This document shows, piece after piece, positions 1 through 64,000 of a stretch of DNA of 64,000 nt. Made by a program: the position numbers and the translations under genes. How positions within the stretch are numbered: position 1 is the first letter of the stretch; every line of letters starts with the position of its first letter. The stretch is taken from the sequence record MT366760.1. The stretch is one strand, 5' to 3'. The notes below the pieces were generated by a model, which saw only the letters and a program-made list of their open reading frames with translations, did not search any database and had not been told where the DNA came from.

Positions 1-91
1 GAGAATCCGTTCGAACATACAAGAGCTCGCTAATTCTAATTGACTAAAACGGGGTAGTTCGCTACCCCTCAACATTGCATGAGGATAAATT

Positions 92-799
92 ATGCACTAC
101 GCTAAAGTAATTAATGGTCGCTTCAATGGTTATCTACCCGACTTAAATGCAAAGGGTGCTTCGGGTAAGACCTATGGTGACTGTTCTAAATTAAGTTTGG
201 AACAACGTAAAGCGGAAGGTATTTACAAAGTACACAAGGTTGATAATAAGCCCCAATACGTTGGCGAAGACGGTACAAAAGTAACGTATCCTGAATCGTT
301 CTTAGTGCAAAGTGGTCACGAAGCACACGCTGACACGGCTAATGCAGAATGGTTGATTACTACTACCTACATCCTACGACCAGTTGCTGAACTTCGCACT
401 ATGAAAGTTCAAGAACTTAAAGAACTTCGTAAGTCTGCATGTCTAAGTGGTTTCTACTACAAATCACACTTGATTGAATCAGGTAAGGACGAAGTAAACT
501 CCGTAACTGCTATCCAATTGCAGTATGATAAGGGTACGCTTCCAGTTAACCACATCTATTCTTTCCGTGTAACTGATGCTATCTATGTAGATTGTAACAT
601 TGGTAAAGATGGTAATGAAACATCAAACGGTGCTGAAGGTTTCGAAGTCTTCGCAATGATGATGGCTAACTACGTTCAGCTAGAATGTTTCGGTCGTGAG
701 AAAACAATCTCACTTGAAATCATGAAGATGACTGCTAAGCAACTAGCAATGTTAGACTTACCGACAACGTACCAACCTGATTGCGGCACACCGTCATAA
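92..799 (+). CDS. Tail fibre-associated protein (DUF4376-like C-terminal half)
   Basis: 235-aa ORF with RBS GAGG. The 'ELRTMKVQELKELRKSACLSGFYY...ESGKDEVNS' segment resembles DUF4376 tail-fibre accessory proteins. Confidence 0.5.
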   Translation: MHYAKVINGRFNGYLPDLNAKGASGKTYGDCSKLSLEQRKAEGIYKVHKVDNKPQYVGEDGTKVTYPESFLVQSGHEAHADTANAEWLITTTYILRPVAELRTMKVQELKELRKSACLSGFYYKSHLIESGKDEVNSVTAIQLQYDKGTLPVNHIYSFRVTDAIYVDCNIGKDGNETSNGAEGFEVFAMMMANYVQLECFGREKTISLEIMKMTAKQLAMLDLPTTYQPDCGTPS

Positions 800-813
800 C
801 TGACTAATGAAAG

Positions 814-1206
814 ATGGGCACTTTTCTTGGAAAAGTAATACGAAAAGTTCTTTCGGCTTTCCCACAACCTGGGCGTAAGCTGACTGAACTTTCACCCTAT
901 AAATCATATCTCGTATTTAGCCCACCTAAATCTCTAAATGGTGTTTTACTCACGTTCATCTATGCCACACCTACTCAGGGTATTAAGATTTATCATCAAG
1001 ACCACTTCTATTATTTCCGTAAGGGTACTTTCATAAAACTGCCAACACGGGATTCAATTGGTAAGTTTAAAAGGTCTTCATATACCTACAAGGAAGTAGA
1101 AGTCGATGAGACAGCACTAGAAAGGGAAGTAGGTTCAAAGTGGTCACTGCTCCATAATTGCTATTCTGTAGCAATGGCAGTATCCAAACCACTTGATAAC
1201 AAATGA
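814..1206 (+). CDS. Hypothetical protein
   Basis: 130-aa ORF, collinear with its neighbours. Confidence 0.6.
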   Translation: MGTFLGKVIRKVLSAFPQPGRKLTELSPYKSYLVFSPPKSLNGVLLTFIYATPTQGIKIYHQDHFYYFRKGTFIKLPTRDSIGKFKRSSYTYKEVEVDETALEREVGSKWSLLHNCYSVAMAVSKPLDNK

Positions 1207-1244
1207 TACTAGGGTAAAACATAACAACCAGTCGGAGACTCGTT

Positions 1245-1604
1245 ATGTTAGGACAAATTGAGGTTGCCTTAATAAAACCAGAGAGTTGGCGTGGAACTAT
1301 GCACTACCAACTCCTACATGACTTAAACCATTGTGGTCACACCATACCTAAGGGCTATGTAACTGATGGTGCAACTGTACCCAGACCACTTTGGAGTATT
1401 TTTCCACCAGTAGGTCTCTATTTTGAGGCGTCAACCCTACACGATTGGCTTCTCGATAATGACTATGGTTGGTCATACGCAAACATGAAGTTCAAGGAAT
1501 CCCTCGAACAATTAAACATTAAGCCATGGCGGATATTTCTGTTACATACTTCAGTATGCCTCTATGGTAAAATGAAAGTAGCTGTGTTCAAAGAAAAACC
1601 CTAA
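1245..1604 (+). CDS. DUF1353 family protein
   Basis: Motif IPKGYVTDGATVPRPLWSIFPP...ASTLHDWL; RBS GGAG. Confidence 0.85.
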   Translation: MLGQIEVALIKPESWRGTMHYQLLHDLNHCGHTIPKGYVTDGATVPRPLWSIFPPVGLYFEASTLHDWLLDNDYGWSYANMKFKESLEQLNIKPWRIFLLHTSVCLYGKMKVAVFKEKP

Positions 1605-1614
1605 TGGAGAACTT

Positions 1615-2079
1615 ATGGACTTATTAGTACAGCGAAAAGGTGAAACGGGTAACGCAACAATCGGTGACATCTTTGTGGATGGTCACTGGGAGGGTACTAC
1701 TCTAGAAGACATTCACCGCGATGTTAAGATTAAACATCAAACTCGTATACCCGCAGGACGATATCAAGTTAAACAACGTAAAGTCCTGAGTAACATGACA
1801 CAGAAGTACCGTGCTAATTCAAAGCTTACTAACTTTGATTGGCATTTAGAACTTCAGAATGTCCCTGAATATACCAACGTTTACATTCACATTGGTAACA
1901 CCGCTAAAGATACATCGGGTTGTATCCTAGTAGCAACATCGTCAGCACATAACCAACCCTCTATTGGTAATTCTACCCCGAGGTACAACGACCTTTATAA
2001 CAAAGTTCGTAATGCCCTAAATAATGGCGAGGAAGTTTGGATTGAGGTGCGCGATGAGTACTACAAACAACAGAACTGA
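1615..2079 (+). CDS. DUF5675 family protein, candidate endolysin
   Basis: Motifs TIGDIFVDG..TLED, TRIPAGRYQV and IHIGNTAKDTSGCILV; lies directly upstream of the holin/spanin genes. Confidence 0.75.
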   Translation: MDLLVQRKGETGNATIGDIFVDGHWEGTTLEDIHRDVKIKHQTRIPAGRYQVKQRKVLSNMTQKYRANSKLTNFDWHLELQNVPEYTNVYIHIGNTAKDTSGCILVATSSAHNQPSIGNSTPRYNDLYNKVRNALNNGEEVWIEVRDEYYKQQN

Positions 2080-2368
2080 TTTAAATAAGAGCTTTAAATC
2101 TTTTGTAGACCATATAGCCTATTTCCAAGACGCAAACCGTATCTTCCCTAAACTCATACTGCTGTTTTGGGGTTGGGTAGGGTACAGTTTGATTGATTGG
2201 GTCACAAACATAGATGATGTTTCACTTATTGGTGCAGGCATCGGCTCTCTTGTTACTGGTGTGTTCGCTTCAGGCGCAGCCTACGGCAAGTTCTATGTCG
2301 AGACAGGTCGTAATGGTAAATACTCGGACGGAAAAGGTGAATCCCATGCTACGGGCGATAGTGGATAA
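2054..2368 (+). CDS. Putative holin (2 TM helices)
   Basis: Two hydrophobic segments (LILLFWGWVGYSLI; LIGAGIGSLVTGVFASGAAYG) and a charged C-terminus. Lies between the candidate endolysin and the spanins. Start moved to ATG 2054. Confidence 0.65.
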   Translation: MSTTNNRTDLNKSFKSFVDHIAYFQDANRIFPKLILLFWGWVGYSLIDWVTNIDDVSLIGAGIGSLVTGVFASGAAYGKFYVETGRNGKYSDGKGESHATGDSG

Positions 2369-2795
2369 ATACCTAACCCCCATTAAGATTGTTGGCTGTA
2401 TACTTGTCGTAATTACAATCTTAGGCGGTGGTATCTATATCAAGATGCTACAAGCTGATAACAGAGCGTTAAGCAAAGACCTAACGCTAAAACAAATAGA
2501 AGTCGATGGTTTACAAGGTACGGTGGACTTGTTGAAGTTCCAAAGGGACAAAGACCAGAAAGCCTCCCTACTAATAGCACAGTCATATACTGACTTACGC
2601 ACAGAAAACCAGAGGATAAGCGATGAACTTGCAACGTATAAAGGCAGGACTAGTACAGTTATTAAGAAGCCAACTCTTGTTGAGCGTCGTATTAACCGTG
2701 CTGTTGACAGGCTGTTCAAGTCCTTCAATTGTGACACAGGTGGAGAGTGCTCCACCGCAATTTCACCCGCCTCGACCAGACCCAGTGAACCTTAA
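2346..2795 (+). CDS. Inner-membrane spanin (Rz-like)
   Basis: N-terminal TM (IVGCILVVITILGGGIYI) followed by a coiled coil; overlaps a downstream lipoprotein gene. Confidence 0.8.
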   Translation: MLRAIVDKYLTPIKIVGCILVVITILGGGIYIKMLQADNRALSKDLTLKQIEVDGLQGTVDLLKFQRDKDQKASLLIAQSYTDLRTENQRISDELATYKGRTSTVIKKPTLVERRINRAVDRLFKSFNCDTGGECSTAISPASTRPSEP

Positions 2796-3030
2796 AGATA
2801 TACACTTCAAGGTTCTGACATATGACACTATTCAAAAGGTCATAGAGAAAGAGGGCGTGGACACACTGTACATAGCCCTCACTTGGGAAGACTACTTAGC
2901 ACTAGGCGACAACATGAACAGGTTGAGCGCTTATATTAAGGGAACTAATGCTTTATTGTGCTATTACCGTAAGGACGTTGATGAAGTAATGTGTAGCGGG
3001 GTAAAAACTGATGTCGAACAAGGCGATTGA
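2623..3030 (+). CDS. Outer-membrane spanin lipoprotein (Rz1-like)
   Basis: Signal peptide with lipobox LLTG-C, then a Pro-rich segment (PPQFHPPRPDP); partly overlaps the i-spanin in another frame. Confidence 0.8.
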   Translation: MNLQRIKAGLVQLLRSQLLLSVVLTVLLTGCSSPSIVTQVESAPPQFHPPRPDPVNLKDIHFKVLTYDTIQKVIEKEGVDTLYIALTWEDYLALGDNMNRLSAYIKGTNALLCYYRKDVDEVMCSGVKTDVEQGD

Positions 3031-3247
3031 ATCTAAAATCAACATGGAAGAGGCGGTGCATAACCAAGACCGCAAATTTGGTGAGGCTCTTGAATATTAC
3101 CCAGTAGTAATCGAGGTGGGTAACGGACTTAAAAAGAACGCGTTGTTCACTAAGTCTCAGTTAGAGCAAGCAATGTCGCGTGCTGATAACAATCCAGAGG
3201 ACTGTCCTCCGGAAAAACAAAGTTGGTTAACTCGTCTATTCGGTTAA
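3011..3247 (+). CDS. Hypothetical protein
   Basis: 78-aa ORF coupled to the o-spanin gene and followed by a terminator. Confidence 0.6.
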   Translation: MSNKAIESKINMEEAVHNQDRKFGEALEYYPVVIEVGNGLKKNALFTKSQLEQAMSRADNNPEDCPPEKQSWLTRLFG

Positions 3248-3252
3248 ACCCG

Positions 3253-3286
3253 AAAACAAATGGGAGCTTAATTGCTCCCATTTTTA
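3253..3286. terminator. Bidirectional intrinsic terminator
   Basis: TGGGAGC-TTAATT-GCTCCCA stem with an A-tract before and a T-tract after, between convergent genes. Confidence 0.75.
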
Positions 3287-3294
3287 TCTCTAAA

Positions 3295-4413
3295 TTACAT
3301 ATCGAACATACTATCTAGGTTAGTGATAACCCCTTCTAGTGCGGATACGTCTTGAATGTCTAGTAGTCTGTCACCTACTCTAAGTTCAAGACCAATACTT
3401 TTACCTAACACTACGTCCTTAAGGTTACCCATAACAGAATTATATTCAACGGACATATTTCTAGTTACGACTTTAGCATCACACCTAGGAGAAACCCAAC
3501 CAAGCGCAACACAATCCCTATACACTGATTCAGCAGCATCTTTAAGTATGGCTAACCCGTGATGGAAGTCGCGGTATTGTCTACCTTCGTTAACTTTGAT
3601 ACTCAACTTAACTACGTGACCAACCAACCTTAAGAACATTAATTCGTCTAATGTCATTACATGTGGTGGTTTATTTTCTTCTAAGGTAACCGTAACCTTA
3701 TTACCCCACAAGGCTAACGAGGGGTACGACTTGTCGGAAACACGGGTATACATACCATATTGCTCCATACCTTTGAAGCAATTAATACCCGATTGATAGA
3801 ATACATCCATTTCCCGCATAGTAAGACCGTTAGTCGCCTTATAGCATTCATTCAATTTAATAATATCTTCAATAGGGATATCAGGGTGACAACCATTAAC
3901 GGGATTCGGGTTAACTGAATGCGCTCCCACTACCAAACCTACACACCCGTTGTTCTCAAAACCATACGAAAATTTATCAGCTAGGTGTAAACTAATGCAT
4001 CGTTTCCATACAGACTCTAATCCTTTATTTTCACCCATATAGATATTGGGTAACCCAAAATGCATACCCTGAGTCTGAACATCGGGTGCATCATTACCCA
4101 CACAATGAAGGTGTATACTATCAACTTTAAGTGGTTTACTTAAAACTGATTTGAGTTCAGACACCACATTAACTCTTGGTTCTAACTCTACACGGCTACC
4201 ACTGATTCCCCCACCTATTACCTTCCATTGCATACCACCAGAACAATACTCCCTAAAATGGTTATACAAATTTTGAACATGCTCATGTGATACTTCTACA
4301 CAAATCTCAATAGGTACAACGTCTTCTTTTACTTTAACTGAATACTCACTAATACCCAGACCCTTGATAGCAGAATGAACATCATTGATAGTTACTATTG
4401 GTTGCTTAAACAT
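3295..4413 (-). CDS. Hypothetical protein
   Basis: 372-aa ORF; no family recognised. Confidence 0.7.
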   Translation of the reverse strand: MFKQPIVTINDVHSAIKGLGISEYSVKVKEDVVPIEICVEVSHEHVQNLYNHFREYCSGGMQWKVIGGGISGSRVELEPRVNVVSELKSVLSKPLKVDSIHLHCVGNDAPDVQTQGMHFGLPNIYMGENKGLESVWKRCISLHLADKFSYGFENNGCVGLVVGAHSVNPNPVNGCHPDIPIEDIIKLNECYKATNGLTMREMDVFYQSGINCFKGMEQYGMYTRVSDKSYPSLALWGNKVTVTLEENKPPHVMTLDELMFLRLVGHVVKLSIKVNEGRQYRDFHHGLAILKDAAESVYRDCVALGWVSPRCDAKVVTRNMSVEYNSVMGNLKDVVLGKSIGLELRVGDRLLDIQDVSALEGVITNLDSMFDM

Positions 4414-4691
4414 TACCAGTTCTCCACAGTTGGTGTACCACGGCAGACTTGGTGGGGTCTACCCGTACGATTGTATAGGTCAGTTAAATCACGACCTTTA
4501 GAAATATGGAACCATTGTTCACTAGTTCCTGGGTTGTAATCGACAAGCCACTTCTCCCATCGACCACCCTGACTTTTACGATACCATTGAAAGCGGTTAA
4601 ATAAAGAATACATGATACTGCTAATCAATGTGTTAACCGCAAACACAAACCTTATTGATTCTTCACTGGTTTGTACATTTTGTTTTTGCAT
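4413..4691 (-). CDS. Hypothetical protein
   Basis: 92-aa ORF whose stop abuts the next start. Confidence 0.55.
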   Translation of the reverse strand: MQKQNVQTSEESIRFVFAVNTLISSIMYSLFNRFQWYRKSQGGRWEKWLVDYNPGTSEQWFHISKGRDLTDLYNRTGRPHQVCRGTPTVENW

Positions 4692-4909
4692 AACTTGTAC
4701 CTTGTTAGATGCCGTGTATTAATCAAACAGAACTCACCGTTAGGGTGTACTAATAAATCCATCATACCCGCCAGAGAGCTTACTTTGGATTCACTGTCCT
4801 TCTTCGCTTGTTCAATCATTCCAATTATTATCTCTTCGAGATCCTCCACGGGAAGCATCGAATTTTCCAGTTCTGGCATCAAGTGACTTAGATGTATTTT
4901 GTTTGCCAT
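4652..4909 (-). CDS. Hypothetical protein
   Basis: Start refined to MANKIHL. Confidence 0.55.
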   Translation of the reverse strand: MANKIHLSHLMPELENSMLPVEDLEEIIIGMIEQAKKDSESKVSSLAGMMDLLVHPNGEFCLINTRHLTRYKLCKNKMYKPVKNQ

Positions 4910-5981
4910 TTTTATTTTTCCTATACTTAGGGGATTCCTTACCAATATGCTTACTGCTAGTTTTATTAAGCTCCTGAAGCATTTTGATGAATTTTATTTT
5001 CATGTTTCCAGGGTCAACCTTTGCTGCTTTGACCGTAATACCTTTCTTATCAGCAATGCGTTTAGCTTCTTTATATAAGTTCATAACCATCACTTTACGT
5101 TCTGAACCCAAATCAGCTTTTAAATCACGTGTAGCACCGACGCCTGCAACGTCGCCGTCCATACATAAGACTATATCACAACCCAAGGACAGCAATAGTC
5201 GTTTCTTTTTCTCAGACCACGACTGTACACCCAACACGGCAACGGCAGGTATGCCATACTGTATTAAGCGTAATGCATCCCGTTGACCCTCAACGACAAC
5301 AACCCACTTATACTTCCCCTTCTTAAGCATGTTTCTAACTAAATCAAAAGGGAATAGACCCTTGGTACGCAGCGGACTATCATCAGATATCACATAACTA
5401 GGTGAACCAGACTTCTTTTCAAATCGAGCTTTGATAGCCGCAATAGTTTTACCCCTGACATCAACGGGCATTATAAGGAATGGACACTTCTCACGTCGGT
5501 CGATACCAACTTCACACTTGAGTTCCCTTATCAAGTCACCACTAATACCCCGCCATTCCTCATTGATGAACGGTAACGCCATTGGCATCTGCCATGTGTC
5601 CATATAATCTTGTAGCGAAGTACCCGACGTCGATAACAAAGACTTCTGGATTTTAGACATAGCATGTGATGAGAAACCTGCTGAATCACGCTTGTTCTCT
5701 TTTTGGTCAATCTTTTCTAAACCGTACTTTTCAGCGAGTACGTTCCATGGTGAGGAGTGACCACAACCTAAACAATAGACCCAACCAATAGGTGCCCTAC
5801 CATCTGGAGCAACATATATACCACAAGATGGTGACGAATCACCTGCGTGGAACGGGCATAATATCTCGATTGTCTTATACGTGTACTTTTTATACCCTGG
5901 AATCTTCTCTATTTCCTTGAGTATTTTTCGGTGTGCCTTACTGACACCTTCCGACACTTCATATACTTGTCGTGACATCAT
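4812..5981 (-). CDS. dnaG: DNA primase (CHC2 Zn finger + TOPRIM)
   Basis: ILCPFH...YCLGCG Zn finger; TOPRIM motifs VVVEGQRDAL and LCMDGDVAG. Start refined to MMSRQ. Confidence 0.9.
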   Translation of the reverse strand: MMSRQVYEVSEGVSKAHRKILKEIEKIPGYKKYTYKTIEILCPFHAGDSSPSCGIYVAPDGRAPIGWVYCLGCGHSSPWNVLAEKYGLEKIDQKENKRDSAGFSSHAMSKIQKSLLSTSGTSLQDYMDTWQMPMALPFINEEWRGISGDLIRELKCEVGIDRREKCPFLIMPVDVRGKTIAAIKARFEKKSGSPSYVISDDSPLRTKGLFPFDLVRNMLKKGKYKWVVVVEGQRDALRLIQYGIPAVAVLGVQSWSEKKKRLLLSLGCDIVLCMDGDVAGVGATRDLKADLGSERKVMVMNLYKEAKRIADKKGITVKAAKVDPGNMKIKFIKMLQELNKTSSKHIGKESPKYRKNKNGKQNTSKSLDARTGKFDASRGGSRRDNNWND

Positions 5982-5998
5982 TATACCTGCACATTTAT

Positions 5999-6023
5999 TG
6001 TAAATACATACGTATACTTTACA
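5999..6023. promoter_or_regulatory. Divergent pair of phage promoter motifs: TGTAAATA (+) and TGTAAAGTA (-)
   Basis: TGTAAATA at 5999-6006 precedes the Cas4-like gene; the reverse-strand variant at 6015-6023 precedes the primase. Confidence 0.55.
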
Positions 6024-6043
6024 ATAATAGCTGAGGTAAACCA

Positions 6044-7096
6044 ATGGCAGCCAAACGTGGCTTTGGTTCGTTGAAGGGTCAGCGCATTCCCACGGTGGAA
6101 GAGACATCGAAAGAAGTGCATGACGTCATTCAGGGATTCAACCTACTCTTTGAAAATGCAAAGAAAACAACTGAAGTGCGTGTTATAGCAGAAACACGTG
6201 TAACTGAATTACACCCCTCGTCTTTCCCATTCTGTTCAACATACTACGCATTAGACTACCTGATGCACGGTGACGTATTCGAACGCGAACAGGAATGCTT
6301 GATGGGTAACTATTACACTGGCATAGGTACTGTCGTTCACGAAGTTATTCAGAACGCAATTGGTGAAGCACACATGCTTGACCCTAAGAAACCTCTAGAC
6401 CATTACCTTATTGGTGATTACAAGTGTAACAAATGTGGTCACGTCCACAAGTTCTCTTCGTACCCTAAGAAGTGTAAGAAGTGTAAGCAAAAGAAATGGC
6501 GGTTCTTCTATGATGAACTAGCTGTATGGTGGGGAAAGAAGACAGTTGGTCACTCAGATGGTTTATACTACTTTGGTGGCAAATACTGGGTTATAGATTA
6601 TAAAACCACATCGTCCTTTGCTGTGATGCAGCACACTAACTCTGGTGGTAAATACTTCCCATACGACCACAACGTTCGTCAGATAAAGTCATACTGTGCT
6701 ATGCTTGAAGAGAACTACAACGTTAAAATAGGTGGATGGATTCTGGTTTACGTTCCACGCGACAACTATAATAGACCAGTCGCTGTAGGTGATGACATAT
6801 CTAAGAAAGAGAAGTCGAGACTTAAAACAATGCTCGATGGTTACGACCTAAACTTCCGTCGTGTACGTTCTTTCCCCGAACAAACTTCCAAAGCGGCTAT
6901 AATGAAGCTTGCTAAGAAGATAATTAAAGACAAACCCTGTCAGTGTATGAAGACGTATGAGAAGAATATGAAAGACCCTTACTTCGATTGCCCATACGCT
7001 GAAAACGGAACGTGCTTCAACAAGCAGAAGCTACTTAAACAATTCGAGAAGCATATCAAGAAAGGTGTTTTAATCGACGTTAAACAGCTTGATTAA
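6044..7096 (+). CDS. PD-(D/E)XK exonuclease, Cas4/RecB-like
   Basis: LHPSSFPFC, GTVVHE, GHSDG, VIDYKT and QIKSY motifs, with C-terminal Cys residues. Confidence 0.85.
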   Translation: MAAKRGFGSLKGQRIPTVEETSKEVHDVIQGFNLLFENAKKTTEVRVIAETRVTELHPSSFPFCSTYYALDYLMHGDVFEREQECLMGNYYTGIGTVVHEVIQNAIGEAHMLDPKKPLDHYLIGDYKCNKCGHVHKFSSYPKKCKKCKQKKWRFFYDELAVWWGKKTVGHSDGLYYFGGKYWVIDYKTTSSFAVMQHTNSGGKYFPYDHNVRQIKSYCAMLEENYNVKIGGWILVYVPRDNYNRPVAVGDDISKKEKSRLKTMLDGYDLNFRRVRSFPEQTSKAAIMKLAKKIIKDKPCQCMKTYEKNMKDPYFDCPYAENGTCFNKQKLLKQFEKHIKKGVLIDVKQLD

Positions 7097-7149
7097 GCAA
7101 TCTTGTAAAGTAATTTCGATTATTCACCACTTATGCAAAAGGTAACGAT

Positions 7150-7782
7150 ATGAATACTACCACTCAAGAAAATTCAAACGAGCGTAACGACCCGTTCAAA
7201 AATTGGGCTCCTGCGCAAGCAACACCAGAAGGCGAACGCCAACTGACTTTCCGCGAAGCCATTTCACGTAATCAAGGTAAAGCGGGTACAACAGACGGTC
7301 ACTACCGTCATAATATGTTTAACCGCACCGGTAAGATCTACCGTGCTACAAACTACCATTCTGCAATTGATGAGCACATGGAAGTTCAGACTTTCCTTAA
7401 CTCAATTGCAAACCGTCGCTTTAATACCTACTTCCATATGTTGAAGGGTACCGCGTCGCGTGGTCTACTCGTTAAAGACTGCATCCGCCTAGAGGCTCAC
7501 ATTGCTGTACGTCACGATGAGAAGGGTCGAATCATTCCGCCTAGCTATCGCGTAGTAGACTCCCTTGAAGTACGACTAATAGACAACCGTATTGTCCCTG
7601 TTGACGCTCAGGGTAACGAACTAACTAACAATCAAATGTTAGACCTATTCGTTACTAAATGCCGCAAGACTGATACACCAACTCAAGATGTAACTATTCA
7701 TCTTATGGGTCGCTGTACTGGCGTTGGTACTAAACAGCTTACATCAGGTGAAGCAACTGTAGAGGTTCGTATCAATGAATAG
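7150..7782 (+). CDS. Hypothetical protein
   Basis: 210-aa ORF with phage-like codon usage; promoter variant TGTAAAGTA at 7104. Confidence 0.7.
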   Translation: MNTTTQENSNERNDPFKNWAPAQATPEGERQLTFREAISRNQGKAGTTDGHYRHNMFNRTGKIYRATNYHSAIDEHMEVQTFLNSIANRRFNTYFHMLKGTASRGLLVKDCIRLEAHIAVRHDEKGRIIPPSYRVVDSLEVRLIDNRIVPVDAQGNELTNNQMLDLFVTKCRKTDTPTQDVTIHLMGRCTGVGTKQLTSGEATVEVRINE

Positions 7783-8293
7783 TGATCTACTAATCGGTTG
7801 GAAAGAAAACGGTGAAGTAACCATCGGTCTATTAAACCCACAAGAAGACTTGCTTACTATAGATATCTATAATCCAAAGGGTAAGTCAGTAACTGAAGTA
7901 GCGCAGGTAATTACGGGTTGGCTACTAGAATCAACAGACTTACTCAGCCACTACGGTCTAGACCAACACCTACAAGCATCCGTACCCAACACGGTGGAAT
8001 ACGACAAGTTAGTACCACCTACTGTTACAGGGTTCTATACTAATTTACCCCAAGCCTCTCAGATTGCTCAATCTGAAGAAGAACTACAACGTATGGCTAT
8101 CATTGTTATGCGTATGTTCTTTAAACGTTCCGAATTCGTGTGGGAAGGTCGCTGTACCAAATTCGCAGAAGCTGTATTCAACGCTGTATGCAGCGAAGTT
8201 AACTTTACCTATATCCCACGCGCTCTACAAATGATAGAGGGCACTGATAATGGCGAAGACAAAGAACAAAAGCAAAGCGAAGACAAATCGTAA
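7775..8293 (+). CDS. Hypothetical protein
   Basis: 172-aa coupled ORF. Confidence 0.7.
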   Translation: MNSDLLIGWKENGEVTIGLLNPQEDLLTIDIYNPKGKSVTEVAQVITGWLLESTDLLSHYGLDQHLQASVPNTVEYDKLVPPTVTGFYTNLPQASQIAQSEEELQRMAIIVMRMFFKRSEFVWEGRCTKFAEAVFNAVCSEVNFTYIPRALQMIEGTDNGEDKEQKQSEDKS

Positions 8294-8807
8294 GGCTATT
8301 ATAGTTGCCGGAGGTAGAAAGTTTGGCAACTATAAACTTGCTTGCAAAGAAATACGTAAGTTCGCTAAGAAACTAGGTGTACCCCTAGACAACCTAGAGA
8401 TAGTTTGTGGTATGGCTCTCGGTGCTGACAACATGGGTAGATGTTTCGCTATGGAGTTCTTAGATGGACGTGTAGTTGAAATGCCTGCTGATTGGAAGAA
8501 TCTAGATGCTAAACCCTGTTTAATTAAATACAACAAATATGAAGAACCCTACAATGCTCTAGCGGGTACTAATCGAAACGAGGACATGGCTAATGTCCCC
8601 AACGTTGTCGGATGTTTATGCTTCTGGGATGGTAAATCCCCAGGTACACAAGACATGATGACACGTGCTGTTAAACGTCGTAGGACTATGCAGCTTAAAG
8701 TCGTCTACTACGATAAGAAATTTAAAAAGTGCAAACCACCTAAGTCTGGTAAACCAAAGAAATCCCTTTTTTCCAAATCGGGTCGCTCCCAAAAACACAT
8801 AAGGTAA
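8250..8807 (+). CDS. SLOG/YspA-like (DUF2493) protein
   Basis: IIVAGGRKF, IVCGMALGAD, ADW..., GTNRNEDM and FWDGKSPGT motifs. Confidence 0.85.
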   Translation: MAKTKNKSKAKTNRKAIIVAGGRKFGNYKLACKEIRKFAKKLGVPLDNLEIVCGMALGADNMGRCFAMEFLDGRVVEMPADWKNLDAKPCLIKYNKYEEPYNALAGTNRNEDMANVPNVVGCLCFWDGKSPGTQDMMTRAVKRRRTMQLKVVYYDKKFKKCKPPKSGKPKKSLFSKSGRSQKHIR

Positions 8808-8811
8808 CACC

Positions 8812-9147
8812 ATGGAACAACATCTAACTACACCGCAAGAAGTAACATGTCCTGAATTAGAAGGTCATCCACGTGCCTCTGAAATTAAACGTGCAGTATT
8901 TATTTCGGCAGCGGACATCACCAATACTCCAGAAGACGAATTAACTTTCGCTCACGAGACTCATAACTACACCAATGATAACCTAGACCTTAACTTCGAC
9001 AGCCTTGATACTGTAGAATTCATTATGGCTCTAGAAGAAGAATTAGATGTAGATATCGCGGATGCCGATGTAGATCGTATGCTGAACGAAGGTGGTTCGC
9101 TAACGCTTGCTAAATGGTGTTCTTACCTAACCACACTGCTCGACTAA
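8812..9147 (+). CDS. acpP: Acyl carrier protein
   Basis: DLNFDSLDTVEFIMALEEELDVDIAD matches the ACP phosphopantetheine-Ser motif (DSL) and helix II; the protein is acidic. Confidence 0.85.
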   Translation: MEQHLTTPQEVTCPELEGHPRASEIKRAVFISAADITNTPEDELTFAHETHNYTNDNLDLNFDSLDTVEFIMALEEELDVDIADADVDRMLNEGGSLTLAKWCSYLTTLLD

Positions 9148-9150
9148 CAT

Positions 9151-10161
9151 ATGAAGTTTGAACGTCACGATTACCTGATTGTAAAAGATGAGAAAGACCG
9201 CAAGCATCTAATTCAAGTCACGGGTAATTCAAAAGCAGAAGTAACTGGCGCACTAGAAAAGTCGCGCCACATCGAAGGTAAAGAAACTGAGTACATGACA
9301 GTTGCCGTTGAAGACGTAATTATCAATCTGGGTAATAAACCCTATGTTGGTATGGTCTATGGTTGTCGGGTAAACCCGTTACAAAACCAACTATCCTGTA
9401 ACTTAGGTGACATCTATATCTACCGTGATAACGTTAAGAAGAAAGAGAAAAAGGCACTAGTTAAAGCAATTAATAGCGCACAAGCCGTCTTGAAGAATCT
9501 AGGTCTACACCACTTTCAGGAAGAACTACGTTTTGAAGTTCATCCCCAAAAAGGTAAATACGTTGGTTGGTATACGGTGTTCTCAGCTAAGTCTGAACGT
9601 TTTGATATGGTGACTCTTAAACCACACACCTTTGACCACCGTGAACTAATGAGTATACTCTATCATGAATTCGGTCATGGTCTAGAACATCACTTGTTCA
9701 CCCCTGAGTTAACTGAAGCTTGGATTAAGCTTTACCATTCTTTCACTACGGTGACGATGGCTACTAAGAAACAAGTGGAAGAAGCCCGTAAAACAGTAAT
9801 TGAACAGGGCTCACACGGATTGGCTCAACAAGTGATGGAAGAGTTTGAGTCATCACTAATTGATGTCTGTGTTGGTTACATTGCTGAGAACCATTACATT
9901 GACCCTAATCGTCTCGAAATATTAATTGAGCAGGGTCATGACTTAGTTGGTTTATGGCCTGAAACACCAATGCCAGTTACTTCAATTCAGAGTCCTATCG
10001 GTGAATACTCGGAAACTAACCCGTCCGAGTTTTTCTGTGAAGCACTTCGTATCCATCTTGATGGTAGTGTTAAACTACCTAAGAAGATTAATAAACTCCT
10101 AACTAAAACACTTAATCAATTACGTGGTCGTAAACCACAAGTTGAAGAAGACGAGGAATAA
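9151..10161 (+). CDS. Zincin metallopeptidase (lethal-factor-like HEXXH...E)
   Basis: LYHEFGH plus downstream YSETNPSEFFCEAL. Confidence 0.7.
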   Translation: MKFERHDYLIVKDEKDRKHLIQVTGNSKAEVTGALEKSRHIEGKETEYMTVAVEDVIINLGNKPYVGMVYGCRVNPLQNQLSCNLGDIYIYRDNVKKKEKKALVKAINSAQAVLKNLGLHHFQEELRFEVHPQKGKYVGWYTVFSAKSERFDMVTLKPHTFDHRELMSILYHEFGHGLEHHLFTPELTEAWIKLYHSFTTVTMATKKQVEEARKTVIEQGSHGLAQQVMEEFESSLIDVCVGYIAENHYIDPNRLEILIEQGHDLVGLWPETPMPVTSIQSPIGEYSETNPSEFFCEALRIHLDGSVKLPKKINKLLTKTLNQLRGRKPQVEEDEE

Positions 10162-10166
10162 TCCTA

Positions 10167-11123
10167 ATGGCACTTACTAAAGAAAAAGCTAAGAAGATTT
10201 TCGATGAACACCTAGCAGCTCGCAAAGACGGTAATTTCATGACTATTACTGAAGACGCCCTAGCTTTGTTAACCAATTCTCAACGTCTGAACTATTACCA
10301 ACATGGTTACGACCATCTGGGTAAACAAATCGACGGTCTAGGCAACACTATCATGCAACATTTCTCTGACGAAATGGGAACTGAACTTGATGGTAAGACT
10401 ATCGGTATCAACGGTGCTTGTGAAATGGCTAGTGACCTACTAGCTACACTACCCGCTCACCGTGAGAATACTAAGAAAATCGCTGAACTAAATGTATTCC
10501 TGCAAGAATCAACTAACGCACAAGTTGGTAAAGGAGTAGTTGCTGAAGTTATCCGACTACTCACGCCTAAAGACGACGAAACATTCGTTCTTAACGCAGG
10601 TGAAGCACTATTTGGTTTCGCAGGTTGGTTAACATCACGTGACGAAGTATCTAAGTTTGGTTCTTCCATTTGGGCTACCCCTGCCGCTGATATGGTTGCT
10701 GAATTTATCAAAGCTAACAACCTATCAGACACGGAAATCCGCGATGAATGGTCGGAACATCTGGTTCACCCAACGTGGACATTAGCTGATTCAGGTTACC
10801 CAGAAGAATCAATTACAGCCTACTTCTCACGTGGTGACGAAGATCTACCACTCCTACCACTAGCGTGTTACCTGTGGGGTATTATCGACGATATTGATAC
10901 TGCCTTCGACGTTTGTAAAGATAACGACGTTGCACTACGTGAATCAGTCCAACACCTACAGAATAAGCGATGGAAAACAGGTGTTACAACGGATGGTCAC
11001 CGCCTGTTATTGGGTAACATTAACGTACCTAAACACTACGTGGAGGGTACTGACTACTCCCTATCAACGTTCCCCGAAATTGCATTAGAAGCTGAAACTC
11101 CTAGTATCGGCACTGAAGAATAA
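10167..11123 (+). CDS. Hypothetical protein
   Basis: 318-aa ORF; no family recognised. Confidence 0.75.
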   Translation: MALTKEKAKKIFDEHLAARKDGNFMTITEDALALLTNSQRLNYYQHGYDHLGKQIDGLGNTIMQHFSDEMGTELDGKTIGINGACEMASDLLATLPAHRENTKKIAELNVFLQESTNAQVGKGVVAEVIRLLTPKDDETFVLNAGEALFGFAGWLTSRDEVSKFGSSIWATPAADMVAEFIKANNLSDTEIRDEWSEHLVHPTWTLADSGYPEESITAYFSRGDEDLPLLPLACYLWGIIDDIDTAFDVCKDNDVALRESVQHLQNKRWKTGVTTDGHRLLLGNINVPKHYVEGTDYSLSTFPEIALEAETPSIGTEE

Positions 11124-11212
11124 TGTAAATAGTTGGTATGAACGCTAGCCGAGGACGGATGAATGTTCTCGGCTTTTCTAATTTTAATAACCCGATAACT
11201 GAGGGAGCACTC

Positions 11213-12829
11213 ATGGCACGTAAAAAGAGTAGCACTCCGCAACCTGGTGAATACAACTTAGTTCCCGCAGGATTGTTTAGTGTTAACCATAGCGGGATGG
11301 GGTTGTATGTTCGTTACTGTAAGAACCCTAACCGTATTGATGTTGTAGAGATGTCGCCACGACACGTTTATATCAAGTGTCCTGACCGAGACCTCTATTT
11401 GGTCAGTGCTGCACACCACGCATCACACCTACGACCATCAGCAGGTACATACGATAAGTATGTTAACCTTAGCCTATTCCACGATCTCAACGCTGTAGAC
11501 CACGACATCCCTTACTACATGGTGAATTATACTCAGTCACTAGGTAAAGAAGACAAGTCCCATGGGAACCGCAGACTAGACCCACGACCAATCGGGGAAA
11601 AACAAAGCAAAATTATTTCGGACTCAGGCGGCTTCCAAATTCTAATGGGACGCACCGAATACATTGACCCTCTGCAGATCATCCAATGGTATAACGAAAA
11701 CGTTGATGTCGGTCTAATTCTCGATATCCCAACATTCGTTAACAAGGATGGGTTACTCGACCGTCTAGCACGTATCCAACAAAAGAATACCCAAATCATG
11801 TTGGACAACAAACGTGACACCCTTGAACTAATGAACATCTTCCATGGACACACACCGGAGGATGTACGTAAATTCCGTGAAATAACTGAACACCCTGACA
11901 TCAACCGACTAGCGTTTGGTGCATCTTACTTGGATACCGTTATGTCTAGTCTTGGTAAGATTGCTGAAATGATGCACACGGGTAAGAAGTATGACCAGTA
12001 CCACATGTTGGGCGTTGCAAACCTGAAGCAAGTATACCCACTTATCTACATGGCTAAGAAGGGATTCGCTCCAGAAATATCTAGTGATGCTTCCACATGG
12101 CTACAGGAATCTACTTCAAAAGGCTACTACCACCAAGAGCACATTTCGGAACCACCTGGCTTCATTAAAATGTTCGACAAGGTAAATGCACCATCACCCT
12201 ATAATACACTACCATGTAATTGTCCTGTGTGTAGCAACATTAAATACACAGATGCACTATCAGTGATTAATGGTAACGTGACAACATTCCTCATGGCTCA
12301 CCATAACATGTATGCCTACAATAATGTCGTGCAAGCGATGAAAGGTATCATGGCGGAAGCATCCCTTAAGGAAATTAAGGAACTCGTTGCACGCCAATTC
12401 AGAACACGTAGTGGTAAGGATGAAGCACTCAAATCATTCGACTTTATCGAATCTATTTCTGAACATGGTGTTGATTCCTCGTACAAGAAGTTCGGCTACT
12501 ACTTGAACTCTATGAAGAGTAACATGTCTAGTAACAAGACACTCTTCGGTAAGGAGGAAGAGGATGTTGGTGAAAACGGTATCGTTCAGATTGCTGATGA
12601 CGACCCACGCCTGATTCGCACACTTGAAGTATGTGATATTTACGAAGGTAAAACTGAGCGTAAACATGGTGCTAAAAATGCCAACGCGAAGAAAACGGGA
12701 CACTTGAAAGCTAGCTCTGGTGCTAAGGGAACGGCGGGTAAACGTAAGAAACCTAAAAAGGTAAAGGCGAAAGCTAAAGACACTAAGAAGGTGACTACCA
12801 ATGCCAAAGCAAAGAGTACGAAAAAGTAA
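11213..12829 (+). CDS. tRNA-guanine transglycosylase-like / DpdA-like base-exchange enzyme
   Basis: DSGGFQ (catalytic Asp), LILDIP, YHMLGV, SSDAS (second Asp) and Zn site CNCPVC...HHN; basic C-terminal tail. Start refined to ATG 11213 (RBS GGGAG). Confidence 0.88.
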   Translation: MARKKSSTPQPGEYNLVPAGLFSVNHSGMGLYVRYCKNPNRIDVVEMSPRHVYIKCPDRDLYLVSAAHHASHLRPSAGTYDKYVNLSLFHDLNAVDHDIPYYMVNYTQSLGKEDKSHGNRRLDPRPIGEKQSKIISDSGGFQILMGRTEYIDPLQIIQWYNENVDVGLILDIPTFVNKDGLLDRLARIQQKNTQIMLDNKRDTLELMNIFHGHTPEDVRKFREITEHPDINRLAFGASYLDTVMSSLGKIAEMMHTGKKYDQYHMLGVANLKQVYPLIYMAKKGFAPEISSDASTWLQESTSKGYYHQEHISEPPGFIKMFDKVNAPSPYNTLPCNCPVCSNIKYTDALSVINGNVTTFLMAHHNMYAYNNVVQAMKGIMAEASLKEIKELVARQFRTRSGKDEALKSFDFIESISEHGVDSSYKKFGYYLNSMKSNMSSNKTLFGKEEEDVGENGIVQIADDDPRLIRTLEVCDIYEGKTERKHGAKNANAKKTGHLKASSGAKGTAGKRKKPKKVKAKAKDTKKVTTNAKAKSTKK

Positions 12830-13265
12830 AAACCAAAAATCAGACGAGGGTTTGAGTGTTGCTAAACTAATACAGACCACTCGTCGATTCCGATACTTAG
12901 ACGCATCATCAAGGGACGTTCGCTTATACCGACCACTTCGTATGAAGGGCGAGAACGGGGTACGCATTGAGGCTTCAGCTAAATCGCGTATTTCGAAGCA
13001 AAATAGAAACCCACAAGTACACAGATGCTCTATGGAATGTATTAATGGCTATGACCGCTTAACACATAAGAAAGCACGCGTTAAGGTTTCTTGTGATTGT
13101 GAGTTCTTTACATACACATGTGAGGTCGCACTATATCGCTATGGAGCTGCTGATATCATCTTTAGTAATGGTGAATACCCGTACTCCACAAACCCCCGTG
13201 GTTTACCTATTATGTGTAAGCACCTTTTATCCATGGCTAAAGCTATTCAGAAGAAAGGGTTCTGA
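12801..13265 (+). CDS. SWIM-type zinc-finger protein
   Basis: VSCDCEFF...MCKHL (CxC...CxH). Confidence 0.65.
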   Translation: MPKQRVRKSKNQKSDEGLSVAKLIQTTRRFRYLDASSRDVRLYRPLRMKGENGVRIEASAKSRISKQNRNPQVHRCSMECINGYDRLTHKKARVKVSCDCEFFTYTCEVALYRYGAADIIFSNGEYPYSTNPRGLPIMCKHLLSMAKAIQKKGF

Positions 13266-13270
13266 TTATT

Positions 13271-14218
13271 GTGTCAGACTCTATGAGCTACCTAAAGGCT
13301 AACGACCCCAATGAGATGCAGTTGTCATCTAATCAGATATTCACATTGTTTGACGACCTGATTTATCGAGCAGTAGACTGCCTGATTGATAACTGCGACT
13401 TCGTTGACAAATCATTAGCCTCAGTATTATCTTGGTATAACGCCAACAAGAGAAGACGTTTAAGTAGATTAGTCCGACAAGAAGCTGTCAGCTTAATGAT
13501 GAGCTACCTGATAACACCCGACCGCGAACTTAAGAAAGAAATACTCCGCGAGTTGATGTTAGAAAGGGGTTTAATGTTAGCTATACTAGAACAGTTCCTT
13601 GTAGTAACTAAGAACTACCAAACGTGTGTCCACCGAACAATAAATTTTAACTCTCGTTACTATAATTCGGTGTCCCAAGAACGCAGGTCTATTGAGAGAC
13701 AAGTCGGTGTTCTAAAGGATGGGAACTTGTATTGCGCAATCAACACTATTGACCTGTGGCATTCTACAGCTATAGATATGCGTAATAGGATAATGCGTAA
13801 ACACACTAGATACATCTTTAGTAAAGTTCGTTCAGAAGGTAATCGGGCAACCACGCCTATAGACTTGAATGACATGGCTCAGAATTATGTAGTCGCACTA
13901 CTCAAGGCTATCTATAAATACTTACCTGAACGTGGTACTTTCCAATCGTACCTTGAATACTGGTTACTTGATGCTAAGACCAACAGTGGTTCCAAACACT
14001 ATTATGGTTTAGCCTTTGATGTGCCCAGTATGGAAACTTTAGAAAAGAATTCACTCTCAAATTTATCTATCCCTCTATCAGCAGAAGAAGTTCAGATGGT
14101 GTCTACTCATGGCGTCGAACAGGAAGTTTGCGATAACTCGCATATCCTTAGAATCCGTGAGTTAGCTTTATACGCAGATCCACTTGGATATGCACGTGAA
14201 GCGTTAAACATCGACTAA
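13271..14218 (+). CDS. Phage RNA polymerase sigma factor (sigma70-like region 2)
   Basis: DLNDMAQNYVVALLKAIYKYLPERGTFQSYLEYWL resembles sigma regions 2.2-2.4. Confidence 0.75.
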   Translation: MSDSMSYLKANDPNEMQLSSNQIFTLFDDLIYRAVDCLIDNCDFVDKSLASVLSWYNANKRRRLSRLVRQEAVSLMMSYLITPDRELKKEILRELMLERGLMLAILEQFLVVTKNYQTCVHRTINFNSRYYNSVSQERRSIERQVGVLKDGNLYCAINTIDLWHSTAIDMRNRIMRKHTRYIFSKVRSEGNRATTPIDLNDMAQNYVVALLKAIYKYLPERGTFQSYLEYWLLDAKTNSGSKHYYGLAFDVPSMETLEKNSLSNLSIPLSAEEVQMVSTHGVEQEVCDNSHILRIRELALYADPLGYAREALNID

Positions 14219-14270
14219 TGTTTCTGTAAATAAATATCACAACACAAGCTAAACTCAATTGGAGAATAAC

Positions 14271-15266
14271 ATGGCTGAAAGAAAACGTGGCTTTGGCGGT
14301 TTAAAGACTGGAGGCGACAAAGCTAAACGTCTAGAAGATCAGGTAGAAATGTTGACACTGCCGAAGGACGGTTCGTGGGTTACAGTTCGTATCATAGGTG
14401 ATGTTCATTCCACCGCTATCCGTTGGATTGACATCATTACCCAGAAAGGTCAGATCTCAATTCCTAAAGTAGCGCTGAACTACGATGCGGATACCGACGA
14501 CTTCGATTCAACAATTGAAGATCCGTACGAAGAAATTTCTAACCCTCAACGTTTAAGTACAACGCACTACGTTAACGTTCTAGTTCGTGATCTTGAAGAC
14601 ACTGAACCTAAGAAGAACAAACCAACATCAGGTGAGAAAAAGTCGGGTTTCAAAGACAAGAACTCTAAGTCGTGGACGCCAATTCGTGTACTACGTGTTC
14701 CTAAAGGTCTTGCGGGTAAACTGGCTAGTCTTATCGCCCTTAACAAGCACAAGACTAAGAAAGGTACTGAAGCATTCGAACTATCCGACATCGAGTATGG
14801 TTGTGATGTTCACGTATCCTTCGACGATAGTAAGTCGCCTAGTGAGAAGTACTCAGTTCAAAAAGCAGAACATACTCCGCTGTCTAAAGCTGAACAGAAA
14901 CTACTAGTATGGGACATCGCAACCAATCTAACCCCACCTGAATCATTGGAAGTAGCTCGTAAAGAAGCTGAAAACTTGGAAGGTAAAGCTCCAATGGACG
15001 AAGAAGACGACGGTGACGAAGACGATTTCGATGTCAAAGACAAAAAGAAAAAGTCTAAAAAGTCTAAGAAAGACGATGATAAGAAGTCTAAAGACAAAAA
15101 GTCTAAGGGTAAGAAAGACTTCGATATCGACGACGATTTCAAAGACGATAAAAAGTCTAAAAAGTCTAAGAAAGACGACAAAGCTAAGTCTAAGAAAGAT
15201 GACGGTAAAAAGTCTAAGAAAGACGACAAAGCTAAATCTAAAGACAAAAAGAAAAAGAAGAAGTAA
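14271..15266 (+). CDS. Single-stranded DNA-binding protein (T4 gp32-like) with K/D/S-rich tail
   Basis: VTVRIIG, HYVNVLVRD and GCDVHVSFD...YSV fold pattern; lies upstream of the recombinase; low-complexity tail. Confidence 0.7.
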   Translation: MAERKRGFGGLKTGGDKAKRLEDQVEMLTLPKDGSWVTVRIIGDVHSTAIRWIDIITQKGQISIPKVALNYDADTDDFDSTIEDPYEEISNPQRLSTTHYVNVLVRDLEDTEPKKNKPTSGEKKSGFKDKNSKSWTPIRVLRVPKGLAGKLASLIALNKHKTKKGTEAFELSDIEYGCDVHVSFDDSKSPSEKYSVQKAEHTPLSKAEQKLLVWDIATNLTPPESLEVARKEAENLEGKAPMDEEDDGDEDDFDVKDKKKKSKKSKKDDDKKSKDKKSKGKKDFDIDDDFKDDKKSKKSKKDDKAKSKKDDGKKSKKDDKAKSKDKKKKKK

Positions 15267-15353
15267 CCCTTCACTAACACTGTAAATATGTGGTGTGGCA
15301 ACAACGTCACATCACACTCAATAAATTAAATCTCATTATTAGGAAAACCTATC

Positions 15354-16112
15354 ATGGCTAAAAAAGTAAATGTTGCTGAACTACTAGTTGAAGCTGTTAC
15401 CCTTAACGTTACTCTTGGTGAACTTATCGGTGATGCTGATGAGAAGTGTGGTGATAAGAAGGTTACCAAACTACTTGGTAAAGCTGCTGAAGCTCAAGAA
15501 GAATTGAGCGAACTACTTAACAAACTAGCAGGTGACTCGGACGCTGACGCTGAAGAAGAAACTGAAGTTGACATTGAAGAGCTGCGCGAGCAAGCTATCG
15601 AACTTGGCATGAAAAAGAAAGATGCCAAGAAAGCAGACGAAGACGAGCTGCAAGAATTCATTGATGAAAACTCTGAAGAAGAGGAAGAAGTCGATGAAGA
15701 CGAACTCCGTGAAGAAGCTATCGAACTTGGCATGAAAAAGAAAGATGCTAAGAAAGCTTCAGTAGAAGAACTCCAAGAGTTCATTGAAGAAAATGCCGAA
15801 GAAGAGGAAGAAGGCGAAGAAGAAGAGGAAGAAGTAGACATCGAAGATCTTCGTGAACAAGCAATCGCTTTAGGCATGAAAAAGAAAGATGCTAAGAAAG
15901 CGGATGAAGACGAACTTCAAGAATTCATCGACGAAAACGGTGAAGAAGAAGGCGAAGAAGAGGAGGAAGAAGATGAAATCAACCTCGATGAACTAGAAGA
16001 CGACGAACTAATCGCACTAGCTGTCAAAATGAAACTAGGTAAGAAGAAAGATCTTGCTGACGTTAAAGCTAAGAAACTTCGTAAAATGATTGCGGAAGCT
16101 CTAGAAGACTGA
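15354..16112 (+). CDS. Highly acidic protein with tandem ~36-aa helical repeats
   Basis: Three near-identical EVDIEELREQAIELGMKKKDAKKADEDELQEFIDEN units plus a degenerate fourth, separated by poly-Glu linkers. Confidence 0.85.
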   Translation: MAKKVNVAELLVEAVTLNVTLGELIGDADEKCGDKKVTKLLGKAAEAQEELSELLNKLAGDSDADAEEETEVDIEELREQAIELGMKKKDAKKADEDELQEFIDENSEEEEEVDEDELREEAIELGMKKKDAKKASVEELQEFIEENAEEEEEGEEEEEEVDIEDLREQAIALGMKKKDAKKADEDELQEFIDENGEEEGEEEEEEDEINLDELEDDELIALAVKMKLGKKKDLADVKAKKLRKMIAEALED

Positions 16113-16253
16113 AAGAGTAACGGTAAGTCGGGTGGTGTGAACTACAACCCATCTTCAGGTGGATTCTTTAATGAAGCACCGGATGCGTTGGAAGACGGGA
16201 ACCGCCCGTCAACCCCGAAGTCTTCTAAGAAGAAAAAGCGCAAGTAATAAAAC

Positions 16254-16284
16254 GGCAGGTTGGCGAAAGCTGCCTGCCATTTTA
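16254..16284 (+). terminator. Intrinsic terminator
   Basis: GGCAGG..GC-GAAA-GC..CCTGCC stem followed by ATTTT. Confidence 0.65.
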
Positions 16285-16308
16285 GTTTTCCCTCAATAAG
16301 GATTAATT

Positions 16309-17820
16309 ATGGCACCTAAAAAGAAACCGGCAGGTAAAGCCGTGGACACTGAAGAAAAGCCAAAGAAAACTCCTAAGAAAGCAACGGCAGCAAAGAAAAC
16401 GTCGCCAAGTAAATCAGCCTTAGCAGTATCCGAAGCACTTCAAGACACTTACGACTTACTTGGTGTGTCTAGCCTGTTAGACGATATGGAACGCGAGTTT
16501 AAATTGGCGTCGTCCTCGACTGATACGGATGCACGCTCATCCACATGTGTATCATCTGGTCTACTTATGACTGACTTAATGTTGGCAGGCGGTATCTATG
16601 GTGGTGGTTGGTACACAATACTCGGTCCTGAGGGCTCATGTAAAACTACTCACCTAATGTGTTGGTTAGAACAGTTGTTTATGTCAGATATCCCAATCAT
16701 TCAGCATTGGGATTACGAAGGTTCTACAACACCTGACTATATGCAGTCTATCCTAGAAGGTCGTGGTTCTAAACTTGACGTTAAACGTCTATTCGGTTTA
16801 CGAGATCCCGACCATCCAGAGAAATGGGCAGTTGAACCCCGTATCCGTTACTATCCCGAATCAGAAGGTGAGCGTTTCTACAAAGCAGTTGGTAACCTGC
16901 TTAAACGTCTACCAGACAAACTATGTATCAATGGTATCTGGTACTTAGGGTTCGAACGTACCAAACAAAACATCTCACGACTAAAAGGTAAGTACGATAC
17001 TAAACTTAGCACTAAGTATGGTCGCCTAATGGTGGAGTCACCTAATGGTGGTCAGATGCAAGCACTATTCATCCTTGATTCGTTCCCTGCTATGACTGCC
17101 GAAATCGACGATGAAGGTGAAGGCTCTAACGGTCTAGCACTTGATGCACGTATGCATTCTAAGCACTACAAGAAAGTACGTTCCAAACTGAAACGTAAGA
17201 ATGCTACATTGGTCGGTGTTAACCAAGTCCGTCTAAACCCAGGTGCTCGCTTCGGTAACCCTGAATATGAGCCGTGTGGTAACGCGATTAAACACGCATC
17301 TGATGCTCGTATTCGTCAAGCTCCTCGTGCAATTCCACACGGAACGGGTAGCATCGAAGAAGAAGACTCATGTCTAATCGAAGGTGGTACTGACCAATAC
17401 AAATACATCCATATGCGTGCTGTTAAGAACAAGCTTGGTGTAGACAACCTAGAAGTTTGGCACCGTCTATGGATGGTTGATGGTGAGGGTAAAGGTCGTG
17501 GTATTGACCCCGTGTGGGACACATTCCAGTACCTTAAGTCAACAGGTCAGTGTGACGGTACTATGAAGAAGATGAACATCACGCTTCATGACGGCTCATT
17601 CGAGATATCTAAACTTTCATGGTTCGACTTCAAGTGTCTAGTACTTCTAACTGGCGCTGATCTACGCGCTCATTGTGAAGAACTTGGTATCGACAAAAAT
17701 CCTAAACTTCGTGAGAAGTGTTTCAAGCAGATTGCTTCCGGTGACGGTATGAAACACTACTTCAACACCCTGAATGGCGCGTTGTACGACGAAGAAGAGG
17801 AAGACGAAGACGACCTCTAG
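16309..17820 (+). CDS. recA: RecA/UvsX-like recombinase
   Basis: Walker A GPEGSCKTT, Walker B FILDSFPA, VGVNQVR and GNAIKHASDARI motifs. Confidence 0.92.
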   Translation: MAPKKKPAGKAVDTEEKPKKTPKKATAAKKTSPSKSALAVSEALQDTYDLLGVSSLLDDMEREFKLASSSTDTDARSSTCVSSGLLMTDLMLAGGIYGGGWYTILGPEGSCKTTHLMCWLEQLFMSDIPIIQHWDYEGSTTPDYMQSILEGRGSKLDVKRLFGLRDPDHPEKWAVEPRIRYYPESEGERFYKAVGNLLKRLPDKLCINGIWYLGFERTKQNISRLKGKYDTKLSTKYGRLMVESPNGGQMQALFILDSFPAMTAEIDDEGEGSNGLALDARMHSKHYKKVRSKLKRKNATLVGVNQVRLNPGARFGNPEYEPCGNAIKHASDARIRQAPRAIPHGTGSIEEEDSCLIEGGTDQYKYIHMRAVKNKLGVDNLEVWHRLWMVDGEGKGRGIDPVWDTFQYLKSTGQCDGTMKKMNITLHDGSFEISKLSWFDFKCLVLLTGADLRAHCEELGIDKNPKLREKCFKQIASGDGMKHYFNTLNGALYDEEEEDEDDL

Positions 17821-17829
17821 GCTAAAAGG

Positions 17830-18351
17830 ATGGACAAGGATGTCCGTACGATTATGACTGATAATAACAAACTCTATATTTATCTAGCAGGTCTCCACGA
17901 AACTCGTATGCACATGCAGATGCATCAAAGCTTTATCCGTAACCTAATCAAAGACACATTTGAAACTGATGGGTTCCAACCTGAAGTAGTATTTACTTGT
18001 GAAGATTGGATTAATAACCCTACTTACCAAGTGGTAGACGAAAGGGCTTCTACTGATTATTATGGTGTTAAAAACTGTGACATCTTTATTAGCTTTTCGC
18101 CACATGGTCTGGGTACTTCGAGTGAAATGGGTTATGCTATGGGTTTATCCAAACCCGCTATCCACTTGATGCCAGAAGAATATTATGACAAGGGTAACAC
18201 TGACCTATTACCCCTAGGTAGATACAAGCACGTTACTAACAACGATGATGTGTTCTTCGCTATAACGCACCATGAGTCCAGAATACTCACAACGGATGTT
18301 GAATGGTTTTCATACGCTCTAAGTCGCTTAGCTCGCGGGAAGTTCCTGTGA
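17830..18351 (+). CDS. Nucleoside 2-deoxyribosyltransferase-like / nucleotide N-glycosidase
   Basis: YIYLAG...NCDIFI...GTSSEMGYAMGLSKP is the NDT-family signature. Confidence 0.7.
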   Translation: MDKDVRTIMTDNNKLYIYLAGLHETRMHMQMHQSFIRNLIKDTFETDGFQPEVVFTCEDWINNPTYQVVDERASTDYYGVKNCDIFISFSPHGLGTSSEMGYAMGLSKPAIHLMPEEYYDKGNTDLLPLGRYKHVTNNDDVFFAITHHESRILTTDVEWFSYALSRLARGKFL

Positions 18352-18845
18352 CTAACCCAACCCGTAAGGAAGTAACTGATGGACTAACCCTCGCGGGAAT
18401 CGGTTACTTGACTAAGAAAGGCTTTGCTTGTGACACTGAACTATCAGTAGTTCCTTGGGGAGACTTGAGGACTGATGTCTATGGTTTCAATATGCAAGGT
18501 GAAATCAACATACTTGAAATCAAATCATGTCACGCAGACTTCAAAGCGGATAACGATAGGGGCAAATGGAAAAACTATGTGAAGTATGCCCATAAGATGT
18601 ACTTCCTAATACGTGATAAAGACCTTAAGTGGATGGAACAATACATCCCTGATTTAAAGGAGCAAGGTGTTGGCTTAATGTTGCTCAGCTCCTATAGCGG
18701 TCTTATCACAGTACACACTAATGCTAAGAAAAGACGAGTACCCGCACCTTGTCGTATTGGTAACCTGATACGATTCGCATGGCGTAACGCTCCGTTTTCC
18801 CGTAGAAAGGGTACAAAACGTAGACGTGTCTTTTTCCAAGATTAA
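18348..18845 (+). CDS. MmcB-like PD-(D/E)XK endonuclease
   Basis: RTDVYG...ILEIKSCHADFKAD...KWKNY...MYF; GTG start overlaps the upstream TGA. Confidence 0.75.
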   Translation: MTNPTRKEVTDGLTLAGIGYLTKKGFACDTELSVVPWGDLRTDVYGFNMQGEINILEIKSCHADFKADNDRGKWKNYVKYAHKMYFLIRDKDLKWMEQYIPDLKEQGVGLMLLSSYSGLITVHTNAKKRRVPAPCRIGNLIRFAWRNAPFSRRKGTKRRRVFFQD

Positions 18846-18883
18846 TGTAAATACTTTGCGTAAACCACAAAAGAGGAAATCTC

Positions 18884-19870
18884 ATGTTTTCACGCACACA
18901 AATTTCAATGGCACAGATCATTCTGATGTGTCGTATGCAAGACCTAGTTAACAAAACTCAACACAAGATGGATTGGATTAATGAAAGTGATTTCAAACGT
19001 CCCGACCACCGTGCTGCCTACATCGAACTCGTTGAAGGTTTGATTCACAAAGGTTGGGGTGAATGGTGGAAACAATCACCAGTACTAACTGAGAGCCAAC
19101 TACATCAGGTTCGTCTAGAAGTCGTAGACGTTTTCCACTTCCTGATTTCGCTTGAACTACGTAGCACCCACGCTCTTAACGTTATTCACCCAGATCAAGC
19201 TATCGACCCTATCGAGTACGTATCTGGTGTCATCCATTCAGCTTTCGAAGAGACACCACAACCTGGTGCTGAAATTGACGAAGATCAAGACGACGTAGAC
19301 TTTGATGTCAACACCTACTTCGACCAACTCGTTGGTGGTCTAGCACTAGATCAAACTATCAACTGGCAGGCATTCGTAAACATCATGGATATGTTGAACA
19401 TGTCACCAGAATACTTATTCGCATGGTACGTTGGTAAGAACACCTTGAATATGTTCCGTGGTTGTAATGGTTACAAACAAGGTCGATACGTTAAATCCGA
19501 CTGGGACAAAATGACGGAAGGTTGCGGCTCAGTTGGGGCTGAAACTGATCTCCACCAATACTTCGGTGCTGAGGACAACATATTTTTAGAACACATCATA
19601 ACTGATGCTTTAGCTAAGAGTGAAAAGCTCACACCGCAATACGTCTACGACAGACTATCCGATGGTTACTATGAAGTACTAGGTGCACGTTTCATCAAAG
19701 ACGGTCAAGGTAGTACTCTTTTCCTTGACGGTCATATTGCATGGGCTGACACTGAAGATGGCATCCGTTGGGCTATTCCGCAACCTGGGGTTAACGTTGA
19801 TGACCTAACTTACCACGACTACAATGGATGGTCTGGAGACAAACAACCGCAGCTATTAACACTCGGCTAA
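18884..19870 (+). CDS. dut: Dimeric (all-alpha) dUTPase
   Basis: WGEWWK, LEVVDVFHFLIS and YVGKNTLNMFR..NGYKQGRY motifs. Confidence 0.88.
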   Translation: MFSRTQISMAQIILMCRMQDLVNKTQHKMDWINESDFKRPDHRAAYIELVEGLIHKGWGEWWKQSPVLTESQLHQVRLEVVDVFHFLISLELRSTHALNVIHPDQAIDPIEYVSGVIHSAFEETPQPGAEIDEDQDDVDFDVNTYFDQLVGGLALDQTINWQAFVNIMDMLNMSPEYLFAWYVGKNTLNMFRGCNGYKQGRYVKSDWDKMTEGCGSVGAETDLHQYFGAEDNIFLEHIITDALAKSEKLTPQYVYDRLSDGYYEVLGARFIKDGQGSTLFLDGHIAWADTEDGIRWAIPQPGVNVDDLTYHDYNGWSGDKQPQLLTLG

Positions 19871-19878
19871 ACCACTAC

Positions 19879-19922
19879 TAAATACCTCGGCTTAATGTCG
19901 GGGTATTTGCATCTTGTAAATA
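19879..19922 (+). terminator. Terminator-like hairpin followed by TGTAAATA promoter motif
   Basis: AAATACCTCGGC-TTAAT-GTCGGGGTATTT, then CATCTTGTAAATA. Confidence 0.6.
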
Positions 19923-19953
19923 CATGGTAGTTAATACAATAAAGGAAATGACT

Positions 19954-20532
19954 ATGGAACATAATAATTACCCCATGTCAGAAAAGAACAAGACTGCTTA
20001 TATGTCAATGACACTTCTACTAGGTTCGCAGTCACACGCCAAGCGTAAAAAGGTTGGGTCACTAATAGTAAAGTCTCTATCCCACCACCGTTGGCAAATA
20101 ATTTCAGATGGTGTTAATGGTATGCGCCCTGGTGAAGACAACAAATGTGAATTACCTGATGGTACTACACACCCACTCTGCCGCCATGCTGAGAGGAATG
20201 CAATCGCTAAGCTCCATCAGGAGCCAGTTTCAACCAATACACCACTGGTACTATTCGTTACATTCCAACCTTGCTTAGACTGCGCTACACGCATCGACGA
20301 TGCAGGTATCAGCCACGTTTTCTATTGCTTTGACTATAAATGCCGTCAGGGTTTAGATTACCTTGATAAATGTAATATATCCTACTCAAAGATAGACTTC
20401 GAAAGTATCATTCACTTAATGCCAGAACACATGCAGACCCGAGTATATTTTGATGCTTCAGGTTCAGCACGCGATTCTGGTGTTGACGTAGACAAATTAT
20501 TTGCAAAGAAAGGAAACATAACTAATGGCTAA
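19954..20532 (+). CDS. dCMP deaminase
   Basis: HAERNAI and PCLDC Zn motifs; KVGSLIV. Confidence 0.9.
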   Translation: MEHNNYPMSEKNKTAYMSMTLLLGSQSHAKRKKVGSLIVKSLSHHRWQIISDGVNGMRPGEDNKCELPDGTTHPLCRHAERNAIAKLHQEPVSTNTPLVLFVTFQPCLDCATRIDDAGISHVFYCFDYKCRQGLDYLDKCNISYSKIDFESIIHLMPEHMQTRVYFDASGSARDSGVDVDKLFAKKGNITNG

Positions 20533-21295
20533 TCCAACAAAATTCGTTGACCGTTATTTCGACCTAACTGACCATCAAGACTTTATGGGGGCTGTACGCA
20601 ACCATCAGGTTGCCGTGGAAGCAACTAACAAACTAAGAACTGACCTAGGGTGTTTACATAACATGGGTAACCCCGTGTATAAGGGTAGACGACTCCTAGG
20701 TTTCCTTAAGGGTGACGGTGAAGTTCCAAACTACATGAGGGTAGGTGGTGGCGCTGAAGACGGTTCTCAATATTACGTACCAAACACCAAATTTAAAATA
20801 GGCAAAGAACTTAAAGAAGAAATGTCCAAAGCTGAATACATGACCGAGCATAAGGATACGCCTTTGGAAGTAATTGGGTTAAATGGTTGGTTAATGATGT
20901 TGCACCACCAGATAAGCCGAGTCCGACACGGAGAATTAGCAGGTCGTTACATCGTAATCGTACCCGAAACTAATTCCACCGAGGTAAACACCCCTAAAAG
21001 TAGTTGTGTTGAAAACGAAAAGTTTGAACCTAACCAACTTGATATCGCGTCTGGTATGAAAGAAATAAAAGAAGAAGACTATCAATGTATAGTTAGAGCT
21101 TCGCGCATGGGTGTTAATCTGTCAGACCTAGCTTTCACCCCATCTGCCATTCGTAACTTCTTGTTAGGAGCTGTAGAAAACTCAGATTATGACGCTGTTC
21201 AATTTCTAGAAAAGGTTGATTCACGTGCTATGAACAGCGGTAACGATGACGAAGTAGTTAACAGCCTGATTAAATATATAAAGATCTTTATGTAA
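20525..21295 (+). CDS. Hypothetical protein
   Basis: 256-aa coupled ORF. Confidence 0.7.
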   Translation: MANPTKFVDRYFDLTDHQDFMGAVRNHQVAVEATNKLRTDLGCLHNMGNPVYKGRRLLGFLKGDGEVPNYMRVGGGAEDGSQYYVPNTKFKIGKELKEEMSKAEYMTEHKDTPLEVIGLNGWLMMLHHQISRVRHGELAGRYIVIVPETNSTEVNTPKSSCVENEKFEPNQLDIASGMKEIKEEDYQCIVRASRMGVNLSDLAFTPSAIRNFLLGAVENSDYDAVQFLEKVDSRAMNSGNDDEVVNSLIKYIKIFM

Positions 21296-21304
21296 CACAT
21301 CTAA

Positions 21305-21342
21305 ACAAACCCCTTGGGACTCTAAGTTCCTTGGGGTTTTTT
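21305..21342 (+). terminator. Intrinsic terminator
   Basis: AAACCCC-TTGGGAC...GTTCCTT-GGGGTTTTTT. Confidence 0.7.
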
Positions 21343-21351
21343 ATTCTCTAA

Positions 21352-21422
21352 TGTCAATTCTCTGCAAAGTTTATGTCAGCCAACTGTTCGTTTATTGACA
21401 TAAACTTGACAATGGATTGGGT
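21352..21422. promoter_or_regulatory. 11-bp-phased TGTCA/TGACA array (Pho-box-like operator)
   Basis: TG-initiated boxes at 21352, 21363, 21374, 21385, 21396, 21407 and 21418; four are exact TGTCA/TGACA. A 12-bp perfect inverted repeat lies inside the array. Confidence 0.45.
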
Positions 21423-21493
21423 CGAATACCCCGAGTCTATGCCCCCTCAGTACTAATTTTATGTAGTTATTAAATCAATAAAAGGATTTAAAT

Positions 21494-22087
21494 ATGACTA
21501 CTGAAACAGAAGCAGTATTCGAATACTACGTTGGTCTCAGACTAACTGGCATAAATGAACAGACCTACATTATACTAGACGAAATTTTGCAACAACAAAA
21601 TTACGTTTACTTCACTATAGACGAACTAGATGCTATCATCATTCAAGTTCGCAGACTAATGCGTCAGGGTATCATTGAAGCTACTGACAACATACTCGAT
21701 GAAGACATATACAACAATCTCAAGAACTTAAGTAGTAGTGGTTCCGGTGGCGGGGCTGTATTGGGTACACAAGAACCTAATACTTTTGATTCGGGTACAG
21801 GTGACAAAGACGACGCTGAAACCCTTAGGGATACACAAGCTACCGATGATGCAGCATGGTTATCCTACTACGACGCTAACCCTAATGTAAGTATTGCCCT
21901 GAAATATACGGATGGCGATGGTAATCGCGTTATAACTTTCCAGACACGTGTTGGTAGTGAATGGTTAGATTCATCTAGTGTCATAGCATTAAAAGGGCTG
22001 ATGGCTCTGGCACTGATTTTTCCGGTATATCCTCAAACCATATACCTGCAATTGGCAGTGATGGTAGACCCTATGATTCTGGTTTAG
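21494..22087 (+). CDS. Virion-associated protein, N-terminal part of a probably frameshifted gene
   Basis: 197-aa ORF; the -1 frame is open from 21979 and continues into the 22108 ORF. Confidence 0.65.
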   Translation: MTTETEAVFEYYVGLRLTGINEQTYIILDEILQQQNYVYFTIDELDAIIIQVRRLMRQGIIEATDNILDEDIYNNLKNLSSSGSGGGAVLGTQEPNTFDSGTGDKDDAETLRDTQATDDAAWLSYYDANPNVSIALKYTDGDGNRVITFQTRVGSEWLDSSSVIALKGLMALALIFPVYPQTIYLQLAVMVDPMILV

Positions 22088-22926
22088 CTGTAACTGATAA
22101 CATACTGGTGACGCCTAAGAGCATACAAGTAGGGCTTGCTACACTACTCCTAGGTAGGGGTGACACTGCAATCCACGCTATGTCATCCGTTGGTCAGAAT
22201 ATAGTTTTCGTTAACAGGGCTGACAAAATAGCATGGACACCTGGTAGTTGGAGTAATGCATTGGAGAATACCAAGTGGACTCCTTACACACGGGTTGGGG
22301 GTACATATCACTTAGAAGAAGTTGCTCAGAGTGTTGATTCCGACGTGTTAATAAACCCAACGTGGACTTCAACTATAACGTCTAATAGACGAGACTACGT
22401 CCTTTATATAAAATTAGACCAAGCTCAAACAGGGGTTTATTTCTTGTGTTATACTGAAGACGATACCCCAATCTTTGAAAGTACACCAACGGATATGGAA
22501 GCAGGTGAAGTAACTATAGACCTACGGGCTGGTGCAAATGGTCCTGGCTTCCTTGATTTGAACGGTGGGATAGATTACAAATTCAGTTTACTTTCAGAAG
22601 ATGGTGACGTTAGAGTATTAGGTAGCTCAAGCCTTGGGCTGCCCTACGTTAAACTTACGTGGCAAGAATGGGCTGATGTAGCTCAAGCAACCGTAGACGA
22701 CATACCCACAGCAGAAGAACTTTTCATTAACCCATCCTTCGTTGCAATAGATTCATCCAACCCCGATGTTACCTATGGTGGTTTTTCAACAACGGGTAGG
22801 ATACGTAAACGCGTAATTAGCACTAATACAGACACCTTCTTCCAATCGTCAGTAACAACACCAGTCACAGATGCTTCCACATGGACTGACTGGCAAAATA
22901 GGGAGAGCTTAACTTATGCCAGTTAA
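21979..22926 (+). CDS. Virion-associated protein, C-terminal part (-1 frame)
   Basis: Open frame 21979-22926; GTG 22108 lacks an SD; T/G/S-rich composition typical of structural proteins. Confidence 0.6.
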   Translation, partial: CHSIKRADGSGTDFSGISSNHIPAIGSDGRPYDSGLAVTDNILVTPKSIQVGLATLLLGRGDTAIHAMSSVGQNIVFVNRADKIAWTPGSWSNALENTKWTPYTRVGGTYHLEEVAQSVDSDVLINPTWTSTITSNRRDYVLYIKLDQAQTGVYFLCYTEDDTPIFESTPTDMEAGEVTIDLRAGANGPGFLDLNGGIDYKFSLLSEDGDVRVLGSSSLGLPYVKLTWQEWADVAQATVDDIPTAEELFINPSFVAIDSSNPDVTYGGFSTTGRIRKRVISTNTDTFFQSSVTTPVTDASTWTDWQNRESLTYAS

Positions 22927-25900
22927 CTACACGTCTGGGGAACTAAGATTGTCCGGAACGGTAACTAATGCTGAGTTCTACGCTGCAACATCAACAGCGG
23001 GACTAAGCCGTAACACTGAAAACCAATATGAACTAGGTGCTAATATGCGCGTTATGTCGGGTGCCGACGTATCCGGACTTAAGAACTTTATACTTGCTCT
23101 TAACACCTACGAGATCTATAGTGAAGACCCCTCAATAGTGTTCAACCAGATAACGTTCATCGAGAGTGAGGGGCGTACCACTGCCGACAGGGTAGTATTC
23201 AAAACAGCGGGTTCTGGTAAGAACCCTATACTTAATGACTGCCAATTCCTACACAACATAGTGGGTAACCCAGGGGGCGGAGACCCTAGATACTTGACCA
23301 TGGCACACATTGGGGGTGCTTCCAACAGTGTTTTCCGCGCATCTGATTTCTCGGAACAAGAAATAGACGGTGTCCAACTAATGGAGAGCGGTGTTTACCG
23401 TAACATCTCTGGCATACGTGTTAAACGCTTCATCGCCAGTTTAGACCCAGATGATAATGCTATACGAGTTATACTTAAAGACCTAAAACAAAGTTCAAAG
23501 TTATACGGGACAGGTGGTTTGATTTGTGCGTATTCTGGTTCATCCGTAATGGTCGTAAACTGGGATAAAGAAATACTTAACTCAGGTGCAACTAACAACT
23601 GGTTGGATAACTACAACGGACACCTAAGCGCCCACTGGGTATACATATTGGGTTCTGCTGCGGATGAATATCAAAATAATGGTGCAGGAATTTCACAAAA
23701 GAAAAACACTTTACACGTAGTTAAAGGTGGATATAAATATTACAAATTCATTAACGGCGAAGGTGGTACATTCTGCTACTTCGATAGTCGTGGGTCTTCC
23801 CCACAAGCGTGCTCCCCTACAACGACACGTTCAGATATGCTGGAAACCGATACAACCCTATCTATTCCAGCAGACGAAGAAATAGACTTCGTTACACAGA
23901 CCTTAACGTACAACCGTGATACGGGTTCATGGGTACAAACCAACATAACTGGACATAGATTTCTAGTTCGTAAATACGGTTACTTAGAAATAAGTCAAGA
24001 CCTAGATAATCCGGAAGCCGTAGAAGGATCACCCGAAGCTTATTCACCTTTCTTAATGGGTTTGGATGACTCTATTGGTGAAGTTGATTCAACGGTAGTA
24101 GCAGCGTATACAGGAATAACAATTAACAGCTCTGCTAAGACGATAACTATTACTAGCGGGTCTTGGACACCACAAAAGATATACGACTACTGTAAGTATT
24201 GGTTAACCCAGAACATGGATGTGGGGAATTTTGTCACAGCATCAGGGACTAATTATGAGTATACTTACAGATGGGTTTTAAATGGAAGCGCCAATCTACA
24301 ACACGACCCCGATACCCACAAAGTAACTTTTAAAGATATTGATATCGGAATATCACCTTTACATTTGATTGCGGGATCCTACGTGTACGGGGTGGAAACT
24401 GTTTCTGACGGTGTAACTACTTATTCCTCACGTGAGGGTCTAGTAAACGACGTAAGCCTAGGTAGTACCCATGGTTTCAACGCTACTTACCGTGAATCAG
24501 GTTGCCCAAAAATTGATGGAGGTACCTTTACATGGAACGGCGGTATTATAACTACACCTACTGCACTATCAGTTGAAGACGGTCAACTCTTACTACGTAA
24601 AGGTGAACTAGATGTGTCCTCCTATGATTCCTCAAATTCGATAGGACCTACACTGTGGTTAGAATCCGCTGCTGATACACTGCAATTCGAAAACTTAATA
24701 GTAACTTCTAATTCTGCACGTGAGGGTCTAATAGTATTATTTTCTAAGGAACCAAATACATTTGATAATGTAACCATGTTGAATGGTGGTGGTTTAGGTT
24801 TTGGGGGTTCAACACTTTTCGAGACGGATGGTACAACGGCTAAGATAATAGAAATAAAAAACTATGAAGCAACTGGTGGTCAGGGTGCTGCGAGATTCTG
24901 GCGTCGTAACTACCTAAAACTTATTAACTATAATCTAGGGTCTGATATCGAAATTAGCGGTATGTTAACTGCGGGTAACTCGGAAAACAGGGGTATCATT
25001 GATATTTACCGTGAGGTTGACTTTCATGTAACGGATGCAACTGCCACCAATATTGAGGGTGCAAATGTCTATTGTATTGACACAGACGATGGTAATAGAC
25101 CTGCCAACTATATGGGGCACTCATGGACAGCGGATAAAGAATACCTGCGGTCTACTGATTCCACAGGTCGGACTAGTACTATTGAAGTAAACTTAGCTAA
25201 CATGGTTAAAACTGGTAATAATAGTGCAACTACAGGTATAGTTAGGTCATATAGGGGACTGGACGGGGACACTTCTGACAAATTCAAGTTCTACTTCTAC
25301 CACTACAATTATCTGATTGCTAATACAGTTGGTACCCTGGGTGGTAAGGGTATACTTACGCTACAGCAAACTATGCAAGAAGACCCAGCTATAACGGAAA
25401 CAGACTCCACAATAGTAGCGGCATATACGGGTATCGCCATTGACCACAGTGCTAAAACAATAACTTTGACGTCAGGGACGTGGACATCCAACGTTATTTA
25501 CGACTACGTTAAATATAATAAATGTTTGAGTGCGAATGTAAGTAAACCTTCTGTACTTGAGAGCGCAATAGAATTCAGTGAGGGTAGATTCATATCCCGC
25601 TACAGAATTCTAGTGAAGCACACTGCCCTTTTTGATATTGGATCTGGTCATCCTCTAACGTTCACTTCAGACGTAGCAACTCCTAACTTGTCAGGTGAGG
25701 GTTCAATTACCTTTGGCTCCGAAACTACAGTTAACGGTATCACTTCTTATGATTCGGGAACACTTGTTAATTTTGAAAAAAATAACACGTCTTGGTATCA
25801 GAATCCTGTTATGGTGTTGGATGGTACACTAGTGTGGAAAGGGGGTGAATTAGAAGTACAATCACCCCTGATAACTAGTCCAGACCTAAGCATGGTAGTT

Positions 25901-28690
25901 GACAAGGGTACCATAAAAGTTAAAGATCACTCATTGACGTCACCTTACGAAATAAACTTTGGCTCTGATAACATCACACTTACAGACTTCACTATTGATG
26001 GTCGTGGTACCTTCATTATAACCAGTGACTTAGTAATCAGTAAGTTTACGGGTAAGAACTACGACGGTATATTCCCTTCCGGTAAATTCCGTGGGTCATC
26101 AACTGATTTCTTAGTGGTACGTGACTACGAAGGTATTGGTTCATTTAAAGATCACACACTATGGCGACGAAACAAGATACAGTGGTACAACTCAGTTAAT
26201 GGTTCTAACATAAAAGTACTGGGTAAAGAAACATCTAGTAGCACACAACATACAGGAATATCTGAATTCTGGTCGGAGATAAAGATCCATGTGACCGACC
26301 CCGACAACAACGACCAAGAAAATGTTCGTGTGGCTCTAAAAGATTATGATGATTCAAATAGGACTGATACTTCATCCCTTACGGGTTCCGCATCCTCAGG
26401 GCATTATAACACTGGTTTTGATTATACACCGGATAGGACGTATACTGAAGTAACCGACGTCGAGGGGCTAACACCTATTATCCCCGTGTTATTCGCAGTG
26501 GTAGACAGGTCAGTGGGTGGTGCACAAGCTACACCTACTTCAGATTGGTCATACCGTTCTAAGAACGGTGATAACTCTGATGAATTCGAAGTCTTTGTAT
26601 GGCAATATGGTAAGAACGTTGCGACATCTGTAATATCATTAAAAGGAGCGGGGGTAAAAGAAACTAAGTTAGTTACAACAACGGATATTAACGTAACAGA
26701 AACCGACAAATCAGTTGTCTCCGCCTACACGGGTATAGGTATTGACCACACAACCAAAACAATAACCATTTCTGCACAACGAACGTTGGCAGAGATATAC
26801 GATTATTTGCTTTATGACAAGACAACTATATCGGGTGTATACCATCCTACGTTGGGTACTAAAGTAGCAGGTATAGTTGGTGCAACAATTGACATCAAAG
26901 ACTACAATCTTATAGTTGATGGTGCAGACATAGTTGCGGGTTCAACAGGTTTTAACCTGTTGCAAACAACTGGTTTAATAACACTACAGAATACTGCAAC
27001 GATTGACTTCAACTTCCTAGATCAAATAGGTAACGCGATAGTAACTATTGATTTACCCGCCAACTGGAACTTAGAAGGTGTATATCCTAGTCAAAATGAT
27101 GCACTGGCAAAAACCAACAAGTTGCCAAATTCGAACATCAACTATAAGTATCTTACAACATCCGAGGGTGGTAACACTATTTGGATGAGGATAGAGGACT
27201 CCGATGGTCAGGGTATAGCAGTTGATTCCTACGAGTTGCCTATAACCCGAGGTGTGTATGAAACCGCCGCCGTTACTTCAACCGAAGATAGTTTATTAAA
27301 CCAGATTCGTGCGATAGTTCGTGATACTAAAACCATTACGGAAGATATACAATCCGAAACTGGAGGGGGTCTATCACAAAATTACTTCGATGACTTCCAA
27401 AAGAGAAGTGGTTACAACTTAGCAACTGTTGAAGAAGCTATTAACGTGGACTTTTCTGGTAACTTGGCTGCCTATGTCAACATGGGTTTCCGTTGTCCAG
27501 TAGGTAAGAAAGGTGGTAGCTTAGTACCCCGCCGCGGTACTGCTATATCTAAGGTACGTTTCTATGTGGGACAGGCCTTCCACATAGGTACGAACACTTA
27601 TATGGGTGGTACTGTTCAATTCAAAATATGGCGAACCAATGGCCCTGGTACACTAGCCGACGGTAACTTCGGGGATGTCGTGTGGCAGTCGCCAGAAACT
27701 TATCAGTTAGACGACCTGGAAAACGTCGGCTCTAATTCAGTAGTCGGATCTGGCTACAACCACGTCCACCGTTCTAAAGAATTCATCATGGAATCTTCCG
27801 GTATGATTCTAGAAGAAGACTATTACTTTGGTTTTGAAGTCATCACGGGTGAAGCGCTAACACCGATAAACCTGAGTGATTCAGGTCATGACTACGGGGG
27901 TTTATACTATGAACACCATAGATTGAGTGGTTGGGAGTCTAATAGCCCTGGTTACATACGGTACGCCGACGGTGGTAGACCTGTACCCGTGGATATAACG
28001 GAATACAACTACAACTTGATAACTCAGTATAAGCTTAAGGCAGACATCGACGACATTAAGGACGTAACGGATAAAGTATCATTCAACGCAGACAACGACA
28101 TTATAGCAACTCTTGATAATGAACTCACAGATATCATGGATGTATCTAAACGCGCACCCTACGTTTATGTGGATGGATGCCCGACAGCAGAAGCCAACGG
28201 TGCATACAGATTATTGTCCACGGATGAAGTTGATTGGCTGAACGCTAATGGTAACTTAGATTCTGATATTGCGGCAGGTGACACTGCTGTTTTAGATAGG
28301 TCACAACCCGTATATGGATTAGACCGGAATGAATGGGTGTTGGGTGCAATGGAAGGTGAATACGGTTATAGACTATTCCCTGTACAAAACACAACTACCT
28401 ATTATTCTTCCAATAACGGTTTCTACGACCTAGCACAGGAAGTTTCTGGTGACCCCACCGTTGGTAAATCATGGTATGCCTTAGCAGGGAAATTCGACGC
28501 TGACAATTTAGTTGATGGTGCTAAAGTTTCCATAATGGTTGTACTTAATACACCTACTATGTTGGATGACGTTAAAGACAGAACTGACCAACTACAATTC
28601 ACAGATCAACGGGTTGACGCTAATGTACCAGATCAACTTACTGAATCAGAGTTTGATACAAAACGACTGGCTAAGAAAGGGTGGCGCTAA
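22916..28690 (+). CDS. Giant (1924 aa) virion fibre/adhesin-like protein with internal repeats
   Basis: T/S/G/N-rich and beta-rich. Three copies of ETDS.VVAAYTGI.I.H..KTIT....W....IYDY; C-terminal domain shared with the 30872 ORF. Confidence 0.75.
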   Translation: MPVNYTSGELRLSGTVTNAEFYAATSTAGLSRNTENQYELGANMRVMSGADVSGLKNFILALNTYEIYSEDPSIVFNQITFIESEGRTTADRVVFKTAGSGKNPILNDCQFLHNIVGNPGGGDPRYLTMAHIGGASNSVFRASDFSEQEIDGVQLMESGVYRNISGIRVKRFIASLDPDDNAIRVILKDLKQSSKLYGTGGLICAYSGSSVMVVNWDKEILNSGATNNWLDNYNGHLSAHWVYILGSAADEYQNNGAGISQKKNTLHVVKGGYKYYKFINGEGGTFCYFDSRGSSPQACSPTTTRSDMLETDTTLSIPADEEIDFVTQTLTYNRDTGSWVQTNITGHRFLVRKYGYLEISQDLDNPEAVEGSPEAYSPFLMGLDDSIGEVDSTVVAAYTGITINSSAKTITITSGSWTPQKIYDYCKYWLTQNMDVGNFVTASGTNYEYTYRWVLNGSANLQHDPDTHKVTFKDIDIGISPLHLIAGSYVYGVETVSDGVTTYSSREGLVNDVSLGSTHGFNATYRESGCPKIDGGTFTWNGGIITTPTALSVEDGQLLLRKGELDVSSYDSSNSIGPTLWLESAADTLQFENLIVTSNSAREGLIVLFSKEPNTFDNVTMLNGGGLGFGGSTLFETDGTTAKIIEIKNYEATGGQGAARFWRRNYLKLINYNLGSDIEISGMLTAGNSENRGIIDIYREVDFHVTDATATNIEGANVYCIDTDDGNRPANYMGHSWTADKEYLRSTDSTGRTSTIEVNLANMVKTGNNSATTGIVRSYRGLDGDTSDKFKFYFYHYNYLIANTVGTLGGKGILTLQQTMQEDPAITETDSTIVAAYTGIAIDHSAKTITLTSGTWTSNVIYDYVKYNKCLSANVSKPSVLESAIEFSEGRFISRYRILVKHTALFDIGSGHPLTFTSDVATPNLSGEGSITFGSETTVNGITSYDSGTLVNFEKNNTSWYQNPVMVLDGTLVWKGGELEVQSPLITSPDLSMVVDKGTIKVKDHSLTSPYEINFGSDNITLTDFTIDGRGTFIITSDLVISKFTGKNYDGIFPSGKFRGSSTDFLVVRDYEGIGSFKDHTLWRRNKIQWYNSVNGSNIKVLGKETSSSTQHTGISEFWSEIKIHVTDPDNNDQENVRVALKDYDDSNRTDTSSLTGSASSGHYNTGFDYTPDRTYTEVTDVEGLTPIIPVLFAVVDRSVGGAQATPTSDWSYRSKNGDNSDEFEVFVWQYGKNVATSVISLKGAGVKETKLVTTTDINVTETDKSVVSAYTGIGIDHTTKTITISAQRTLAEIYDYLLYDKTTISGVYHPTLGTKVAGIVGATIDIKDYNLIVDGADIVAGSTGFNLLQTTGLITLQNTATIDFNFLDQIGNAIVTIDLPANWNLEGVYPSQNDALAKTNKLPNSNINYKYLTTSEGGNTIWMRIEDSDGQGIAVDSYELPITRGVYETAAVTSTEDSLLNQIRAIVRDTKTITEDIQSETGGGLSQNYFDDFQKRSGYNLATVEEAINVDFSGNLAAYVNMGFRCPVGKKGGSLVPRRGTAISKVRFYVGQAFHIGTNTYMGGTVQFKIWRTNGPGTLADGNFGDVVWQSPETYQLDDLENVGSNSVVGSGYNHVHRSKEFIMESSGMILEEDYYFGFEVITGEALTPINLSDSGHDYGGLYYEHHRLSGWESNSPGYIRYADGGRPVPVDITEYNYNLITQYKLKADIDDIKDVTDKVSFNADNDIIATLDNELTDIMDVSKRAPYVYVDGCPTAEANGAYRLLSTDEVDWLNANGNLDSDIAAGDTAVLDRSQPVYGLDRNEWVLGAMEGEYGYRLFPVQNTTTYYSSNNGFYDLAQEVSGDPTVGKSWYALAGKFDADNLVDGAKVSIMVVLNTPTMLDDVKDRTDQLQFTDQRVDANVPDQLTESEFDTKRLAKKGWR

Positions 28691-30000
28691 TGGACGCAAT
28701 AGCAGGTTTGCCTTTTATGGGCACATTTCGTTTACCTCCGACTGAAACAGCAGATACCGCAACCGCAACGTTGCTACGTCACGATGATTCAGAAGTGGAA
28801 ACAGGTATAACAATGACCAAGGTGGATGGTGGCTATTTAATTAGCCACACATTCAGCACTGAGGGTACGTATAAACTAAAAGTTGAAGGTGGTTCCGGTA
28901 CGGAATACTTCGCTTCCTTAAATGTTATTGGCGAATTCCCTACCAAGGAAGAAGTTGAAAATATACGTGACGCAATACTAGACACACAGGTCGTGGTAAA
29001 GGAGAAATATGTTTACATTAAGCAATTATTAACAGCCAACTTCGTCGCAGGTGGTCCTGTTGGGTTTGCATTTGGCTTTACACCAAATGCTAACGCCACA
29101 CCAGATGAACAATCGCAACTATCCGGTACGTGGGATCAAGGCGTTAACAAACACTTTGACTCAGGGTCGTTTGATACCTCGGCAGTAGTCGGTTCTATTG
29201 TTACTTACACCAACGGTGTATTCTCTATAATAGCTACCAACGACCCCAACGATATGTCGAGTAACCAAAACCAGAACGACGACTACAACTATCAATGGTT
29301 AATCTCAGATTATAAACATTCTGAGATACAAGACCCCGAAGACGTGACTATTGATTCATCAAGCCGTGAAGACTTTTCTATTCGTAACTACACAGTGTCA
29401 ACTGATTCAGGGGGCTTTATGTACTTGACCTCTGGTGACGTATATAGAACTTTGTCTTCATATGGTTCCATATCTGATAGTGACGTCGTGATAGGTACAG
29501 TTGTGGGTACTGCACCTAGTGCACACGCACATATAGAATACACCGTGACTACTACTAGGTCTTCTGATACCGTATCCGGTCATTTAGAAATAGTACATGG
29601 TGAATCGAGGTCAACCGTTCAGAGACTTCTTCACAAGTCAATAATAACAGCGGTCAACAACCATGCTTCATTCAATCAGGGAATTGAATGGACATATGAT
29701 GCAGCAGACGACCGTATAAACACGCATCAACCCTTCTTAGATATGTTTGATGTTACATTCACTATTAATAACACGGATGGTCAGGGTGGCTTAGGTACGA
29801 AAACAATCGAACTTGTATCCACCACTGCACTACTATCCTCAGGATTATCCGAAGAAGAAAGAACTGCGCTTTTCGAAGCAACCTCACTAGACGATTTAGC
29901 TACATTGAAAGCCGACCTACTAGCAGACACGTCACCACTTGCTAAACAAGATGTGGTGCTAGATATTCAAGATAAAGTTAACCGACCATGGTTAGATTAA
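28690..30000 (+). CDS. Virion protein with N-terminal Ig-like domain
   Basis: TAATG overlap with the upstream stop; N-terminal '...HTFSTEGTYKLKVE' Ig-like strand pattern. Confidence 0.7.
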   Translation: MDAIAGLPFMGTFRLPPTETADTATATLLRHDDSEVETGITMTKVDGGYLISHTFSTEGTYKLKVEGGSGTEYFASLNVIGEFPTKEEVENIRDAILDTQVVVKEKYVYIKQLLTANFVAGGPVGFAFGFTPNANATPDEQSQLSGTWDQGVNKHFDSGSFDTSAVVGSIVTYTNGVFSIIATNDPNDMSSNQNQNDDYNYQWLISDYKHSEIQDPEDVTIDSSSREDFSIRNYTVSTDSGGFMYLTSGDVYRTLSSYGSISDSDVVIGTVVGTAPSAHAHIEYTVTTTRSSDTVSGHLEIVHGESRSTVQRLLHKSIITAVNNHASFNQGIEWTYDAADDRINTHQPFLDMFDVTFTINNTDGQGGLGTKTIELVSTTALLSSGLSEEERTALFEATSLDDLATLKADLLADTSPLAKQDVVLDIQDKVNRPWLD

Positions 30001-30015
30001 ACTAAGGAAAATATT

Positions 30016-30408
30016 ATGCAAAAATACTCATATGCAGGTGAAGATCTGGTACTCATCGCCAAAGCTGACACAGGTGCAACAGTAGAGATTCAACATACCC
30101 TACCCGACAAAAGCGTTGTTGCTTCTAACGTAGCAATGACTGAGGACGGTACTACAGGTAACTTCTATCATACTTTTAACCACGCTGACGTGGGTACACA
30201 CCTATTAAAGCTAGTATCAACTGACGACCCCGATATTGATGGGCACTCCCTATCAATTGTTAACTTCGCTACCTCAAATGCTGACCTTGCAATTGCTCTC
30301 ACAGCAATGGATGGTAAACTTGATTCAATGGATACCAAACTAGACAATCTAGCTACCGCAGTCTCCGGAATCTCCGGCGCAGTAGAGAACACCGTTGGTT
30401 GGGTATAA
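30016..30408 (+). CDS. Ig-like domain + coiled-coil virion protein
   Basis: FYHTFNHADVGTHLLKL; heptads MDGKLDSMDTKLDNL. Confidence 0.75.
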   Translation: MQKYSYAGEDLVLIAKADTGATVEIQHTLPDKSVVASNVAMTEDGTTGNFYHTFNHADVGTHLLKLVSTDDPDIDGHSLSIVNFATSNADLAIALTAMDGKLDSMDTKLDNLATAVSGISGAVENTVGWV

Positions 30409-30457
30409 CCTAACTTACTAGAAATTAAAGTAAATCAACACATAGAAGGGACACATT

Positions 30458-30853
30458 ATGGCACTACGTGGCACTAAAGACGACGCATTAATTATCTCAG
30501 TTATCGCGGATACAACAGGTCTAACAGACCTGGAAGTAATCGTAACTAAACCTGATGGTACTGATGAAGCAACAAATGTAAGTTTAACAGAAGTAGGTTC
30601 CAAGAAAATCTATAAGGGTACTTATACACCCACCGCAGTTGGTGTATACTACCTTGAAATCGAGTCACCAACTGAGACGGGCTTAGACGGTAAGCGTAAG
30701 AGCTTACATGTACTAGAATTTGATGAGTCAGACATTGATACCAAGTTAGACTCAATGGACACCAAGCTAGATACACTAAGTACGGATGTCGCAGGTGTTA
30801 AAACAGCAGTTGACAGTCAAGCGGACGACCACCAAATCGGTTTCTTGGATTAA
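30458..30853 (+). CDS. Ig-like domain + coiled-coil virion protein (paralogue of 30016)
   Basis: YKGTYTPTAVGVYYLEI; IDTKLDSMDTKLDTL. Confidence 0.75.
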   Translation: MALRGTKDDALIISVIADTTGLTDLEVIVTKPDGTDEATNVSLTEVGSKKIYKGTYTPTAVGVYYLEIESPTETGLDGKRKSLHVLEFDESDIDTKLDSMDTKLDTLSTDVAGVKTAVDSQADDHQIGFLD

Positions 30854-30871
30854 TAGCGGGGTAACTACTAT

Positions 30872-32926
30872 ATGGCACAGGCATTTGCAAATGTGCCGTA
30901 TGAACAAGTGTTCGGTGTATCAGCAGGGGAATCTGCTGATACACTTACCGCAAAAGTGTATAGCCTAGATGCTAGTGGTAATCCCACCGAGATCGCTAGC
31001 GTTGCAACAAACAAGATAACCGTTAATTCCATTATAGTAGGTTATCTATTCGCGTACACTTTTAGTTCTACGGGCGCATACATCGTACAGGTTACAGAAT
31101 CCACTAGTAATATAATCTCCGATTCTATAACAGTGACAAAGGCTTACGTTGACGAGGACGAATTCCATAACCTACTAGATTCATATGCTAACAAATCCGC
31201 CTACCACGCAGACATTTCTAGTCTGTTTACCCAAGGCAACATGGAGTCTTTTACTAAGGCTAACTATTTACACTACTCACCCAATGATAAACAATTTACC
31301 CCCGCAAATATTAACACGAACTCACTTACGGGGTCATACGTTATACCACCTGGGGAGAAAGCAGCCTACAAAATAAGTATATCTGAAGACGACAACAGAC
31401 TGTTGTGTGGGGCTAAATTCTATATTGGAGGTCAACGTATTGTTGATAGCCCTGGTGGTGCAGCACTCCCCGGCGCATTCAAGGATACCACTGTAAAATT
31501 CAAAATATGGCGAGACCTCGGTAGTCCGAACACTGATGCTAGGTTTGGTGAAGTACTCTGGGAATCCGATGACACTAATCTATCTACGGGTACTTACTTA
31601 CGTAGGGTACTAATAGAAGACGCGGGGTTACCTGGGTTCCAATACATATGGGTTGACCACTTAGTGTTTACCTTCTCTGATATTACAGCACTACCTATTT
31701 CGGGTAACTTCCTCGTGGGATGGGAACACACTGGTACAGAAGGGGACAATAGTCCCGTTGTGATTAGACATTCAGCCTCCTCCATAAGTTCCGGATTTTT
31801 CTATGAGTGGTATTACCTAGGACGCACCAACGAGATACGTAACAACTACTGGAATTATTATGGTCCTTATTCACAGCTAGAGACATATACTACTAATGAA
31901 AATGCTATAGCTCAAATCCAACAAACACTGGATTCACCCTTGGATTCTAACGTCGTATCAGTTACGGGTACAAGTGTATCTGATGTGGATGATTTTAAAT
32001 CTGATTTAAATAGTATTAGTGATGATATAACTAACCTACTTGAAACGTCCCCTAGTGTATTCGATGTAGAGGAATCCGCACGTAAATCACTAAATGGTTT
32101 CTCTGGCTCAAAAGGGTTTGGTAATGATTCAGCGTTAACTAATAATATTGTTTTTAAAGATCCACACCGGATATACTTCGGTGGTATCGGTAAGAAACTC
32201 GAAAATGGTCAGAGAGCTTTACGCTATATAGATGCTACGGATAAAGTAATAACCCGACTACAAGTCTTGATTGGTATTGGTGTAGATGCTGACCAACCCG
32301 CATTAGTTGATACCTACAACTTCCGTGTAAAAGTATTCCGTACTACTCGCGTACTTACATTTCCCTCAGATCCCACAGGATACAGTTATGCAGACGTAGT
32401 TAGTTCCACCATTGTATGGCAGTCTTCTAACCTAAGTTCTAGTGAATATCCATTCTTTTCCCGTGGAAGCCAGTTAGGGTCCTCCGGTAAGCGACAAGAA
32501 AATAGACTGGTTGACATTGAATTGCCAACACCCATATCTGGTGAATCCGGTCTTGCTATTGGATGGGAGGTAACGAGCACTAATAATCCTGGATTAGTCG
32601 TCTACGATATTTACGGTGCCTCCGGTACACCAAACACTGCTTCCGATATGGTATCCTTCTATTATGACGGTGATTCCTACAGGGATGGAACTAACGCTAA
32701 CCCAAGGTACTTGACTAGTTTAGGTTCTAGCCCAATGGGTATCCGTATATTCTATACTGAACCAAGTAACGCAATTATGACTAATCTGGTTAATGAGGTA
32801 ACCGAAATAGGAACAAATGTAGATACCCTAACCACGAATGTATCAACTGTGGATTCTAATGTGAGTTCAGTTAAATCTGTGGTAGACACTAACCAATTAC
32901 TCCTACACAATCTACCAAAGTCATAA
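30872..32926 (+). CDS. Virion fibre-like protein (Ig-like N-terminus, two beta domains, C-terminal coil)
   Basis: YTFSSTGAYIVQV; domain FKIWR...FGEVLWES shared with the giant protein; terminal heptads. Confidence 0.75.
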   Translation: MAQAFANVPYEQVFGVSAGESADTLTAKVYSLDASGNPTEIASVATNKITVNSIIVGYLFAYTFSSTGAYIVQVTESTSNIISDSITVTKAYVDEDEFHNLLDSYANKSAYHADISSLFTQGNMESFTKANYLHYSPNDKQFTPANINTNSLTGSYVIPPGEKAAYKISISEDDNRLLCGAKFYIGGQRIVDSPGGAALPGAFKDTTVKFKIWRDLGSPNTDARFGEVLWESDDTNLSTGTYLRRVLIEDAGLPGFQYIWVDHLVFTFSDITALPISGNFLVGWEHTGTEGDNSPVVIRHSASSISSGFFYEWYYLGRTNEIRNNYWNYYGPYSQLETYTTNENAIAQIQQTLDSPLDSNVVSVTGTSVSDVDDFKSDLNSISDDITNLLETSPSVFDVEESARKSLNGFSGSKGFGNDSALTNNIVFKDPHRIYFGGIGKKLENGQRALRYIDATDKVITRLQVLIGIGVDADQPALVDTYNFRVKVFRTTRVLTFPSDPTGYSYADVVSSTIVWQSSNLSSSEYPFFSRGSQLGSSGKRQENRLVDIELPTPISGESGLAIGWEVTSTNNPGLVVYDIYGASGTPNTASDMVSFYYDGDSYRDGTNANPRYLTSLGSSPMGIRIFYTEPSNAIMTNLVNEVTEIGTNVDTLTTNVSTVDSNVSSVKSVVDTNQLLLHNLPKS

Positions 32927-32934
32927 ACCCTTTA

Positions 32935-32972
32935 GCCCTGACTTCAGTTGGGGCTTTTTCATCTTGTAAATA
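32935..32972 (+). repeat. Terminator-promoter cassette, copy 1
   Basis: GCCCTGACTTCAGTTGGGGCTTTTTCATCTTGTAAATA, 37/38 identical to 54149-54186. Confidence 0.85.
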
Positions 32973-33029
32973 TGCTTTATGGACACTACTTAGCTCAAGG
33001 AACTAGCATATCAATATGAGATACATAAA

Positions 33030-33338
33030 ATGCAAGAGATTTTAGATGCACTATTAGCATTCTTTTGGTCAATGATGGGTGATACACTCACAGATATGGC
33101 TATTCAAATATTCGGACTCGTAGGTACTCTATGTGTTGCACTACCTTTCGTGCTTGGCTCCTCAATGGGTCGTGCCGATTGGCACCCGACTACGTGGAAG
33201 TTCATCTTAGTTAACTTCACTGGTGCCGTAATTCTACTTATTTCTCTGATGTGGCATCCCAATCTGGGTTCCATCGTCATCGAATTGTTCTGGATTAGTG
33301 GGGGTTTAATTGCCATCCGCAAGAAATTAAATTCCTAA
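33030..33338 (+). CDS. Small membrane protein (CBU_0592-like)
   Basis: Three hydrophobic helices; LVNFTGAVILLISL..HPNLGSIVIELFW pattern. Confidence 0.6.
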   Translation: MQEILDALLAFFWSMMGDTLTDMAIQIFGLVGTLCVALPFVLGSSMGRADWHPTTWKFILVNFTGAVILLISLMWHPNLGSIVIELFWISGGLIAIRKKLNS

Positions 33339-33349
33339 CAAGATAACAC

Positions 33350-33389
33350 CATTTAGGCGGCTTATGTCGCCTATTTTTATCTGTAAATA
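33350..33389 (+). terminator. Terminator followed by TGTAAATA
   Basis: TAGGCGGC-TTAT-GTCGCCTA-TTTTT, then TGTAAATA at 33382. Confidence 0.65.
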
Positions 33390-33424
33390 AATGGTGATGA
33401 TGACTAACATGTAGAGGACTACTC

Positions 33425-33679
33425 ATGACGGATTTACTTAGTATATTCAGGGGCATCTGTAAGTTCAAAAGTTATAGTGTTGCTGACAATGCATCTGACG
33501 AAGTTGTAGAAGACTTCCTTCGCCACCAAGTATCCTGTCCGATAGGGCTTTGGTCAGTTGATGGGTTACCAGAACAAGCGGAGACTGAAGCATTTCATTA
33601 CTTTGAGCAATACTATTCTGATGGTGAATATACCGAACAGATTAAAGAATGGGAACGTAAGACAAATGGCGAAGCTTAA
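33425..33679 (+). CDS. Hypothetical protein
   Basis: 84-aa ORF with RBS GAGGA. Confidence 0.65.
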   Translation: MTDLLSIFRGICKFKSYSVADNASDEVVEDFLRHQVSCPIGLWSVDGLPEQAETEAFHYFEQYYSDGEYTEQIKEWERKTNGEA

Positions 33680-34730
33680 AAATAAAGATAAAGCCAAAAA
33701 GGGCGGGTCGTTAGACTACGTAGGTATTGGTGACCCACACCTTGATAAGCTATATAACAAATTCGGGGAGGAAGCTATACCCCTACAGATGGCTGAATTA
33801 AGAAAGCCCTGTGATTACGCCTTAGAGAACGGCATCAAGACAGTTATCTATCTTGGAGACACTGCTGACAATCCACGTTTGTCCTATCAAGCGCAAATAG
33901 CTTTGCAAGACCATTTATTCAAATATGATAAGAAGGGTCTAGAACAACACATCATACTCGGTAACCACGATGTTGAAGCTGAAGACTATCATGCGTTAGA
34001 AACTATTCAAAACTTGATTAAGAACGGTGCATTCAAAAATGTTGTTCTCTATGAAAAGCCAGAACAAGTTTGGATTGATGGTGTACCCTTCAACTTCCTA
34101 CCATTCCCCGCTAAGGAACCATTGGATAAGACTAACGCTATTAATATAGCTCACATTGAACGTCCTGGGGCTTTACGTGATAATGGTATGCGTATTCAAA
34201 AGGGTGGTATCGAAGAGGACTCACGTGACGATGTGTGGGACGTAGGTCATCTACATACACCGCAGCAACAGGGTAGAACTGTATACGCAGGAACCCTATT
34301 CCAAACTAATTTTGGTGAATCCTTACCTAAATCATTCCTTCATTGCTCAGCTAAATATGACGCTAAGAAAAACAAGATTAAGCGGACATTTCAACGTATC
34401 GCTGTTGACCCCGCATTCAAGTTCTTTAACTTAGAAGTCAATGAACTAGCTGACCTGAAACAAATTGAGAAGAATCCATTATATTTATATAAGGTATTTG
34501 CGAATACTGAGATGGAACTCCCAAAAAACCTAATGGCTAAGTACCCAAACGTTATACAGACTCTTGGTTTCTCATCTAAAGAGGAACTCAAAGACCTGAT
34601 GGATACATCAACCGCAAAAATCACTCATGACGTGCGTGATGGCCTCGATGACTACCTTAAAGAAACTAGGGGATTCAACGAAGACCAAATTAAACGTGCT
34701 CACACCTTACTAGATGAAGCAGGGCTATAA
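33666..34730 (+). CDS. sbcD: Mre11/SbcD (gp47-like) recombination nuclease
   Basis: Metallophosphoesterase motifs GDPHL, GDTAD, GNHD, AHI and GHLH; lies upstream of the SbcC-like ATPase. Confidence 0.88.
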   Translation: MAKLKNKDKAKKGGSLDYVGIGDPHLDKLYNKFGEEAIPLQMAELRKPCDYALENGIKTVIYLGDTADNPRLSYQAQIALQDHLFKYDKKGLEQHIILGNHDVEAEDYHALETIQNLIKNGAFKNVVLYEKPEQVWIDGVPFNFLPFPAKEPLDKTNAINIAHIERPGALRDNGMRIQKGGIEEDSRDDVWDVGHLHTPQQQGRTVYAGTLFQTNFGESLPKSFLHCSAKYDAKKNKIKRTFQRIAVDPAFKFFNLEVNELADLKQIEKNPLYLYKVFANTEMELPKNLMAKYPNVIQTLGFSSKEELKDLMDTSTAKITHDVRDGLDDYLKETRGFNEDQIKRAHTLLDEAGL

Positions 34731-34731
34731 A

Positions 34732-35901
34732 ATGGCAAAGAACAAACCTTGGGATTTAAAATACCGTCCACGTGTACTAGAAGACACCGCAGGTCACAGA
34801 GCTGTAGTTAACCAACTTACTCAGATGATTCGTAACGCTGAAGACACACTACCTAATGCCTTGATGTTTGTAGGTGGTTCCGGTCGTGGTAAAACAACGC
34901 TAGCTCGTATGATTGCACGTTACCTTAACTGTGAAAAGGGTACAAGTTGTGGTAAGTGTGATTCGTGTAAAGCTATTGATTCTGATTCACACCCAGACTA
35001 CGCTGAATACAACGCTGCTGAACACCGTGGTATTGATGCTATCCGCTCAATCACTGCCAAGGCTAAATTTAAGCCTCGCAACAAGGTTCGCGTAATACTA
35101 CTCGATGAATGTCACATGTTGACCAAGGAAGCAGCGAACGCTCTATTGAAACCACTTGAAGAACCACCTGCGGATACAATATGGATCTTGGCTACTACCA
35201 ACCCAGAAATGATTCCAAACTCTAAAGCGGTCTGTGGTCGTTGTGCTGTGATGAACCTAGCCGAGCCAAACCCTAAAGATATTGCTAGCCGACTAGCTGA
35301 CATTGCCAAAGCTGAAAAGATCAAAGTGTTCACTGACGAAGCCCTACTCAAACTGGCTAGTGCATCTGGTGGTCACATCCGTGATGCAGTTAAGATGTTG
35401 GAAGCTGCATGGCGATTAATCGAACAGTCTGGTAAAGCCAAGAAGCTCAAGGATAAAGAGCTTAACAAATTCATTGATGACGTCACAACTAAGCTACAGG
35501 CTGACGACATCGAAATGGATGCGATTGCTATTAAGATCCTAGTGGGTATCTACACGGATGATGTCTCTATGATTATTAGCGCCATCATGGATACTAAGGA
35601 CTACGTCCCACTAGCAATCAAGATGATTTACCTTAACAAGTATCTCATGTATACTGCATCAGGTTGTACCAATTCTAAATATGTATGGCATACACCGACC
35701 AACAAGAAGTTCATTGGGCTTATCAACAAATCTGAGTCGTGTAAAGGTATCACCAAACGACCAGATGAAGTTGTTCGTGTACACGACGCAATCATCCAAC
35801 TACGTCACGCACTTGTTACAACGGCGGGTGTAGATGGTTCAGATCTATATATCACACGCCTTGGTCAACTCGGTGTTTCTACTAAGAAAAAGAAGAAGTA
35901 A
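34732..35901 (+). CDS. dnaX: Clamp loader subunit, DNA pol III gamma/tau-like
   Basis: KYRP, GGSGRGKTT, CGKCDSC Zn, ILLDECHML, NALLKPLEEPP and GGHIRDA motifs. Confidence 0.9.
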   Translation: MAKNKPWDLKYRPRVLEDTAGHRAVVNQLTQMIRNAEDTLPNALMFVGGSGRGKTTLARMIARYLNCEKGTSCGKCDSCKAIDSDSHPDYAEYNAAEHRGIDAIRSITAKAKFKPRNKVRVILLDECHMLTKEAANALLKPLEEPPADTIWILATTNPEMIPNSKAVCGRCAVMNLAEPNPKDIASRLADIAKAEKIKVFTDEALLKLASASGGHIRDAVKMLEAAWRLIEQSGKAKKLKDKELNKFIDDVTTKLQADDIEMDAIAIKILVGIYTDDVSMIISAIMDTKDYVPLAIKMIYLNKYLMYTASGCTNSKYVWHTPTNKKFIGLINKSESCKGITKRPDEVVRVHDAIIQLRHALVTTAGVDGSDLYITRLGQLGVSTKKKKK

Positions 35902-35904
35902 TAC

Positions 35905-38286
35905 ATGCAGAACCTCGGTAAGTTAACTGTCGAGGATATGGTTTACTACAAACACGCTGAATTAGACTTAGACTACGAGGGGGTTACGTACTTATCCGGT
36001 CGTAACCTCAACTCTAAAGTTAAGGGTCGAAACAACGGCAGCGGTAAATCACTCTTGATGAGTCCGATAGTTAATATGATTAAAGCCGTGCTACCCTCTC
36101 ATGAGAAGAACGCACGCGCCCTGAAACACAGCTTGTTCTCAACGGGTACTAATGTTAGCCTTGAATATAATAATGGCAAACATAGTTACCTATTGAATAA
36201 GTCAATGCCTAAAAAGGGTATCAAGTGGAATATATCTGAAGACGGTAAGGAACTTAATCACCCAACACCAACTAAAGCAGAGAATTTCGCTCAGTCACTA
36301 TGTCCGTTAAACGAACAAGAGTTCTTTTCAACGGTATACCTTGATAGCCGTCGTCCGAATACTATGCATATTGGTACTAGTTCAGAACGTTTCAATTTCT
36401 TTTCTGACCTATTCCGACTACACGACTACGACAATATCAAGAAGTATTTCTCAACCCGTATAAAGGAGCTTGAGGAAGCTAGGGTTAAACGTGACAGCTA
36501 CATAGAACAGATGGCGGACGTTGCATACACAACTAAATTCGACCCTAAGACCAAGCGTAACATGATTAAAGTTGCTGAAGAATCCTCTAAGAAACTTCAG
36601 GAATCTATTGACAAGCTAACATCTGAAGTTAACTACATCCGTTTATTCCTTGCTAACGAAAAGTCACTAGGTAAAGTAGAGGGTACTTCTGCTGCTGAAC
36701 TCAAGACGCACCTAAAGCAGTGGAAAGAAGATCTTAAACATGCTAAGAAGTATGAGAAGTATCTAGAAAAGTTGGATGAATACAACGATAAACTTACCAA
36801 GCTTAAGGACATACTTAAGCGTTGTTCTAAAGAAGGTAAAAAGCACGGGGCTAAAACACCTAAAGAGCTAGCAGCATTCATCAAAGAAAATGAGAAGAAA
36901 GTCGCTACACTTGAACAACGACGCAAAGAACTCAAGAAAGAGATTTCAAAATCCGCTGATAAGTTGGGTGACATTGAGACCAACTTAGAAGCTATTACCA
37001 AACTTGAACACAGGATTGCTAAACACAAGACTCTGGATAAGTCGGGTAAATATGAGGCTCGTATTGAAGCTGCTGAACAACACGTTGATGCTATCGAGGA
37101 GTTTTTGGATGGCAAATCAAGTGGCACCTGTAGTGTCTGTGGTGGCGAGTTTACCAAGAAGCAAGCTAAAGCAAAACTCAAGGAACTAAGAGTTACTATT
37201 GAGAAGAATCGTGATTTGTTGAAGCTAGCACGTAAACAGGAGAAAGACCTAGATGAGAAAAAGTCATATGGCAAAACGTCGCTCGATGAACTCCAGAAGA
37301 AAGCTGAAAAACTCACAAAGGACTGCAAAGCGTATAAAAAGGAACGCGAATCTTTGGTTCTTCCAGACGTCAACTTAGAGTCCCTTGATGAACTATGTAG
37401 TAAATGGAAGCACTACCAAAAGATGTTAGACGATTTGACCAAACCAGAAAAGGTCGCTGAATCAGTGGCATCCGTAAACACACTTGAGAAGTCGATTGAT
37501 AAAGCTAAATCAAAATTGCAGATACTAGAAACACTAGACAACATGTTGGAAGACATCAACCGTGGTCGTAAGTTGTGTAAAGGTAAACCTGCAAAGAAAG
37601 CAGCTAAGTCACGTAAAGCTGAGATTGCCACACTTCAAGACGAAATTGGTAAGCTGAGCAATAGCATAACTCAATGGCACACTGAGATAACCAAGTATGA
37701 AACGGACAACGATCTGTTTAAGAAGCTAGATAAGAAACGTAGGAAAATTGAAGAGTCATTAAGTGACTTGGAAATATTCGATGCAATGGTAGACGCCTAT
37801 GGTACTAAGGGTCTAAAAGTGTTGGCTATGAAGAACATCAAAGCTTTCATTGAAAAGAACCTTAACAAATACAGTTCACTATTATTCCCAGAGAAGTTCG
37901 AGTTCTACATCAATGTGGAAATCAATGCCTTTGACATTATGGTTAAACGCCATTCAAACGGGAAACTAGTGGAGAGTGACGTGCGTCATCTATCCGGTTC
38001 AGAATCTCGCTCGTTCTGTCTACTGTGGCTTATAAGCATACTACCATTGATACCGCAAGAACGTCGTTACAACGTTTGTATACTGGATGAATACGAATCT
38101 AACTGTGACCATGTTACTAGAGAAATGATGTGTAAGGAATTCATACCCGCATTAGCTGAGATAGTTCCCCACGTTATCTTTATCAGTCCATACGCTGACA
38201 TCCCAATAGACCACCCTCACCTCAGGCACTTGGTAGTAGAGAAGGGTAAAGACGGGATAAGTCGCTTGAAGTCTAGAGGTGAATAA
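35905..38286 (+). CDS. sbcC: Rad50/SbcC (gp46-like) SMC ATPase
   Basis: Walker A NGSGKS, long coiled coil, Zn hook CSVC, signature LSGSE and Walker B ILDE. Confidence 0.92.
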   Translation: MQNLGKLTVEDMVYYKHAELDLDYEGVTYLSGRNLNSKVKGRNNGSGKSLLMSPIVNMIKAVLPSHEKNARALKHSLFSTGTNVSLEYNNGKHSYLLNKSMPKKGIKWNISEDGKELNHPTPTKAENFAQSLCPLNEQEFFSTVYLDSRRPNTMHIGTSSERFNFFSDLFRLHDYDNIKKYFSTRIKELEEARVKRDSYIEQMADVAYTTKFDPKTKRNMIKVAEESSKKLQESIDKLTSEVNYIRLFLANEKSLGKVEGTSAAELKTHLKQWKEDLKHAKKYEKYLEKLDEYNDKLTKLKDILKRCSKEGKKHGAKTPKELAAFIKENEKKVATLEQRRKELKKEISKSADKLGDIETNLEAITKLEHRIAKHKTLDKSGKYEARIEAAEQHVDAIEEFLDGKSSGTCSVCGGEFTKKQAKAKLKELRVTIEKNRDLLKLARKQEKDLDEKKSYGKTSLDELQKKAEKLTKDCKAYKKERESLVLPDVNLESLDELCSKWKHYQKMLDDLTKPEKVAESVASVNTLEKSIDKAKSKLQILETLDNMLEDINRGRKLCKGKPAKKAAKSRKAEIATLQDEIGKLSNSITQWHTEITKYETDNDLFKKLDKKRRKIEESLSDLEIFDAMVDAYGTKGLKVLAMKNIKAFIEKNLNKYSSLLFPEKFEFYINVEINAFDIMVKRHSNGKLVESDVRHLSGSESRSFCLLWLISILPLIPQERRYNVCILDEYESNCDHVTREMMCKEFIPALAEIVPHVIFISPYADIPIDHPHLRHLVVEKGKDGISRLKSRGE

Positions 38287-38288
38287 TC

Positions 38289-38666
38289 ATGAAACTAGCT
38301 GATTTAGAACCAAGGGTTAGACATTGCCCTAAACATGAGATGACGGGTAGTCGTATACTACCCTATCCTGACCCACGAACTGGTGGATATTTCGTATCCG
38401 TTAACCACTACCGAGACCTTTTGGACATACAGGAGGAAATAGCTCGTAGACAAGGGTTAGCACATTTACACAACCCCGACCACCACTCTAAGGGAATCCT
38501 CGGTATGTTGAATGGTCACCCCGTTTACACTGATGCATACATCCACAGGGATAAACAGTTTAATCTACAGTCGTCGGATACACCCGTAATTTATTCAATG
38601 CCTTGGCAACTGTCACACGATGTAGCCAACTATCTAGCGAGTACTAATAATGATAGCAGAAATTAA
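38289..38666 (+). CDS. Hypothetical protein
   Basis: 125-aa coupled ORF. Confidence 0.6.
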   Translation: MKLADLEPRVRHCPKHEMTGSRILPYPDPRTGGYFVSVNHYRDLLDIQEEIARRQGLAHLHNPDHHSKGILGMLNGHPVYTDAYIHRDKQFNLQSSDTPVIYSMPWQLSHDVANYLASTNNDSRN

Positions 38667-39099
38667 ACATATAAAGGACATGTCGTCGGAACCAGACGTG
38701 TTGGTTATGGCAGCGTCAGGTTGGCGCGAACTAGTTAAATCTAGTGGGATATCTGCTGAAACTAGGTACACGTTCTACGGCAACATTGACTGTCTAGTTG
38801 CTTATGACGAAGAGGGTTTACCTATCGGTCTAATATCCTACTTCTCTAATGGTGAAGGTAAATGGTGGGTTAGCTTTTCCTACGTTGTACCCTCATTTCG
38901 TGGTAACGGTGTATGGAAGGAACTGTGGCATAAGCTTGTTGCGCACGCTCAACAATCATCTATTAAGTATTTGGATGGTGGTACACACATGGACAACGTA
39001 GCCATGCAGAAGGCTGCTGAATCAGTAGGTCGTGTAGCGGAAACCATAACGTATACATTTAAAGTACCTGATGTAATACCTACAATAGACGGTGATTGA
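38650..39099 (+). CDS. GNAT acetyltransferase
   Basis: YVVPSFRGNGVWKEL (motif A) and N.AMQKAAESVG. Confidence 0.85.
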   Translation: MIAEIKHIKDMSSEPDVLVMAASGWRELVKSSGISAETRYTFYGNIDCLVAYDEEGLPIGLISYFSNGEGKWWVSFSYVVPSFRGNGVWKELWHKLVAHAQQSSIKYLDGGTHMDNVAMQKAAESVGRVAETITYTFKVPDVIPTIDGD

Positions 39100-39436
39100 T
39101 ATGCGAATGCTGTTCTTGTTTATGCATAATCCAATCAAGAACATTAAGTGGATGTGGCGTGTTAAGCGTCACGCCCTTGACTTGATTGAGGGTTCTAACT
39201 TAAAGATAGAAGACCCCTTCCACCTATATGTGCGTACGGTTCGTAACAAGAAGACACCACCAACTGTCTATATGCAGGCGTGGTCTAAGCGTCAATGTGC
39301 GGATAAACTGCTTCAGAATCACATTGACCACCTATTGTACACCGAGCGCGTAGAACGCAATCAACGGGAAGCACTCGCTCGTCAAGAGCGTTTGGCTAAG
39401 CGTAAGAACCAAACACACTTAAAGGTAGTATCATAA
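39092..39436 (+). CDS. Hypothetical protein
   Basis: 114-aa coupled ORF. Confidence 0.6.
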   Translation: MIDMRMLFLFMHNPIKNIKWMWRVKRHALDLIEGSNLKIEDPFHLYVRTVRNKKTPPTVYMQAWSKRQCADKLLQNHIDHLLYTERVERNQREALARQERLAKRKNQTHLKVVS

Positions 39437-39438
39437 CT

Positions 39439-39657
39439 GTGGATACTAAATACAATGAACAACTAACACAAGACCACGTGGATAATGCACCAGAATGGGC
39501 TAACAGAATTTGCTTAGTCCAAGGCGTTATCGAATATGGATTCTTTGATATCCGCTGTAACATGGTATTCAATCAGCGTGACTGCATGAAGAGATATAGC
39601 TTAGGTGCACATGTAACCCTGATGGAGAAAAAGAAAGATGAATGGTATACAGCCTAA
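39439..39657 (+). CDS. Hypothetical protein
   Basis: 72-aa ORF with GTG start. Confidence 0.5.
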   Translation: MDTKYNEQLTQDHVDNAPEWANRICLVQGVIEYGFFDIRCNMVFNQRDCMKRYSLGAHVTLMEKKKDEWYTA

Positions 39658-40051
39658 AATTATTTCAACTGAGATTGATTGCACAGCTAGCATTGAGCTA
39701 ATTTCAATTGAAACTGAAGTGAAATGGGGTCTGCCTACCGTTAGTGATATCAAAAGATTGATTAAAGATCCGACGATTAACGCTCAGGTGTGGTTGTATC
39801 CCACAAGTGAAAATCTCGCTAAGGATAAGTGGGCATTAAAAGTATTACAGAACTATGGACGGGATTATATGGATAGTCTTCTTGGTAATACTAAATACAG
39901 GGGTAACATGTATCTTTATAGCCGTGTAACCATTCTAGCTTTACCTCAAAAGCTAGCGCACACCTCACATGCTAAAGAACAAGTTCGCCAACAATACCAA
40001 GATAGCTATAATAAAGCTCTATGTACCTCGTGGGTTCCACCACGCATGTAA
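39638..40051 (+). CDS. Hypothetical protein
   Basis: 137-aa coupled ORF. Confidence 0.6.
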   Translation: MNGIQPKIISTEIDCTASIELISIETEVKWGLPTVSDIKRLIKDPTINAQVWLYPTSENLAKDKWALKVLQNYGRDYMDSLLGNTKYRGNMYLYSRVTILALPQKLAHTSHAKEQVRQQYQDSYNKALCTSWVPPRM

Positions 40052-40071
40052 TATAAATAGGAGAAAGTACA

Positions 40072-40296
40072 TTGTCTGTTCAACAAATAACCCGCTGCAC
40101 ACGTTGCGCTAACACAGGCGTAGCCCTATTGACTGATGACACCTGTTGCCGCTGTCATCAATTGCTTTCTAAAGGTGTAGACCTACCCCATTACACCAAG
40201 CACGTGTTCGTTCAGAACAATGTGTTCCACGAGCAAATGCCACCGCCTTCCATGACATCGGGGTATGATAAAGCCATTAGCCTGCTGACACCCTAA
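40072..40296 (+). CDS. Small Cys-rich (Zn-finger-like) protein
   Basis: CTRC...CCRC; RBS AGGAG; preceded by TATAAATA. Confidence 0.5.
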   Translation: MSVQQITRCTRCANTGVALLTDDTCCRCHQLLSKGVDLPHYTKHVFVQNNVFHEQMPPPSMTSGYDKAISLLTP

Positions 40297-40400
40297 CTGT
40301 CCTCAATTATAAGCGTGTTTACCAATAGTCCAACGTAGTTAAACGACCATTCAACTATCACCCGTTAAAACGCAGGACACGCAGCCTAAATTTAGAGAAC

Positions 40401-40436
40401 AAAAAACCCCATTCCTAACGGTTTGGGGTTTTGTTG
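40401..40436. terminator. Bidirectional terminator
   Basis: AAAAAACCCCA...TGGGGTTTTGTT between convergent blocks. Confidence 0.75.
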
Positions 40437-40438
40437 TC

Positions 40439-40963
40439 TTAGTTGCTAATAATAGAAATGGGTTTTGATTCTGTCTTGCCCACGCTTGCTACATCTGGAT
40501 ATTCAAAGCAAAGTACTTTACCCGTCTTAATCCAAATCTCACCCTCATCAAACCAAGAGGCATCCGCCTCATCCCAATAGTAACCACCTAGCATCCTAAC
40601 TAGCGAATTCAATACTGGGTTATGACCTACGAGTATTAATGTATCCCTGAATGTAAACTCATCCCTGATTATTTCTAGTAACCTACCTATCGCGGCTCCA
40701 TTCGTGGTTCCATGCATATCATATAAGAATCTATCTACACGGATACTAGCACCACAACCACTCTGGATAGCTAAGCTAGTTTCCATAGCCCTCGTAGCAT
40801 ACGACGTTACAATAACACCTTCATTATCTATATTACGGAACACCCTCTCCAATTCATCACACTGTTTGTAGCCCTTCTTAGCTAGGGGACGTTGGTAGTC
40901 CTTTAATTGGTCAGCTAATTTCCATGAGGACTTAGCGTGACGTACCACATATAACTTCTTCAT
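40439..40963 (-). CDS. sixA: Phosphohistidine phosphatase SixA-like
   Basis: LYVVRHAKSSW, DYQRPLAKKG, TSYATRAMET and LVGHNP motifs. Confidence 0.88.
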   Translation of the reverse strand: MKKLYVVRHAKSSWKLADQLKDYQRPLAKKGYKQCDELERVFRNIDNEGVIVTSYATRAMETSLAIQSGCGASIRVDRFLYDMHGTTNGAAIGRLLEIIRDEFTFRDTLILVGHNPVLNSLVRMLGGYYWDEADASWFDEGEIWIKTGKVLCFEYPDVASVGKTESKPISIISN

Positions 40964-40972
40964 AATATTTCC

Positions 40973-41617
40973 TTAGTATGCTGCTACATAATTAAAGTCA
41001 TCAGTAGCCTCTGGATAATGGTCTAAGTCTAATTCAGCATCAGCCCAACTTATCTTGTTGTGTGCACGGTAACGAAGGCGGTGCATTAACCCGTAGTATT
41101 CTAGACCGTTTATATACCACTTCGGTGGTCTGCGTTTAGTCCACCGTGCCCATCGTGACTTATCCTGAATGTAGAACTCCCGATAGGACTTAGTAATCGT
41201 CACGATACCTTTCTCGTAAGCATCCGCCCACGTCCACAATTCCCACACTTTGTCAGGTTTACTAATAGCTGCTACAAAAGGTGTGCGGTCAATCAACGAG
41301 ACACTCACTGACTTAGGTACTATTTTATAGACGTCGTCAACCTTGCGTGGCTTATCACCGAATCTATAGCGATACTCATACTGACATGCTTTTACGAATC
41401 TCAGCAACCACTTGTAATTCATCTGGGCTTGACGTACCCAAATATTACAGGGATGATTAACGTGTGACGGTGAATATAGACCAACAAACCAACCTCCAGT
41501 TTCGTGTTGTGCAACACTACACATCTGAAGGGATTCAACTGGCATCTTTATTATGTGTTGGTCACAACAGTTTCTTGCTGCTTTCTCAGGACACTTACTA
41601 GTGATAAAAATGTTCAT
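40973..41617 (-). CDS. Pyrimidine-dimer DNA glycosylase family protein
   Basis: MNIF....CP..AA...CDQHIIKMPVESLQM, HVNHPCNIWVR...NYKWL and YREFY..DK. Confidence 0.8.
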   Translation of the reverse strand: MNIFITSKCPEKAARNCCDQHIIKMPVESLQMCSVAQHETGGWFVGLYSPSHVNHPCNIWVRQAQMNYKWLLRFVKACQYEYRYRFGDKPRKVDDVYKIVPKSVSVSLIDRTPFVAAISKPDKVWELWTWADAYEKGIVTITKSYREFYIQDKSRWARWTKRRPPKWYINGLEYYGLMHRLRYRAHNKISWADAELDLDHYPEATDDFNYVAAY

Positions 41618-41642
41618 ATGAATAACCTGATATTGTTACATA

Positions 41643-41676
41643 CTTCCATTATACCATAATCTCCCGTATGGCACAA
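41643..41676 (-). promoter_or_regulatory. Host sigma70-type early promoter
   Basis: TTGTGC-N17-TATAAT followed by GGAAGT. Confidence 0.7.
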
Positions 41677-41710
41677 ATGAAAATACCCCACCGAAGTGAG
41701 GTATTATGTA

Positions 41711-42241
41711 CTACATTAGTTCTTTAAGTTGATGCAATACATCTTGTGCATCATAGGCATCGTCCTCCCCAACACATATTGCTTTACCACCTGCGGCAAT
41801 AAAACCATTACAGTTCTGATAGTAGTCATCAATCAGGCAATATGTTGGTTCAGCATACATAGCTTTATCCGCAGATTCGTCAACGAACACCATCTGAAAA
41901 CGTGTGCTAGTACCATAACGCTTATCAATGTTTTCCTTAACCCAATTCCATTTATTGGACTTAACGCGTTCTGTATCACGGTGGTTTTGGTCAATAGCTG
42001 TTAGCCACCCTATTGGAAGACCTAGTTCACGTACACCCTCGAATAATTCAAGGAAGTCTGGGATGATCTCTAAGTTTAGGAAAAAGTCAGGTTCCTTATC
42101 ATAGATACTACGGATAATATTACCTTTGTCTGTATGCTTATTTAGCTCATCAATTGTCATGTGTGGTACATACTTATCTATGATGCGTGTACGCCACTTA
42201 CTAGACAGACCATCCATATCAAACAACACTAACTCAATCAT
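41711..42241 (-). CDS. HAD-family 5'(3')-deoxyribonucleotidase
   Basis: LFDMDG, WLTA, K..Y and LIDDY..N motifs. Confidence 0.8.
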   Translation of the reverse strand: MIELVLFDMDGLSSKWRTRIIDKYVPHMTIDELNKHTDKGNIIRSIYDKEPDFFLNLEIIPDFLELFEGVRELGLPIGWLTAIDQNHRDTERVKSNKWNWVKENIDKRYGTSTRFQMVFVDESADKAMYAEPTYCLIDDYYQNCNGFIAAGGKAICVGEDDAYDAQDVLHQLKELM

Positions 42242-42473
42242 TTAAACCTTCCATTAACTCTTTGGCTTTTTCAGCCGCGATAGTAGATGCAACAACACAT
42301 AAGCACAGCAGAGTAGTTAATGATACAAACGTTCGCCATACCTCACCTACCATATACTGAGTAAACATACCGGAAAAAGCAGCGAGGCTACTGAATACTA
42401 AGGTATATACTAAACACTGAACTAAGTCAGATTTCCAATTCCAATTGTCCATTACCAATGCTCCTCTGTCCAA
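42234..42473 (-). CDS. Small membrane protein
   Basis: Two hydrophobic helices. Confidence 0.55.
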   Translation of the reverse strand: MDRGALVMDNWNWKSDLVQCLVYTLVFSSLAAFSGMFTQYMVGEVWRTFVSLTTLLCLCVVASTIAAEKAKELMEGLND

Positions 42474-43240
42474 TCTTCTGGTAGACCTATTAGTTCAATT
42501 GCCGTGAAGAAACCGAACTCAACTAACTTCTTCTTCATATCAATCATTGTACCTTCGCACGCTTCAAGTTCTTCGATATCAAAGTTGATAGAACTTGTTG
42601 GGTCTAACACACGCTTACGGAATTGATCTATAGTATCATAGGGTGCCGGTTTAGAACTAGCCCAATCGTATTCAGCAATCTTGTCTTCTAAGAACTTAGA
42701 CTTAACGACACCCAATGGTAGCGCTTCTCGTGGACGTCGTGGTAGCTTACCATACCCCTGAGGACTCCATTGTTCATGCTCCACAATACGGAATGCAGTC
42801 ATACCTTTATCGCTTGGTTCATTAATACCAACTGCGATACCGCCTGTTTGTTCACCGTCAATCTCTTCTAACAAGTCCCAGTAAACCCCTTCACTGATGA
42901 AGGAACTGCTTAATGACATTGCACGTACTAACATGCTACCACTCATAGTAACGGTGAAGGCACTATATTCCACTGTACCATTTGAGGAATCAAAGAATAT
43001 ACGCAGGACGGGTGCCACTACATTACTCGCCATAGATTTGTCTTCTGGAACTTCTATTCCCCTACGAACAGAACGTTGAGCTTTATCCTTCTTACCCGTA
43101 ACCAAAACTGGTATATAGATAAGGGGTGTGCACGTAGCTTTACCCGCGAAAATATACATAACACCCTTGGTGCGCGTATCAATCCATTCTTGCTCCTGAC
43201 TGACTAGAGCTTGAAGTCCTAAGTGTTTTACTTTTTTCAT
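42452..43240 (-). CDS. Hypothetical protein
   Basis: 262-aa ORF with RBS GAGGGA. Confidence 0.7.
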   Translation of the reverse strand: MKKVKHLGLQALVSQEQEWIDTRTKGVMYIFAGKATCTPLIYIPVLVTGKKDKAQRSVRRGIEVPEDKSMASNVVAPVLRIFFDSSNGTVEYSAFTVTMSGSMLVRAMSLSSSFISEGVYWDLLEEIDGEQTGGIAVGINEPSDKGMTAFRIVEHEQWSPQGYGKLPRRPREALPLGVVKSKFLEDKIAEYDWASSKPAPYDTIDQFRKRVLDPTSSINFDIEELEACEGTMIDMKKKLVEFGFFTAIELIGLPEDWTEEHW

Positions 43241-43309
43241 ACTAAATCCCTCAATTGGGTTGTTGGCTTTAATTAATATAAGGCACTCCGAAGAATGCCC
43301 TAGGGTTAA

Positions 43310-43456
43310 TTATTTGCGTTTGAGTTTACGTCGCGCTATTCGATTACCCTCGAATGTTGCTGACCGCCTGAGCTGTAAGTACCGACAATTTGGTACAGGT
43401 TTGGTAAGTGGGTTTTTAGATCCTTGCCTTTTGTTCCGACCTCGGTGTTTTGACAT
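43310..43456 (-). CDS. Small basic protein
   Basis: MSKHRGRNKRQ...RRKLKRK; RBS AGGA; TGTAAATT upstream. Confidence 0.45.
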   Translation of the reverse strand: MSKHRGRNKRQGSKNPLTKPVPNCRYLQLRRSATFEGNRIARRKLKRK

Positions 43457-43510
43457 ACAACTTAGTCCTCTTGCAAAAGTGGCGGATTGCCACATTACCA
43501 ATTTACAGGA

Positions 43511-43969
43511 TTAATAATCGTCATCTACATCGTCTTCATATGGGAAGCGAACTGCATACTCTGAGTGCTCTAGACCAGACATATCAACCAAACAGATTGG
43601 TGTGTTGTGACACGTAGTAGCGTCCTTGATGCGACGAACCAATGCATCAACCATAACAGTATTCGCTTCACCACCTTCATCAACCACAAGGATGAAGTCC
43701 ATCGCACACTGACCACCATAAATATCAGTGAAGGTAGCACGTGCAGTAGCAACAGTACTGAAGGATTTCCATACTGCACTTGGCTCATCAAGCTCACTCT
43801 CTACCTCGATTTTAGTGTCCGTGGCTTCTGTCAAACCATGAACCATATCAGTATTCTCGTTGTTAACGAAAGCTTGAAGGCGTGAACGAATAGCGTCTAT
43901 TACATAAATTTCCATGATGTGTTCCTTAATGGTAGCTTGGTTCATCAATCTGAATGTGGTGGATATCAC
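43511..43969 (-). CDS. Hypothetical protein
   Basis: Acidic ORF; the true start is probably MEIYVID. Confidence 0.6.
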   Translation of the reverse strand: MISTTFRLMNQATIKEHIMEIYVIDAIRSRLQAFVNNENTDMVHGLTEATDTKIEVESELDEPSAVWKSFSTVATARATFTDIYGGQCAMDFILVVDEGGEANTVMVDALVRRIKDATTCHNTPICLVDMSGLEHSEYAVRFPYEDDVDDDY

Positions 43970-44273
43970 TATGACCTAAGTCAACGTGGGCTAGTTCCTC
44001 ACCTTCTAACTCTTCGTCTAGGTGGGAATCAATCAACCATGCCTGTTGCTCACGAACTGACGCATACTCACTTGAGAAGTGGCAGCCGACCTCTCGACGA
44101 GCGGAATCAAGTGTTTCACGAATCTCTTCGAAAGTCATACAGTCCTTAACAGCTTTAACTACAGTTTCTTTAAGCTGTTCCAACTCGCGTTGTGCACACT
44201 GGTTACCCATAAGCTCTTTGTCTAGTTCACGGATTTGCTCAGGGTTTAGTTGAAGTAGTTGAGATAGTTTCAT
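43926..44273 (-). CDS. Hypothetical protein
   Basis: 115-aa ORF with RBS AAGGA, downstream of an early promoter. Confidence 0.65.
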   Translation of the reverse strand: MKLSQLLQLNPEQIRELDKELMGNQCAQRELEQLKETVVKAVKDCMTFEEIRETLDSARREVGCHFSSEYASVREQQAWLIDSHLDEELEGEELAHVDLGHSDIHHIQIDEPSYH

Positions 44274-44310
44274 AATGATAAATTCCTTATTCGGAGTTGA
44301 TTTAAGTTAC

Positions 44311-44345
44311 ACTTCCATTATACCAGAATACGGTATGGAAATCAA
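44311..44345 (-). promoter_or_regulatory. Host sigma70-type early promoter
   Basis: TTGATT-N17-TATAAT-GGAAGT. Confidence 0.75.
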
Positions 44346-44347
44346 AT

Positions 44348-45256
44348 TTATTTAACGTTACATCTTTTACGGTCGTTAGCCGCTTGACCCAGTACAGCAC
44401 TCACTTCAAACATGTGAAGATGTTCCATAACTGTCTCATGTAGAGAACTAGCTTCTTCTTTGATTAGACTAGTATGCTTCTTGTGCGGTACGTTAGCCAT
44501 ATACCATAGCTTACGTTGCAGGATACCCACACGGTCGATGTCCATTGGAACCACAGCAACCTTGGTTTCATCATCACAATAGATGCGATTATCTGTTTCC
44601 TTAGACTTCTCAGCTTCTACTGCAAACATCATCTCACACAACATATCGTATGAACGTCTGTCAGATTTCTCACACATATCCTGTGGCAAGCTGACAGCAT
44701 AGAACATGTTATCGTAGCAAACCATACCAGATAAACTCGGGATGTTTGTGATGTCCCAATCATGATGACGGTAGGGCTTAGCATCTAACACTAGGTCAAT
44801 GATGGAAGACTCAGCTATATGAACGGGTAGCTTCAAGCCAAACAAACGGCACAGGATTGAATTAGTAATCGCGCTAGGTCTCGTATACGGGTGATACTTC
44901 AGAACAACTGTACCACTGATTTCTGTTTCGCCTAGCTCTACCCAAGAATCCAGTTCAATTTGGAACACATCACACTTCATGTAGTTCTCGATGTACTTAG
45001 TAAGAGCCAATACGGACTTACACTTCACTTCAACTGTGATTAGGATACGACGCATTTGATCTGATAGTACACTGCACTTATTAAACTTAAGGTTAACTGG
45101 TGACTGATTCACATTTACATCTAAGCCTTCGTCGCCTTCCATGCTGCGAAATAACTTAGCACCGTGGTCGTTCTTTGCTCGGGTGACAACAACGTCAGGG
45201 TTATAGTATTTGAAGTCAGTCATCAAGAATGGCTTTTCATATACACTGGTCATCAT
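44348..45256 (-). CDS. Hypothetical protein
   Basis: 302-aa ORF. Confidence 0.7.
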   Translation of the reverse strand: MMTSVYEKPFLMTDFKYYNPDVVVTRAKNDHGAKLFRSMEGDEGLDVNVNQSPVNLKFNKCSVLSDQMRRILITVEVKCKSVLALTKYIENYMKCDVFQIELDSWVELGETEISGTVVLKYHPYTRPSAITNSILCRLFGLKLPVHIAESSIIDLVLDAKPYRHHDWDITNIPSLSGMVCYDNMFYAVSLPQDMCEKSDRRSYDMLCEMMFAVEAEKSKETDNRIYCDDETKVAVVPMDIDRVGILQRKLWYMANVPHKKHTSLIKEEASSLHETVMEHLHMFEVSAVLGQAANDRKRCNVK

Positions 45257-45259
45257 GGT

Positions 45260-45838
45260 TTATTCCTCGATTAGGTAGTTGCCATCGGATAGGATGTTAT
45301 GTAGGTTACGCTCGAAGTTATCCACATTACGTTTTTTACGGTCGGAGTCTGCAATAGTCACAACTTCCTGACTATTAATAGACATCAGATCCTGCTCAAG
45401 TCGGATGAACCGCGCTTTATTCTTGTGCACGATGCGAGCTGCAATTCGCAAGGGGTGGTTAATATGGTTACACATGTCTAGGGGAATAACACGACGCATT
45501 AAATTACCACACCCCTCAATTGGCGATGCTTCAATATCCTTGAACTCCTGCGGCATAACCTTCATCACGTGTTCTACAATTACCTTACACATACGTAGTT
45601 GTATACCCGTGTGGTTACGTAGACCCTTTACTAATGGCACTAGTTCTAAACGGTCATATGGTGCCTTGGTCTTTTCACAACCCTGCCACACATTAGGGTA
45701 TACGTCTTTTGGGTATGTACCTTGAGACTTAGTTAAACACAACTTACCAAAATTCTCTAGGTCTTCTAAAGTCACACACTTATCTAATGCAACCTGAAGT
45801 TCAGCACGCACTACATCTTTAATATTAGCCATAATCAT
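45260..45838 (-). CDS. Hypothetical protein with L7/L12 C-terminal-like segment
   Basis: LVPLVKGLRNHTGIQLRMCKVIVE resembles the bL12 CTD motif. Confidence 0.5.
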   Translation of the reverse strand: MIMANIKDVVRAELQVALDKCVTLEDLENFGKLCLTKSQGTYPKDVYPNVWQGCEKTKAPYDRLELVPLVKGLRNHTGIQLRMCKVIVEHVMKVMPQEFKDIEASPIEGCGNLMRRVIPLDMCNHINHPLRIAARIVHKNKARFIRLEQDLMSINSQEVVTIADSDRKKRNVDNFERNLHNILSDGNYLIEE

Positions 45839-46032
45839 TTTCTCTTAAAGTTACGTTCGAACCAACCACCATTAAGGTTGATTAAAATACCGGATTGTTC
45901 CTCAGCAACTGTATAGTTACCAGAATTGAAATTATAGTCAACGATTTCCATCGTTACGTCTTCGGCAAGTCCGATTGACGAACTGCCGAAGTTAAGAACC
46001 ATTTCATCGTGACTCTTAGTAGTCACAGCCAT
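45835..46032 (-). CDS. Hypothetical protein
   Basis: 65-aa coupled ORF. Confidence 0.55.
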   Translation of the reverse strand: MAVTTKSHDEMVLNFGSSSIGLAEDVTMEIVDYNFNSGNYTVAEEQSGILINLNGGWFERNFKRK

Positions 46033-46049
46033 TTATCACCACGCCATTA

Positions 46050-46853
46050 TCACCACGCCATATCCTGCATCATTTCTTCTTCCATTCGGCTTTCAGAGCA
46101 CAAGTATCCATAGATGTGACCTTGGTAAACGGATAACCAACGTTCGAACATGCGACGAAGTTTCTTAGGATTCTTACCACCCCAGTTGGCGACAACTGTC
46201 TCCTTAGACGTGAAGTGGATATCCACCATACATCTGGTGTCGATGTCATACTCATGGTCAACAGTATGTGTGCCCTTGCGGACGATAATCGTGTTAGAGT
46301 TCTCAAGTGACTTATAGCCGCCACATGCACACGCAGCAGAACCACCAACATTATCGAATGTACCTACGACATTCACACGGTCTTCACATGTGTAGATTTT
46401 AGGTCTACCTGTAACTTTACGGGGTTCTAAGTGAATCTCAATGTCATCCAGACCCGCTGTATGATGGTTATGACGGTAACCCGTCTTAGGGTTTAGGGCA
46501 AAGCGGAAACATATGTCATACCACGTTTGACCCGCACGTAGTTCAATGAAATCTTTACTTAACGCGTTGATTTCTTTTTTGCACTCAGCATTCAATTCGT
46601 CTTGGAATGCGAAACGCTGATACTTTTCTGGGTAACCAGTTTCTTTATCTAACTTAATGAAGTCAGGACGGTTACGATACAAGTCACGTAAAACCACAAC
46701 ACCACGCTCAGGCATTTTACCAAAAGAACTATGTAGTGGACGTTCACCCTGAAACACTGTTTTGTGCTCATTGCGGATGAAGTTACGGATAACCTCGTGG
46801 TTAGGGTTTTGCGGGATAGCAGACGCTTGAGTCGATAGATATACATTAGACAT
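46050..46853 (-). CDS. Hypothetical protein
   Basis: Start refined to ATG 46853 (RBS AGGAG). Confidence 0.7.
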   Translation of the reverse strand: MSNVYLSTQASAIPQNPNHEVIRNFIRNEHKTVFQGERPLHSSFGKMPERGVVVLRDLYRNRPDFIKLDKETGYPEKYQRFAFQDELNAECKKEINALSKDFIELRAGQTWYDICFRFALNPKTGYRHNHHTAGLDDIEIHLEPRKVTGRPKIYTCEDRVNVVGTFDNVGGSAACACGGYKSLENSNTIIVRKGTHTVDHEYDIDTRCMVDIHFTSKETVVANWGGKNPKKLRRMFERWLSVYQGHIYGYLCSESRMEEEMMQDMAW

Positions 46854-46874
46854 TTGGATGTCTCCTTGTTGGTT

Positions 46875-46917
46875 AGTAATAATCGAGGACACTCATCAAA
46901 TGCCCTCTGTTATTACT
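46875..46917 (-). repeat. Conserved intergenic hairpin A (RNase III-like site)
   Basis: AGTAATAA-CA-GAGGGCAT-loop-GTGTCCTC-GA-TTATTACT. Confidence 0.7.
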
Positions 46918-47482
46918 ACTTAATCAGATGCTCATCATGTGGTGAATAATCATAGTCACCTGATGGTAGTTCAAGTACACGATAGCCCTTACCCCACCAC
47001 TTCTCACGGGTGTTATATTCACCTTTGTTGAAAGCATATAGGCAATGCAACATGTTCCATTCCTTTTCCAAGTGTGAACCATACTGACCATACACACGAA
47101 CATCACCACCCTTTGGCGTGATACTCAATAGGCGAGCTGTCCACTGAGGTTCACCAAAACACGTATGATATAAGAAACCCTGACCTTTAATCCACCTAGT
47201 CATATTAGGACATTGGAAGAGTGGACGCAAGAAGTTGCGAATATCCTTGATAGAGTGGAAGTCCCTAACCTCAACAGGTGTGATGAATAACTCCATTGAC
47301 GTCGGGTCTTCTTCACGGTCGTTGATGCTAGTCATTTGCTCACCAACCTGAGTAGTGAACTCAAACTGACGATTCCACAGACGCCAATTCAAAGTGTCGC
47401 CTTCAATAGATGATAAGTAAACAGGATGCACACCGTTGTGCTCGGTTGATAGCGCGATATATACTTTACCTTGTTTGAACAT
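46916..47482 (-). CDS. Hypothetical protein
   Basis: 188-aa ORF with strong RBS AAGGAGG. Confidence 0.75.
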   Translation of the reverse strand: MFKQGKVYIALSTEHNGVHPVYLSSIEGDTLNWRLWNRQFEFTTQVGEQMTSINDREEDPTSMELFITPVEVRDFHSIKDIRNFLRPLFQCPNMTRWIKGQGFLYHTCFGEPQWTARLLSITPKGGDVRVYGQYGSHLEKEWNMLHCLYAFNKGEYNTREKWWGKGYRVLELPSGDYDYSPHDEHLIK

Positions 47483-47504
47483 TTGTTCTTCCTCCTTGGG
47501 TTAA

Positions 47505-47543
47505 TAATAATCGGGTGCCCTATTCAAAGACACCCCGTTATTA
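47505..47543 (-). repeat. Conserved intergenic hairpin B
   Basis: TAATAA-CG-GGGTGTC-loop-GGCACCC-GA-TTATTA. Confidence 0.65.
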
Positions 47544-47807
47544 CTACTCCGATACTTCAAGTTTAAGGAAAGTACCCTGAAGGTGTTCGACGTTGCGGTT
47601 GCTCATACCAATGACGCCCCAATAACCCTCGAAGTCAATACCACCATGACTAGTTGGTTTACGCCATAGAACACTAATCAGGGTAACGCAACCGTCCGTG
47701 TGACGCCACAAGTACTGACCTTCAGCTTGTGGGCGCTCTGCTGTAAACAGCTTTGATGGGATAGTTACTACAGGATTAATACCAGATTCAACTTTAAATT
47801 CGGACAT
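47544..47807 (-). CDS. Hypothetical protein
   Basis: Start refined to ATG 47807 (RBS AAGGA). Confidence 0.65.
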   Translation of the reverse strand: MSEFKVESGINPVVTIPSKLFTAERPQAEGQYLWRHTDGCVTLISVLWRKPTSHGGIDFEGYWGVIGMSNRNVEHLQGTFLKLEVSE

Positions 47808-47832
47808 ACTTAGTTCCTTATTACTTAGGTTA

Positions 47833-47877
47833 TTAACATAATCAAGGACACTCACCGAATGCCCTTTGTTATATTAA
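47833..47877 (-). repeat. Conserved intergenic hairpin C
   Basis: TTAATATAA-CA-AAGGGCAT-loop-GTGTCCTT-GA-TTATGTTAA. Confidence 0.7.
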
Positions 47878-48134
47878 TACCAATTATCCGTTTCTTCAAA
47901 GAACCCCTCAGTGTCATCCACTAGGGAACCCGTCATACCGAACAACGCGACCACTGCAAAGAACCCCGCGACCATGAAAGCGAACAACGGGTAGTTCTTG
48001 TACTCGGTGTCCTGAATGTGCCACACATCTAAATAGTGCAGACCAACCACAACGCCAACCGCTAGTATAATCAGGGATGCTACTACGATAGCAACTACAC
48101 TGAACATCCTTACGTACTTAGTTGAAGTTTTCAT
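47874..48134 (-). CDS. Small membrane protein (2 TM)
   Basis: Two hydrophobic helices; start refined to MKTSTK. Confidence 0.6.
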   Translation of the reverse strand: MKTSTKYVRMFSVVAIVVASLIILAVGVVVGLHYLDVWHIQDTEYKNYPLFAFMVAGFFAVVALFGMTGSLVDDTEGFFEETDNWY

Positions 48135-48135
48135 C

Positions 48136-48426
48136 CTACTCACCTGCGACCTCATTCCATTCATCGCGTAGACTGGAAAGACTTTTGAAAGAACCAGTGA
48201 CATCACCTGAAACTTCGTAGTGGTCACCCATTGCACGAACAAGCATATGCTTGCAATCCTCGGTAACTAGTTCACCCTTATCAATCACGTTGTAGTGAAC
48301 TTTCGTACCCTCAGCCACTTCAGTAACTGAGTAGCTAGCATCAAGATGTACACCGCGCCACACCCTAGCTCGGGATTTACCACCCGTAAATTCAGCCTTG
48401 ATGTTCATAGTAAGTTGAGTAGTCAT
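48136..48426 (-). CDS. Hypothetical protein
   Basis: Start refined to MTTQL (RBS GAGGA), just after an early promoter. Confidence 0.65.
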   Translation of the reverse strand: MTTQLTMNIKAEFTGGKSRARVWRGVHLDASYSVTEVAEGTKVHYNVIDKGELVTEDCKHMLVRAMGDHYEVSGDVTGSFKSLSSLRDEWNEVAGE

Positions 48427-48460
48427 GATCTTTGTCCTCGTTAAATTACTCAATTTCCGT

Positions 48461-48495
48461 ACTTCCATTATACCAGAATATGGTTTCCATTGCAA
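48461..48495 (-). promoter_or_regulatory. Host sigma70-type early promoter
   Basis: TTGCAA-N17-TATAAT-GGAAGT. Confidence 0.75.
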
Positions 48496-48504
48496 ATTTA
48501 TTTA

Positions 48505-48777
48505 CTAGTCCTTCACCGCTTTATCAATAGCTGTGTGGAGCTTAACACGTAGGTCATTACTGTCATATGCATAGCTAGCGTTCTCGGCTAGTTTGCCAAT
48601 GATATTGACAAAGTCATCAACACCCATATTGAGAGCAATATCAATAACTTCCTTGTCACCCTTTGCTGCGAGGTGTGTCTTGTCTTCAATTTCCACACAT
48701 AGGTCTAGCTTGCATGATGATTCACACGTGAACAGTTTTGCTTCATCGCTCTTAATGACTTCTAATTCAGTACTCAT
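48505..48777 (-). CDS. Hypothetical protein
   Basis: Start refined to MSTEL. Confidence 0.6.
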   Translation of the reverse strand: MSTELEVIKSDEAKLFTCESSCKLDLCVEIEDKTHLAAKGDKEVIDIALNMGVDDFVNIIGKLAENASYAYDSNDLRVKLHTAIDKAVKD

Positions 48778-49094
48778 TATCTTCTTCTCCACTTGTTCTG
48801 ACAATATTGACGACCGTCTTTCTTTAACCATAGGTGCTGTTGTCTAGCCCGTACACGTGCACCCTTGCCGTTATCACCGCGAGCTTTTCTACCACTGAAC
48901 TTGTTTTGGGTGAAGTAATCCTCTTCAGGAATATCACCGAACTGTGCATAATAGTCTTCTCTAATTTCTATCTCTTGTGCTATTGCAGCCATGATGCCTT
49001 GAGCAAGTAGGGTTCGTGTGATTCGTCTAGGTCGCATACACGAACTACAGCCGCAGGTCGGTGAACAATTAGATTGAAATACGCTATACATCAT
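48777..49094 (-). CDS. Hypothetical protein
   Basis: ORF with a basic C-terminus; start uncertain. Confidence 0.5.
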   Translation of the reverse strand: MMYSVFQSNCSPTCGCSSCMRPRRITRTLLAQGIMAAIAQEIEIREDYYAQFGDIPEEDYFTQNKFSGRKARGDNGKGARVRARQQHLWLKKDGRQYCQNKWRRR

Positions 49095-49308
49095 CCCCCT
49101 CCGATGGGTTGAACATCAACCAGAACATATAAGTCAAACATACGACGAACCCTACACCACTATTGATAATCATCGTCCACATGATATAACCGTCTAGATC
49201 ACCATAGTCAACACCATAAACTTTGTAGGCTAGATAAAGACCTATGAATACCGACATTAGCCCGATTTCAAACTTGATGAATCTCCACATCCACTTTAAT
49301 ACGTCCAT
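49084..49308 (-). CDS. Small membrane protein
   Basis: Two hydrophobic helices; RBS AGGGG. Confidence 0.6.
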   Translation of the reverse strand: MDVLKWMWRFIKFEIGLMSVFIGLYLAYKVYGVDYGDLDGYIMWTMIINSGVGFVVCLTYMFWLMFNPSEGDDV

Positions 49309-49311
49309 AGT

Positions 49312-51315
49312 CTACCCCTTAATCATACGAAAGTGATAACGTTCTGCATCACCTTTGTGTTCAATGTAGTTACCATCGCTCTGCATTTCCCACAGACCTT
49401 TGGATGACACCAGTTGTTTCTCTAAATCACTTATGATTGTTGCACGATGCTCCGGATTTAGAATAGGGAAGCATACCTCAACACGGTTGTATAAATTGCG
49501 CTCCATCCAATCAGCCGATGAGCAATATACTTCTTGAGTCTCACCGTCAGAGAAGTAATAGACTCGCGCATGTTCAAGGAAGCGACCAACCACAGACACG
49601 ACACGAATGTTTTCCGACATCCCCTTTACTTGTGGCACTAGGCAACAAATGCCGCGAACAATGATAGTGATCTTAACTCCCGCCTTGCTCGCTTTGTACA
49701 ACTCATCAATCATCTTCTTATCACACAACGAGTTCATCTTAAGTGTAGCACAGACGTTTGAGTTGTCCTTAGCTTTCTTAGCGAGTTGTCGTAGTTTACT
49801 TACAAAGGCGTCCGCAATGTTATTTGGACTAGTAATAAGCTTCTTCAAGTTTGGCTTACCTAGACCCGTGATAGTATTGAATACTTCGCTGACCTCATGT
49901 GTCAATTCAGGGTTGGTAGTCAATACACCATAGTCGTCGTAGACCTTAGTGGTTAATGAGTGGTAGTTACCCGTACCGAGGTGGGCATAATGCTTGATAC
50001 TCCCGTTCTCATCACGGCTAACTAGACTCATCTTAGCGTGTGTCTTCTTACCGATAACACCGAACACTACTAACGCACCTGCTTTTCTCAAGCGTGCTGC
50101 TAATTCAAGATTGGTACGTTCATCGAACCGCGCTTGAATCTCAATGACTGCCGTAACTTGCTTACCGTTCTCAGCCGCTTGTACAAGTGCATCCGCGATT
50201 TCGCTGCCCTCACCTACTCGGTAAACTGTTTGTTTAATAGATCTAACTCGTGGACACTCTGCTGCTTGACGCAAAAAGTCAACGACAGGTTTAAATGAAT
50301 CGTAGGGGTGGTGAAGTAACACGTCACCCTCATCAATCACATCGAACATCCCACCATTAGAGCCATATGACATCTCACGACGTTCGTGTTGTGGGAACAA
50401 TAGTTCGTCTGGTGCATCGTCGATAAGTGGTTTAAAGCGTGAGAAATCAATAATCTTCTGACGTGAGATACACTCAACCGTCGTCATACCGAATGAATCT
50501 ATTAGGCGGTTAACCAATTTCTTAGGCATAGACTCGGATACTTCCAAACGAACAGGTGCACCAAATGGGCGCTTCTTCAATTCACCACGCAGCTCCTGTT
50601 CAAGTAATGCCATTGATTTAGCATTGACTTTCATATTAGCAGAACGTGTAATTCGATATTGATGCCAACCTTTGACTTTCAAACCTGGGAATAGGGAAGC
50701 AGCGTGTTCCTTAATTAGTGATGACAGCGTTATATATGTTGCGGAGTCACCCTCAATACGTACCAAACTAGGTAGGTTATTTGGTAAGTGCATTGATACT
50801 AGTCTGGTTTCACGTCCCAAACTATCGTCACCTTTAAGCTCAATCAGGAAGTGGAGTGAACCGCTAACCATCGACGGGAAGGGGTGGGATACGTCAAGTG
50901 ATACAGGACTGAGTAATGGACGTACTTGATTATTAAAGTAGTCTTCAGTGAACTTGCGTTGCTTCTTACCACGTTCACGGTGGGTCAGGACACTGATGTC
51001 ATGTTTATTAAGTTCTTTCATCAGCATCTGAAAGATAACGTGTTGCTGTGATACTAAGTCATCGTTATCCTGATATGTTTCTAGTAGGGTCTGCATCGGT
51101 ACACGACCGTCAATGCTGCGAGGCGTCTGACATTTGTTAGCCTTCTCCACTAACTTACTAGCACGCACCTCAAAGAACTCATCTAAGTTCGAAGCCGAAA
51201 TGAGCAGATAACGGAAACGCTCCATGAGGGGTAGCGTTGTATCCATCGCTGTATTTAGAACACGACGTGTAAATGCAAGAGTTGAAGTCTCGCGGTTGAT
51301 ATATGTAGTTTTCAT
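49312..51315 (-). CDS. ppk1: Polyphosphate kinase 1
   Basis: NRE..LAF..RVL, SNLDEFFEVR, HPFP, HHPYDSF, KQTVYR, ARFDE, KTHAK (autophosphorylated His), HLGTGNY, KMNSL, IVRGICCL, GRFLEH and SADWMERN...RVE motifs. Confidence 0.97.
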   Translation of the reverse strand: MKTTYINRETSTLAFTRRVLNTAMDTTLPLMERFRYLLISASNLDEFFEVRASKLVEKANKCQTPRSIDGRVPMQTLLETYQDNDDLVSQQHVIFQMLMKELNKHDISVLTHRERGKKQRKFTEDYFNNQVRPLLSPVSLDVSHPFPSMVSGSLHFLIELKGDDSLGRETRLVSMHLPNNLPSLVRIEGDSATYITLSSLIKEHAASLFPGLKVKGWHQYRITRSANMKVNAKSMALLEQELRGELKKRPFGAPVRLEVSESMPKKLVNRLIDSFGMTTVECISRQKIIDFSRFKPLIDDAPDELLFPQHERREMSYGSNGGMFDVIDEGDVLLHHPYDSFKPVVDFLRQAAECPRVRSIKQTVYRVGEGSEIADALVQAAENGKQVTAVIEIQARFDERTNLELAARLRKAGALVVFGVIGKKTHAKMSLVSRDENGSIKHYAHLGTGNYHSLTTKVYDDYGVLTTNPELTHEVSEVFNTITGLGKPNLKKLITSPNNIADAFVSKLRQLAKKAKDNSNVCATLKMNSLCDKKMIDELYKASKAGVKITIIVRGICCLVPQVKGMSENIRVVSVVGRFLEHARVYYFSDGETQEVYCSSADWMERNLYNRVEVCFPILNPEHRATIISDLEKQLVSSKGLWEMQSDGNYIEHKGDAERYHFRMIKG

Positions 51316-51344
51316 TGTTGTTCCTCATGTGTGACGACACACTA

Positions 51345-51352
51345 TATTTACA
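51345..51352 (-). promoter_or_regulatory. TGTAAATA phage promoter motif upstream of ppk1
   Basis: Reverse-strand TGTAAATA 30 nt upstream of the ATG, followed by a GTGTG-TCGT-CACAC hairpin and RBS GAGGA. Confidence 0.6.
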
Positions 51353-51399
51353 TAACTATATGCGGTGGCTCCCTTCTAGAACCACCTGATATGGCTACG

Positions 51400-51606
51400 C
51401 TACGCTTCCTCGAAAGACAAGTCAGGTATTTCTTTTGTCGTTTCATCCGATTCATATTCAGCACGCAACTTCGCTACCCTTGCCGCTGTTTCATTCCCAT
51501 CAACCCACGCATTGAATTCTGCCATTCCCATTGGGCGTAGATCTTTCGCTTCAAATCCATTCATAATCTTAATCCTGTTTTCACTGGTATTAGCAAGCAC
51601 ATCCAT
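51400..51606 (-). CDS. Hypothetical protein
   Basis: Short ORF with RBS GAGGA. Confidence 0.5.
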   Translation of the reverse strand: MDVLANTSENRIKIMNGFEAKDLRPMGMAEFNAWVDGNETAARVAKLRAEYESDETTKEIPDLSFEEA

Positions 51607-51679
51607 TATAACATAGTCCTCATGTGATTGCAAATATTGTAAATAGCCACGTAACCATTGACCAAACTAGGAGATACAA

Positions 51680-52204
51680 ATGGCACGGTCTATTATTCAG
51701 AGTGTTAAAATCACTAACCAAGCACCCTCGGATTACGCACAATACTTGACTAAAAAACTTGGGACTAAGCTCAGTCGTAAAGTTAAGTTCCTGAATGGCG
51801 TACCAACTATTGACGAGGTTGTGACAAGTAAGTACGACCTCATTGTATGTTTGTTCCCTGATAAACCCGAGTCACAAGCGGACGCTGATAAGATTCACGA
51901 AATCATGTCGGTGCTAGGTCGTGACCCTTGGAACATCCCACATACAGCGGTGAAGTGTATGACCCTAAACAACTGCTGTAAACCAGTTAAGGTGCCAGAT
52001 TCTGAAGGGAACGTCGATGAAGCCTTATATGATTACAACACAGGTGACTTCGACTTTGAGAAAGCTATCACAACGGTTAAACCCAATATAATCGCTCACC
52101 TTGAAGCTGTTCATCTGGAGTCCTTCCTACCTAAGACCAAAGTTGTTACACCACAGGTAGGTTACGCAATTCACCAAGCACTTCACGGAGGCTCAAATGA
52201 GTAA
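51680..52204 (+). CDS. Hypothetical protein
   Basis: 174-aa ORF with RBS AGGAG; TGTAAATA at 51638. Confidence 0.75.
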   Translation: MARSIIQSVKITNQAPSDYAQYLTKKLGTKLSRKVKFLNGVPTIDEVVTSKYDLIVCLFPDKPESQADADKIHEIMSVLGRDPWNIPHTAVKCMTLNNCCKPVKVPDSEGNVDEALYDYNTGDFDFEKAITTVKPNIIAHLEAVHLESFLPKTKVVTPQVGYAIHQALHGGSNE

Positions 52205-52526
52205 GGGTAACGACTTCATTAATTCGCGTGCTGATCTTGAAAAGCGTGTTGGCTCACTCCTATGTGCTTACCTATCAGTACATCAACCATCAGACATTAT
52301 GCCGTGGTGTGAGAAGTTCAAAGCGCACATCATGGACAAAATCAAAGGTTCTGAAGTTGAATTCGTTAAGATGAAATTCGAACCAGATGGTGGTCAACTA
52401 CATTGCCATATTGAAGTTCAGATGGATTGTGGTTCTGTAGAAATGCACCACCGTTACACATTCACCCAACAACTCGGAGATGCTGAAAATGGCGAAGAAG
52501 AAGAAGGACAAAGCGAAGAAAGCTGA
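52197..52526 (+). CDS. Hypothetical protein
   Basis: 109-aa coupled ORF. Confidence 0.65.
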   Translation: MSKGNDFINSRADLEKRVGSLLCAYLSVHQPSDIMPWCEKFKAHIMDKIKGSEVEFVKMKFEPDGGQLHCHIEVQMDCGSVEMHHRYTFTQQLGDAENGEEEEGQSEES

Positions 52527-53157
52527 TAAAAAGTCCAAGTCCAAGAAAGGGAAATGGCTCAAAGCTGATGACCCCTTGAAGCGCTTCAAAGTCAGTAAGT
52601 ATTGCAACGAGAAATATGACCCCGTGTTGTTCAACCTACGCGAAAATCCGTGGGGATTGTTCTCTAACTTTGCACCAACACCCTTCATCGCCCCACCACT
52701 ATGGGGTGGAGATCCACGCTTGTGGTTCAACAACGAGCAATGGTTCATGGCTCACAAGATGGATGTGGATAATGGCGGTTCTGCAACTGCTGACCTACTC
52801 AACAAGATTCTGTGGGCATACCATCCTGACAAGTGTCGTTACTTCGCTAGCCAGAAGGCGGGTGGGTTGATGCGCGAAAACTGGGACAAAGATAACCAAC
52901 TCCGTCACACTGTGATGCTTGTAGGTCTACGTCATAAATACCAACAGAACCCACTAGCTGCACAAGCACTCATTGAGAGTGGTGAGCGCTTATTAGTAGA
53001 GAACGTTAGCTTTGACGACTACTGGGGTAATGGTAAAGACGGTAACGGTAGTAATAACCTAGGTAAACTCCATATGATAGTTCGTGAAGAACTTCGTTCC
53101 GGTGAATTGCCTATCCTGAATAACACACAACTAGCCGACTTGGTAGGAGGACACTAA
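52489..53157 (+). CDS. NADAR/YbiA family protein with Lys-rich N-terminal tag
   Basis: FSNF, EQWFMAHK, W....VM..GLRHKY.QN and LVEN..FDDYWG.G.DGNGSNNLGKL.M.VREEL motifs. Confidence 0.88.
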   Translation: MAKKKKDKAKKADKKSKSKKGKWLKADDPLKRFKVSKYCNEKYDPVLFNLRENPWGLFSNFAPTPFIAPPLWGGDPRLWFNNEQWFMAHKMDVDNGGSATADLLNKILWAYHPDKCRYFASQKAGGLMRENWDKDNQLRHTVMLVGLRHKYQQNPLAAQALIESGERLLVENVSFDDYWGNGKDGNGSNNLGKLHMIVREELRSGELPILNNTQLADLVGGH

Positions 53158-53438
53158 TGTTCCAATTAAAACTCCTGTGGAAAGCTATCACTACTTTTCA
53201 GACACTGAAGAAAGCCCGTAGCTTATTCCATGCAGCACCAACTCTTTATGACCCACAATTCCTTGATGAGTACGACTGTCAGCACAAGGTTATTCGTGGT
53301 GGTAAAGAACTGTGGGTTCCCGCTCGACCGTACGGATTGCAGGGTGCCTATCTCAAAACCCGTTTGACCCTAGCGTGGGGTGTCCTTACCGGACGCTATG
53401 ACGCACTAGACTGGAAGGACGGGGATAGCCATGGCTAG
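53157..53438 (+). CDS. Hypothetical protein
   Basis: 93-aa coupled ORF. Confidence 0.65.
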   Translation: MFQLKLLWKAITTFQTLKKARSLFHAAPTLYDPQFLDEYDCQHKVIRGGKELWVPARPYGLQGAYLKTRLTLAWGVLTGRYDALDWKDGDSHG

Positions 53439-54141
53439 AGAAGTAGAACGCAAGTGGTTAGTATCACGGAAGTCCACTCAGAAGTATCTGAACGTTATGC
53501 TATCACCACAGACTATCGGTGACTCACACTTCTACCCACAAGTAACACGCACCTTTATCAAGCAACACTATTTGGTAGATGCTAACGCTATGGTGTCCTT
53601 TAACACCCATGAGTTAGTGTGGGATGTCCTGATTAAGAACGGATGTGACCATCCTGTTACTTTCCGTATACCAATCAAACCATCTGATATTACCCAAGCT
53701 CTAGAGATATTTGGTAACCGTCAGGTGACTTCATTGGAACTGGACAAGGTTGATATTAGCATCCGTGCTACACCACACAATTCTAATCTTGAATTCCGTG
53801 TTAAAATCGACCATCCTAAAGGTGGGCGCTACGAATTCGAGAAATCAATGTCTAATAACGTTGCGAGTGGTGTACTAGATTTCGTGTGGCGTGACTTCAT
53901 GCACAATAACCCGTACAAGGTAGAAAAGACACGTTATGAGTTCCTTTTACTTAATGGTCTGAAACATTCTATTGATATGTTTGGTGACAATGACGACACC
54001 TACTATGAGATAGAAGAAACATCTGGTTCGTCTTCAGTTAACGACATCAATCTACCCGTGGATATTGAAGTCATCGAAGAACTAACTGGTTCCTATGGTA
54101 ACAAGGAACGTGCTATTGCTTATGGTAAAGCACATAGTTAA
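53431..54141 (+). CDS. CYTH-domain (triphosphate tunnel metalloenzyme) protein
   Basis: N-terminal EVERKWLV (ExExK), IKQHYL, RYEFE, VEKTRY and IDMF...YEIE motifs. Confidence 0.75.
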   Translation: MAREVERKWLVSRKSTQKYLNVMLSPQTIGDSHFYPQVTRTFIKQHYLVDANAMVSFNTHELVWDVLIKNGCDHPVTFRIPIKPSDITQALEIFGNRQVTSLELDKVDISIRATPHNSNLEFRVKIDHPKGGRYEFEKSMSNNVASGVLDFVWRDFMHNNPYKVEKTRYEFLLLNGLKHSIDMFGDNDDTYYEIEETSGSSSVNDINLPVDIEVIEELTGSYGNKERAIAYGKAHS

Positions 54142-54148
54142 TTAAATT

Positions 54149-54186
54149 GCCCTGACTTCGGTTGGGGCTTTTTCATCTTGTAAATA
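54149..54186 (+). repeat. Terminator-promoter cassette, copy 2
   Basis: 37/38 identical to 32935-32972. Confidence 0.85.
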
Positions 54187-54231
54187 AACAGTGATGATAC
54201 TATTATCTTTTAATTAACTAGGAGAAACACA

Positions 54232-55422
54232 ATGCGATTACTTAACTTACGCGACAAGGTAGTCATCTACCATGCAGGGTGCTTAGACGGTATGGGTGCA
54301 GCAGCTACCTTTCAGCACTGGCTGCTAAAACGTTTGGAGATTCAATCAGGTTGCGACAAGACTTTTGTCCATCACGTTACACACGCTCAACTCGATGAGA
54401 GAACTGCTGCTCACGTTATTCAATATGGTGTGAAACATTCTGAGCGTGCTAGCCTGAGCCAGTCCCAATTCACATTGGATGTTGCATATGTACCTGCTGT
54501 CTACGGTAAGGACTATTCTGACTTAAATCAGATGGGTGCTAACGAAATTGAAGACTCCCTGCACGTTGCTTACCATGAGAAGGACGTATACATCGTTGAC
54601 TTCTCATTGCCTATCGAACAGCTTGTTAAGATTGCTGCGGTCGCTAACTCCGTAACTGTTCTTGACCACCATCATACTGCATTTGAAATGTACAAGGACT
54701 GGTCACCCGAAGAGATGCCATACAACGTTAACATCGAACTAGAATACGCTCGTTCTGGTGCAACACAAACGTGGTGGTATCTAATGGGTAACGAAGATTA
54801 CCCAATGCCTATCCGTCACGTAGAAGACCGCGACTTATGGAAGTGGCAGGTTGACGGTACAAAAGAATTCACACTTGCCATCTACAACGGTGATGACTCG
54901 TTTATGAAGAGTGTCGTCGGTTGGCAACGTCTGTTATCTTTCCAACCCGCGACGTGTGAAGCTAACTATAACGCTCTAATCGATAAGGGTCGCATCTTCA
55001 AAGAGTACCAAGACGTTTCGATTAAGAAGCATATGAAGTATGTACGCTTCGTCAAACTAGCAGGCGGTATGTACAACGTCCCTGTAGTTAACGTCACTCG
55101 TGACATCACCAGTGAGATTCTTGAACAGATTATCATTGAACATAAAGCACCATTCGCAATTGCATTCATAGATGGTCCTGATGAACGTTGGTGGTCGTTG
55201 CGTTCTAAGTTCCTACCTGATGGTAACCCAGACTTCCCTAATGCGGTTGACGTTAGTGAGATTGGTAAAATCATGGGTGGTGGTGGTCACCAAGCAGCAA
55301 GCGGTTTCTCAACGCCACACTACGTAGCACCAGAAGAACTAGACCGATGGGCTAACACTGTACTCATGCAGCAACAGCAGAAAGCCGAAGAACACTCACA
55401 ATGTCAATGTGGAGATCACTAA
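54232..55422 (+). CDS. DHH/DHHA1 phosphoesterase
   Basis: YHAGCLDG, IVDFS, LDHH, VEDRDLW, SLRS and GGGGHQAASGF motifs. Confidence 0.9.
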   Translation: MRLLNLRDKVVIYHAGCLDGMGAAATFQHWLLKRLEIQSGCDKTFVHHVTHAQLDERTAAHVIQYGVKHSERASLSQSQFTLDVAYVPAVYGKDYSDLNQMGANEIEDSLHVAYHEKDVYIVDFSLPIEQLVKIAAVANSVTVLDHHHTAFEMYKDWSPEEMPYNVNIELEYARSGATQTWWYLMGNEDYPMPIRHVEDRDLWKWQVDGTKEFTLAIYNGDDSFMKSVVGWQRLLSFQPATCEANYNALIDKGRIFKEYQDVSIKKHMKYVRFVKLAGGMYNVPVVNVTRDITSEILEQIIIEHKAPFAIAFIDGPDERWWSLRSKFLPDGNPDFPNAVDVSEIGKIMGGGGHQAASGFSTPHYVAPEELDRWANTVLMQQQQKAEEHSQCQCGDH

Positions 55423-55423
55423 A

Positions 55424-55762
55424 ATGACTACTCAAAAATCAGAACTAGACCAATCAAGATCAGTTGCAGCAACTCGCCTAGAAGAGAACATCCGTAAACA
55501 CATTGCTACTGACCTTGACGCTGTTAGCCTACTTGAAGTCGTAGCAGACGCGTATATGATGCGCCTTAATATGCAGACCAAACAAGAGCTAGCTGTTCAG
55601 GCACATGCTGCATATATGCACGAATGTAAGAAGCGCGGCATCACTTTCCCTGATGGTGAACTTGTAAATAAATACGTAATTGAGTTCATGGAGCACTACC
55701 ACGATGCAGAGTGGTTAAAACATAGTATCCATGCTCACGTTGAAGGCGCTACTGGAGAGTAA
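55424..55762 (+). CDS. Hypothetical protein
   Basis: Helical ORF with RBS GGAG. Confidence 0.65.
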   Translation: MTTQKSELDQSRSVAATRLEENIRKHIATDLDAVSLLEVVADAYMMRLNMQTKQELAVQAHAAYMHECKKRGITFPDGELVNKYVIEFMEHYHDAEWLKHSIHAHVEGATGE

Positions 55763-55763
55763 C

Positions 55764-56744
55764 ATGAAAGCACTTATCGGAATAGCTTCTCACAACCCGT
55801 TTCAGATCACACATATGTTAGACGGGTTGATTGAGGACGCTGTTGAGTTCGAGAAAAAGGCTAAGAAAGGCAAAGTAAAAGAAGCCAAGGGTTGCCTAAC
55901 ATATCAATGTATGGGTTTCGGTGACGTTGTGGACGAAGATGTAAAAGTCGTTATGTGTCCAACGGTCGCTGTATTCCTTCGCAACCGTGAAGACTTCGAG
56001 AAGGCTCCGGTTATTGCACTGGTCTTTGATGACCCCGTCAAATTGGAGCACATTGGTTGTTTCCTCGCTGATGTGAACAACAAACCACATTCGTACGAAT
56101 ACGACTTTAAACGTCTAACAGCGAGCCAGATGCTAACGATTCTGACACGTGCTTCAGCGGGTAAATACCCAACAGAAGTCAACGATGAATCGCTCAACTT
56201 ACTTCCTCGTATGTTGGATGAAGTTGAAGGCTCCATCACTCAGCACTTACTGACGTTCCTTTCGTTTGTGCCTAACACTGATGACCGTACTACCCTGACT
56301 AAGCTCATTGTAGCATGGCTCATGAAGAAGGGTGCTGCTCCAAATGAACTACGTAAGTCTCTGGAAAAGGCGGGTGCTAAATCCAATGCACTGAATGCCT
56401 TTATGGACTATCTGAAGGATGCAGTCAAAGTCAAAGAAGCTTGTGAATACGTTGCTCAAAGAAAAGCTGAAGGCAAATCGGTCAACTATAAGAAGCTTGA
56501 GAAGGACACTGGTGTTGCAGCATTTGACATTAAGTACCTGATTAAGACAGCAAGGTTCAACGATTCTATCCAACATCCGAATATGAACACGAATGAGATT
56601 CACCGTGCTCGTAAAGAAAAGCAGAAGCTTGAAATGGATGCGATGGAAGAAGCTGCTGAATCCGCAGAGAAGGAAGAAGGCTTCTCAGTTGACAACGTTG
56701 ATGACGCACGCAAGACGGGTATGGACAACGAAGACTCTAAATAA
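55764..56744 (+). CDS. Hypothetical protein
   Basis: About 326 aa; RBS GGAG; TGTAAATA at 55663. Confidence 0.75.
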   Translation: MKALIGIASHNPFQITHMLDGLIEDAVEFEKKAKKGKVKEAKGCLTYQCMGFGDVVDEDVKVVMCPTVAVFLRNREDFEKAPVIALVFDDPVKLEHIGCFLADVNNKPHSYEYDFKRLTASQMLTILTRASAGKYPTEVNDESLNLLPRMLDEVEGSITQHLLTFLSFVPNTDDRTTLTKLIVAWLMKKGAAPNELRKSLEKAGAKSNALNAFMDYLKDAVKVKEACEYVAQRKAEGKSVNYKKLEKDTGVAAFDIKYLIKTARFNDSIQHPNMNTNEIHRARKEKQKLEMDAMEEAAESAEKEEGFSVDNVDDARKTGMDNEDSK

Positions 56745-56779
56745 ACTAGGAGGGGTGGTTACGGTCACCCACTTATCTT

Positions 56780-57253
56780 ATGGTTAATAATGCAAAAATG
56801 ACCCGACGGGGCTTCCTCGGTGTGTTGACTGCTGCTGCGGTATCAACAACGCTACCTTCAATCAGTGCTGAAGTTCACTCAGGTATACGCAAAGTCTACA
56901 CACCTCGTGCACCTAAGCCTTTTGAAATGCACATGGTTATAGTGGATAGCACTAAGATGTGGGAACATAACCCCGCTACAATCCACGAGATGGAACCCTA
57001 TGCGTTCCTCGCTGAATTATCTAAACTAGACCAGAGCGGTAGTATCGACTACTATGGTATAATGACACCTGATAAAGTGGTAGGTGTTAAAACGTGGGAC
57101 ATCAAAGGTTCAGATATCTGTGGTGTATATGAGTCTAAGGTACTTCTATCATATCGCATTGACCCAACTACGGGTAACATCAAGATACACAGACCTGTCG
57201 TTATTACGTGTGAACGTAATGTAACCGTCAACTATGAGGTTAAACAAGCATGA
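56780..57253 (+). CDS. Protein with twin-arginine (Tat)-type signal peptide
   Basis: N-terminus KMTRRGFLGVLTAAAVSTTLPSISA matches (S/T)RRxFLK followed by an h-region and a terminal Ala. Confidence 0.65.
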   Translation: MVNNAKMTRRGFLGVLTAAAVSTTLPSISAEVHSGIRKVYTPRAPKPFEMHMVIVDSTKMWEHNPATIHEMEPYAFLAELSKLDQSGSIDYYGIMTPDKVVGVKTWDIKGSDICGVYESKVLLSYRIDPTTGNIKIHRPVVITCERNVTVNYEVKQA

Positions 57254-57642
57254 TGAATGATGCAGAATTAAAGAAACGTGGTTTGGTAAATGTGGGTGAC
57301 AGAAATGTAGACTATCGCAAGTTAGGTTTGTCTAACCCACACAATAGCCTTGCAGCTTTGACAAATGATAAGGGCGAGTTCGTCTTCATAGATGGTGAGA
57401 AACAATGGGAATGTACCCATTGTAAACTAAAAGGTAGCTATGACGTATTCTGTGCTGATAACCCACAATTCATTGAATGCACTCATACCTACGACCGTTG
57501 TGAAGTGTGTGGTTGTACCCCACTATGTGCACCAGACTGTCAGGGTGTCGCTGATGCTCTAGCTTCGGTTGGTGTCTATATCGCGGGTTGTGAAAACTTG
57601 GAAGAAACTCCTCATGTTAAAGAACCTGATTTCTTCCATTAA
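57250..57642 (+). CDS. Cys-rich Zn-finger-like protein
   Basis: CTHC, CEVCGC and C..DC motifs. Confidence 0.6.
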   Translation: MMNDAELKKRGLVNVGDRNVDYRKLGLSNPHNSLAALTNDKGEFVFIDGEKQWECTHCKLKGSYDVFCADNPQFIECTHTYDRCEVCGCTPLCAPDCQGVADALASVGVYIAGCENLEETPHVKEPDFFH

Positions 57643-57758
57643 CCGATTGCTACCCCCTGCACAAGCGCTACAACTTATCACTGTCTAATACAGTTAAGAA
57701 TAAAACAGTTGAGCGCAGAGGGTGACTGGGATAATACAAGTTATGGAGATTACGATTA

Positions 57759-58253
57759 ATGGCATATGACAACGATACAGAAATTGCTGTGACGTCACTC
57801 TTTAAGGGTGACCCATGGCCTGTGGGTAAATGGGTGAAACACACTGATGAAGACGGTGAGGTTGAATCCGTTGAAATTATAGGTTACGACTCACACAAAC
57901 AAATTGTCACCTTGCGTGATGAGAACGGTTGTGTGTTCACCAAAGACCCATTCGATAACTATTGGGTTCATTGTAAACCCATTGATACACCTAGCAAGCC
58001 TCATCAGATTGTTGCTGAAGCATATCTCAAACGATTCAATATCATATTTGCTGATGAAGTGGAAGACCCTGACGACCCTACAGCCGTCCATCATCTAGCG
58101 TGGATGTTACGTCAGATTGTTGATGATTCTTTGTCATCAGATACTAAAGCTAACCGTTGGTTGGGATTCGTTCAAGGTACCCTAGTACTTATGGGACATT
58201 TGGACGTTGAAGAGGAACGGGAAAATACGAGGGGAATATTCAATGGCGCTTAA
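57759..58253 (+). CDS. Hypothetical protein
   Basis: 164 aa; C-terminal KANRWLGFVQG segment. Confidence 0.7.
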   Translation: MAYDNDTEIAVTSLFKGDPWPVGKWVKHTDEDGEVESVEIIGYDSHKQIVTLRDENGCVFTKDPFDNYWVHCKPIDTPSKPHQIVAEAYLKRFNIIFADEVEDPDDPTAVHHLAWMLRQIVDDSLSSDTKANRWLGFVQGTLVLMGHLDVEEERENTRGIFNGA

Positions 58254-58524
58254 AAAATTCACACCTGAACTACTAGAAGCCACACAAGGTCATCGTGGTA
58301 TTGTACTTGGTAAATACATTGACCCTGAGGGAATCAAGGAAACCAAGTCTATTACCGTTGTGGAATTTGTCGAACACAAAAACCCAGATACCCGTGAATG
58401 GCAGAAGTCAGTAGTCTACATTTGTCAAGGTAAAAGGTATAGTCGGACTATCGAAGACTTCTGTAATTGTATGTGGTATGTGTGCAATCATTCTATCCAA
58501 CCTGCAGGACGCGGATTACGTTGA
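58243..58524 (+). CDS. Hypothetical protein
   Basis: Start refined to MALKKF. Confidence 0.6.
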   Translation: MALKKFTPELLEATQGHRGIVLGKYIDPEGIKETKSITVVEFVEHKNPDTREWQKSVVYICQGKRYSRTIEDFCNCMWYVCNHSIQPAGRGLR

Positions 58525-58530
58525 TATCCC

Positions 58531-58560
58531 ACTGACAAACAATTGACATAACGCTGACAA
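58531..58560. promoter_or_regulatory. Triple TGACA (minus-strand TGTCA) at 11-bp period, Pho-box-like
   Basis: TGACA at 58533, 58544 and 58555. Confidence 0.4.
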
Positions 58561-58637
58561 AGCTTATTCAATGGACTGTGAGGTGCCCTCTAATTAGAAT
58601 AGTAACCACCGTTACAATACTTAATTAAATCTTTGAG

Positions 58638-58892
58638 GTGAGCATTATGAAAAAGGGTAATACGATTCGTATTAGAAAAGTGGAAGGTTGTTTGGACGAC
58701 GTAGTCCTACTCGATAGAAAAATCGGGGTTGAGTTTTGCGAATTTCAGGTAAGCGAACTCTGCGACAACTTTTTCAGTTTTCTGTCTAATGCTAACTTTA
58801 CGTCTCTCCGCGTTTCAAAGCAAAGTAGTGACGGTGGTTACTTACCTGAGTTTAATCCAACGGGTATGACGTTGCGAGAGATTCTCAGCTAG
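58638..58892 (+). CDS. Hypothetical protein
   Basis: 84-aa ORF with RBS GAGG. Confidence 0.5.
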   Translation: MSIMKKGNTIRIRKVEGCLDDVVLLDRKIGVEFCEFQVSELCDNFFSFLSNANFTSLRVSKQSSDGGYLPEFNPTGMTLREILS

Positions 58893-58916
58893 TTTTCATG
58901 TCAAAGTTCCTTAAGT

Positions 58917-58952
58917 AGAAACCCAAATTCCTTATGGTTTTTGGGTTTTTTT
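58917..58952 (+). terminator. Intrinsic terminator
   Basis: AGAAACCCAAA...TTTGGGTTTTTT. Confidence 0.7.
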
Positions 58953-59004
58953 ACCTCTAAATAAACTAATTATAAGTGCCCGAAAATAATAAGGAGAGGC
59001 ACAA

Positions 59005-59691
59005 ATGAAATACGTCTATTTCATCTCAGTTGTTCTATTCACCTTACTGAGAAAAGTTGTTGGTCTAGTGGCATTTTGGTTTGCACTCCCATTCAGGGGT
59101 TACGCACGAAATGTCGTGTACAACTATCGACTCAACCACGGCAAATACCTGAAGCGCTTGTGGGAACGTCCTATCCGACTATCCGAAGATATGTCAGTGT
59201 TTATCATTGACCCCTATCACGGGACAGAAGGTGGATTTATACGATGTCGGGATGTATCGCATATTGAGTACTTTTTAGTCTATTGGTTTATCTGGGGTTG
59301 GCTAGATGACGATACGAACTATGACACCATGTGTCTTGGCTTTACAGAGAAGGTCTTGACGGGTGAACACCCTAAAGGTTGGTTTACTAAGCTGTTTAGA
59401 AAACAACTGGAAGGTGCAGTGGTCACGATGACCAATAGCTTGTATGGTAATAGCTTTGATCTGGGCGACAGGCGTGCGTGTGAGCCGCTTTTCAGCTTCC
59501 CCGCTTCACTGCTATGGTTAATGCGTAATACGGCTTACAACTTCAAATACTCGCAATATGAGACACTTGATGAGTCCCGTGTTTTCTACTTCGAAATCTT
59601 CAATCGCGCATTTGGTTGGAAACCCGAAGGAATCATCTGTGGTAGACAAAACTATACATTAGTGTTCTTCGAAACTATTCCTGAAAAATAG
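59005..59691 (+). CDS. Hypothetical membrane-anchored protein
   Basis: N-terminal hydrophobic helix; RBS AGGAGAGG. Confidence 0.7.
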   Translation: MKYVYFISVVLFTLLRKVVGLVAFWFALPFRGYARNVVYNYRLNHGKYLKRLWERPIRLSEDMSVFIIDPYHGTEGGFIRCRDVSHIEYFLVYWFIWGWLDDDTNYDTMCLGFTEKVLTGEHPKGWFTKLFRKQLEGAVVTMTNSLYGNSFDLGDRRACEPLFSFPASLLWLMRNTAYNFKYSQYETLDESRVFYFEIFNRAFGWKPEGIICGRQNYTLVFFETIPEK

Positions 59692-59700
59692 TTTGAAGAC

Positions 59701-59736
59701 TAAAAAACCCCGAACCGAAAGGAACGGGGTTTTATT
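59701..59736. terminator. Bidirectional terminator
   Basis: AAAAAACCCCG..CC-GAAA-GG..CGGGGTTTTATT. Confidence 0.75.
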
Positions 59737-59740
59737 ATCT

Positions 59741-59866
59741 CTAGAATAATAGTATCTTTCTATAGAACAACATGCCTAAGAATGATACGAGTGCAATGGG
59801 TGGATTGGTCAGAGCTATATGCGTTAGTGCCGCTGTACAACCCACAACAATCAGAGTATTCTTCAT
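59741..59866 (-). CDS. 41-aa hydrophobic peptide (not in ORF track)
   Basis: MKNTLIVVGCTAALTHIALTNPPIALVSFLGMLFYRKILLF*; RBS GGAG 5 nt upstream of the ATG. Confidence 0.5.
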   Translation of the reverse strand: MKNTLIVVGCTAALTHIALTNPPIALVSFLGMLFYRKILLF

Positions 59867-59889
59867 AACGACTCCGGTGTATGAGGGAT

Positions 59890-59918
59890 AAAAAGCCACC
59901 CTTTCGAGTGGCTTTGGT
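59890..59918 (-). terminator. Intrinsic terminator
   Basis: AAAGCCAC-(TCGAAAGG)-GTGGCTTTT downstream of the acidic-protein gene. Confidence 0.65.
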
Positions 59919-59938
59919 TTAAGTAGTAACTACTCTAC

Positions 59939-61186
59939 TTAAAGGAACGCCTTGAATGCTTTAGTAGCACGCTTGTTAATCGCTTCATCTTCGATAGCGT
60001 TAACAGCTTTTTCAACTAGCTCTGTCACTTCATCTTCGTCACAGTAGCTACATAGTTCAGCCATCATTGTTAGATCTTTAACACGTGGTGACGTCAAGTC
60101 GATTTCGCTTAGCTCTTTTTCAAGCTTAGTCTTCGCACCTTTCTTACCCTTGATTGGTGCTAGTTCAACGATTTCAGTGTAAAGGTCTTCAAGTGGTGCT
60201 TCGGACTCTTCTTCTTCCGCTTCATCACCGTCTTCCGACTCTTCTTCCGCTTCCGCGTCACTGAACTCCGCTAGGTACTCATCTTCTTCGTACACTTCGT
60301 AGTCGCCATCGTCGCCAACTTCAAGATCCGCTTTCTTAGCGAACTTCTTAAGTGCTGCTTTCAATGAGTTTTCGTACTCTTCCGCATCAATGTAAACGTG
60401 TGAGTAAGTTTCTTCATCGTCCGCACCATTGTGACCGACTACGTTAGGGATATCAGCTTCAGCAAAGCCGTTCTTATCTAGTACCTTGCTCAGCGCTTTA
60501 ACAGCTTCTTCAGCGTCGTCTTCATCTTCGAACACTACGTAAACGAAACCACCGTCTTCTTCCTGCTCAGCTTCAGCTTCAGCTTCGTCGTCGTTTTCAG
60601 CTAGCCAAGCATCTAGTTCTTCTTCGTCCATTTTCTTAGCTTTTTTCTTCTTCAAGCCAAGTTCAATAGCACGCTCGCGCTTCTCATCTTCAGTTAGCTC
60701 TTCTTGCTCAGCCTCAGCGTCGTCAGCTTCTTCTTCGCCTTCTTCCTGAGCATTTAGAGCTTCCCACACTGAATCTTCGCCTTCTTCAAGAATCAGTTTA
60801 ACGATAGCTTTGCGACCTTTGCGACCGTAGTCGATCTCTAGCGCATCCGCCAACGCTTTAACCGCGTCATCTTCAAGCTCCGCGATAGTGTCTTCAAGTG
60901 ACTCTTCTTCGCCTTCTTCCGACTCTTCTTCTTCAGCCGCAGCCTGCTTAGCAGCAATTGCGCTAGCTAGTGAAAGCATCCAGTATGGAGATTTGCCGCC
61001 AACTCGTGTAATAAGCGTTGGCTCCTTGATTTGCTCGGCAGCTTCATCAATAAGCGCCTTTTGCATGGTCAGTGAAACACTAGCACCTTCGAAAGCGAAC
61101 TTACCTTCTTCGTTAGTTTGAGCAACGATTGCAGTAGCTAGAGAAGTAAGTGCAGTTGAGAAAGTTTTCATAGTTTTCATAGTCAT
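59939..61186 (-). CDS. Highly acidic multidomain protein sharing the 15354 repeat module
   Basis: Contains EDEKRERAIELGLKKKKAKKMDEEELDAWLAEN, homologous to the 15354 repeats, and poly-E linkers. Confidence 0.85.
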   Translation of the reverse strand: MTMKTMKTFSTALTSLATAIVAQTNEEGKFAFEGASVSLTMQKALIDEAAEQIKEPTLITRVGGKSPYWMLSLASAIAAKQAAAEEEESEEGEEESLEDTIAELEDDAVKALADALEIDYGRKGRKAIVKLILEEGEDSVWEALNAQEEGEEEADDAEAEQEELTEDEKRERAIELGLKKKKAKKMDEEELDAWLAENDDEAEAEAEQEEDGGFVYVVFEDEDDAEEAVKALSKVLDKNGFAEADIPNVVGHNGADDEETYSHVYIDAEEYENSLKAALKKFAKKADLEVGDDGDYEVYEEDEYLAEFSDAEAEEESEDGDEAEEEESEAPLEDLYTEIVELAPIKGKKGAKTKLEKELSEIDLTSPRVKDLTMMAELCSYCDEDEVTELVEKAVNAIEDEAINKRATKAFKAFL

Positions 61187-61254
61187 GTTCCTTAGTAGTT
61201 ACAAATTCTCGGGCGGAATGCCCTGACTCTGTTGAGCCGTTTTTTCAAAGTTCA

Positions 61255-61288
61255 ATTCCATTATACAGGAATACAAGTGCGCTGTCAA
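61255..61288 (-). promoter_or_regulatory. Consensus sigma70 early promoter
   Basis: TTGACA-N17-TATAAT-GGAA. Confidence 0.85.
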
Positions 61289-61357
61289 CCACTTTTTGTC
61301 AAATACCTCGAAAAACCAGTCAAAACCCCGTTTTTCCACGTATTTTGTGGTGTTCCT

Positions 61358-61398
61358 CACATAATCGGGCACACTCCACGAATATGCCCTGTTATGTG
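61358..61398 (-). repeat. Conserved intergenic hairpin D
   Basis: CACATAA-CA-GGGCAT-loop-GTGCCC-GA-TTATGTG. Confidence 0.7.
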
Positions 61399-61863
61399 TT
61401 AATCCAGTGCGTATAGAGTCTCGTTTACTACTACAATAGCGCGAATCAGCGAATCAATGTCCATATCCTGTGGTAAAACCAGTTCCTGAGCACCGTTCGC
61501 CAACTGTATATGAGTCGTCTCAATATCCTGACGTTTGAAAGCCCCTCTAACGTAGGGTACGAAACTTCTGTACTTGGTGGGTAGCCACTGAACACCGTTG
61601 TCGTCCTCGATTACTCGTACAGACCATCGGATATCGTGTCCGTCCAACCAACCTAGCATATACAATGTACAGTAGCGTTTGTCCTCGAAGTAGTGCTCCA
61701 GACGCGGAAAACGCAGTGTAACGATGACCTTAGAATCATATTTCAGTGCCATTTCGCTATCTGTAATGACATGCGGGATGACTTTAGCCTGCTCATTCTC
61801 CACAGAACGCGTGAACAAGTCCATTAGAGTAGCTGAGATTACAGCTTTAACCGTATTCTTCAT
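61399..61863 (-). CDS. Hypothetical protein
   Basis: Start refined to MKNTV (RBS GAGG). Confidence 0.7.
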   Translation of the reverse strand: MKNTVKAVISATLMDLFTRSVENEQAKVIPHVITDSEMALKYDSKVIVTLRFPRLEHYFEDKRYCTLYMLGWLDGHDIRWSVRVIEDDNGVQWLPTKYRSFVPYVRGAFKRQDIETTHIQLANGAQELVLPQDMDIDSLIRAIVVVNETLYALD

Positions 61864-61895
61864 GAGTGTTTCCTCGTTTATCAATATCCAATTAC

Positions 61896-61930
61896 ACTTC
61901 CATTATACAGGAATCCATGACTACTGTCAA
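61896..61930 (-). promoter_or_regulatory. Consensus sigma70 early promoter
   Basis: TTGACA-N17-TATAAT-GGAAGT. Confidence 0.85.
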
Positions 61931-62153
61931 ATTTAATTTAAAACACCTCAATTTAACTGATAGATCACTCAATAAGCCCCACAGACGACAAATGGCAGCT
62001 ACCGCAGGGTAACCACCATTATTCTAGTCTCTATGGAACAGCCAATACAAGGTGTTATATACCCAATCCATGACCTTACCTAAGCCTACAGCAAAGATAA
62101 CTAGGGCAATTGGCACAAACAGAGCTATTTCACCAACATCGTTACTGCATATC

Positions 62154-62588
62154 TCACTCAACATCGTCGTCGGACTCCTGCATAACCGTGAATTGGACTC
62201 TAATGTTCTCTACAGCAGCATAAGGGACTACAGTTACGTCGAAATGCGCTTGGTAAAAGGGCTTTTCACACTTACCCACTGTCTCTCCCTTTAGAGTTCT
62301 GTATACTACACCACAAAACCCCTTAATAGCTGAACAACGCGAGCCGTAGATATCTACCCATCCCACTTTCTTCCTGCTAGGGACAATAGACCACTCCCGT
62401 ACGTTTAGATCTTCGGATAGTACTCCTAGTCTCTCCCGTACCCATTCTAGCTCCCTGTCGAACGCAATAGGGTCTTCAATCAACCCCACTTCAGCTAAAA
62501 GGCGCTCAGCTTCTAACATCCATCGTCTGTTAGCTAGAAACTCGTTGTTGTTGGTCACTACATGGTGTACGTTAGTCTTATTGGTCAT
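62154..62588 (-). CDS. Hypothetical protein
   Basis: 144-aa ORF with RBS AGGAG. Confidence 0.6.
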   Translation of the reverse strand: MTNKTNVHHVVTNNNEFLANRRWMLEAERLLAEVGLIEDPIAFDRELEWVRERLGVLSEDLNVREWSIVPSRKKVGWVDIYGSRCSAIKGFCGVVYRTLKGETVGKCEKPFYQAHFDVTVVPYAAVENIRVQFTVMQESDDDVE

Positions 62589-63136
62589 GATATGTATCTC
62601 CTGAGTTCAATACGCTTCGTAACAGGTTCCATACAGTCCCTAACCCTGATAGACACGTCTATATACCTTACCCTATACGGCAGAACCATATCCCGAGTAG
62701 AGTCACCCCAAATACCTCTCCATGTGTATATCAACCATCCTTCTACACCGCCCCAAGGACTTCCCATAACCCCAGACCAACCTATATAGGAGTCTTCAGA
62801 GGTCACTACATAGCCGTCTATAGCGCCGTCGTCCTTAAACTTCAGGAGTTGTGCACGTACAGCTCTAGTACTCTCGTCCACTACTCCCCAATTCCCTAGG
62901 GCTTCCCACGTACCTTCCAGTAACTCCGCACAGGACTCTAACCACGCTTCAGCTACAATCCTGTCCATTCTACCTTCTATCCACTTAAGCATAAGACCCA
63001 CCATAGTATACCCACATAGGTCAAGTGGTGCAGCAATTGGTCTAGACCTAGAGCCATCCAAAACTCCCTGTCTGACGGTCGCCAACGCCCACCTAATCTC
63101 GGACTCGCCTTTATCCAGTCTACCACGACGTGACAA
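62585..63136 (-). CDS. Hypothetical protein
   Basis: 183-aa ORF, G/W/R-rich. Confidence 0.5.
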   Translation of the reverse strand: MSRRGRLDKGESEIRWALATVRQGVLDGSRSRPIAAPLDLCGYTMVGLMLKWIEGRMDRIVAEAWLESCAELLEGTWEALGNWGVVDESTRAVRAQLLKFKDDGAIDGYVVTSEDSYIGWSGVMGSPWGGVEGWLIYTWRGIWGDSTRDMVLPYRVRYIDVSIRVRDCMEPVTKRIELRRYIS

Positions 63137-63279
63137 GTAGCGTCCACAAGACCCATAATAACAGCGTCCTCAACCCCGCAGATCGCTAAAACCACTAAAG
63201 TCCCTGACCCGTGTATTGCACCGTGAAGGCATATGGTTAAAAACGCAGATATGTCGCCTCTAGACTTGTCTTCTATCAT
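62977..63279 (-). CDS. DUF3307-like membrane protein
   Basis: LHGAIHG...CHVVVDWIKA...FWMALGLDQLLHHL pattern; overlaps the 62585 ORF, whose start may lie further downstream. Confidence 0.6.
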   Translation of the reverse strand: MIEDKSRGDISAFLTICLHGAIHGSGTLVVLAICGVEDAVIMGLVDATCHVVVDWIKASPRLGGRWRPSDREFWMALGLDQLLHHLTYVGILWWVLCLSG

Positions 63280-64000
63280 CCACGGTCTCTGCCACCAGTA
63301 ATCAGCTATATATCAACCAACAACCCACAGAGGCATATCAGTACCCACTGAGAAGTATATAAATCACCCATATATCAACCATCAACCCCGCTATTATCAT
63401 TCCCCACATTACTCTCCCCATTACGCGTCTCCTCTAGCCTCTGGACAATTAACGACTCGTAAGTAGTCCCTTCAACTAGCCGCCCTATCAGCAACCCCGA
63501 ACCACTGAGACGAATAATCCCGTTTTCCTGAATTATTACTGAACGTTTAATCATCGGACATATATCTCCACCCATCCTCATCCTACTCCTCTTAACTTAT
63601 ATCCCCTGACCCAGAACCCTGACCCAACATAGGCTAAGCGGCAGCGAGATAGTGTATTATCAACATCATTAACATTATTACTAACAACATACTATATTTA
63701 CAATGATATATAAATATACTACTACTGATAGACATATATCTCTGCTAATTGCTTTACTCCCCTCACACGTCCCAGACACCCCTCAAGACCGTCCCGCAGG
63801 GACTATTAGACATACCTCTGGCTATGTGCTCTAGACCCCTCTCTAAAGCCTCAACTAAGAGGTATCAGTGGTAAAAGTTGATCTGGTGTGTAAACTCAGC
63901 GCAAAATTTCATATTTTCACTACAGATCATAATGTACCCTCTACCCCCGACCGATATACCCGTAATCTGACACAATCTGATGTTGAACCCCGTAATCTGA

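Follow-up and report, generated by a model that had tools for sequence, protein, structure and literature searches.

The gene GR7B_00174 of Vibrio phage vB_VcorM_GR7B probably encodes an enzyme that is functionally a DpdA, which swaps guanine in phage DNA for a 7-deazaguanine that the phage makes itself; we place the probability of this reading at about 0.75. The substrate is most likely DNA and the inserted base most likely preQ0, which is then probably matured to dG+ in the DNA. This reading is built on how the protein folds and which of its residues are conserved, on the genes that the genome carries, on the linkage of related genes to que genes in other phages, and on profile homology to the DpdA2 enzymes. 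Modification of DNA with 7-deazaguanines is an established defence of phages against restriction, with DpdA regarded as its signature enzyme.

The window, that is, the whole stretch of DNA that was analysed, is the last 64 kb of the 207,758-bp genome of this jumbo phage (MT366760.1), and all coordinates below are window positions unless stated otherwise. The gene is identical (100% match) to positions 154971-156587 of the record, where its product is named 'TGT domain-containing protein'. The open reading frame runs from 11138 to 12829 on the plus strand, with two candidate ATG codons at 11138 and 11213. The second is the true start, since it is preceded by a Shine-Dalgarno-like sequence, and since the extra stretch of the longer frame contains a terminator-like hairpin, placed between the upstream gene and the TGT-like gene. 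The GenBank start is also at 11213. The hairpin is used as supporting evidence only, because the number of such matches in the region is not above that in shuffled sequences.

11213..12829, plus strand: TGT-superfamily (DpdA-like) gene, GR7B_00174 / QJT70972.1, 538 aa by translation of the open reading frame
11201..11207, plus strand: GAGGGAG, a Shine-Dalgarno-like sequence lying 5 nt upstream of the start codon at 11213, read from the sequence
11147..11184, plus strand: terminator-like hairpin (11147-11174, 11-bp stem with 6 GC pairs) followed by a T-rich tail, from a consensus scan

As judged by its predicted structure and its sequence, GR7B_00174 is a protein of the TGT-superfamily fold, with three active-site Asp residues and a predicted CxCxxC...H zinc site. 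The AF2 model has a mean pLDDT of 85.6 and a pTM of 0.84. In a Foldseek search of the PDB, the top folds were ArcTGT and TGTs (probability 1.00, E ~1e-10, TM (target) ~0.6); nothing informative came from searching the PDB with just the barrel region (residues 120-300). The protein is organised as follows.

11213..11512, plus strand: N-terminal beta-rich domain, approximately residues 1-100, in which DSSP assigns five strands to the stretch from residue 13 to residue 65 of the AF2 model
11513..12202, plus strand: catalytic TIM-barrel core with D137 (DSGGFQ), D171 (LDIP), H211-G212, H264-x-L266-G267 and D292 (SSDAS), all in invariant or near-invariant columns
12215..12304, plus strand: predicted zinc site C335-x-C337-xx-C340...H364 (CxCx2Cx23H) in the translation, aligning with the ArcTGT/TGT zinc motif
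12275..12643, plus strand: C-terminal helical domain with helices 355-431 and 465-477 and a disordered linker 434-456 (AF2 secondary structure and pLDDT)
12647..12826, plus strand: disordered Lys-rich tail, residues 479-538, with 21 K and 2 R and a net charge of +21 in the final 60 residues

The N-terminal beta domain precedes the barrel and exceeds the lid region that aligns with ArcTGT: the ArcTGT alignment starts at profile position 84, and that with DpdA2 of Vibrio phage nt-1 starts only at residue 62 of GR7B_00174. In the translation, DSGGFQ occupies residues 137-142 and SSDAS residues 290-294, and the motifs of the barrel core match those of ArcTGT and nt-1 DpdA2 one by one in the alignments. 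The C-terminal region matched no Pfam domain, PUA included, in a search with E up to 1. The tail contrasts sharply in charge with residues 1-478, which carry a net charge of -5, and its disorder is predicted by pLDDT values below 50 at residues 496-535.

Conservation was examined in 159 representatives of the family, clustered at 50% identity. D171 and D292 are kept in all 159 and D137 in 157; the counts for G212 and H264 likewise fall in the range 157-159. Each of the three Cys of the predicted zinc site is found in 154 representatives and H364 in 157. Overall, none of the catalytic and zinc residues is present in fewer than 153 of the 159, and thus the motifs are not chance matches. Position 211, where GR7B_00174 has a residue that aligns with the His of the FHG motif of DpdA2 and the FHAG motif of DpdA1, is a His in 153 representatives and a Gln in the remaining 6. 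The basic tail is also a family-wide feature (the last 50 residues have a median net charge of +10, and 121 of 159 representatives reach at least +5), although it is the composition that is conserved, and not the sequence. An earlier note on this DNA, made from the window alone, had proposed a TGT/DpdA-type base-exchange enzyme with conserved Asp motifs and zinc site, and a long Lys-rich tail. Both descriptions hold, the motifs and the zinc site being kept in 154-159 of the representatives.

The genome outside the window encodes a set of deazaguanine proteins. Firstly, there are FolE (Pfam, 178.6 bits), a QueD-like protein with 35% identity to the tandem-type QueD of nt-1, a QueE-like protein (E 3.6e-10 against QueE of phage 9g), and QueC (TIGR00364, 185 bits, over the cut-off). 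Secondly, there are an ArcS-like protein (DUF5591, 28.2 bits, over the gathering score; NF040592, 44 bits) and, besides QueC itself, a further QueC-like protein. No QueF homologue was found in the genome; neither was a second TGT-superfamily open reading frame in its 207,758 bp, nor any match to DpdA1, DpdA2 or DpdA3. The statement in the earlier note that que genes are absent is therefore true for the window but not for the genome. The accompanying idea that the phage may use preQ0 or preQ1 of the host arose because only the window was visible to that reader, and it is not borne out, given that the phage has its own FolE, QueD-like, QueE-like, QueC and ArcS-like proteins. The que genes of GR7B are dispersed, 50-130 kb away from the TGT-like gene, so linkage within this genome amounts to co-occurrence only.

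Physical linkage is encountered in the relatives. In 80 IMG/VR loci with related genes, FolE is encoded within 10 kb in 39-40, QueE in 17-18, and QueC in 9, and in 20 of the 34 closest loci one or more que genes fall inside this distance. The gene immediately upstream of the TGT-like gene encodes FolE in four loci (L027, L028, L029 and L034), and in another (L035) the genes for the TGT-like protein, ArcS-like protein, QueC, QueE and FolE are consecutive. The background is low: among 50,697 phage records, QueC is present in 336 and a QueE-like protein in 250. The relatives GR11A, nine P. putida phages and phage NCTB also carry QueE-like and QueD-like genes. For NCTB, a 2019 catalogue lists FolE, QueD, QueE and QueC, and no DpdA. 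A PSI-BLAST search from nt-1 DpdA2 in 2019 missed the NCTB member of the present family, and the main text of Hutinet 2023 (PMC10516641) does not mention NCTB. NCTB does encode a homologue of GR7B_00174, which fills the transglycosylase gap of its preQ0 pathway.

A functional precedent is DpdA2. Work in E. coli has validated the DpdA2 enzymes of Vibrio phages nt-1 and VH7D as 7-deazaguanine transglycosylases of DNA (Hutinet 2019, 2023), and DpdA2 enzymes take more than one base (Hutinet 2023, PMC10516641). By profile comparison, the barrel of GR7B_00174 is homologous over residues 117-296 to that of DpdA2 from nt-1 (YP_008125322; hhalign probability 97.5%, E 5.6e-12; 50.6 bits) and from VH7D (YP_009006086; hhalign probability 97.6%, E 4.8e-12), and the motifs DSGG, LD-IP, FHG, H-x-LG and SxDSST are aligned with nt-1 DpdA2. 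The genomic setting is also similar: the DpdA2 phages are, like GR7B, large Vibrio phages with FolE, a tandem-type QueD, QueE and QueC, and nt-1 has an ArcS-type protein in addition. There are clear differences, however. DpdA2 proteins (~460 aa) are without the CxCxxC zinc motif that the GR7B_00174 family keeps, and they are missing the first ~60 residues of its N-terminal domain. The nt-1 DpdA2 gene lies inside a que cluster, in contrast to the dispersed genes of GR7B. Pairwise phmmer searches between DpdA2 and GR7B_00174 gave no match in either direction.

Similarity to the other DpdA types is weak or absent. DpdA1 of phage 9g reached an hhalign probability of 11-15% (E 2-3e-3), and was not matched by phmmer or hmmsearch. 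For DpdA3 of the phiST/CP220 type (phiST gp042, 259 aa), the hhalign probability was 0.6-3.8% and the Foldseek E value 5e-3. No match to DUF6610 (PF20314), which represents DpdA4 of the HVTV-1 type, was found by Pfam at E up to 1. Bacterial DpdA has a CxCx2Cx22H zinc site and a His181 at the base-recognition position, is devoid of the beta-sheet lid of TGT, and requires the ATPase DpdB (Gedara et al. 2023, PMC10164549). GR7B_00174 shares with the Salmonella Montevideo enzyme (PDB 7UI4) the TIM-barrel TGT fold, the three invariant Asp and the pattern of a structural zinc site, in which the spacing is CxCx2Cx23H rather than CxCx2Cx22H. In sequence, the two resemble each other only weakly (18.8-19.4 bits, E 3-5e-3), and 7UI4 is outside the top 50 Foldseek matches. 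The low scores to bacterial DpdA (19 bits), DpdA1 and DpdA3, and the N-terminal beta strands of GR7B_00174 as opposed to the lid-less bacterial enzyme, are observations that run counter to a DpdA assignment. The zinc site is neutral in this respect: the earlier note had taken it as a sign of closeness to tRNA TGTs, but, as it is present in bacterial DpdA (PMC10164549), it cannot separate DNA from tRNA enzymes.

One member of the family has been considered before. Iyer et al. 2021 (PMC7824862) predicted computationally a DNA-incorporating deazaguanine transglycosylase in Achromobacter phage Motura. This transglycosylase belongs, as a distant member, to the family of GR7B_00174 (tblastn 25% identity, E 1e-20; BFVD TM 0.70/0.78), and Motura is likewise a jumbo phage, in which QueC, QueE and FolE adjoin the gene (L033). 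No assignment of the Motura transglycosylase to DpdA1-4 was found in the literature examined. Taken as profile comparisons, these data support the view that the family forms a clade apart from the named DpdA subfamilies, which the earlier note had raised as a possibility.

A pathway can be proposed from these homologies. FolE, the QueD-like and QueE-like proteins and QueC would convert GTP to preQ0, and GR7B_00174 would exchange guanine for preQ0 in phage DNA after replication. The exchange would follow double-displacement chemistry as in TGT and DpdA, with D292 as the nucleophile and D137 as the general acid/base; D171 and H211 would read the base, and the zinc site would have a structural role. 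By analogy with the DpdA2 and ArcS2 pair of nt-1, some or all of the dPreQ0 would then probably be turned into dG+ (archaeosine) by the ArcS-like protein. The disordered poly-Lys tail, to judge from its composition, most likely confers sequence-independent affinity for DNA. Phage DNA modified in this way would be expected to withstand restriction by the host.

Alternatively, the enzyme might act on DNA, with a base or a final modification other than preQ0 or dG+, either CDG or a new derivative made with the help of the QueC-like and ArcS-like proteins, and possibly of a KamA-like aminomutase and a GNAT encoded nearby. QueC and the divergent QueC-like protein are encoded as a tandem pair in GR7B, and the same pair recurs in two of the related loci (L024 and L025). 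The ArcS-like protein retains the PC-x3-KPY core and scores nearer to archaeal ArcS than to nt-1 ArcS2. Genes for a KamA-family radical SAM protein and a GNAT are found four genes away in the same minus-strand block, and in L022 a distance of 7 kb separates a KamA homologue and the TGT-like gene. The acceptance of more than one base by DpdA2 enzymes points the same way. However, KamA and GNAT need no link to DNA, since such a pair is also typical of the acetyl-beta-lysine osmolyte pathway; no domain was recognised in any of the three intervening genes, and KamA occurs near the TGT-like gene in just 1 of the 80 loci. Furthermore, a canonical QueC is present, which makes preQ0 the default product. 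This alternative is thus considered unlikely. A bolder version of it, which we regard as similarly doubtful, would make GR7B_00174 the founding member of a DpdA-type clade, the sixth, which retains zinc, ends in a histone-like tail and is distributed across jumbo phages. In phages like GR7B, the enzyme would act together with the ArcS-like protein, the QueC/QueC-like pair, and perhaps the KamA-like and GNAT proteins to install a deazaguanine hypermodification new to DNA (e.g., an amino-acid-derived amidine or amide). If this were true, the tail might allow a large share of guanines to be modified.

The comparison with tRNA enzymes was made with profile scores on a common scale instead of a classical TGT/DpdA phylogeny, which was judged unreliable because identities are only 10-15%. 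The alignment of the family profile with ArcTGT takes in the entire catalytic domain (58.3 bits, E 4.7e-15), and by profile score the family is approximately equidistant from archaeal ArcTGT and phage DpdA2. ArcTGT of Pyrococcus horikoshii (PDB 1IQ8, 1J2B) is the best single match in both sequence and fold (Foldseek E 1.5e-10), sharing the aligned motifs DSG-FQ, LDIP, H-x-FG, DS-SY and PCSCPVC. It uses preQ0 upstream of an ArcS-type enzyme, and the same is predicted for GR7B_00174. The two nevertheless have only ~15% identity, with a TIGR00432 score of 41.8 bits against a cut-off of 350. The C-terminal tRNA-binding domains of ArcTGT, PUA included, are missing from GR7B_00174, a Gln of ArcTGT aligns with H211, and ArcTGT is without the basic disordered tail and the phage genome context of GR7B_00174. 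The bacterial and eukaryotic tRNA TGTs for queuine or preQ1 (e.g., from Zymomonas mobilis) are more remote: the fold (TM (target) ~0.6) and the region of the zinc motif are shared, but scores are only 20-25 bits, mainly from the zinc region, and identity is 12-14%. Curated tRNA-TGT cut-offs were missed for PF01702 (24.1 versus 26.3 bits) and TIGR00449 (21.9 versus 47.6), and the bacterial tgt equivalog was not matched.

An ArcTGT-like tRNA-guanine transglycosylase that, with the ArcS-like protein, places preQ0/archaeosine or a queuosine precursor in host tRNAs and so tunes translation during infection would be in keeping with several of these observations. The nearest solved structures and the top single sequence match are tRNA enzymes, which speaks against action on DNA, as does the fact that ArcTGT and ArcS form the archaeal tRNA archaeosine pair. 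The zinc site and the N-terminal beta region are kept, and the 6 representatives with Gln at position 211 have the residue typical of TGT. On the other hand, the His at this position in the other 153 representatives, the large distance to the curated tRNA models, the lack of a PUA or other tRNA-binding C-terminal domain in the protein, and the profile homology to DpdA2 all argue against a tRNA enzyme. GR7B has no ordinary tRNA gene in 208 kb according to ARAGORN, which weakens the phage tRNA modifier that the earlier note had kept as an alternative. Moreover, all phages so far tested that have a que pathway and a TGT homologue modify their DNA (Hutinet 2019, 2023). A tRNA substrate is thus quite unlikely, and the preference of the earlier note for DNA is supported as the more likely case.

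Finally, it is very unlikely that the protein is a TGT-derived DNA-binding protein or glycosylase that exchanges no base (e.g., one with a role in base excision only or in anti-defence), because, even though its long basic tail and its additional N- and C-terminal domains are dispensable for TGT chemistry, the double-displacement and base-recognition residues are essentially invariant, across relatives the gene is in tight linkage with those for deazaguanine synthesis, and the genome has no other candidate enzyme for the phage-made base.

The clade is large: 611 cluster representatives of the representative library match at a threshold of E 1e-3, and 126 still do so at 1e-30. Its members were seen in phage and metagenome sequence only; a search of 185,579 species genomes with the single protein, which detects close relatives only, returned none. 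The clade would account for NCTB, and thus for one phage or more in which the preQ0 pathway was catalogued as complete and a transglycosylase as missing. Its recognition would sharpen the prediction of modified guanine in the genomes of jumbo phages, which is relevant to sequencing, cloning and restriction mapping. In sequence, the family takes a position intermediate between ArcTGT of archaea and DpdA2 of phages, which has no zinc motif, and this is informative on how tRNA enzymes were recruited to DNA. The general picture is unchanged, as this type of system is known, and a relative, in Motura, was predicted to do the same in 2021.

Annotation resources contribute little: the only match in PHROGs is weak and of unknown function (phrog_10773, E 7.7e-5), PADLOC reported nothing relevant and no DpdA match, and literature searches on GR7B, the vB_PpuM phages and 'DpdA5' gave nothing relevant. 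The longer homologues are not informative domain fusions, since the extra sequence in two of them (P0153 and P0098) is an intein or homing endonuclease, and no additional Pfam domain is present in the rest.

The earlier note had placed the gene in a 'replication block'. This is roughly right, the neighbours being a primase gene (4812-5978, minus strand), a peptidase-like gene, a sigma-factor-like gene (13271-14218), an SSB-like gene (14259-15266) and RecA/UvsX (16309-17820). The gene immediately downstream was considered as an enzyme partner.

12801..13265, plus strand: gene for a 154-aa protein with a CxC...CxH (SWIM-like) motif, phrog_18980, overlapping the 3' end of the TGT-like gene by 29 nt

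This candidate was rejected, as the SWIM-like protein stays with the sigma-like gene when the genes are separated, which is the case in five of the related loci (L019, L021, L023, L026 and L033).

The gene GR7B_00174, labelled 'TGT domain-containing protein' in GenBank, is best described as encoding a predicted DpdA-type DNA transglycosylase, which would belong to an unnamed zinc-retaining, basic-tailed clade typical of a jumbo-phage lineage and act alongside a preQ0/archaeosine pathway that the phage itself encodes. Both the existing GenBank label and a comparative study from 2021 (Iyer et al., PMC7824862) already pointed to the same assignment. The earlier note had favoured base exchange on DNA; its observations stand, and its interpretation is supported in part.

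The ORF is 100% identical to MT366760.1, the record of phage vB_VcorM_GR7B (207,758 bp; host Vibrio coralliilyticus RE98), and window positions equal record positions minus 143,758, which makes the window the final 64 kb of the record. The ORF as listed is 11138-12829 (+). A start at 11213 is better than 11138, given the two elements below and the homologue alignments, which begin around residue 10 of the 538-aa form.

Features near the start of the TGT-like gene (window positions)
11147-11174: terminator-like hairpin with an 11-bp stem, inside the extra 5' stretch of the longer ORF
11201-11207: Shine-Dalgarno sequence GAGGGAG, ahead of the 11213 start

All the motifs named in the earlier note are found in the translation: DSGGFQ (137-142), SSDAS (290-294), C335-x-C337-xx-C340 and H364. 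The Lys-rich tail is likewise present, with 21 Lys and 2 Arg in the last 60 residues (net charge +21; -5 for the protein without them), and is predicted to be disordered in the AF2 model. Across the family the composition of this tail is conserved and its sequence is not; the last 50 residues have a median net charge of +10, and at least +5 in 121 of 159 representatives.

The TGT signal in curated models is only marginal: the match to Pfam PF01702, at 24.1 bits, falls short of the gathering score (26.3), and the ArcTGT model TIGR00432, whose cut-off is 350 bits, reaches 41.8. A search of a 90%-clustered database found 44 full-length relatives, and an exhaustive search of representatives found 611 at E ≤1e-3 and 126 at E ≤1e-30. 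The named sources are only jumbo phages (195-258 kb), namely GR11A (76% identity), nine Pseudomonas putida vB_PpuM phages (52%), Xanthomonas and Erwinia phages (37%), Phage NCTB (27%), and BCSR5 and Motura (about 25%). The AF2 model, for which the family alignment was the input, is confident (pLDDT 85.6, pTM 0.84) and consists of an N-terminal beta-rich region (strands 13-65), a TIM barrel, a zinc-site region and a C-terminal helical domain, with disordered stretches at 434-456 and 496-535. In Foldseek searches, the top PDB matches are ArcTGT and bacterial/eukaryotic TGTs (E ~1e-10, 12-15% identity). Among viral models, family members rank first, followed by nt-1 DpdA2 (E 6.7e-9) and, lower, by DpdA1-type proteins (1e-4 to 8e-3) and phiST DpdA3 (5e-3).

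Inteins with a LAGLIDADG homing endonuclease occur in two metagenome homologues, P0153 (981 aa) and P0098 (796 aa); in P0153 the intein lies immediately before DSGGFQ. Inteins usually target strongly conserved sites of important DNA-metabolism proteins.

Placement relative to known subfamilies was examined with two family profiles.

Profile scores in bits, at a common database size of 177,635 (first profile, 43 sequences; broader profile, 31 sequences including IMG/VR)
ArcTGT: first 42.8; broader 58.3 (E 4.7e-15, a single alignment across the whole catalytic domain)
nt-1 DpdA2: first 24.8; broader 50.6
VH7D DpdA2: first 24.6; broader 48.0
Bacterial TGTs: first ~22; broader ~24
Bacterial DpdA (7UI4): first 18.8; broader 19.4

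Neither profile matched 9g DpdA1 or phiST DpdA3. The hhalign probabilities are 97.5% for nt-1 DpdA2, 97.6% for VH7D DpdA2, 11-15% for 9g DpdA1 and 0.6-3.8% for phiST DpdA3. Assignment to DpdA4 was ruled out, since a Pfam search found no DUF6610 match in the protein. The two DpdA2 proteins lack the CxCxxC motif that the TGT-like protein keeps, and their alignment to it begins only at residue 62. H211 lies opposite Gln in the ArcTGT alignment and opposite His in those of DpdA2 and DpdA1. On these comparisons the GR7B family behaves as a hub, combining ancestral TGT/ArcTGT features (the zinc site and the N-terminal beta region) with links to phage DNA enzymes.

A second TGT-like family (IMG/VR loci L045-L090; ~500 aa) has no zinc motif and acidic C-terminal tails, and is often encoded within 10 kb of a FolE ~60-65% identical to that of GR7B. 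As it is related to the GR7B family (hhalign 99.7%) and weakly to nt-1 DpdA2 (36.7%), it may represent another unnamed phage transglycosylase lineage.

Conservation among 159 GR7B family representatives, each of at least 400 aa
D137: 157/159
D171, D292, G212 and H264: 159/159 each
H211: His in 153/159, Gln in the remaining 6
C335, C337 and C340: 154/159 each
H364: 157/159

In their account of TGT/bacterial DpdA chemistry, Gedara et al. (2023; PMC10164549) describe these residues as serving in general acid/base catalysis, base recognition, nucleophilic attack and structural zinc binding; members of the family are therefore predicted to be active enzymes.

The earlier note had suggested use of host preQ0/preQ1. 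This is not borne out, as FolE, QueD-like, QueE-like and QueC proteins are encoded by the phage outside the window.

Deazaguanine genes elsewhere in the GR7B genome (record positions)
27226-28200: QueD-like, tandem T-fold (GR7B_00040); 35% identity to nt-1 QueD, E 2e-47
54211-54951: FolE (GR7B_00072); Pfam 178.6 bits
56564-57496: QueE-like radical SAM (GR7B_00075); 9g QueE match, phmmer E 3.6e-10
100500-101204, minus strand: divergent QueC-like (GR7B_00117); Pfam QueC 63.5 bits
101284-102090, minus strand: QueC (GR7B_00118); TIGR00364 185 bits, above cut-off
102102-103109, minus strand: ArcS-like, DUF5591 (GR7B_00119), with the PC-x3-KPY core retained; Pfam 28.2 bits, above gathering score; NF040592 44 bits

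No QueF homologue, no second TGT-superfamily ORF and no match to DpdA1, DpdA2 or DpdA3 was found across the genome. With these que genes and no other TGT-superfamily ORF, GR7B would therefore make preQ0 itself, and the TGT-like protein would be its only candidate user.

The tandem QueC pair beside the ArcS-like gene (record 100500-103109, minus strand; 7501-10110 of record stretch L010) recurs in IMG/VR loci L024 and L025. Four genes away in the same minus-strand block lies a KamA-family lysine 2,3-aminomutase-like radical SAM gene (record 94554-96187, minus strand; L010:1555-3188; TIGR03820 AblA 317 bits; TIGR00238 232 bits, above cut-off), with a GNAT acetyltransferase gene immediately after it. 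The two resemble an ablA/ablB pair for making acetyl-beta-lysine, here carried by a marine Vibrio phage. L022 also has a KamA homologue (49% identity), at a distance of 7 kb from its TGT-like gene. The GenBank record annotates a polyphosphate kinase (window 49312-51315 (-), record 193070-195073), an auxiliary metabolic function that is unusual in phages.

On homology and context, FolE, QueD-like, QueE-like and QueC would convert GTP to preQ0, which the TGT-like protein would exchange for G in duplex phage DNA, with D292 as nucleophile, D137 as acid/base, and D171 and H211 in base recognition. The ArcS-like enzyme would then convert dPreQ0 to dG+. Composition suggests that the tail could provide non-specific DNA affinity. 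It is tempting to speculate that the base inserted is not preQ0, or that a new hypermodification results, since GR7B has a tandem QueC-like gene, an ArcS-like protein of canonical appearance, and KamA-like and GNAT genes close by; the latter pair would also fit an osmolyte pathway, and such a modification is considered unlikely.

Modification of tRNA is less probable still. The nearest structures are tRNA enzymes, but the protein has no PUA domain, has His at position 211 and is homologous to DpdA2, and every phage tested sets a precedent against it. Moreover, ARAGORN found no ordinary tRNA gene in the genome; its sole call is a tRNA-like element whose two-base 'anticodon' is undefined (record ~111562-111646; 11562-11646 (+) of record stretch L004). 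A role without base exchange is very improbable given the invariant active site.

Association with que genes was also examined across relatives. QueE-like and tandem QueD-like genes are common to the carriers GR11A, the nine P. putida phages and NCTB, and phage Aura shares the GR7B order (QueE, three genes, FolE, one gene, helicase). Among 80 IMG/VR loci with TGT-like relatives, FolE lies within 10 kb in 39-40, QueE in 17-18, QueC in 9, QueD types in 9 and an ArcS-like gene in 1; at least one que gene does so in 20 of the 34 closest loci (L011-L044). Background frequencies are 336/50,697 phage records for QueC and 250/50,697 for QueE-like genes. FolE is immediately upstream in L027, L028, L029 and L034, and L035 has the order TGT-like, ArcS-like, QueC, QueE, FolE.

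Phage NCTB was listed with FolE, QueD, QueE and QueC and no DpdA/DpdA2 (Hutinet et al. 2019, PMC6884629), a gap that its homologue of the TGT-like protein would fill. Every deazaguanine phage was later said to have a DpdA of subfamily 1-4, in a paper whose main text does not include NCTB and which reports that nt-1 DpdA2 with ArcS2 yields dG+ in E. coli (Hutinet et al. 2023, PMC10516641). For Motura and other jumbo phages, a system for making deazaguanine and a transglycosylase that incorporates it into DNA had already been described (PMC7824862); the Motura transglycosylase is a distant GR7B family member.

The conserved local order is peptidase-like, TGT-like, 154-aa protein, sigma-like.

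Neighbouring genes (window positions)
9151-10161 (+): conserved peptidase-like protein, phrog_17197 (183 bits), HEFGH metalloprotease motif; 13 related loci have it upstream of the TGT-like gene
12801-13265 (+): 154-aa protein, phrog_18980 (unknown function); 29-nt overlap with the TGT-like gene
14259-15266 (+): SSB-like protein, phrog_15004

The 154-aa protein has no Pfam match and a CxC...CxH SWIM-like motif spotted by eye. Its gene occurs in 21 of the 80 loci and, because it adjoins the sigma-like gene even where the TGT-like gene is distant, its product may work together with the phage sigma factor. The last ~100 residues of the SSB-like protein form an extreme Lys/Asp/Ser-rich low-complexity tail; after the TGT-like protein, it is the second in the block to have a disordered, highly charged terminus.

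Follow-up and report, generated by a model that had tools for sequence, protein, structure and literature searches.

The Early-Region Hairpins

The DNA analyzed here is the right end of the genome of the 208-kb Vibrio phage vB_VcorM_GR7B (MT366760.1), and the window is this whole stretch of 64,000 nt. Most GR7B early genes are without known function. The minus strand of the window carries a family of hairpins and related features, listed below.

46874..46918, minus strand: canonical hairpin with a type A upper stem (GAGGGCAUUU / GAGUGUCCUC), between GR7B_00212 and 00211
47502..47546, minus strand: canonical hairpin with a type B upper stem (GGGUGUCUU / AGGGCACCC) and a CG/GA loop, between GR7B_00213 and 00212
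47833..47877, minus strand: canonical hairpin with a type A upper stem (AAGGGCAUUC / GAGUGUCCUU), between GR7B_00214 and 00213
61356..61400, minus strand: canonical hairpin at the GR7B_00237 end; the sigma-70 promoter of GR7B_00236 comes next
43268..43314, minus strand: divergent member with upper stem AGGGCAUUC / GAGUGCCU(U), UU/AG pairs retained
51353..51397, minus strand: possible divergent member, between GR7B_00220 and the polyphosphate kinase gene
61260..61288, minus strand: consensus sigma-70 promoter (TTGACA-17-TATAAT), a member of the host-type early promoter family

The first four entries are full hairpins, and they are as the initial annotation described them. All four have an AU-rich lower stem of 7-9 bp, a 2x2 internal loop with CA or CG on the 5' side and GA on the 3' side, an upper stem of 9-10 bp and a variable apical loop of 3-5 nt. 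The first 3 nt of 46874..46918 are the upstream stop codon UAG. The four fold with energies of -21.7 to -23.5 kcal/mol (z -5.7 to -6.7), and none of 200 shuffled sequences was equally stable.

Two partial copies had also been claimed. At 43272-43310 there is indeed a hairpin, but a divergent one (43268..43314; -16.2 kcal/mol, z -4.9) with a larger, more T7-like internal loop (CCCU / UAUA). The other, at 61205-61230, is not a member of the family because it fails to form the hairpin on the minus strand (z -2.06, with 8 of 200 shuffles folding equally well) and is matched by none of the three covariance models described below. It lies in the 5' leader of GR7B_00236 and has only CAGGGCAUUC in common with the family, without the matching 3' arm. 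The possible divergent member at 51353..51397 folds in its intergenic context. Its lower stem is CAUAU/AUAU and its internal loop CA/GC, and in its 9-bp upper stem the UU/AG pairs lie 2 bp nearer the loop.

Copies in GR7B and GR11A

Three covariance models were used. The window model was built from the four full window hairpins alone, the GR7B model from all 14 GR7B copies, and the T7 model from seven T7 RNase III sites only. A scan of the genome and of relatives had been proposed as a check on the family, and it shows that the family is larger than initially reported. The window model detects 10 further copies at record positions 5.9-37 kb (E 2e-10 to 4e-5), which brings the strong copies in GR7B to 14. 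In the sister phage GR11A the GR7B model detects eight strong copies as well as a weak match that is truncated. All copies in both phages are on the coding strand and lie between annotated genes. The divergent hairpin at 43268..43314 reaches only 21.5 bits with the GR7B model (E 0.09), while 51353..51397 is detected by the window model (25 bits, E 0.0019) and is not recovered by the GR7B model at E<=1.

The covariation alignment comprises 28 distinct copies and 19 stem pairs. Of the positions in these copies 94.7% are paired, and compensatory changes on both sides occur in 15 of the 19 pairs. The covariation score of 0.589 compares with 0.23 for shuffled alignments (0 of 500 reach 0.589) and at most 0.096 for slid controls. 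Four pairs of copies are syntenic between GR7B and GR11A. Examples include GR7B 30562 and GR11A 181038, which differ by a compensatory A:U to G:C change, the hairpin at 61356..61400, whose closing A:U pair is U:A in GR11A (169369-169415), and the type B hairpin at 47502..47546, which corresponds to a type A stem in GR11A (155753-155799). Copies hardly differ in the AACA / GAUU core and the CA/GA loop, and the apical loops, of 3-8 nt or longer, are unconserved. With the window model, scores fall by about 40 bits on the reverse strand, as the G:U pairs turn into C-A mismatches there. The early-gene hairpins are real, evolutionarily maintained RNA structures. They occur on the sense strand only, are rich in G:U pairs and are kept by covariation at the RNA level.

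Genomic Context

The upstream stop codon lies within or touches the 5' arm in 12 of the 14 GR7B copies, and the next start codon is found 13-26 nt 3' of the hairpin in 13 of them. The initial annotation placed each hairpin between a stop codon and the next Shine-Dalgarno sequence. This is generally so, except at 61356-61400, where a sigma-70 promoter rather than a ribosome binding site comes directly next. The hairpin-bearing operons are driven by host-type sigma-70 promoters, and others of these are found at 61902-61930, 48467-48496, 44317-44345 and near 41653.

The 3' flank of the hairpins (GAUUAUUAUU) is U-rich enough to trigger a crude terminator scan. It does not offer a free U-tract because its U's are taken up by pairing to the 5' arm within the covarying lower stem, which supports the earlier statement that the hairpins are not terminators. 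The GC-rich hairpin followed by a free U run that marks an intrinsic (Rho-independent) terminator is not seen, the 3' flank GAUUAU being paired. True terminators in the window differ, for example the one at 59891-59915 with its UUUUU tail. These observations bear on the proposal that the hairpins are passive mRNA elements that work without RNase III, such as 3'-end stabilizers, leaky terminators or pause hairpins. Such elements would be stable (-22 kcal/mol here) and could stand directly after stop codons; the terminator-like flank and the one copy that closes a transcription unit just 5' of a promoter also fit. However, the U-rich flank is base-paired, the true terminators are unlike the hairpins, and a passive element needs neither an invariant internal loop nor U:G and U:A pairs in a fixed register. 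We therefore regard passive elements as improbable. A different pairing was also considered, in which GATTATG at start codons serves as an alternative partner of the 5' arm. This sequence is not enriched genome-wide (38 found, 37 expected) and was dropped as a mechanism.

Comparison with the RNase III Sites of T7

RNase III processing of early messages is textbook knowledge for phage T7. The coordinates of the T7 sites are those reportedly given by Dunn and Studier in 1983. The consistency check on these coordinates covers the folds and the 28-nt product length in PMC1540722.

GR7B is a 208-kb myovirus that infects Vibrio and is unrelated to T7. The two sets of sites have much in common. The T7 (and T3) sites R0.3, R0.5, R1, R1.1, R1.3, R4.7 and R18.5 are intercistronic in early transcripts made by the host polymerase, as are the GR7B hairpins. 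Both consist of two stems of about 10 bp around an internal loop, with a variable apical loop. The stem of T7 R1.1 (AAGGUCAUUC / GAGUGGCCUU) and the family stem (AAGGGCAUUC / GAGUGUCCUU) are identical in 9 of 10 pairs, and 18 of the 20 stem bases of 47833..47877 are those of R1.1. The distal box UA/UG is in the same register in R1.1 and in the family, and the flanks AUAAC...GAU(U)AU are common to R0.3, R0.5 and the GR7B hairpins. The internal loops differ. That of the family is a symmetric 2x2 CA/GA loop, whereas that of T7 is asymmetric, with about 4 over 5 nt (ACUC / UAUGA). Unlike the T7 sites, the family has a fully paired lower stem that contains the upstream stop codon.

The T7 model points the same way. 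Its top three matches in the window are family members, with E values of 7.6e-4 to 0.021 at a modest 16-20 bits: 43268..43314 is the best (20.1 bits, E 7.6e-4), followed by 47833..47877 (18.7 bits, E 0.0025) and 46874..46918 (16.2 bits, E 0.021). All of its matches at E<=0.021 in the first 50 kb of the genome are likewise family sites (E 4.5e-4 to 0.021), located at 5958 and 18853 (both strands each) and 35597. It finds type A copies and the divergent copy and misses the type B copies, and the GR7B model gives no matches in the genomes of T7, Pseudomonas phage Lauda and Erwinia phage Yoloswag. The likeness to T7 is thus partial. A T7-type asymmetric internal loop is absent from the family, with a larger loop only at 43268-43314, and the family is therefore classed as a variant that stands outside the T7 sequence family. 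Rfam gives no matches in the window at the gathering threshold, and around the hairpins only chance-level matches at E<=1.

Agreement with RNase III Recognition Rules

The rules of RNase III recognition applied here are those published for the minimal E. coli substrate uR1.1 / R1.1[WC] (Pertzev and Nicholson, 2006; PMC1540722). The optimal distal box, located 9-10 bp from the cleavage site, is UA/UG, in which the U:G pair is stringent. At least 11 bp are required between the cut and the loop, and the loop sequence is irrelevant. A weak pair adjoining the scissile bond favors cleavage. Conversely, G:C at proximal-box position 2 reduces the reactivity of the minimal E. coli substrate about 15-fold, and G:C pairs in the proximal box weaken binding or uncouple binding from cleavage (PMC1540722).

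The distal box of the family occupies upper-stem pairs 8 and 9. U:G is present there in 27 of 28 copies and U:A in 27 of 27, and the register is that of U15:G24 and U16:A23 of uR1.1. The 10-bp upper stem and the loop-adjacent A-G position together give 11 positions from the predicted cut to the loop, as in the minimal substrate. The helix spans 21 stacked positions (9 bp, the 2x2 loop and 10 bp), where about two turns require at least 20 bp, with coaxial stacking allowed. The equivalent of proximal-box position 4 is always an A-G mismatch, which is favorable and supplies the weak scissile-adjacent pair of uR1.1. At the equivalent of position 2, 17 of the 28 distinct copies carry A:U and 10 carry G:C. 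In uR1.1 this G:C pair, present here in about a third of the copies, acts as an antideterminant. Some of the hairpins may thus be weak substrates; alternatively, the Vibrio enzyme may have different requirements. In addition, AAC-A...GA-UU is conserved more strictly than the known RNase III rules require, which could reflect another ligand or a spread by recent duplication.

Arbiol et al. reportedly described in 2010 the PeSL (promoter-early stem-loop) cassettes of T4-type phages. Like the GR7B hairpins, PeSLs recur as stem-loops on the flanks of small early genes within a variable region. They differ in that each combines a terminator-like hairpin with an early promoter and takes part in DNA recombination, whereas in GR7B a promoter follows only one copy and the G:U pairs suggest a role at the RNA level. 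It is conceivable that the GR7B hairpins are recombination junctions of this kind, shuffling early-gene cassettes, or that RNase III binds them without cutting and so regulates or protects the message. The G:C pairs at proximal-box positions in many copies would suit binding without cutting, but the predicted scissile-adjacent position is a weak A-G mismatch rather than an uncoupling G:C. GR7B and GR11A differ by gains and losses of copies, and near-identical copies are found at distant sites, as recombination would have it; the G:U pairs and the strict sense orientation nevertheless oppose a purely DNA-level role, and most copies, unlike PeSLs, are without an attached promoter. We assign this pair of explanations a low probability.

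Occurrence in Other Phages

Pattern searches detect the same upper stem, with varying internal loops, in unrelated phages. Examples include the Vibrio T7-like phage 1.204.O, where it occurs with a CA/GA loop just 5' of the terminase gene, the Vibrio N4-like phage PJN101, and the Erwinia Alexandravirus jumbo phages, where it is joined to a GU/GA loop. An uncultured viral genome of 49.7 kb has three copies. The type A CA/GA pattern has one match in metagenomes and none in 185,579 bacterial and archaeal genomes, and the type B pattern has none in viral contigs. The upper stem alone has 12 matches in bacterial genomes, scattered over taxa, against an estimated chance level of about 3; we read this as roughly chance and uninformative. 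Relatives were also sought in viral contigs by means of a 415-aa early protein, and none was found because the query is of low complexity. The sequencing runs that contain GR7B sequence are DNA runs only, probably of the source samples.

The initial annotation offered two explanations of the hairpins, T7-like RNase III sites and binding sites of a phage RNA-binding protein. The second would make them the binding or cleavage site of a phage-encoded protein, for example a translational regulator or a hairpin-specific endonuclease of the Cas6-like or RegB-like kind. It draws on the AACA / GAUU core and CA/GA loop, which are more invariant than RNase III rules need, and on the early genes, most of which have no assigned function. 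Against this, the upper stem and sometimes the whole CA/GA motif are found in T7-like, N4-like and Erwinia jumbo phages and in uncultured viral genomes. These phages infect the same class of hosts and have no obvious protein in common, so a host factor is indicated rather than a phage protein. The conserved UU/AG pairs also fit a known determinant of the host enzyme, and a search of GR7B for a phage-encoded RNase III (PF14622) found none. A phage protein is thus disfavored, and we consider it quite unlikely. The first explanation gains computational support from the T7 comparison, the T7 model and the published recognition rules. The hairpins are probably processing signals for host RNase III that carry a 2x2 CA/GA loop, and most likely a smaller-loop variant of the T7-type sites. 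Literature on GR7B, Vibrio phage RNase III and phage transcriptome processing sites contains no description of the CA/GA hairpin motif.

Proposed Processing Mechanism

As host RNase III signals, the hairpins would be intercistronic elements of polycistronic early mRNAs, at which the enzyme would cut the messages into single-gene pieces. The RNase III dimer would dock on the distal and proximal boxes of the upper stem. It would cut the 3' strand at the CA/GA loop, 3 nt beyond the upper stem (GAU^UAU), as in seven of seven T7 sites examined, and possibly also the 5' strand between C and A. Because the pairs at the cut site are weak and non-Watson-Crick, they would favor catalysis and may limit cutting to one strand. 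If only the 3' strand is cut, the upstream message would keep its stop codon intact and end in the hairpin, which would protect its 3' end; the leader remaining on the downstream gene would be short, at about 20-35 nt. The predicted cuts below were placed by register with T7 R1.1.

46874..46918, minus strand: predicted cuts between 46909 and 46908 (5' strand, C^A) and between 46882 and 46881 (3' strand, GAU^UAU)
47502..47546, minus strand: predicted cuts between 47537 and 47536 and between 47510 and 47509
47833..47877, minus strand: predicted cuts between 47868 and 47867 and between 47841 and 47840
61356..61400, minus strand: predicted cuts between 61391 and 61390 and between 61364 and 61363

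Related Systems and Significance

Panganiban and Whiteley reportedly described in 1983 the RNase III sites in the early mRNA of the Bacillus phage SP82. SP82 is a large myovirus with several conserved hairpin processing sites between genes of its early polycistronic RNAs, as in GR7B. Its host is Gram-positive and has an enzyme of different specificity.

A broader reading, which we hold only tentatively and think somewhat doubtful, is that phages carry the CA/GA hairpin as a separate class of intercistronic RNA element, widespread and so far undescribed, with an R1.1-like stem obtained by convergence or horizontal spread and a loop outcome unlike that of T7. The near-identical R1.1-like stem in T7, Vibrio T7-like and N4-like phages, and Erwinia and Vibrio jumbo phages may be an optimal docking module for gammaproteobacterial RNase III. 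With its symmetric 2x2 loop, the hairpin may be cut out whole by cleavage of both strands or, in the G:C-rich copies, be bound without cutting. If true, the altered loop outcome would tune expression gene by gene.

To our knowledge, RNase III processing of early messages has hardly been mapped in large and jumbo phages. Four parts make up the signal: the lower stem, the CA/GA loop, the 10-bp stem of the AAGGGCAUUC / GAGUGUCCUU type and the UA/UG pairs. More than 28 natural variants form a ready mutational series for RNase III recognition rules outside E. coli. As a searchable signal, it would allow prediction of mature mRNA ends and of operon processing in many marine phages.

Hairpins in the Window

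The record of Vibrio phage vB_VcorM_GR7B (MT366760.1; host V. coralliilyticus RE98) is 207,758 bp long, and window 46000-49000 matches it at 100% identity. Base 1 of the window corresponds to record base 143,759, and the two share their right end. The genes that surround the hairpins are small, unannotated and on the minus strand. Four full hairpins had been claimed in the initial annotation, and minus-strand folding reproduced the claimed architecture in all of them.

Full hairpins in the window, from folding
46874-46918, minus strand, full hairpin
47502-47546, minus strand, full hairpin
47833-47877, minus strand, full hairpin
61356-61400, minus strand, full hairpin

These copies have an AU-rich lower stem of 7-9 bp, a 2x2 internal loop with CA (CG in one) on its 5' side and GA on its 3' side, an upper stem of 9-10 bp and an apical loop of 3-5 nt. 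Their folding energies are -21.7 to -23.5 kcal/mol (z -5.7 to -6.7), and no shuffle was as stable. Two partial copies had also been proposed. The one at 43272-43310 is a real hairpin, divergent and with a larger loop, while 61205-61230 was rejected as a family member, since the motif fold is absent (z -2.1) and every model failed to detect it. Upstream of the divergent hairpin, 43241-43510 is a stretch of 270 nt without an annotated gene, and a small gene or non-coding RNA might lie inside it. The hairpin at 51353-51397 (minus strand), which precedes the polyphosphate kinase gene, has a CA/GC loop, and its UU/AG pairs are displaced by 2 bp; it may belong to the family in a decayed or re-registered form.

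Family Size and Position Between Genes

The hairpin family is confirmed and is larger than first reported. The covariance-model scan proposed in the initial annotation added copies in both the genome and a relative. R1, a model built from only the four window copies, found ten further copies at record 5.9-37 kb (E 2e-10 to 4e-5). R2, built from all 14 GR7B copies, was run on the sister phage GR11A (MT366761.1), whose RecA is 88% identical to that of GR7B, and found eight strong copies there along with a weak, truncated match (E 0.13); Pseudomonas phage Lauda and Erwinia phage Yoloswag, which are more distant, gave no copies. Because the linear record begins at an arbitrary point, the copies at 5.9-37 kb and those of the window may belong to a single uninterrupted block of small minus-strand genes.

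All copies are on the coding strand and intergenic relative to annotated genes. In 12 of the 14 GR7B copies the upstream stop codon falls inside the 5' arm or abuts it, and 13 of the 14 end 13-26 nt before the next start codon. The sole spacing exception, 61356-61400, has a perfect TTGACA-17-TATAAT promoter after it.

Promoters, Starts and a Terminator

The hairpin-bearing operons carry a strong host-type promoter family with the consensus AAATAAATTTGCAATGGAAnCCATATTCTGGTATAATGGAAGT. Its members are near-identical, have an extended -10 followed by a conserved GGAAGT, and are confined to the hairpin-bearing minus-strand block.

Promoters of the AAATAAATTTGCAATGGAAnCCATATTCTGGTATAATGGAAGT family
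Record 7175, 8812, 19540, 185411, 188080, 192230, 205023, 205665, minus strand, eight promoters
Window ~41653, 44317-44345, 48467-48496, 61260-61288, 61902-61930, minus strand, the same promoters inside the window

They are probably early promoters, and a host-type promoter family supports the name "early region" as well as the analogy to T7 class I transcription. Many early genes (GR7B 7128, 30542, 33165, 34493, 35578 and others) have the start context RGGA-N(2-4)-ACGATTATG, which resembles the hairpins' 3' arm, CGAUUAU; counted over the whole genome, GATTATG shows no enrichment (38 occurrences, 37 expected). After GR7B_00236, 59891-59915 (minus strand) is a classical intrinsic terminator (AAAGCCACUC GAAA GGGUGGCUUUUU), an example of a true terminator in GR7B.

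Covariation and Subtypes

The hairpin is a selected RNA structure. Standard pairs fill 94.7% of cells among 28 distinct copies, and the compensatory changes noted at the outset recur as both-sided changes in 15 of 19 pairs. Fitting the alignment to the model biases it toward structure, though the margin is large: the covariation score is 0.589, against 0.23 in shuffles (0 of 500 attain 0.589) and at most 0.096 when the partner is slid by 1-3 columns. G:U and U:G pairs are common and the reverse strand scores ~40 bits lower, so the element acts as RNA, or at the least as one specific strand. Four syntenic pairs of copies differ by compensatory changes.

Syntenic copies in GR7B and GR11A
GR7B 30562 and GR11A 181038, A:U to G:C
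GR7B 18851 and GR11A 90826
GR7B 205114 and GR11A 169369, closing pair A:U to U:A, upper stem largely replaced
GR7B 191260 and GR11A 155753, type B in one phage, type A in the other

Two upper-stem subtypes are seen (window 47502-47546 vs 46874-46918; also record 30562, 34094 and 15369), and syntenic sites of the two phages can differ in subtype. The arms of type B (GUGUC...GGGCA) look swapped relative to type A (GGGCA...GUGUC), a swap that only G:U wobble in the RNA permits.

Comparison with T7 RNase III Sites

For comparison, T7 (NC_001604) was folded around its classical RNase III sites, at coordinates that we take to be those of Dunn and Studier (1983). These agree with the folds and with the reported 28-nt product (PMC1540722). 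The T7 site R1.1 reads ...ACUC AAGGUCAUUC GCAA GAGUGGCCUU UAU^GAUUG... and the family ...AUAAC A AAGGGCAUUC GAU GAGUGUCCUU GAUUAU.... The two upper stems agree in nine of ten pairs, and in the tenth a wobble is flipped. T7 R0.3, R0.5 and the family have AUAAC...GAU(U)AU flanks in common, whereas the internal loop measures about 4 over 5 nt in T7 against 2 over 2 in the family. The T7 cut falls 3 nt past the upper stem in all seven sites.

R3, a model trained on the seven T7 sites only, had family members as its best three matches in the 64-kb window.

Best R3 matches in the window
43271-43311, E 7.6e-4
47835-47870, E 0.0025
46875-46917, E 0.021

In the genome up to position 50 kb, all R3 matches at E<=0.021 were family sites (5958, 18853 on both strands; 35597). 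The R3 scores are modest, type B copies were missed, and a search of T7 with the family model gave no matches; these comparisons suggest that the family is a variant of the T7 kind and not in the T7 sequence family.

Recognition rules have been reported for a minimal substrate (Pertzev and Nicholson, 2006; PMC1540722). UA/UG is the optimal distal box, its U:G pair being stringently required, and in the family pair 8 of the upper stem is U:G in 27/28 copies and pair 9 is U:A in 27/27, in the exact register of R1.1. The distance from cut to loop must be at least 11 bp and loop sequence is irrelevant; the family upper stem and adjacent A-G position make 11, and its loops are variable. A strong pair adjoining the scissile bond blocks catalysis, and the position adjoining the predicted cut is a mismatch in every copy. 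At position 2 of the proximal box a G:C pair blocks binding, and the equivalent position is G:C in 10 of 28 copies, the sole imperfect fit. The shared R1.1 pairs, the top R3 matches and the distal-box register give computational support to the T7-like RNase III site likeness proposed in the initial annotation.

Occurrence Beyond the GR7B Lineage

Outside the lineage, pattern and BLAST searches recovered the full CA/GA motif from one metagenome contig, from three uncultured viral genomes (one is complete at 49.7 kb and carries three copies) and from the T7-like Vibrio phage 1.204.O, where it stands just before the large terminase gene. In the N4-like Vibrio phage PJN101 the same upper stem comes with a 1x1 C/A loop, and jumbo phages of the Erwinia Alexandravirus type have it with a GU/GA loop and an 11-bp stem. 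The GU/GA hairpins are repeated in Alexandravirus-like contigs (11-bp upper stem GAAGGGCAUUC / GAGUGUCCUUU; in one contig at 1480-1560) and are probably a sister variant of the CA/GA family. The CA/GA pattern was found in none of 185,579 bacterial and archaeal genomes, and neither an Rfam family nor a published account of the motif was found. At 2683-2801 of the 49.7-kb genome, a non-coding stretch of ~120 nt is 79% identical to unannotated regions of Aeromonas phages LAh1-LAh5 and may be another conserved RNA element.

A Putative RNase III Signal

The hairpins are likely to be RNase III processing signals, a reading that is well supported computationally. RNase III would most likely dock on the upper stem, with its cuts at the CA/GA loop. 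The register of R1.1 places the predicted 3'-strand cut after the U of GAU and a possible 5'-strand cut between C and A; in either cutting mode the upstream stop codon and downstream ribosome-binding site would stay intact. An RNase III gene of the phage's own was not found in GR7B. The element is common to unrelated gammaproteobacterial phages, which points to a conserved host factor behind the hairpins, and the motif appears to be a new variant of the T7-type RNase III signal.

Follow-up and report, generated by a model that had tools for sequence, protein, structure and literature searches.

The lytic, cultured, 208-kb jumbo phage vB_VcorM_GR7B, which infects Vibrio coralliilyticus, a pathogen of oysters and corals, carries a gene for polyphosphate kinase 1 (PPK1), and comparison of its sequence makes it very probable that this gene, ppk, encodes a competent enzyme, has been kept by selection and is the phage's own. 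We describe here a window of 64,000 nucleotides from sequence record MT366760.1, in which the positions of the individual features are given, together with results for the whole genome and for the sister phage vB_VcorM_GR11A where these are named. The best explanation overall is that GR7B would make an active PPK1 in its replication phase as a phosphate and energy buffer, an account that in our view has an even chance of being right.

Family membership and catalytic residues

The ppk gene (GR7B_00219, protein QJT71017.1) occupies 49312..51315 on the minus strand as a 667-aa open reading frame (ORF) with an ATG start. Membership of the PPK1 family was judged by four full-length domains, the TIGR03705 threshold, the catalytic histidines and the ATP/Mg residues, and every one of these sequence features was found. 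The Pfam domains PP_kinase_N, PP_kinase, PP_kinase_C_1 and PP_kinase_C are all present, each as a nearly complete profile (residues 5-109, 118-294, 323-485 and 493-656; E = 1.7e-27 to 4.7e-67), the PPK1 equivalog model TIGR03705 scores 759.9 bits where its cut-off is 465.85, the subfamily models NF003918 and NF003921 likewise score beyond their cut-offs, and a PDB search matched 1XDO, the structure of E. coli PPK, with 353 bits. Judged by these matches, the family assignment is beyond doubt. The E. coli enzyme (PPK1; 1XDO/1XDP) shares with the phage protein its four-domain layout and length (alignment over residues 4-629), the equivalents of His435, His454 and His592, and the Arg, Asp and Glu contacts to ATP and Mg, although the two proteins are only 33.5% identical.

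A preliminary description had taken the ORF for an intact PPK1 on the strength of the motifs KTHAK, HLGTGNY, RFLEH and SADWMERN..RVE, and the domain and model matches bear this out; each motif was found in the GR7B translation, and together they align with H435, H454, H592 and R621/E623 of E. coli PPK. Mapping of residues onto the E. coli enzyme places the predicted catalytic residues at His426 and His582, with His445 in addition; in the alignment, His426, His445 and His582 are the equivalents of E. coli His435, His454 and His592, and the same residues occur in GR11A. The ATP/Mg residues of the 1XDO active-site tunnel, which we take to be N45, R375, R405, Y468, D470, P507, R564, R621 and E623, correspond to N43, R366, R396, Y459, D461, P497, R554, R611 and E613 of GR7B. 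Counting these contacts and the histidine equivalents, 12 of 12 positions are kept in both GR7B and GR11A, and the catalytically dead protein for which the preliminary description had allowed is not what they indicate, all checked catalytic residues being present. The position of E. coli PPK Q674 is variable already among bacterial PPK1s. In E. coli PPK, polyphosphate (polyP) synthesis requires H435 and H592, both of which make contact with the phosphates of ATP, and His435 is the phospho-enzyme site (bioRxiv 10.1101/630129).

Conservation beyond the active site was assessed on 154 columns that are at least 95% conserved among 51 proteobacterial PPK1s; both phages retain 123 of them, and the active E. 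coli PPK itself departs from the consensus at 46 of the same 154. The phage PPKs carry 22 substitutions at positions conserved among proteobacterial PPK1s, which, together with the long stem branch described below, leave room for an altered specificity. Between the GR7B and GR11A genes, dN is 0.25, dS is saturated and dN/dS is about 0.14, with identities of 0.74, 0.82 and 0.41 at the three codon positions; these codon comparisons show that ppk has been kept by purifying selection since the common ancestor of the two phages.

Phage ownership, bacterial relatives and other viral PPKs

The gene belongs to the complete GR7B genome, to which the window is 100% identical, with phage genes and phage motifs on either side and no compositional break at its flanks, and the annotation of its neighbours as phage hypotheticals agrees with what had been described. 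GR11A, which was sequenced and assembled independently, encodes a syntenic orthologue (QJT71231.1; 70% identity) at the identical divergent junction amid collinear neighbours. Gene identities between the two phages range in this region from 24% to 79%, which places PPK among the better-conserved proteins. The two phages share their host strain and isolation source; they differ in that the promoter-like motif of GR11A (see below) falls within a small ORF that is upstream of ppk and extends across its start, and in that the small ORFs flanking ppk are not the same. Their lineage consists of two genomes only, and its next relatives by UvsX, jumbo phages of Pseudomonas putida and Erwinia, gave no PPK match. 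Among 5.8 billion proteins, the GR11A orthologue is the sole close relative of the GR7B protein, and the top non-phage match has 45% identity. In the literature we found no description of the GR7B genome, the phage being named only in a review (PMC8300737).

These comparisons show ppk to be a resident gene of GR7B and not host DNA, as the preliminary description had held; host contamination is rejected because the sole close relative is that of GR11A, bacterial proteins reach no more than 45% identity and the gene is under purifying selection. Codon usage, which had been put forward as phage-like, does lie within the GR7B range (z = -0.84; GC3 0.43 vs 0.40 +/- 0.04), but it is weak as evidence of domestication since the GC content of the host is similar to that of the phage, and it would be informative only beside a host codon table.

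The best bacterial matches are full-length PPK1s of Pseudomonadales, Oceanospirillales, Moraxellaceae and Betaproteobacteria at 40-45% identity; Pseudomonas, Zooshikella and Kangiella provide examples of such relatives. A first tree placed the phage pair within a gammaproteobacterial PPK1 set (Pseudomonadales, Oceanospirillales and Legionella-type) with an SH-aLRT of 95, on a stem branch of 1.48 substitutions per site, the median length of the tips being 0.23. This placement loses support once the IMG/VR clade described below is removed, which changes the taxon set, and the AU test does not reject a clade that unites the phage pair with E. coli PPK (p = 0.057); because support depends on the taxon set and the alternative survives this test, the trees do not single out a donor lineage. 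No Vibrio protein is found in the best 80 PPK matches of one genome scan.

A search of phage databases, which the preliminary description had recommended, identified GR7B and GR11A as the only convincing cultured carriers of PPK among 50,697 deposited phage records, and PHROGs contains no PPK family, which fits the rarity of the gene among cultured phages. Scanning IMG/VR with GR7B-specific peptides revealed no close relatives. A separate, diverse PPK1 clade comprises more than 100 protein clusters on uncultured phage contigs of 200-270 kb; these contigs reach no more than about 270 kb, and the neighbours of their ppk are phage genes. Other records have a bacterial look, namely the IMG/VR contig L084, whose PPK groups beside Bordetella, and the 'Acinetobacter phage MD-2021a' contigs and a 1.8-kb 'Escherichia phage' record, which contain PPK-like sequence. 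Viral ppk or ppk1 has been published as an 'auxiliary metabolic gene' (AMG) in metagenomes of cold-seep viruses (PMC12106651), reservoir sediments (PMC13188868) and, as cited in the latter, activated sludge (Li J et al. 2025 Water Res 268:122678, via PMC13188868). These genes resemble that of GR7B in placing a PPK, as a proposed modulator of host phosphorus storage, on viral DNA; they lie on uncultured contigs for which contamination is hard to exclude, whereas GR7B and GR11A are cultured and complete and have a known laboratory host. Thus, the view that PPK1 is not a standard phage auxiliary gene stands for PHROGs and for deposited phages, with two carriers, but has to give way where published metagenomic viruses are concerned. 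The novelty of the gene had been overstated, because GenBank already labels GR7B_00219 'polyphosphate kinase' and viral ppk has been published from metagenomes; since the enzyme is a textbook one and the annotation pre-existed, the gene is a useful lead and no surprise.

Promoter-like motif and gene neighbourhood

The phage promoter-like motif TGTAAATA lies at 51345..51352 on the minus strand, 29 nt ahead of the start codon of ppk. Between it and a Shine-Dalgarno sequence on the same strand (GAGGA, 51322..51326, seen in the sequence itself, 6 nt from the ATG), the predicted 5' leader contains a short GUGUG/CACAC hairpin (51329..51342, minus strand). The window holds 15 copies of TGTAAATA against 4.55 +/- 2.14 expected, a number reached in 0 of 100 shuffles. 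There are 29 copies genome-wide, 19 of them intergenic although intergenic DNA makes up 8.1% of the genome (binomial P = 1.6e-14), and 12 of the 29 lie no more than 100 nt upstream of a start on the same strand. The motif stands ahead of genes for replication and nucleotide metabolism, and in GR11A it is found 32 nt before the ATG of ppk; the earlier observation that ppk shares its motif with the replication genes is upheld by these counts and by this conservation. A scan of the whole genome found no copy preceding the structural block (113-148 kb), and no conserved -35 element was found at the TGTAAATA copies. On this sequence-based footing, TGTAAATA is a statistically real, positionally conserved, promoter-like phage motif.

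The T4 late promoter, TATAAATA, is an 8-bp, -10-like element that is recognised by gp55, has no -35 element and stands upstream of late structural genes. TGTAAATA is like it in being a compact, A/T-rich 8-mer with one position different and no conserved -35, and unlike it in marking replication and nucleotide-metabolism genes instead of the structural block. A gene with a Sigma70_r2 domain (13283..14218) gives a weak match and is a candidate only for the reader of the motif. Assignment of TGTAAATA to the T4-type late promoters was considered and not adopted, given a structural block without the motif and the weak match of the sigma-like gene; the likeness of the motif to the T4 late promoter is one of form.

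Farther upstream, a stable RNA hairpin core (51364..51386, minus strand) is situated between TGTAAATA and a small ORF of 68 aa on the same strand as ppk (GR7B_00220, 51400..51606, minus strand; no family match). The 90-nt stretch around this hairpin has a folding energy of -30.4 kcal/mol (z = -3.6), a terminator scan made no call at it, and because a U tract is absent it would be a weak terminator at most. A sigma-70-type promoter, TTGCAA-17-TATAAT with an upstream TG (51605..51633, minus strand; 10 of 12 consensus positions), has identical hexamers and spacing in GR11A and could be an additional feed into ppk. It is the promoter-like motifs and the Shine-Dalgarno sequence that speak for expression of ppk. 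A second TGTAAATA (51638..51645, plus strand), likewise kept in GR11A, faces the divergent plus-strand operon.

On the other side of ppk, 3 nt past its stop, lies an ORF of 74 aa (49084..49308, minus strand) that is probably co-transcribed with it; two hydrophobic stretches suggest membrane character, and neither a family match nor a GR11A counterpart was detected. The divergent operon encodes hypotheticals, a NADAR-domain protein with weak similarity to an anti-phage NADAR model, and a DHH phosphoesterase. The DHH protein (54232..55422) was considered as a PPX1-like exopolyphosphatase and rejected; its structural neighbours are NrnA, pAp phosphatase, GdpP, Rv2837c and RecJ, no exopolyphosphatase is among the top 50 (model pLDDT 88.9), and the modelled fold looks like that of an NrnA/pAp-phosphatase-type enzyme. 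A 236-aa ORF (53431..54141) with a MAREVERKW start and an ExExK-like pattern was tried as a CYTH/triphosphate-tunnel enzyme and dropped, no match supporting it: it has no match in Pfam or the PDB, no homologue among 5.8 billion proteins and no GR11A counterpart, and its single-sequence model was unusable (pLDDT 38.7). With an NrnA-like DHH protein and an orphan as the CYTH-like candidate, the neighbourhood of ppk does not form a polyP gene module. In E. coli, ppk forms an operon with ppx, whereas the ppk of this lytic phage has no adjacent ppx and stands behind a phage motif. The GR7B genome as a whole contains NrdD/NrdG, ThyA, DHFR, MazG, Nudix and 7-deazaguanine genes, and no ppx, pstS, phoA or phoH is annotated in it.

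Possible roles during infection

The PPK1 reaction is reversible (ATP + polyP(n) <-> ADP + polyP(n+1)), and the enzyme can phosphorylate other NDPs from polyP too; polyP serves marine bacteria as a major reserve of phosphorus and energy, and marine phage DNA synthesis is phosphorus-limited. The GR7B protein would, we infer, be an active polyphosphate kinase made in the DNA-replication phase. While ATP is plentiful, it would bank phosphate as polyP; as replication of a 208-kb genome raises the NDP/NTP ratio, polyP, the host store included, would be spent on ATP and NTPs, and such a buffer would be most useful in phosphate-poor seawater and once host gene expression stops. This physiological role is advanced tentatively, being somewhat more apt to be wrong than right, and both the direction of flux, which sequence does not reveal, and the benefit to the phage are presumed. 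The nucleotide-metabolism genes listed above, which mark the genome as nucleotide-hungry, speak for it. The absence of a polyP gene module counts against it, and the value that a phage ppk adds is an assumption because the Vibrio host is expected to own one. Overexpressed PPK1 in ATP-rich cells chiefly produces polyP, which favours synthesis-centred roles over NTP regeneration. The cyanophage genes pstS, phoA and phoH are marine phage genes thought to ease phosphorus limits on phage DNA synthesis. They serve phosphate uptake and scavenging, pstS being the most frequent phosphorus-transport AMG (PMC12106651), whereas PPK1 would act on an intracellular polymer and the ATP pool. A precedent for the importance of polyP to phages is that P1 and fd need it for lytic growth, as summarized in a later source (Li, Rao and Kornberg 2007, via PMC2435150).

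The phage might instead raise polyP to rewire its host, with polyP as a regulator and not a store, which is possible though on balance unlikely. Among the effects of polyP, Lon degrades ribosomal proteins and so frees amino acids, RNA polymerase and the degradosome are altered, and late phage transcription is supported, the last reportedly in P1. The activation of Lon-dependent ribosomal-protein degradation by polyP, as presented alongside the P1 and fd requirement (PMC2435150), speaks for such a regulator, as does the accumulation of polyP to which extra PPK1 leads in cells rich in ATP, as with E. coli PPK1 expressed in plants (bioRxiv 10.1101/630129), and the intact enzyme and its promoter evidence serve this reading as well as the buffer. 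However, the locus indicates no Lon, RNA polymerase or degradosome partners, and the TGTAAATA class ties ppk to replication and nucleotide genes, not to regulators. Decidedly less probable is a function in counter-defence, in which PPK would regenerate ATP or NTPs from polyP against immunity that depletes ATP, dNTPs or NAD+. Immune effectors that cleave ATP do exist (Rousset et al. 2023, as cited in PMC13188868), and the NADAR-domain and NrnA-like DHH proteins of the adjacent operon belong to families plausible in defence or counter-defence; yet this context is the sole argument, ppk lies on the opposite strand from those genes, and phosphorylation of ADP from polyP cannot rebuild a cleaved adenine nucleotide.

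That ppk is a neutral passenger left over from horizontal transfer, or an enzyme of lost or changed activity with no role in infection, is highly improbable. The stem branch, the 22 substitutions and a PHROGs collection without the family are in line with it, but the frame is intact in two phages despite saturated synonymous sites and is under the selection described above, every checked active-site residue and the promoter motif are conserved, and ppk is more conserved than most of its neighbours. An assembly chimera or contaminating host DNA, which the bacterial look of some other viral-collection PPKs would bring to mind, is effectively refuted for GR7B by the low identity to any non-phage protein, E. 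coli PPK included, by the orthologue that a second phage, assembled independently, has at this position, and by phage genes, phage motifs and continuous composition on both sides.

We consider it unlikely that PPK1 is a recurrently acquired gene of large phages and not a one-off; if at least two jumbo-phage lineages had captured and kept it independently, control of polyP could be something that long, DNA-hungry infections require in general, and the fast-evolving phage PPKs could have changed function, for instance to a polyP-driven regeneration of NTPs that withstands host immunity by nucleotide depletion. The function of phage metabolic genes is also of applied interest, because GR7B and GR11A have been considered as biocontrol agents for oyster hatcheries, as mentioned in a review (PMC8300737). 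Viral ppk has so far been inferred from metagenomic contigs only, with contamination a standing concern. Both GR7B and GR11A are lytic, in culture and known by their host strain, and their ppk is under selection, equipped with a promoter motif and clearly the phages' own; they offer a practical test system, which could show whether viral PPK1 makes, burns or signals with polyP.

The polyphosphate kinase gene and its product

The ppk gene of the lytic Vibrio phage vB_VcorM_GR7B (GR7B) is a single ORF of 667 codons at 49312..51315 (-), with an ATG start and a Shine-Dalgarno sequence (GAGGA) 6 nt 5' of it. Its coordinates and character as given in the preliminary description proved correct on translation, and all four of the motifs quoted there are present. 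GR7B, a myovirus of 207,758 bp, came from oyster-hatchery seawater with Vibrio coralliilyticus RE98 as its isolation host; the window covers the final 64 kb of its record (MT366760.1), to which 5 kb of sequence spanning ppk is 100% identical. Nearly all genes adjoining ppk encode hypothetical proteins; elsewhere, the window holds a primase, a TGT/DpdA-like protein, a Sigma70_r2-domain protein, UvsX/RecA, an Mre11-like phosphoesterase, a Rad50/SMC-like ATPase, and a pol III-like protein. Its largest gene, at 22916..28690 (+), encodes 1,924 aa, is annotated as hypothetical, and has no NCBIfam match. The TGT/DpdA-like transglycosylase lies at 11138..12829 (+), and the record at 54-57 kb and 100-102 kb (loci L102 and L103) carries two queC-like genes, a QueD-like 6-pyruvoyl-tetrahydropterin synthase, a radical-SAM protein, and GTP cyclohydrolase I; guanine in GR7B DNA is probably replaced by a 7-deazaguanine derivative.

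PPK1 is a textbook enzyme family, and GenBank already annotates the GR7B gene (GR7B_00219), correctly, as 'polyphosphate kinase'. The protein matches all four Pfam PPK1 domains at full length, scores 759.9 bits against the NCBIfam PPK1 equivalog model (cut-off 465.85), and aligns over residues 4-629 with the E. coli PPK crystal-structure sequence (353 bits). With E. coli PPK from MG1655 as the reference, the aligned proteins of GR7B and its sister phage vB_VcorM_GR11A (GR11A) both keep the equivalents of N45, R375, R405, H435, H454, Y468, D470, P507, R564, H592, R621, and E623, those other than H435 and H592 being, reportedly, on the structure paper's list. In the E. coli enzyme, H435 and H592 touch the ATP phosphates, and their substitution abolishes polyphosphate (polyP) synthesis (bioRxiv 10.1101/630129). 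Conservation across 51 proteobacterial PPK1s reaches 95% or more in 154 alignment columns; both phage proteins keep 123 of these and both depart at 22. E. coli PPK, which is biochemically active, departs at 46 of the same columns. No sign of a dead enzyme was seen in the domains, catalytic residues, or conserved columns, and the intact PPK1 proposed from the initial reading is thereby borne out: ppk encodes, to judge from its sequence, a competent-looking PPK1.

Ownership, origin, and viral relatives of ppk

Among 5.8 billion proteins, the sole close relative of the GR7B PPK is that of GR11A (70% identity), and the next-best match, in assorted Gamma- and Betaproteobacteria, reaches 45%; identity to E. 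coli PPK is 33.5%. In a scan of bacterial genomes, with each species represented by one, the matches in Zooshikella, Pseudomonas, Azotobacter, Halomonas, Acinetobacter, and Burkholderiales were at 40-44% identity, and no Vibrio PPK was among the best 80. Because these identities are low and Vibrio is absent from the best 80, recent host capture or a chimeric assembly is excluded. The GR11A gene occupies the same divergent-transcription junction, inside a collinear block of ~19 kb in which PPK is among the better-conserved products (others range from 24% to 79%). Comparing the two genes shows synonymous sites to be saturated, with identities of 0.74, 0.82, and 0.41 at first, second, and third positions; dN is 0.25 and dN/dS ~0.14, and ppk is clearly under purifying selection. 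The nearest other phages by UvsX, jumbo phages of Pseudomonas putida and Erwinia (40-49%), are absent from the PPK matches obtained when 50,697 phage records were searched by tblastn; ppk was therefore gained after that split and before GR7B and GR11A diverged. The phage-like codon usage noted earlier stands insofar as ppk lies within GR7B's own range for codon usage and GC3, but, as a comparison with the phage's own genes, it carries little weight as evidence of domestication. Low identity outside phages, synteny with GR11A, and the dN/dS value do uphold the view of ppk as domesticated rather than contaminating, and the gene is, on these comparisons, owned and conserved by the phage.

In a first maximum-likelihood tree of 70 PPK sequences, assembled without Vibrio PPK1, the GR7B and GR11A proteins group together as one clade with 100% support; the stem leading to them is very long, at 1.48 substitutions per site versus a median tip of 0.23. 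This clade falls inside a gammaproteobacterial set (SH-aLRT 95), far from E. coli PPK, but support for the placement is lost once a divergent IMG/VR clade is removed, and an AU test did not reject grouping the phage proteins with E. coli PPK in one clade (p = 0.057; both are long branches). The conclusion we draw is that a PPK1 of proteobacterial type was captured long ago and has evolved fast since; the phage proteins are, on sequence, a divergent phage-lineage member of a known enzyme family.

Metagenomes from cold seeps (PMC12106651) and reservoir sediments (PMC13188868) are reported to contain virus-encoded ppk, as are those from activated sludge, according to work cited in PMC13188868. 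Our literature search found no paper pairing 'polyphosphate kinase' with 'jumbo phage' and none describing the GR7B genome. The PPK family was not found in PHROGs, and only GR7B and GR11A were convincing among the 17 tblastn matches, the remainder being gut contigs without annotation, contigs of 'Acinetobacter phage MD-2021a' whose PPK is Acinetobacter-like, and records of only 1.8 kb. The gene is rare among cultured phages; its novelty holds to that extent, but is lessened by the existing annotation and the metagenomic reports.

A profile scan of IMG/VR yielded 16 viral contigs with PPK1. Fifteen of these proteins form their own long-stemmed clade in the 70-sequence tree, with catalytic residues kept. 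Searching with one member returned more than 100 diverse protein clusters (45-86% identity), whose longest contigs bunch at 180-273 kb, with none above 272.5 kb, whereas the contigs of bacterial PPK matches from the 5.8-billion-protein search reach several Mb in length. The flanking genes mostly lack a Pfam match; those with matches encode ribonucleotide reductase, a divergent family-B DNA polymerase, a helicase, GIY-YIG, an Amidase_3 lysin, an Mtd_N tail-fibre domain, and tail-fibre-like PHROGs. The clade probably represents a widely distributed group of uncultured jumbo phages whose PPK1 was gained separately from that of the GR7B lineage. The PPK of the remaining contig (L084, 41 kb) branches next to Bordetella and probably comes from host DNA. 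Bacterial-looking 'phage' records (matches H4-H7, H15, and H18) also occur, namely 'Acinetobacter phage MD-2021a' at 115-144 kb and 'Escherichia/Salmonella phage' at 1.8 kb; such records in phage and viral collections call for caution when viral ppk genes are counted.

Control elements and neighbouring genes

The octamer TGTAAATA lies at 51352..51345 (-), 29 nt before the ppk ATG. The window holds 15 copies where 4.55 +/- 2.14 would be expected, and 0 of 100 shuffles reached that count; examples lie at 11124, 14225, 15281, 18846, 19915, 32965, 51345 (-), 51638, and 54179. The genome, analysed in four pieces, holds 29 copies, of which 19 are intergenic (intergenic sequence makes up 8.1% of the genome; binomial P = 1.6e-14) and 12 precede a start on their own strand by no more than 100 nt. 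A terminator hairpin often stands directly 5' of the motif, in the form GGGGCTTTTTCATCT-TGTAAATA; no conserved -35 element was found across the genome-wide set. The genes downstream serve replication, recombination, and nucleotide metabolism, and a whole-genome scan found no copy ahead of the structural block at 113-148 kb. In GR11A, the octamer lies 32 nt upstream of the ppk start and also precedes the orthologous divergent operon and the DHH gene. Enrichment, gene classes, and this conservation bear out the earlier claim that ppk shares the motif of the replication genes. The T4 late promoter is TATAAATA, which TGTAAATA resembles in form, with one base different; by the genes it accompanies, however, TGTAAATA behaves like a replication-phase (middle) promoter, and the Sigma70_r2-domain protein (gene 13283..14218) is a candidate reader.

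A near-consensus sigma-70-type promoter (TTGCAA-17-TATAAT, with TG upstream), conserved in GR11A, lies at 51633..51605, upstream of a 68-aa ORF preceding ppk. Transcription of ppk may come from both predicted promoters. The octamer is bracketed by two RNA hairpins: a strong one without a U tract at 51364..51386 (-), between the 68-aa ORF and TGTAAATA, and a short GUGUG/CACAC stem at 51329..51342 (-), in the ppk leader just before the Shine-Dalgarno sequence.

No polyP-related gene was found among the neighbours tested. The DHH/DHHA1 phosphoesterase at 54232..55422 (+; phrog_4771), which has an extra ~100-aa insertion near its N terminus, was rejected as an exopolyphosphatase because its confident model (pLDDT 88.9) is closest in fold to NrnA, pAp phosphatase, GdpP, and Rv2837c, and also RecJ; a nanoRNase or (cyclic) dinucleotide phosphodiesterase is the likelier prediction. 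A search of 5.8 billion proteins found no homologue of the 236-aa ORF at 53431..54141 (+), which starts MAREVERKW (ExExK-like) and is not present in GR11A; as an orphan whose structure is not predictable, it was dropped as a polyP gene. The NADAR-domain protein at 52480..53157 (+; Pfam E = 1e-21; phrog_1017), which carries a lysine-rich extension at its N terminus and is 64% identical to its GR11A counterpart, points to ADP-ribose chemistry rather than polyP, and its kind of adduct-removing enzyme makes it a possible counter-defence gene.

A possible role in infection

What is observed is a competent-looking, phage-owned, and conserved PPK1 that the shared octamer ties to the promoter class of the DNA-replication genes. 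The main rival to our preferred reading is that polyP is produced for its regulatory effects, a minority prospect that draws on reports that Lon, activated by polyP, breaks down ribosomal proteins and that lytic growth of P1 and fd needs polyP (cited in PMC2435150). Opposition by the phage PPK to nucleotide-depleting immunity, a reading based on genomic context, is decidedly less probable. That ppk is a passenger gene is very unlikely, set beside the selection acting on it, and an artefact, set beside the GR11A synteny, is scarcely credible.

Our best guess, tentatively held, is that the phage PPK acts as a phosphate and energy buffer. PPK1 transfers the ATP gamma-phosphate to polyP, reversibly (PMC2923150). 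The nucleotide genes of GR7B comprise an anaerobic NTP reductase (NrdD/NrdG), ThyA, DHFR, MazG, a Nudix enzyme, and a 7-deazaguanine pathway; its genome annotation includes no ppx, pstS, or phoH. With polyP as the donor, PPK1 can phosphorylate other NDPs too, and infection would require the synthesis of many 208-kb genomes. PolyP would be built by the phage enzyme while ATP is high, and this pool, together with the host's own, would then be drawn down into NTPs as replication lifts NDP levels. Such a buffer would pay most in phosphate-poor seawater and after the shut-off of host gene expression.
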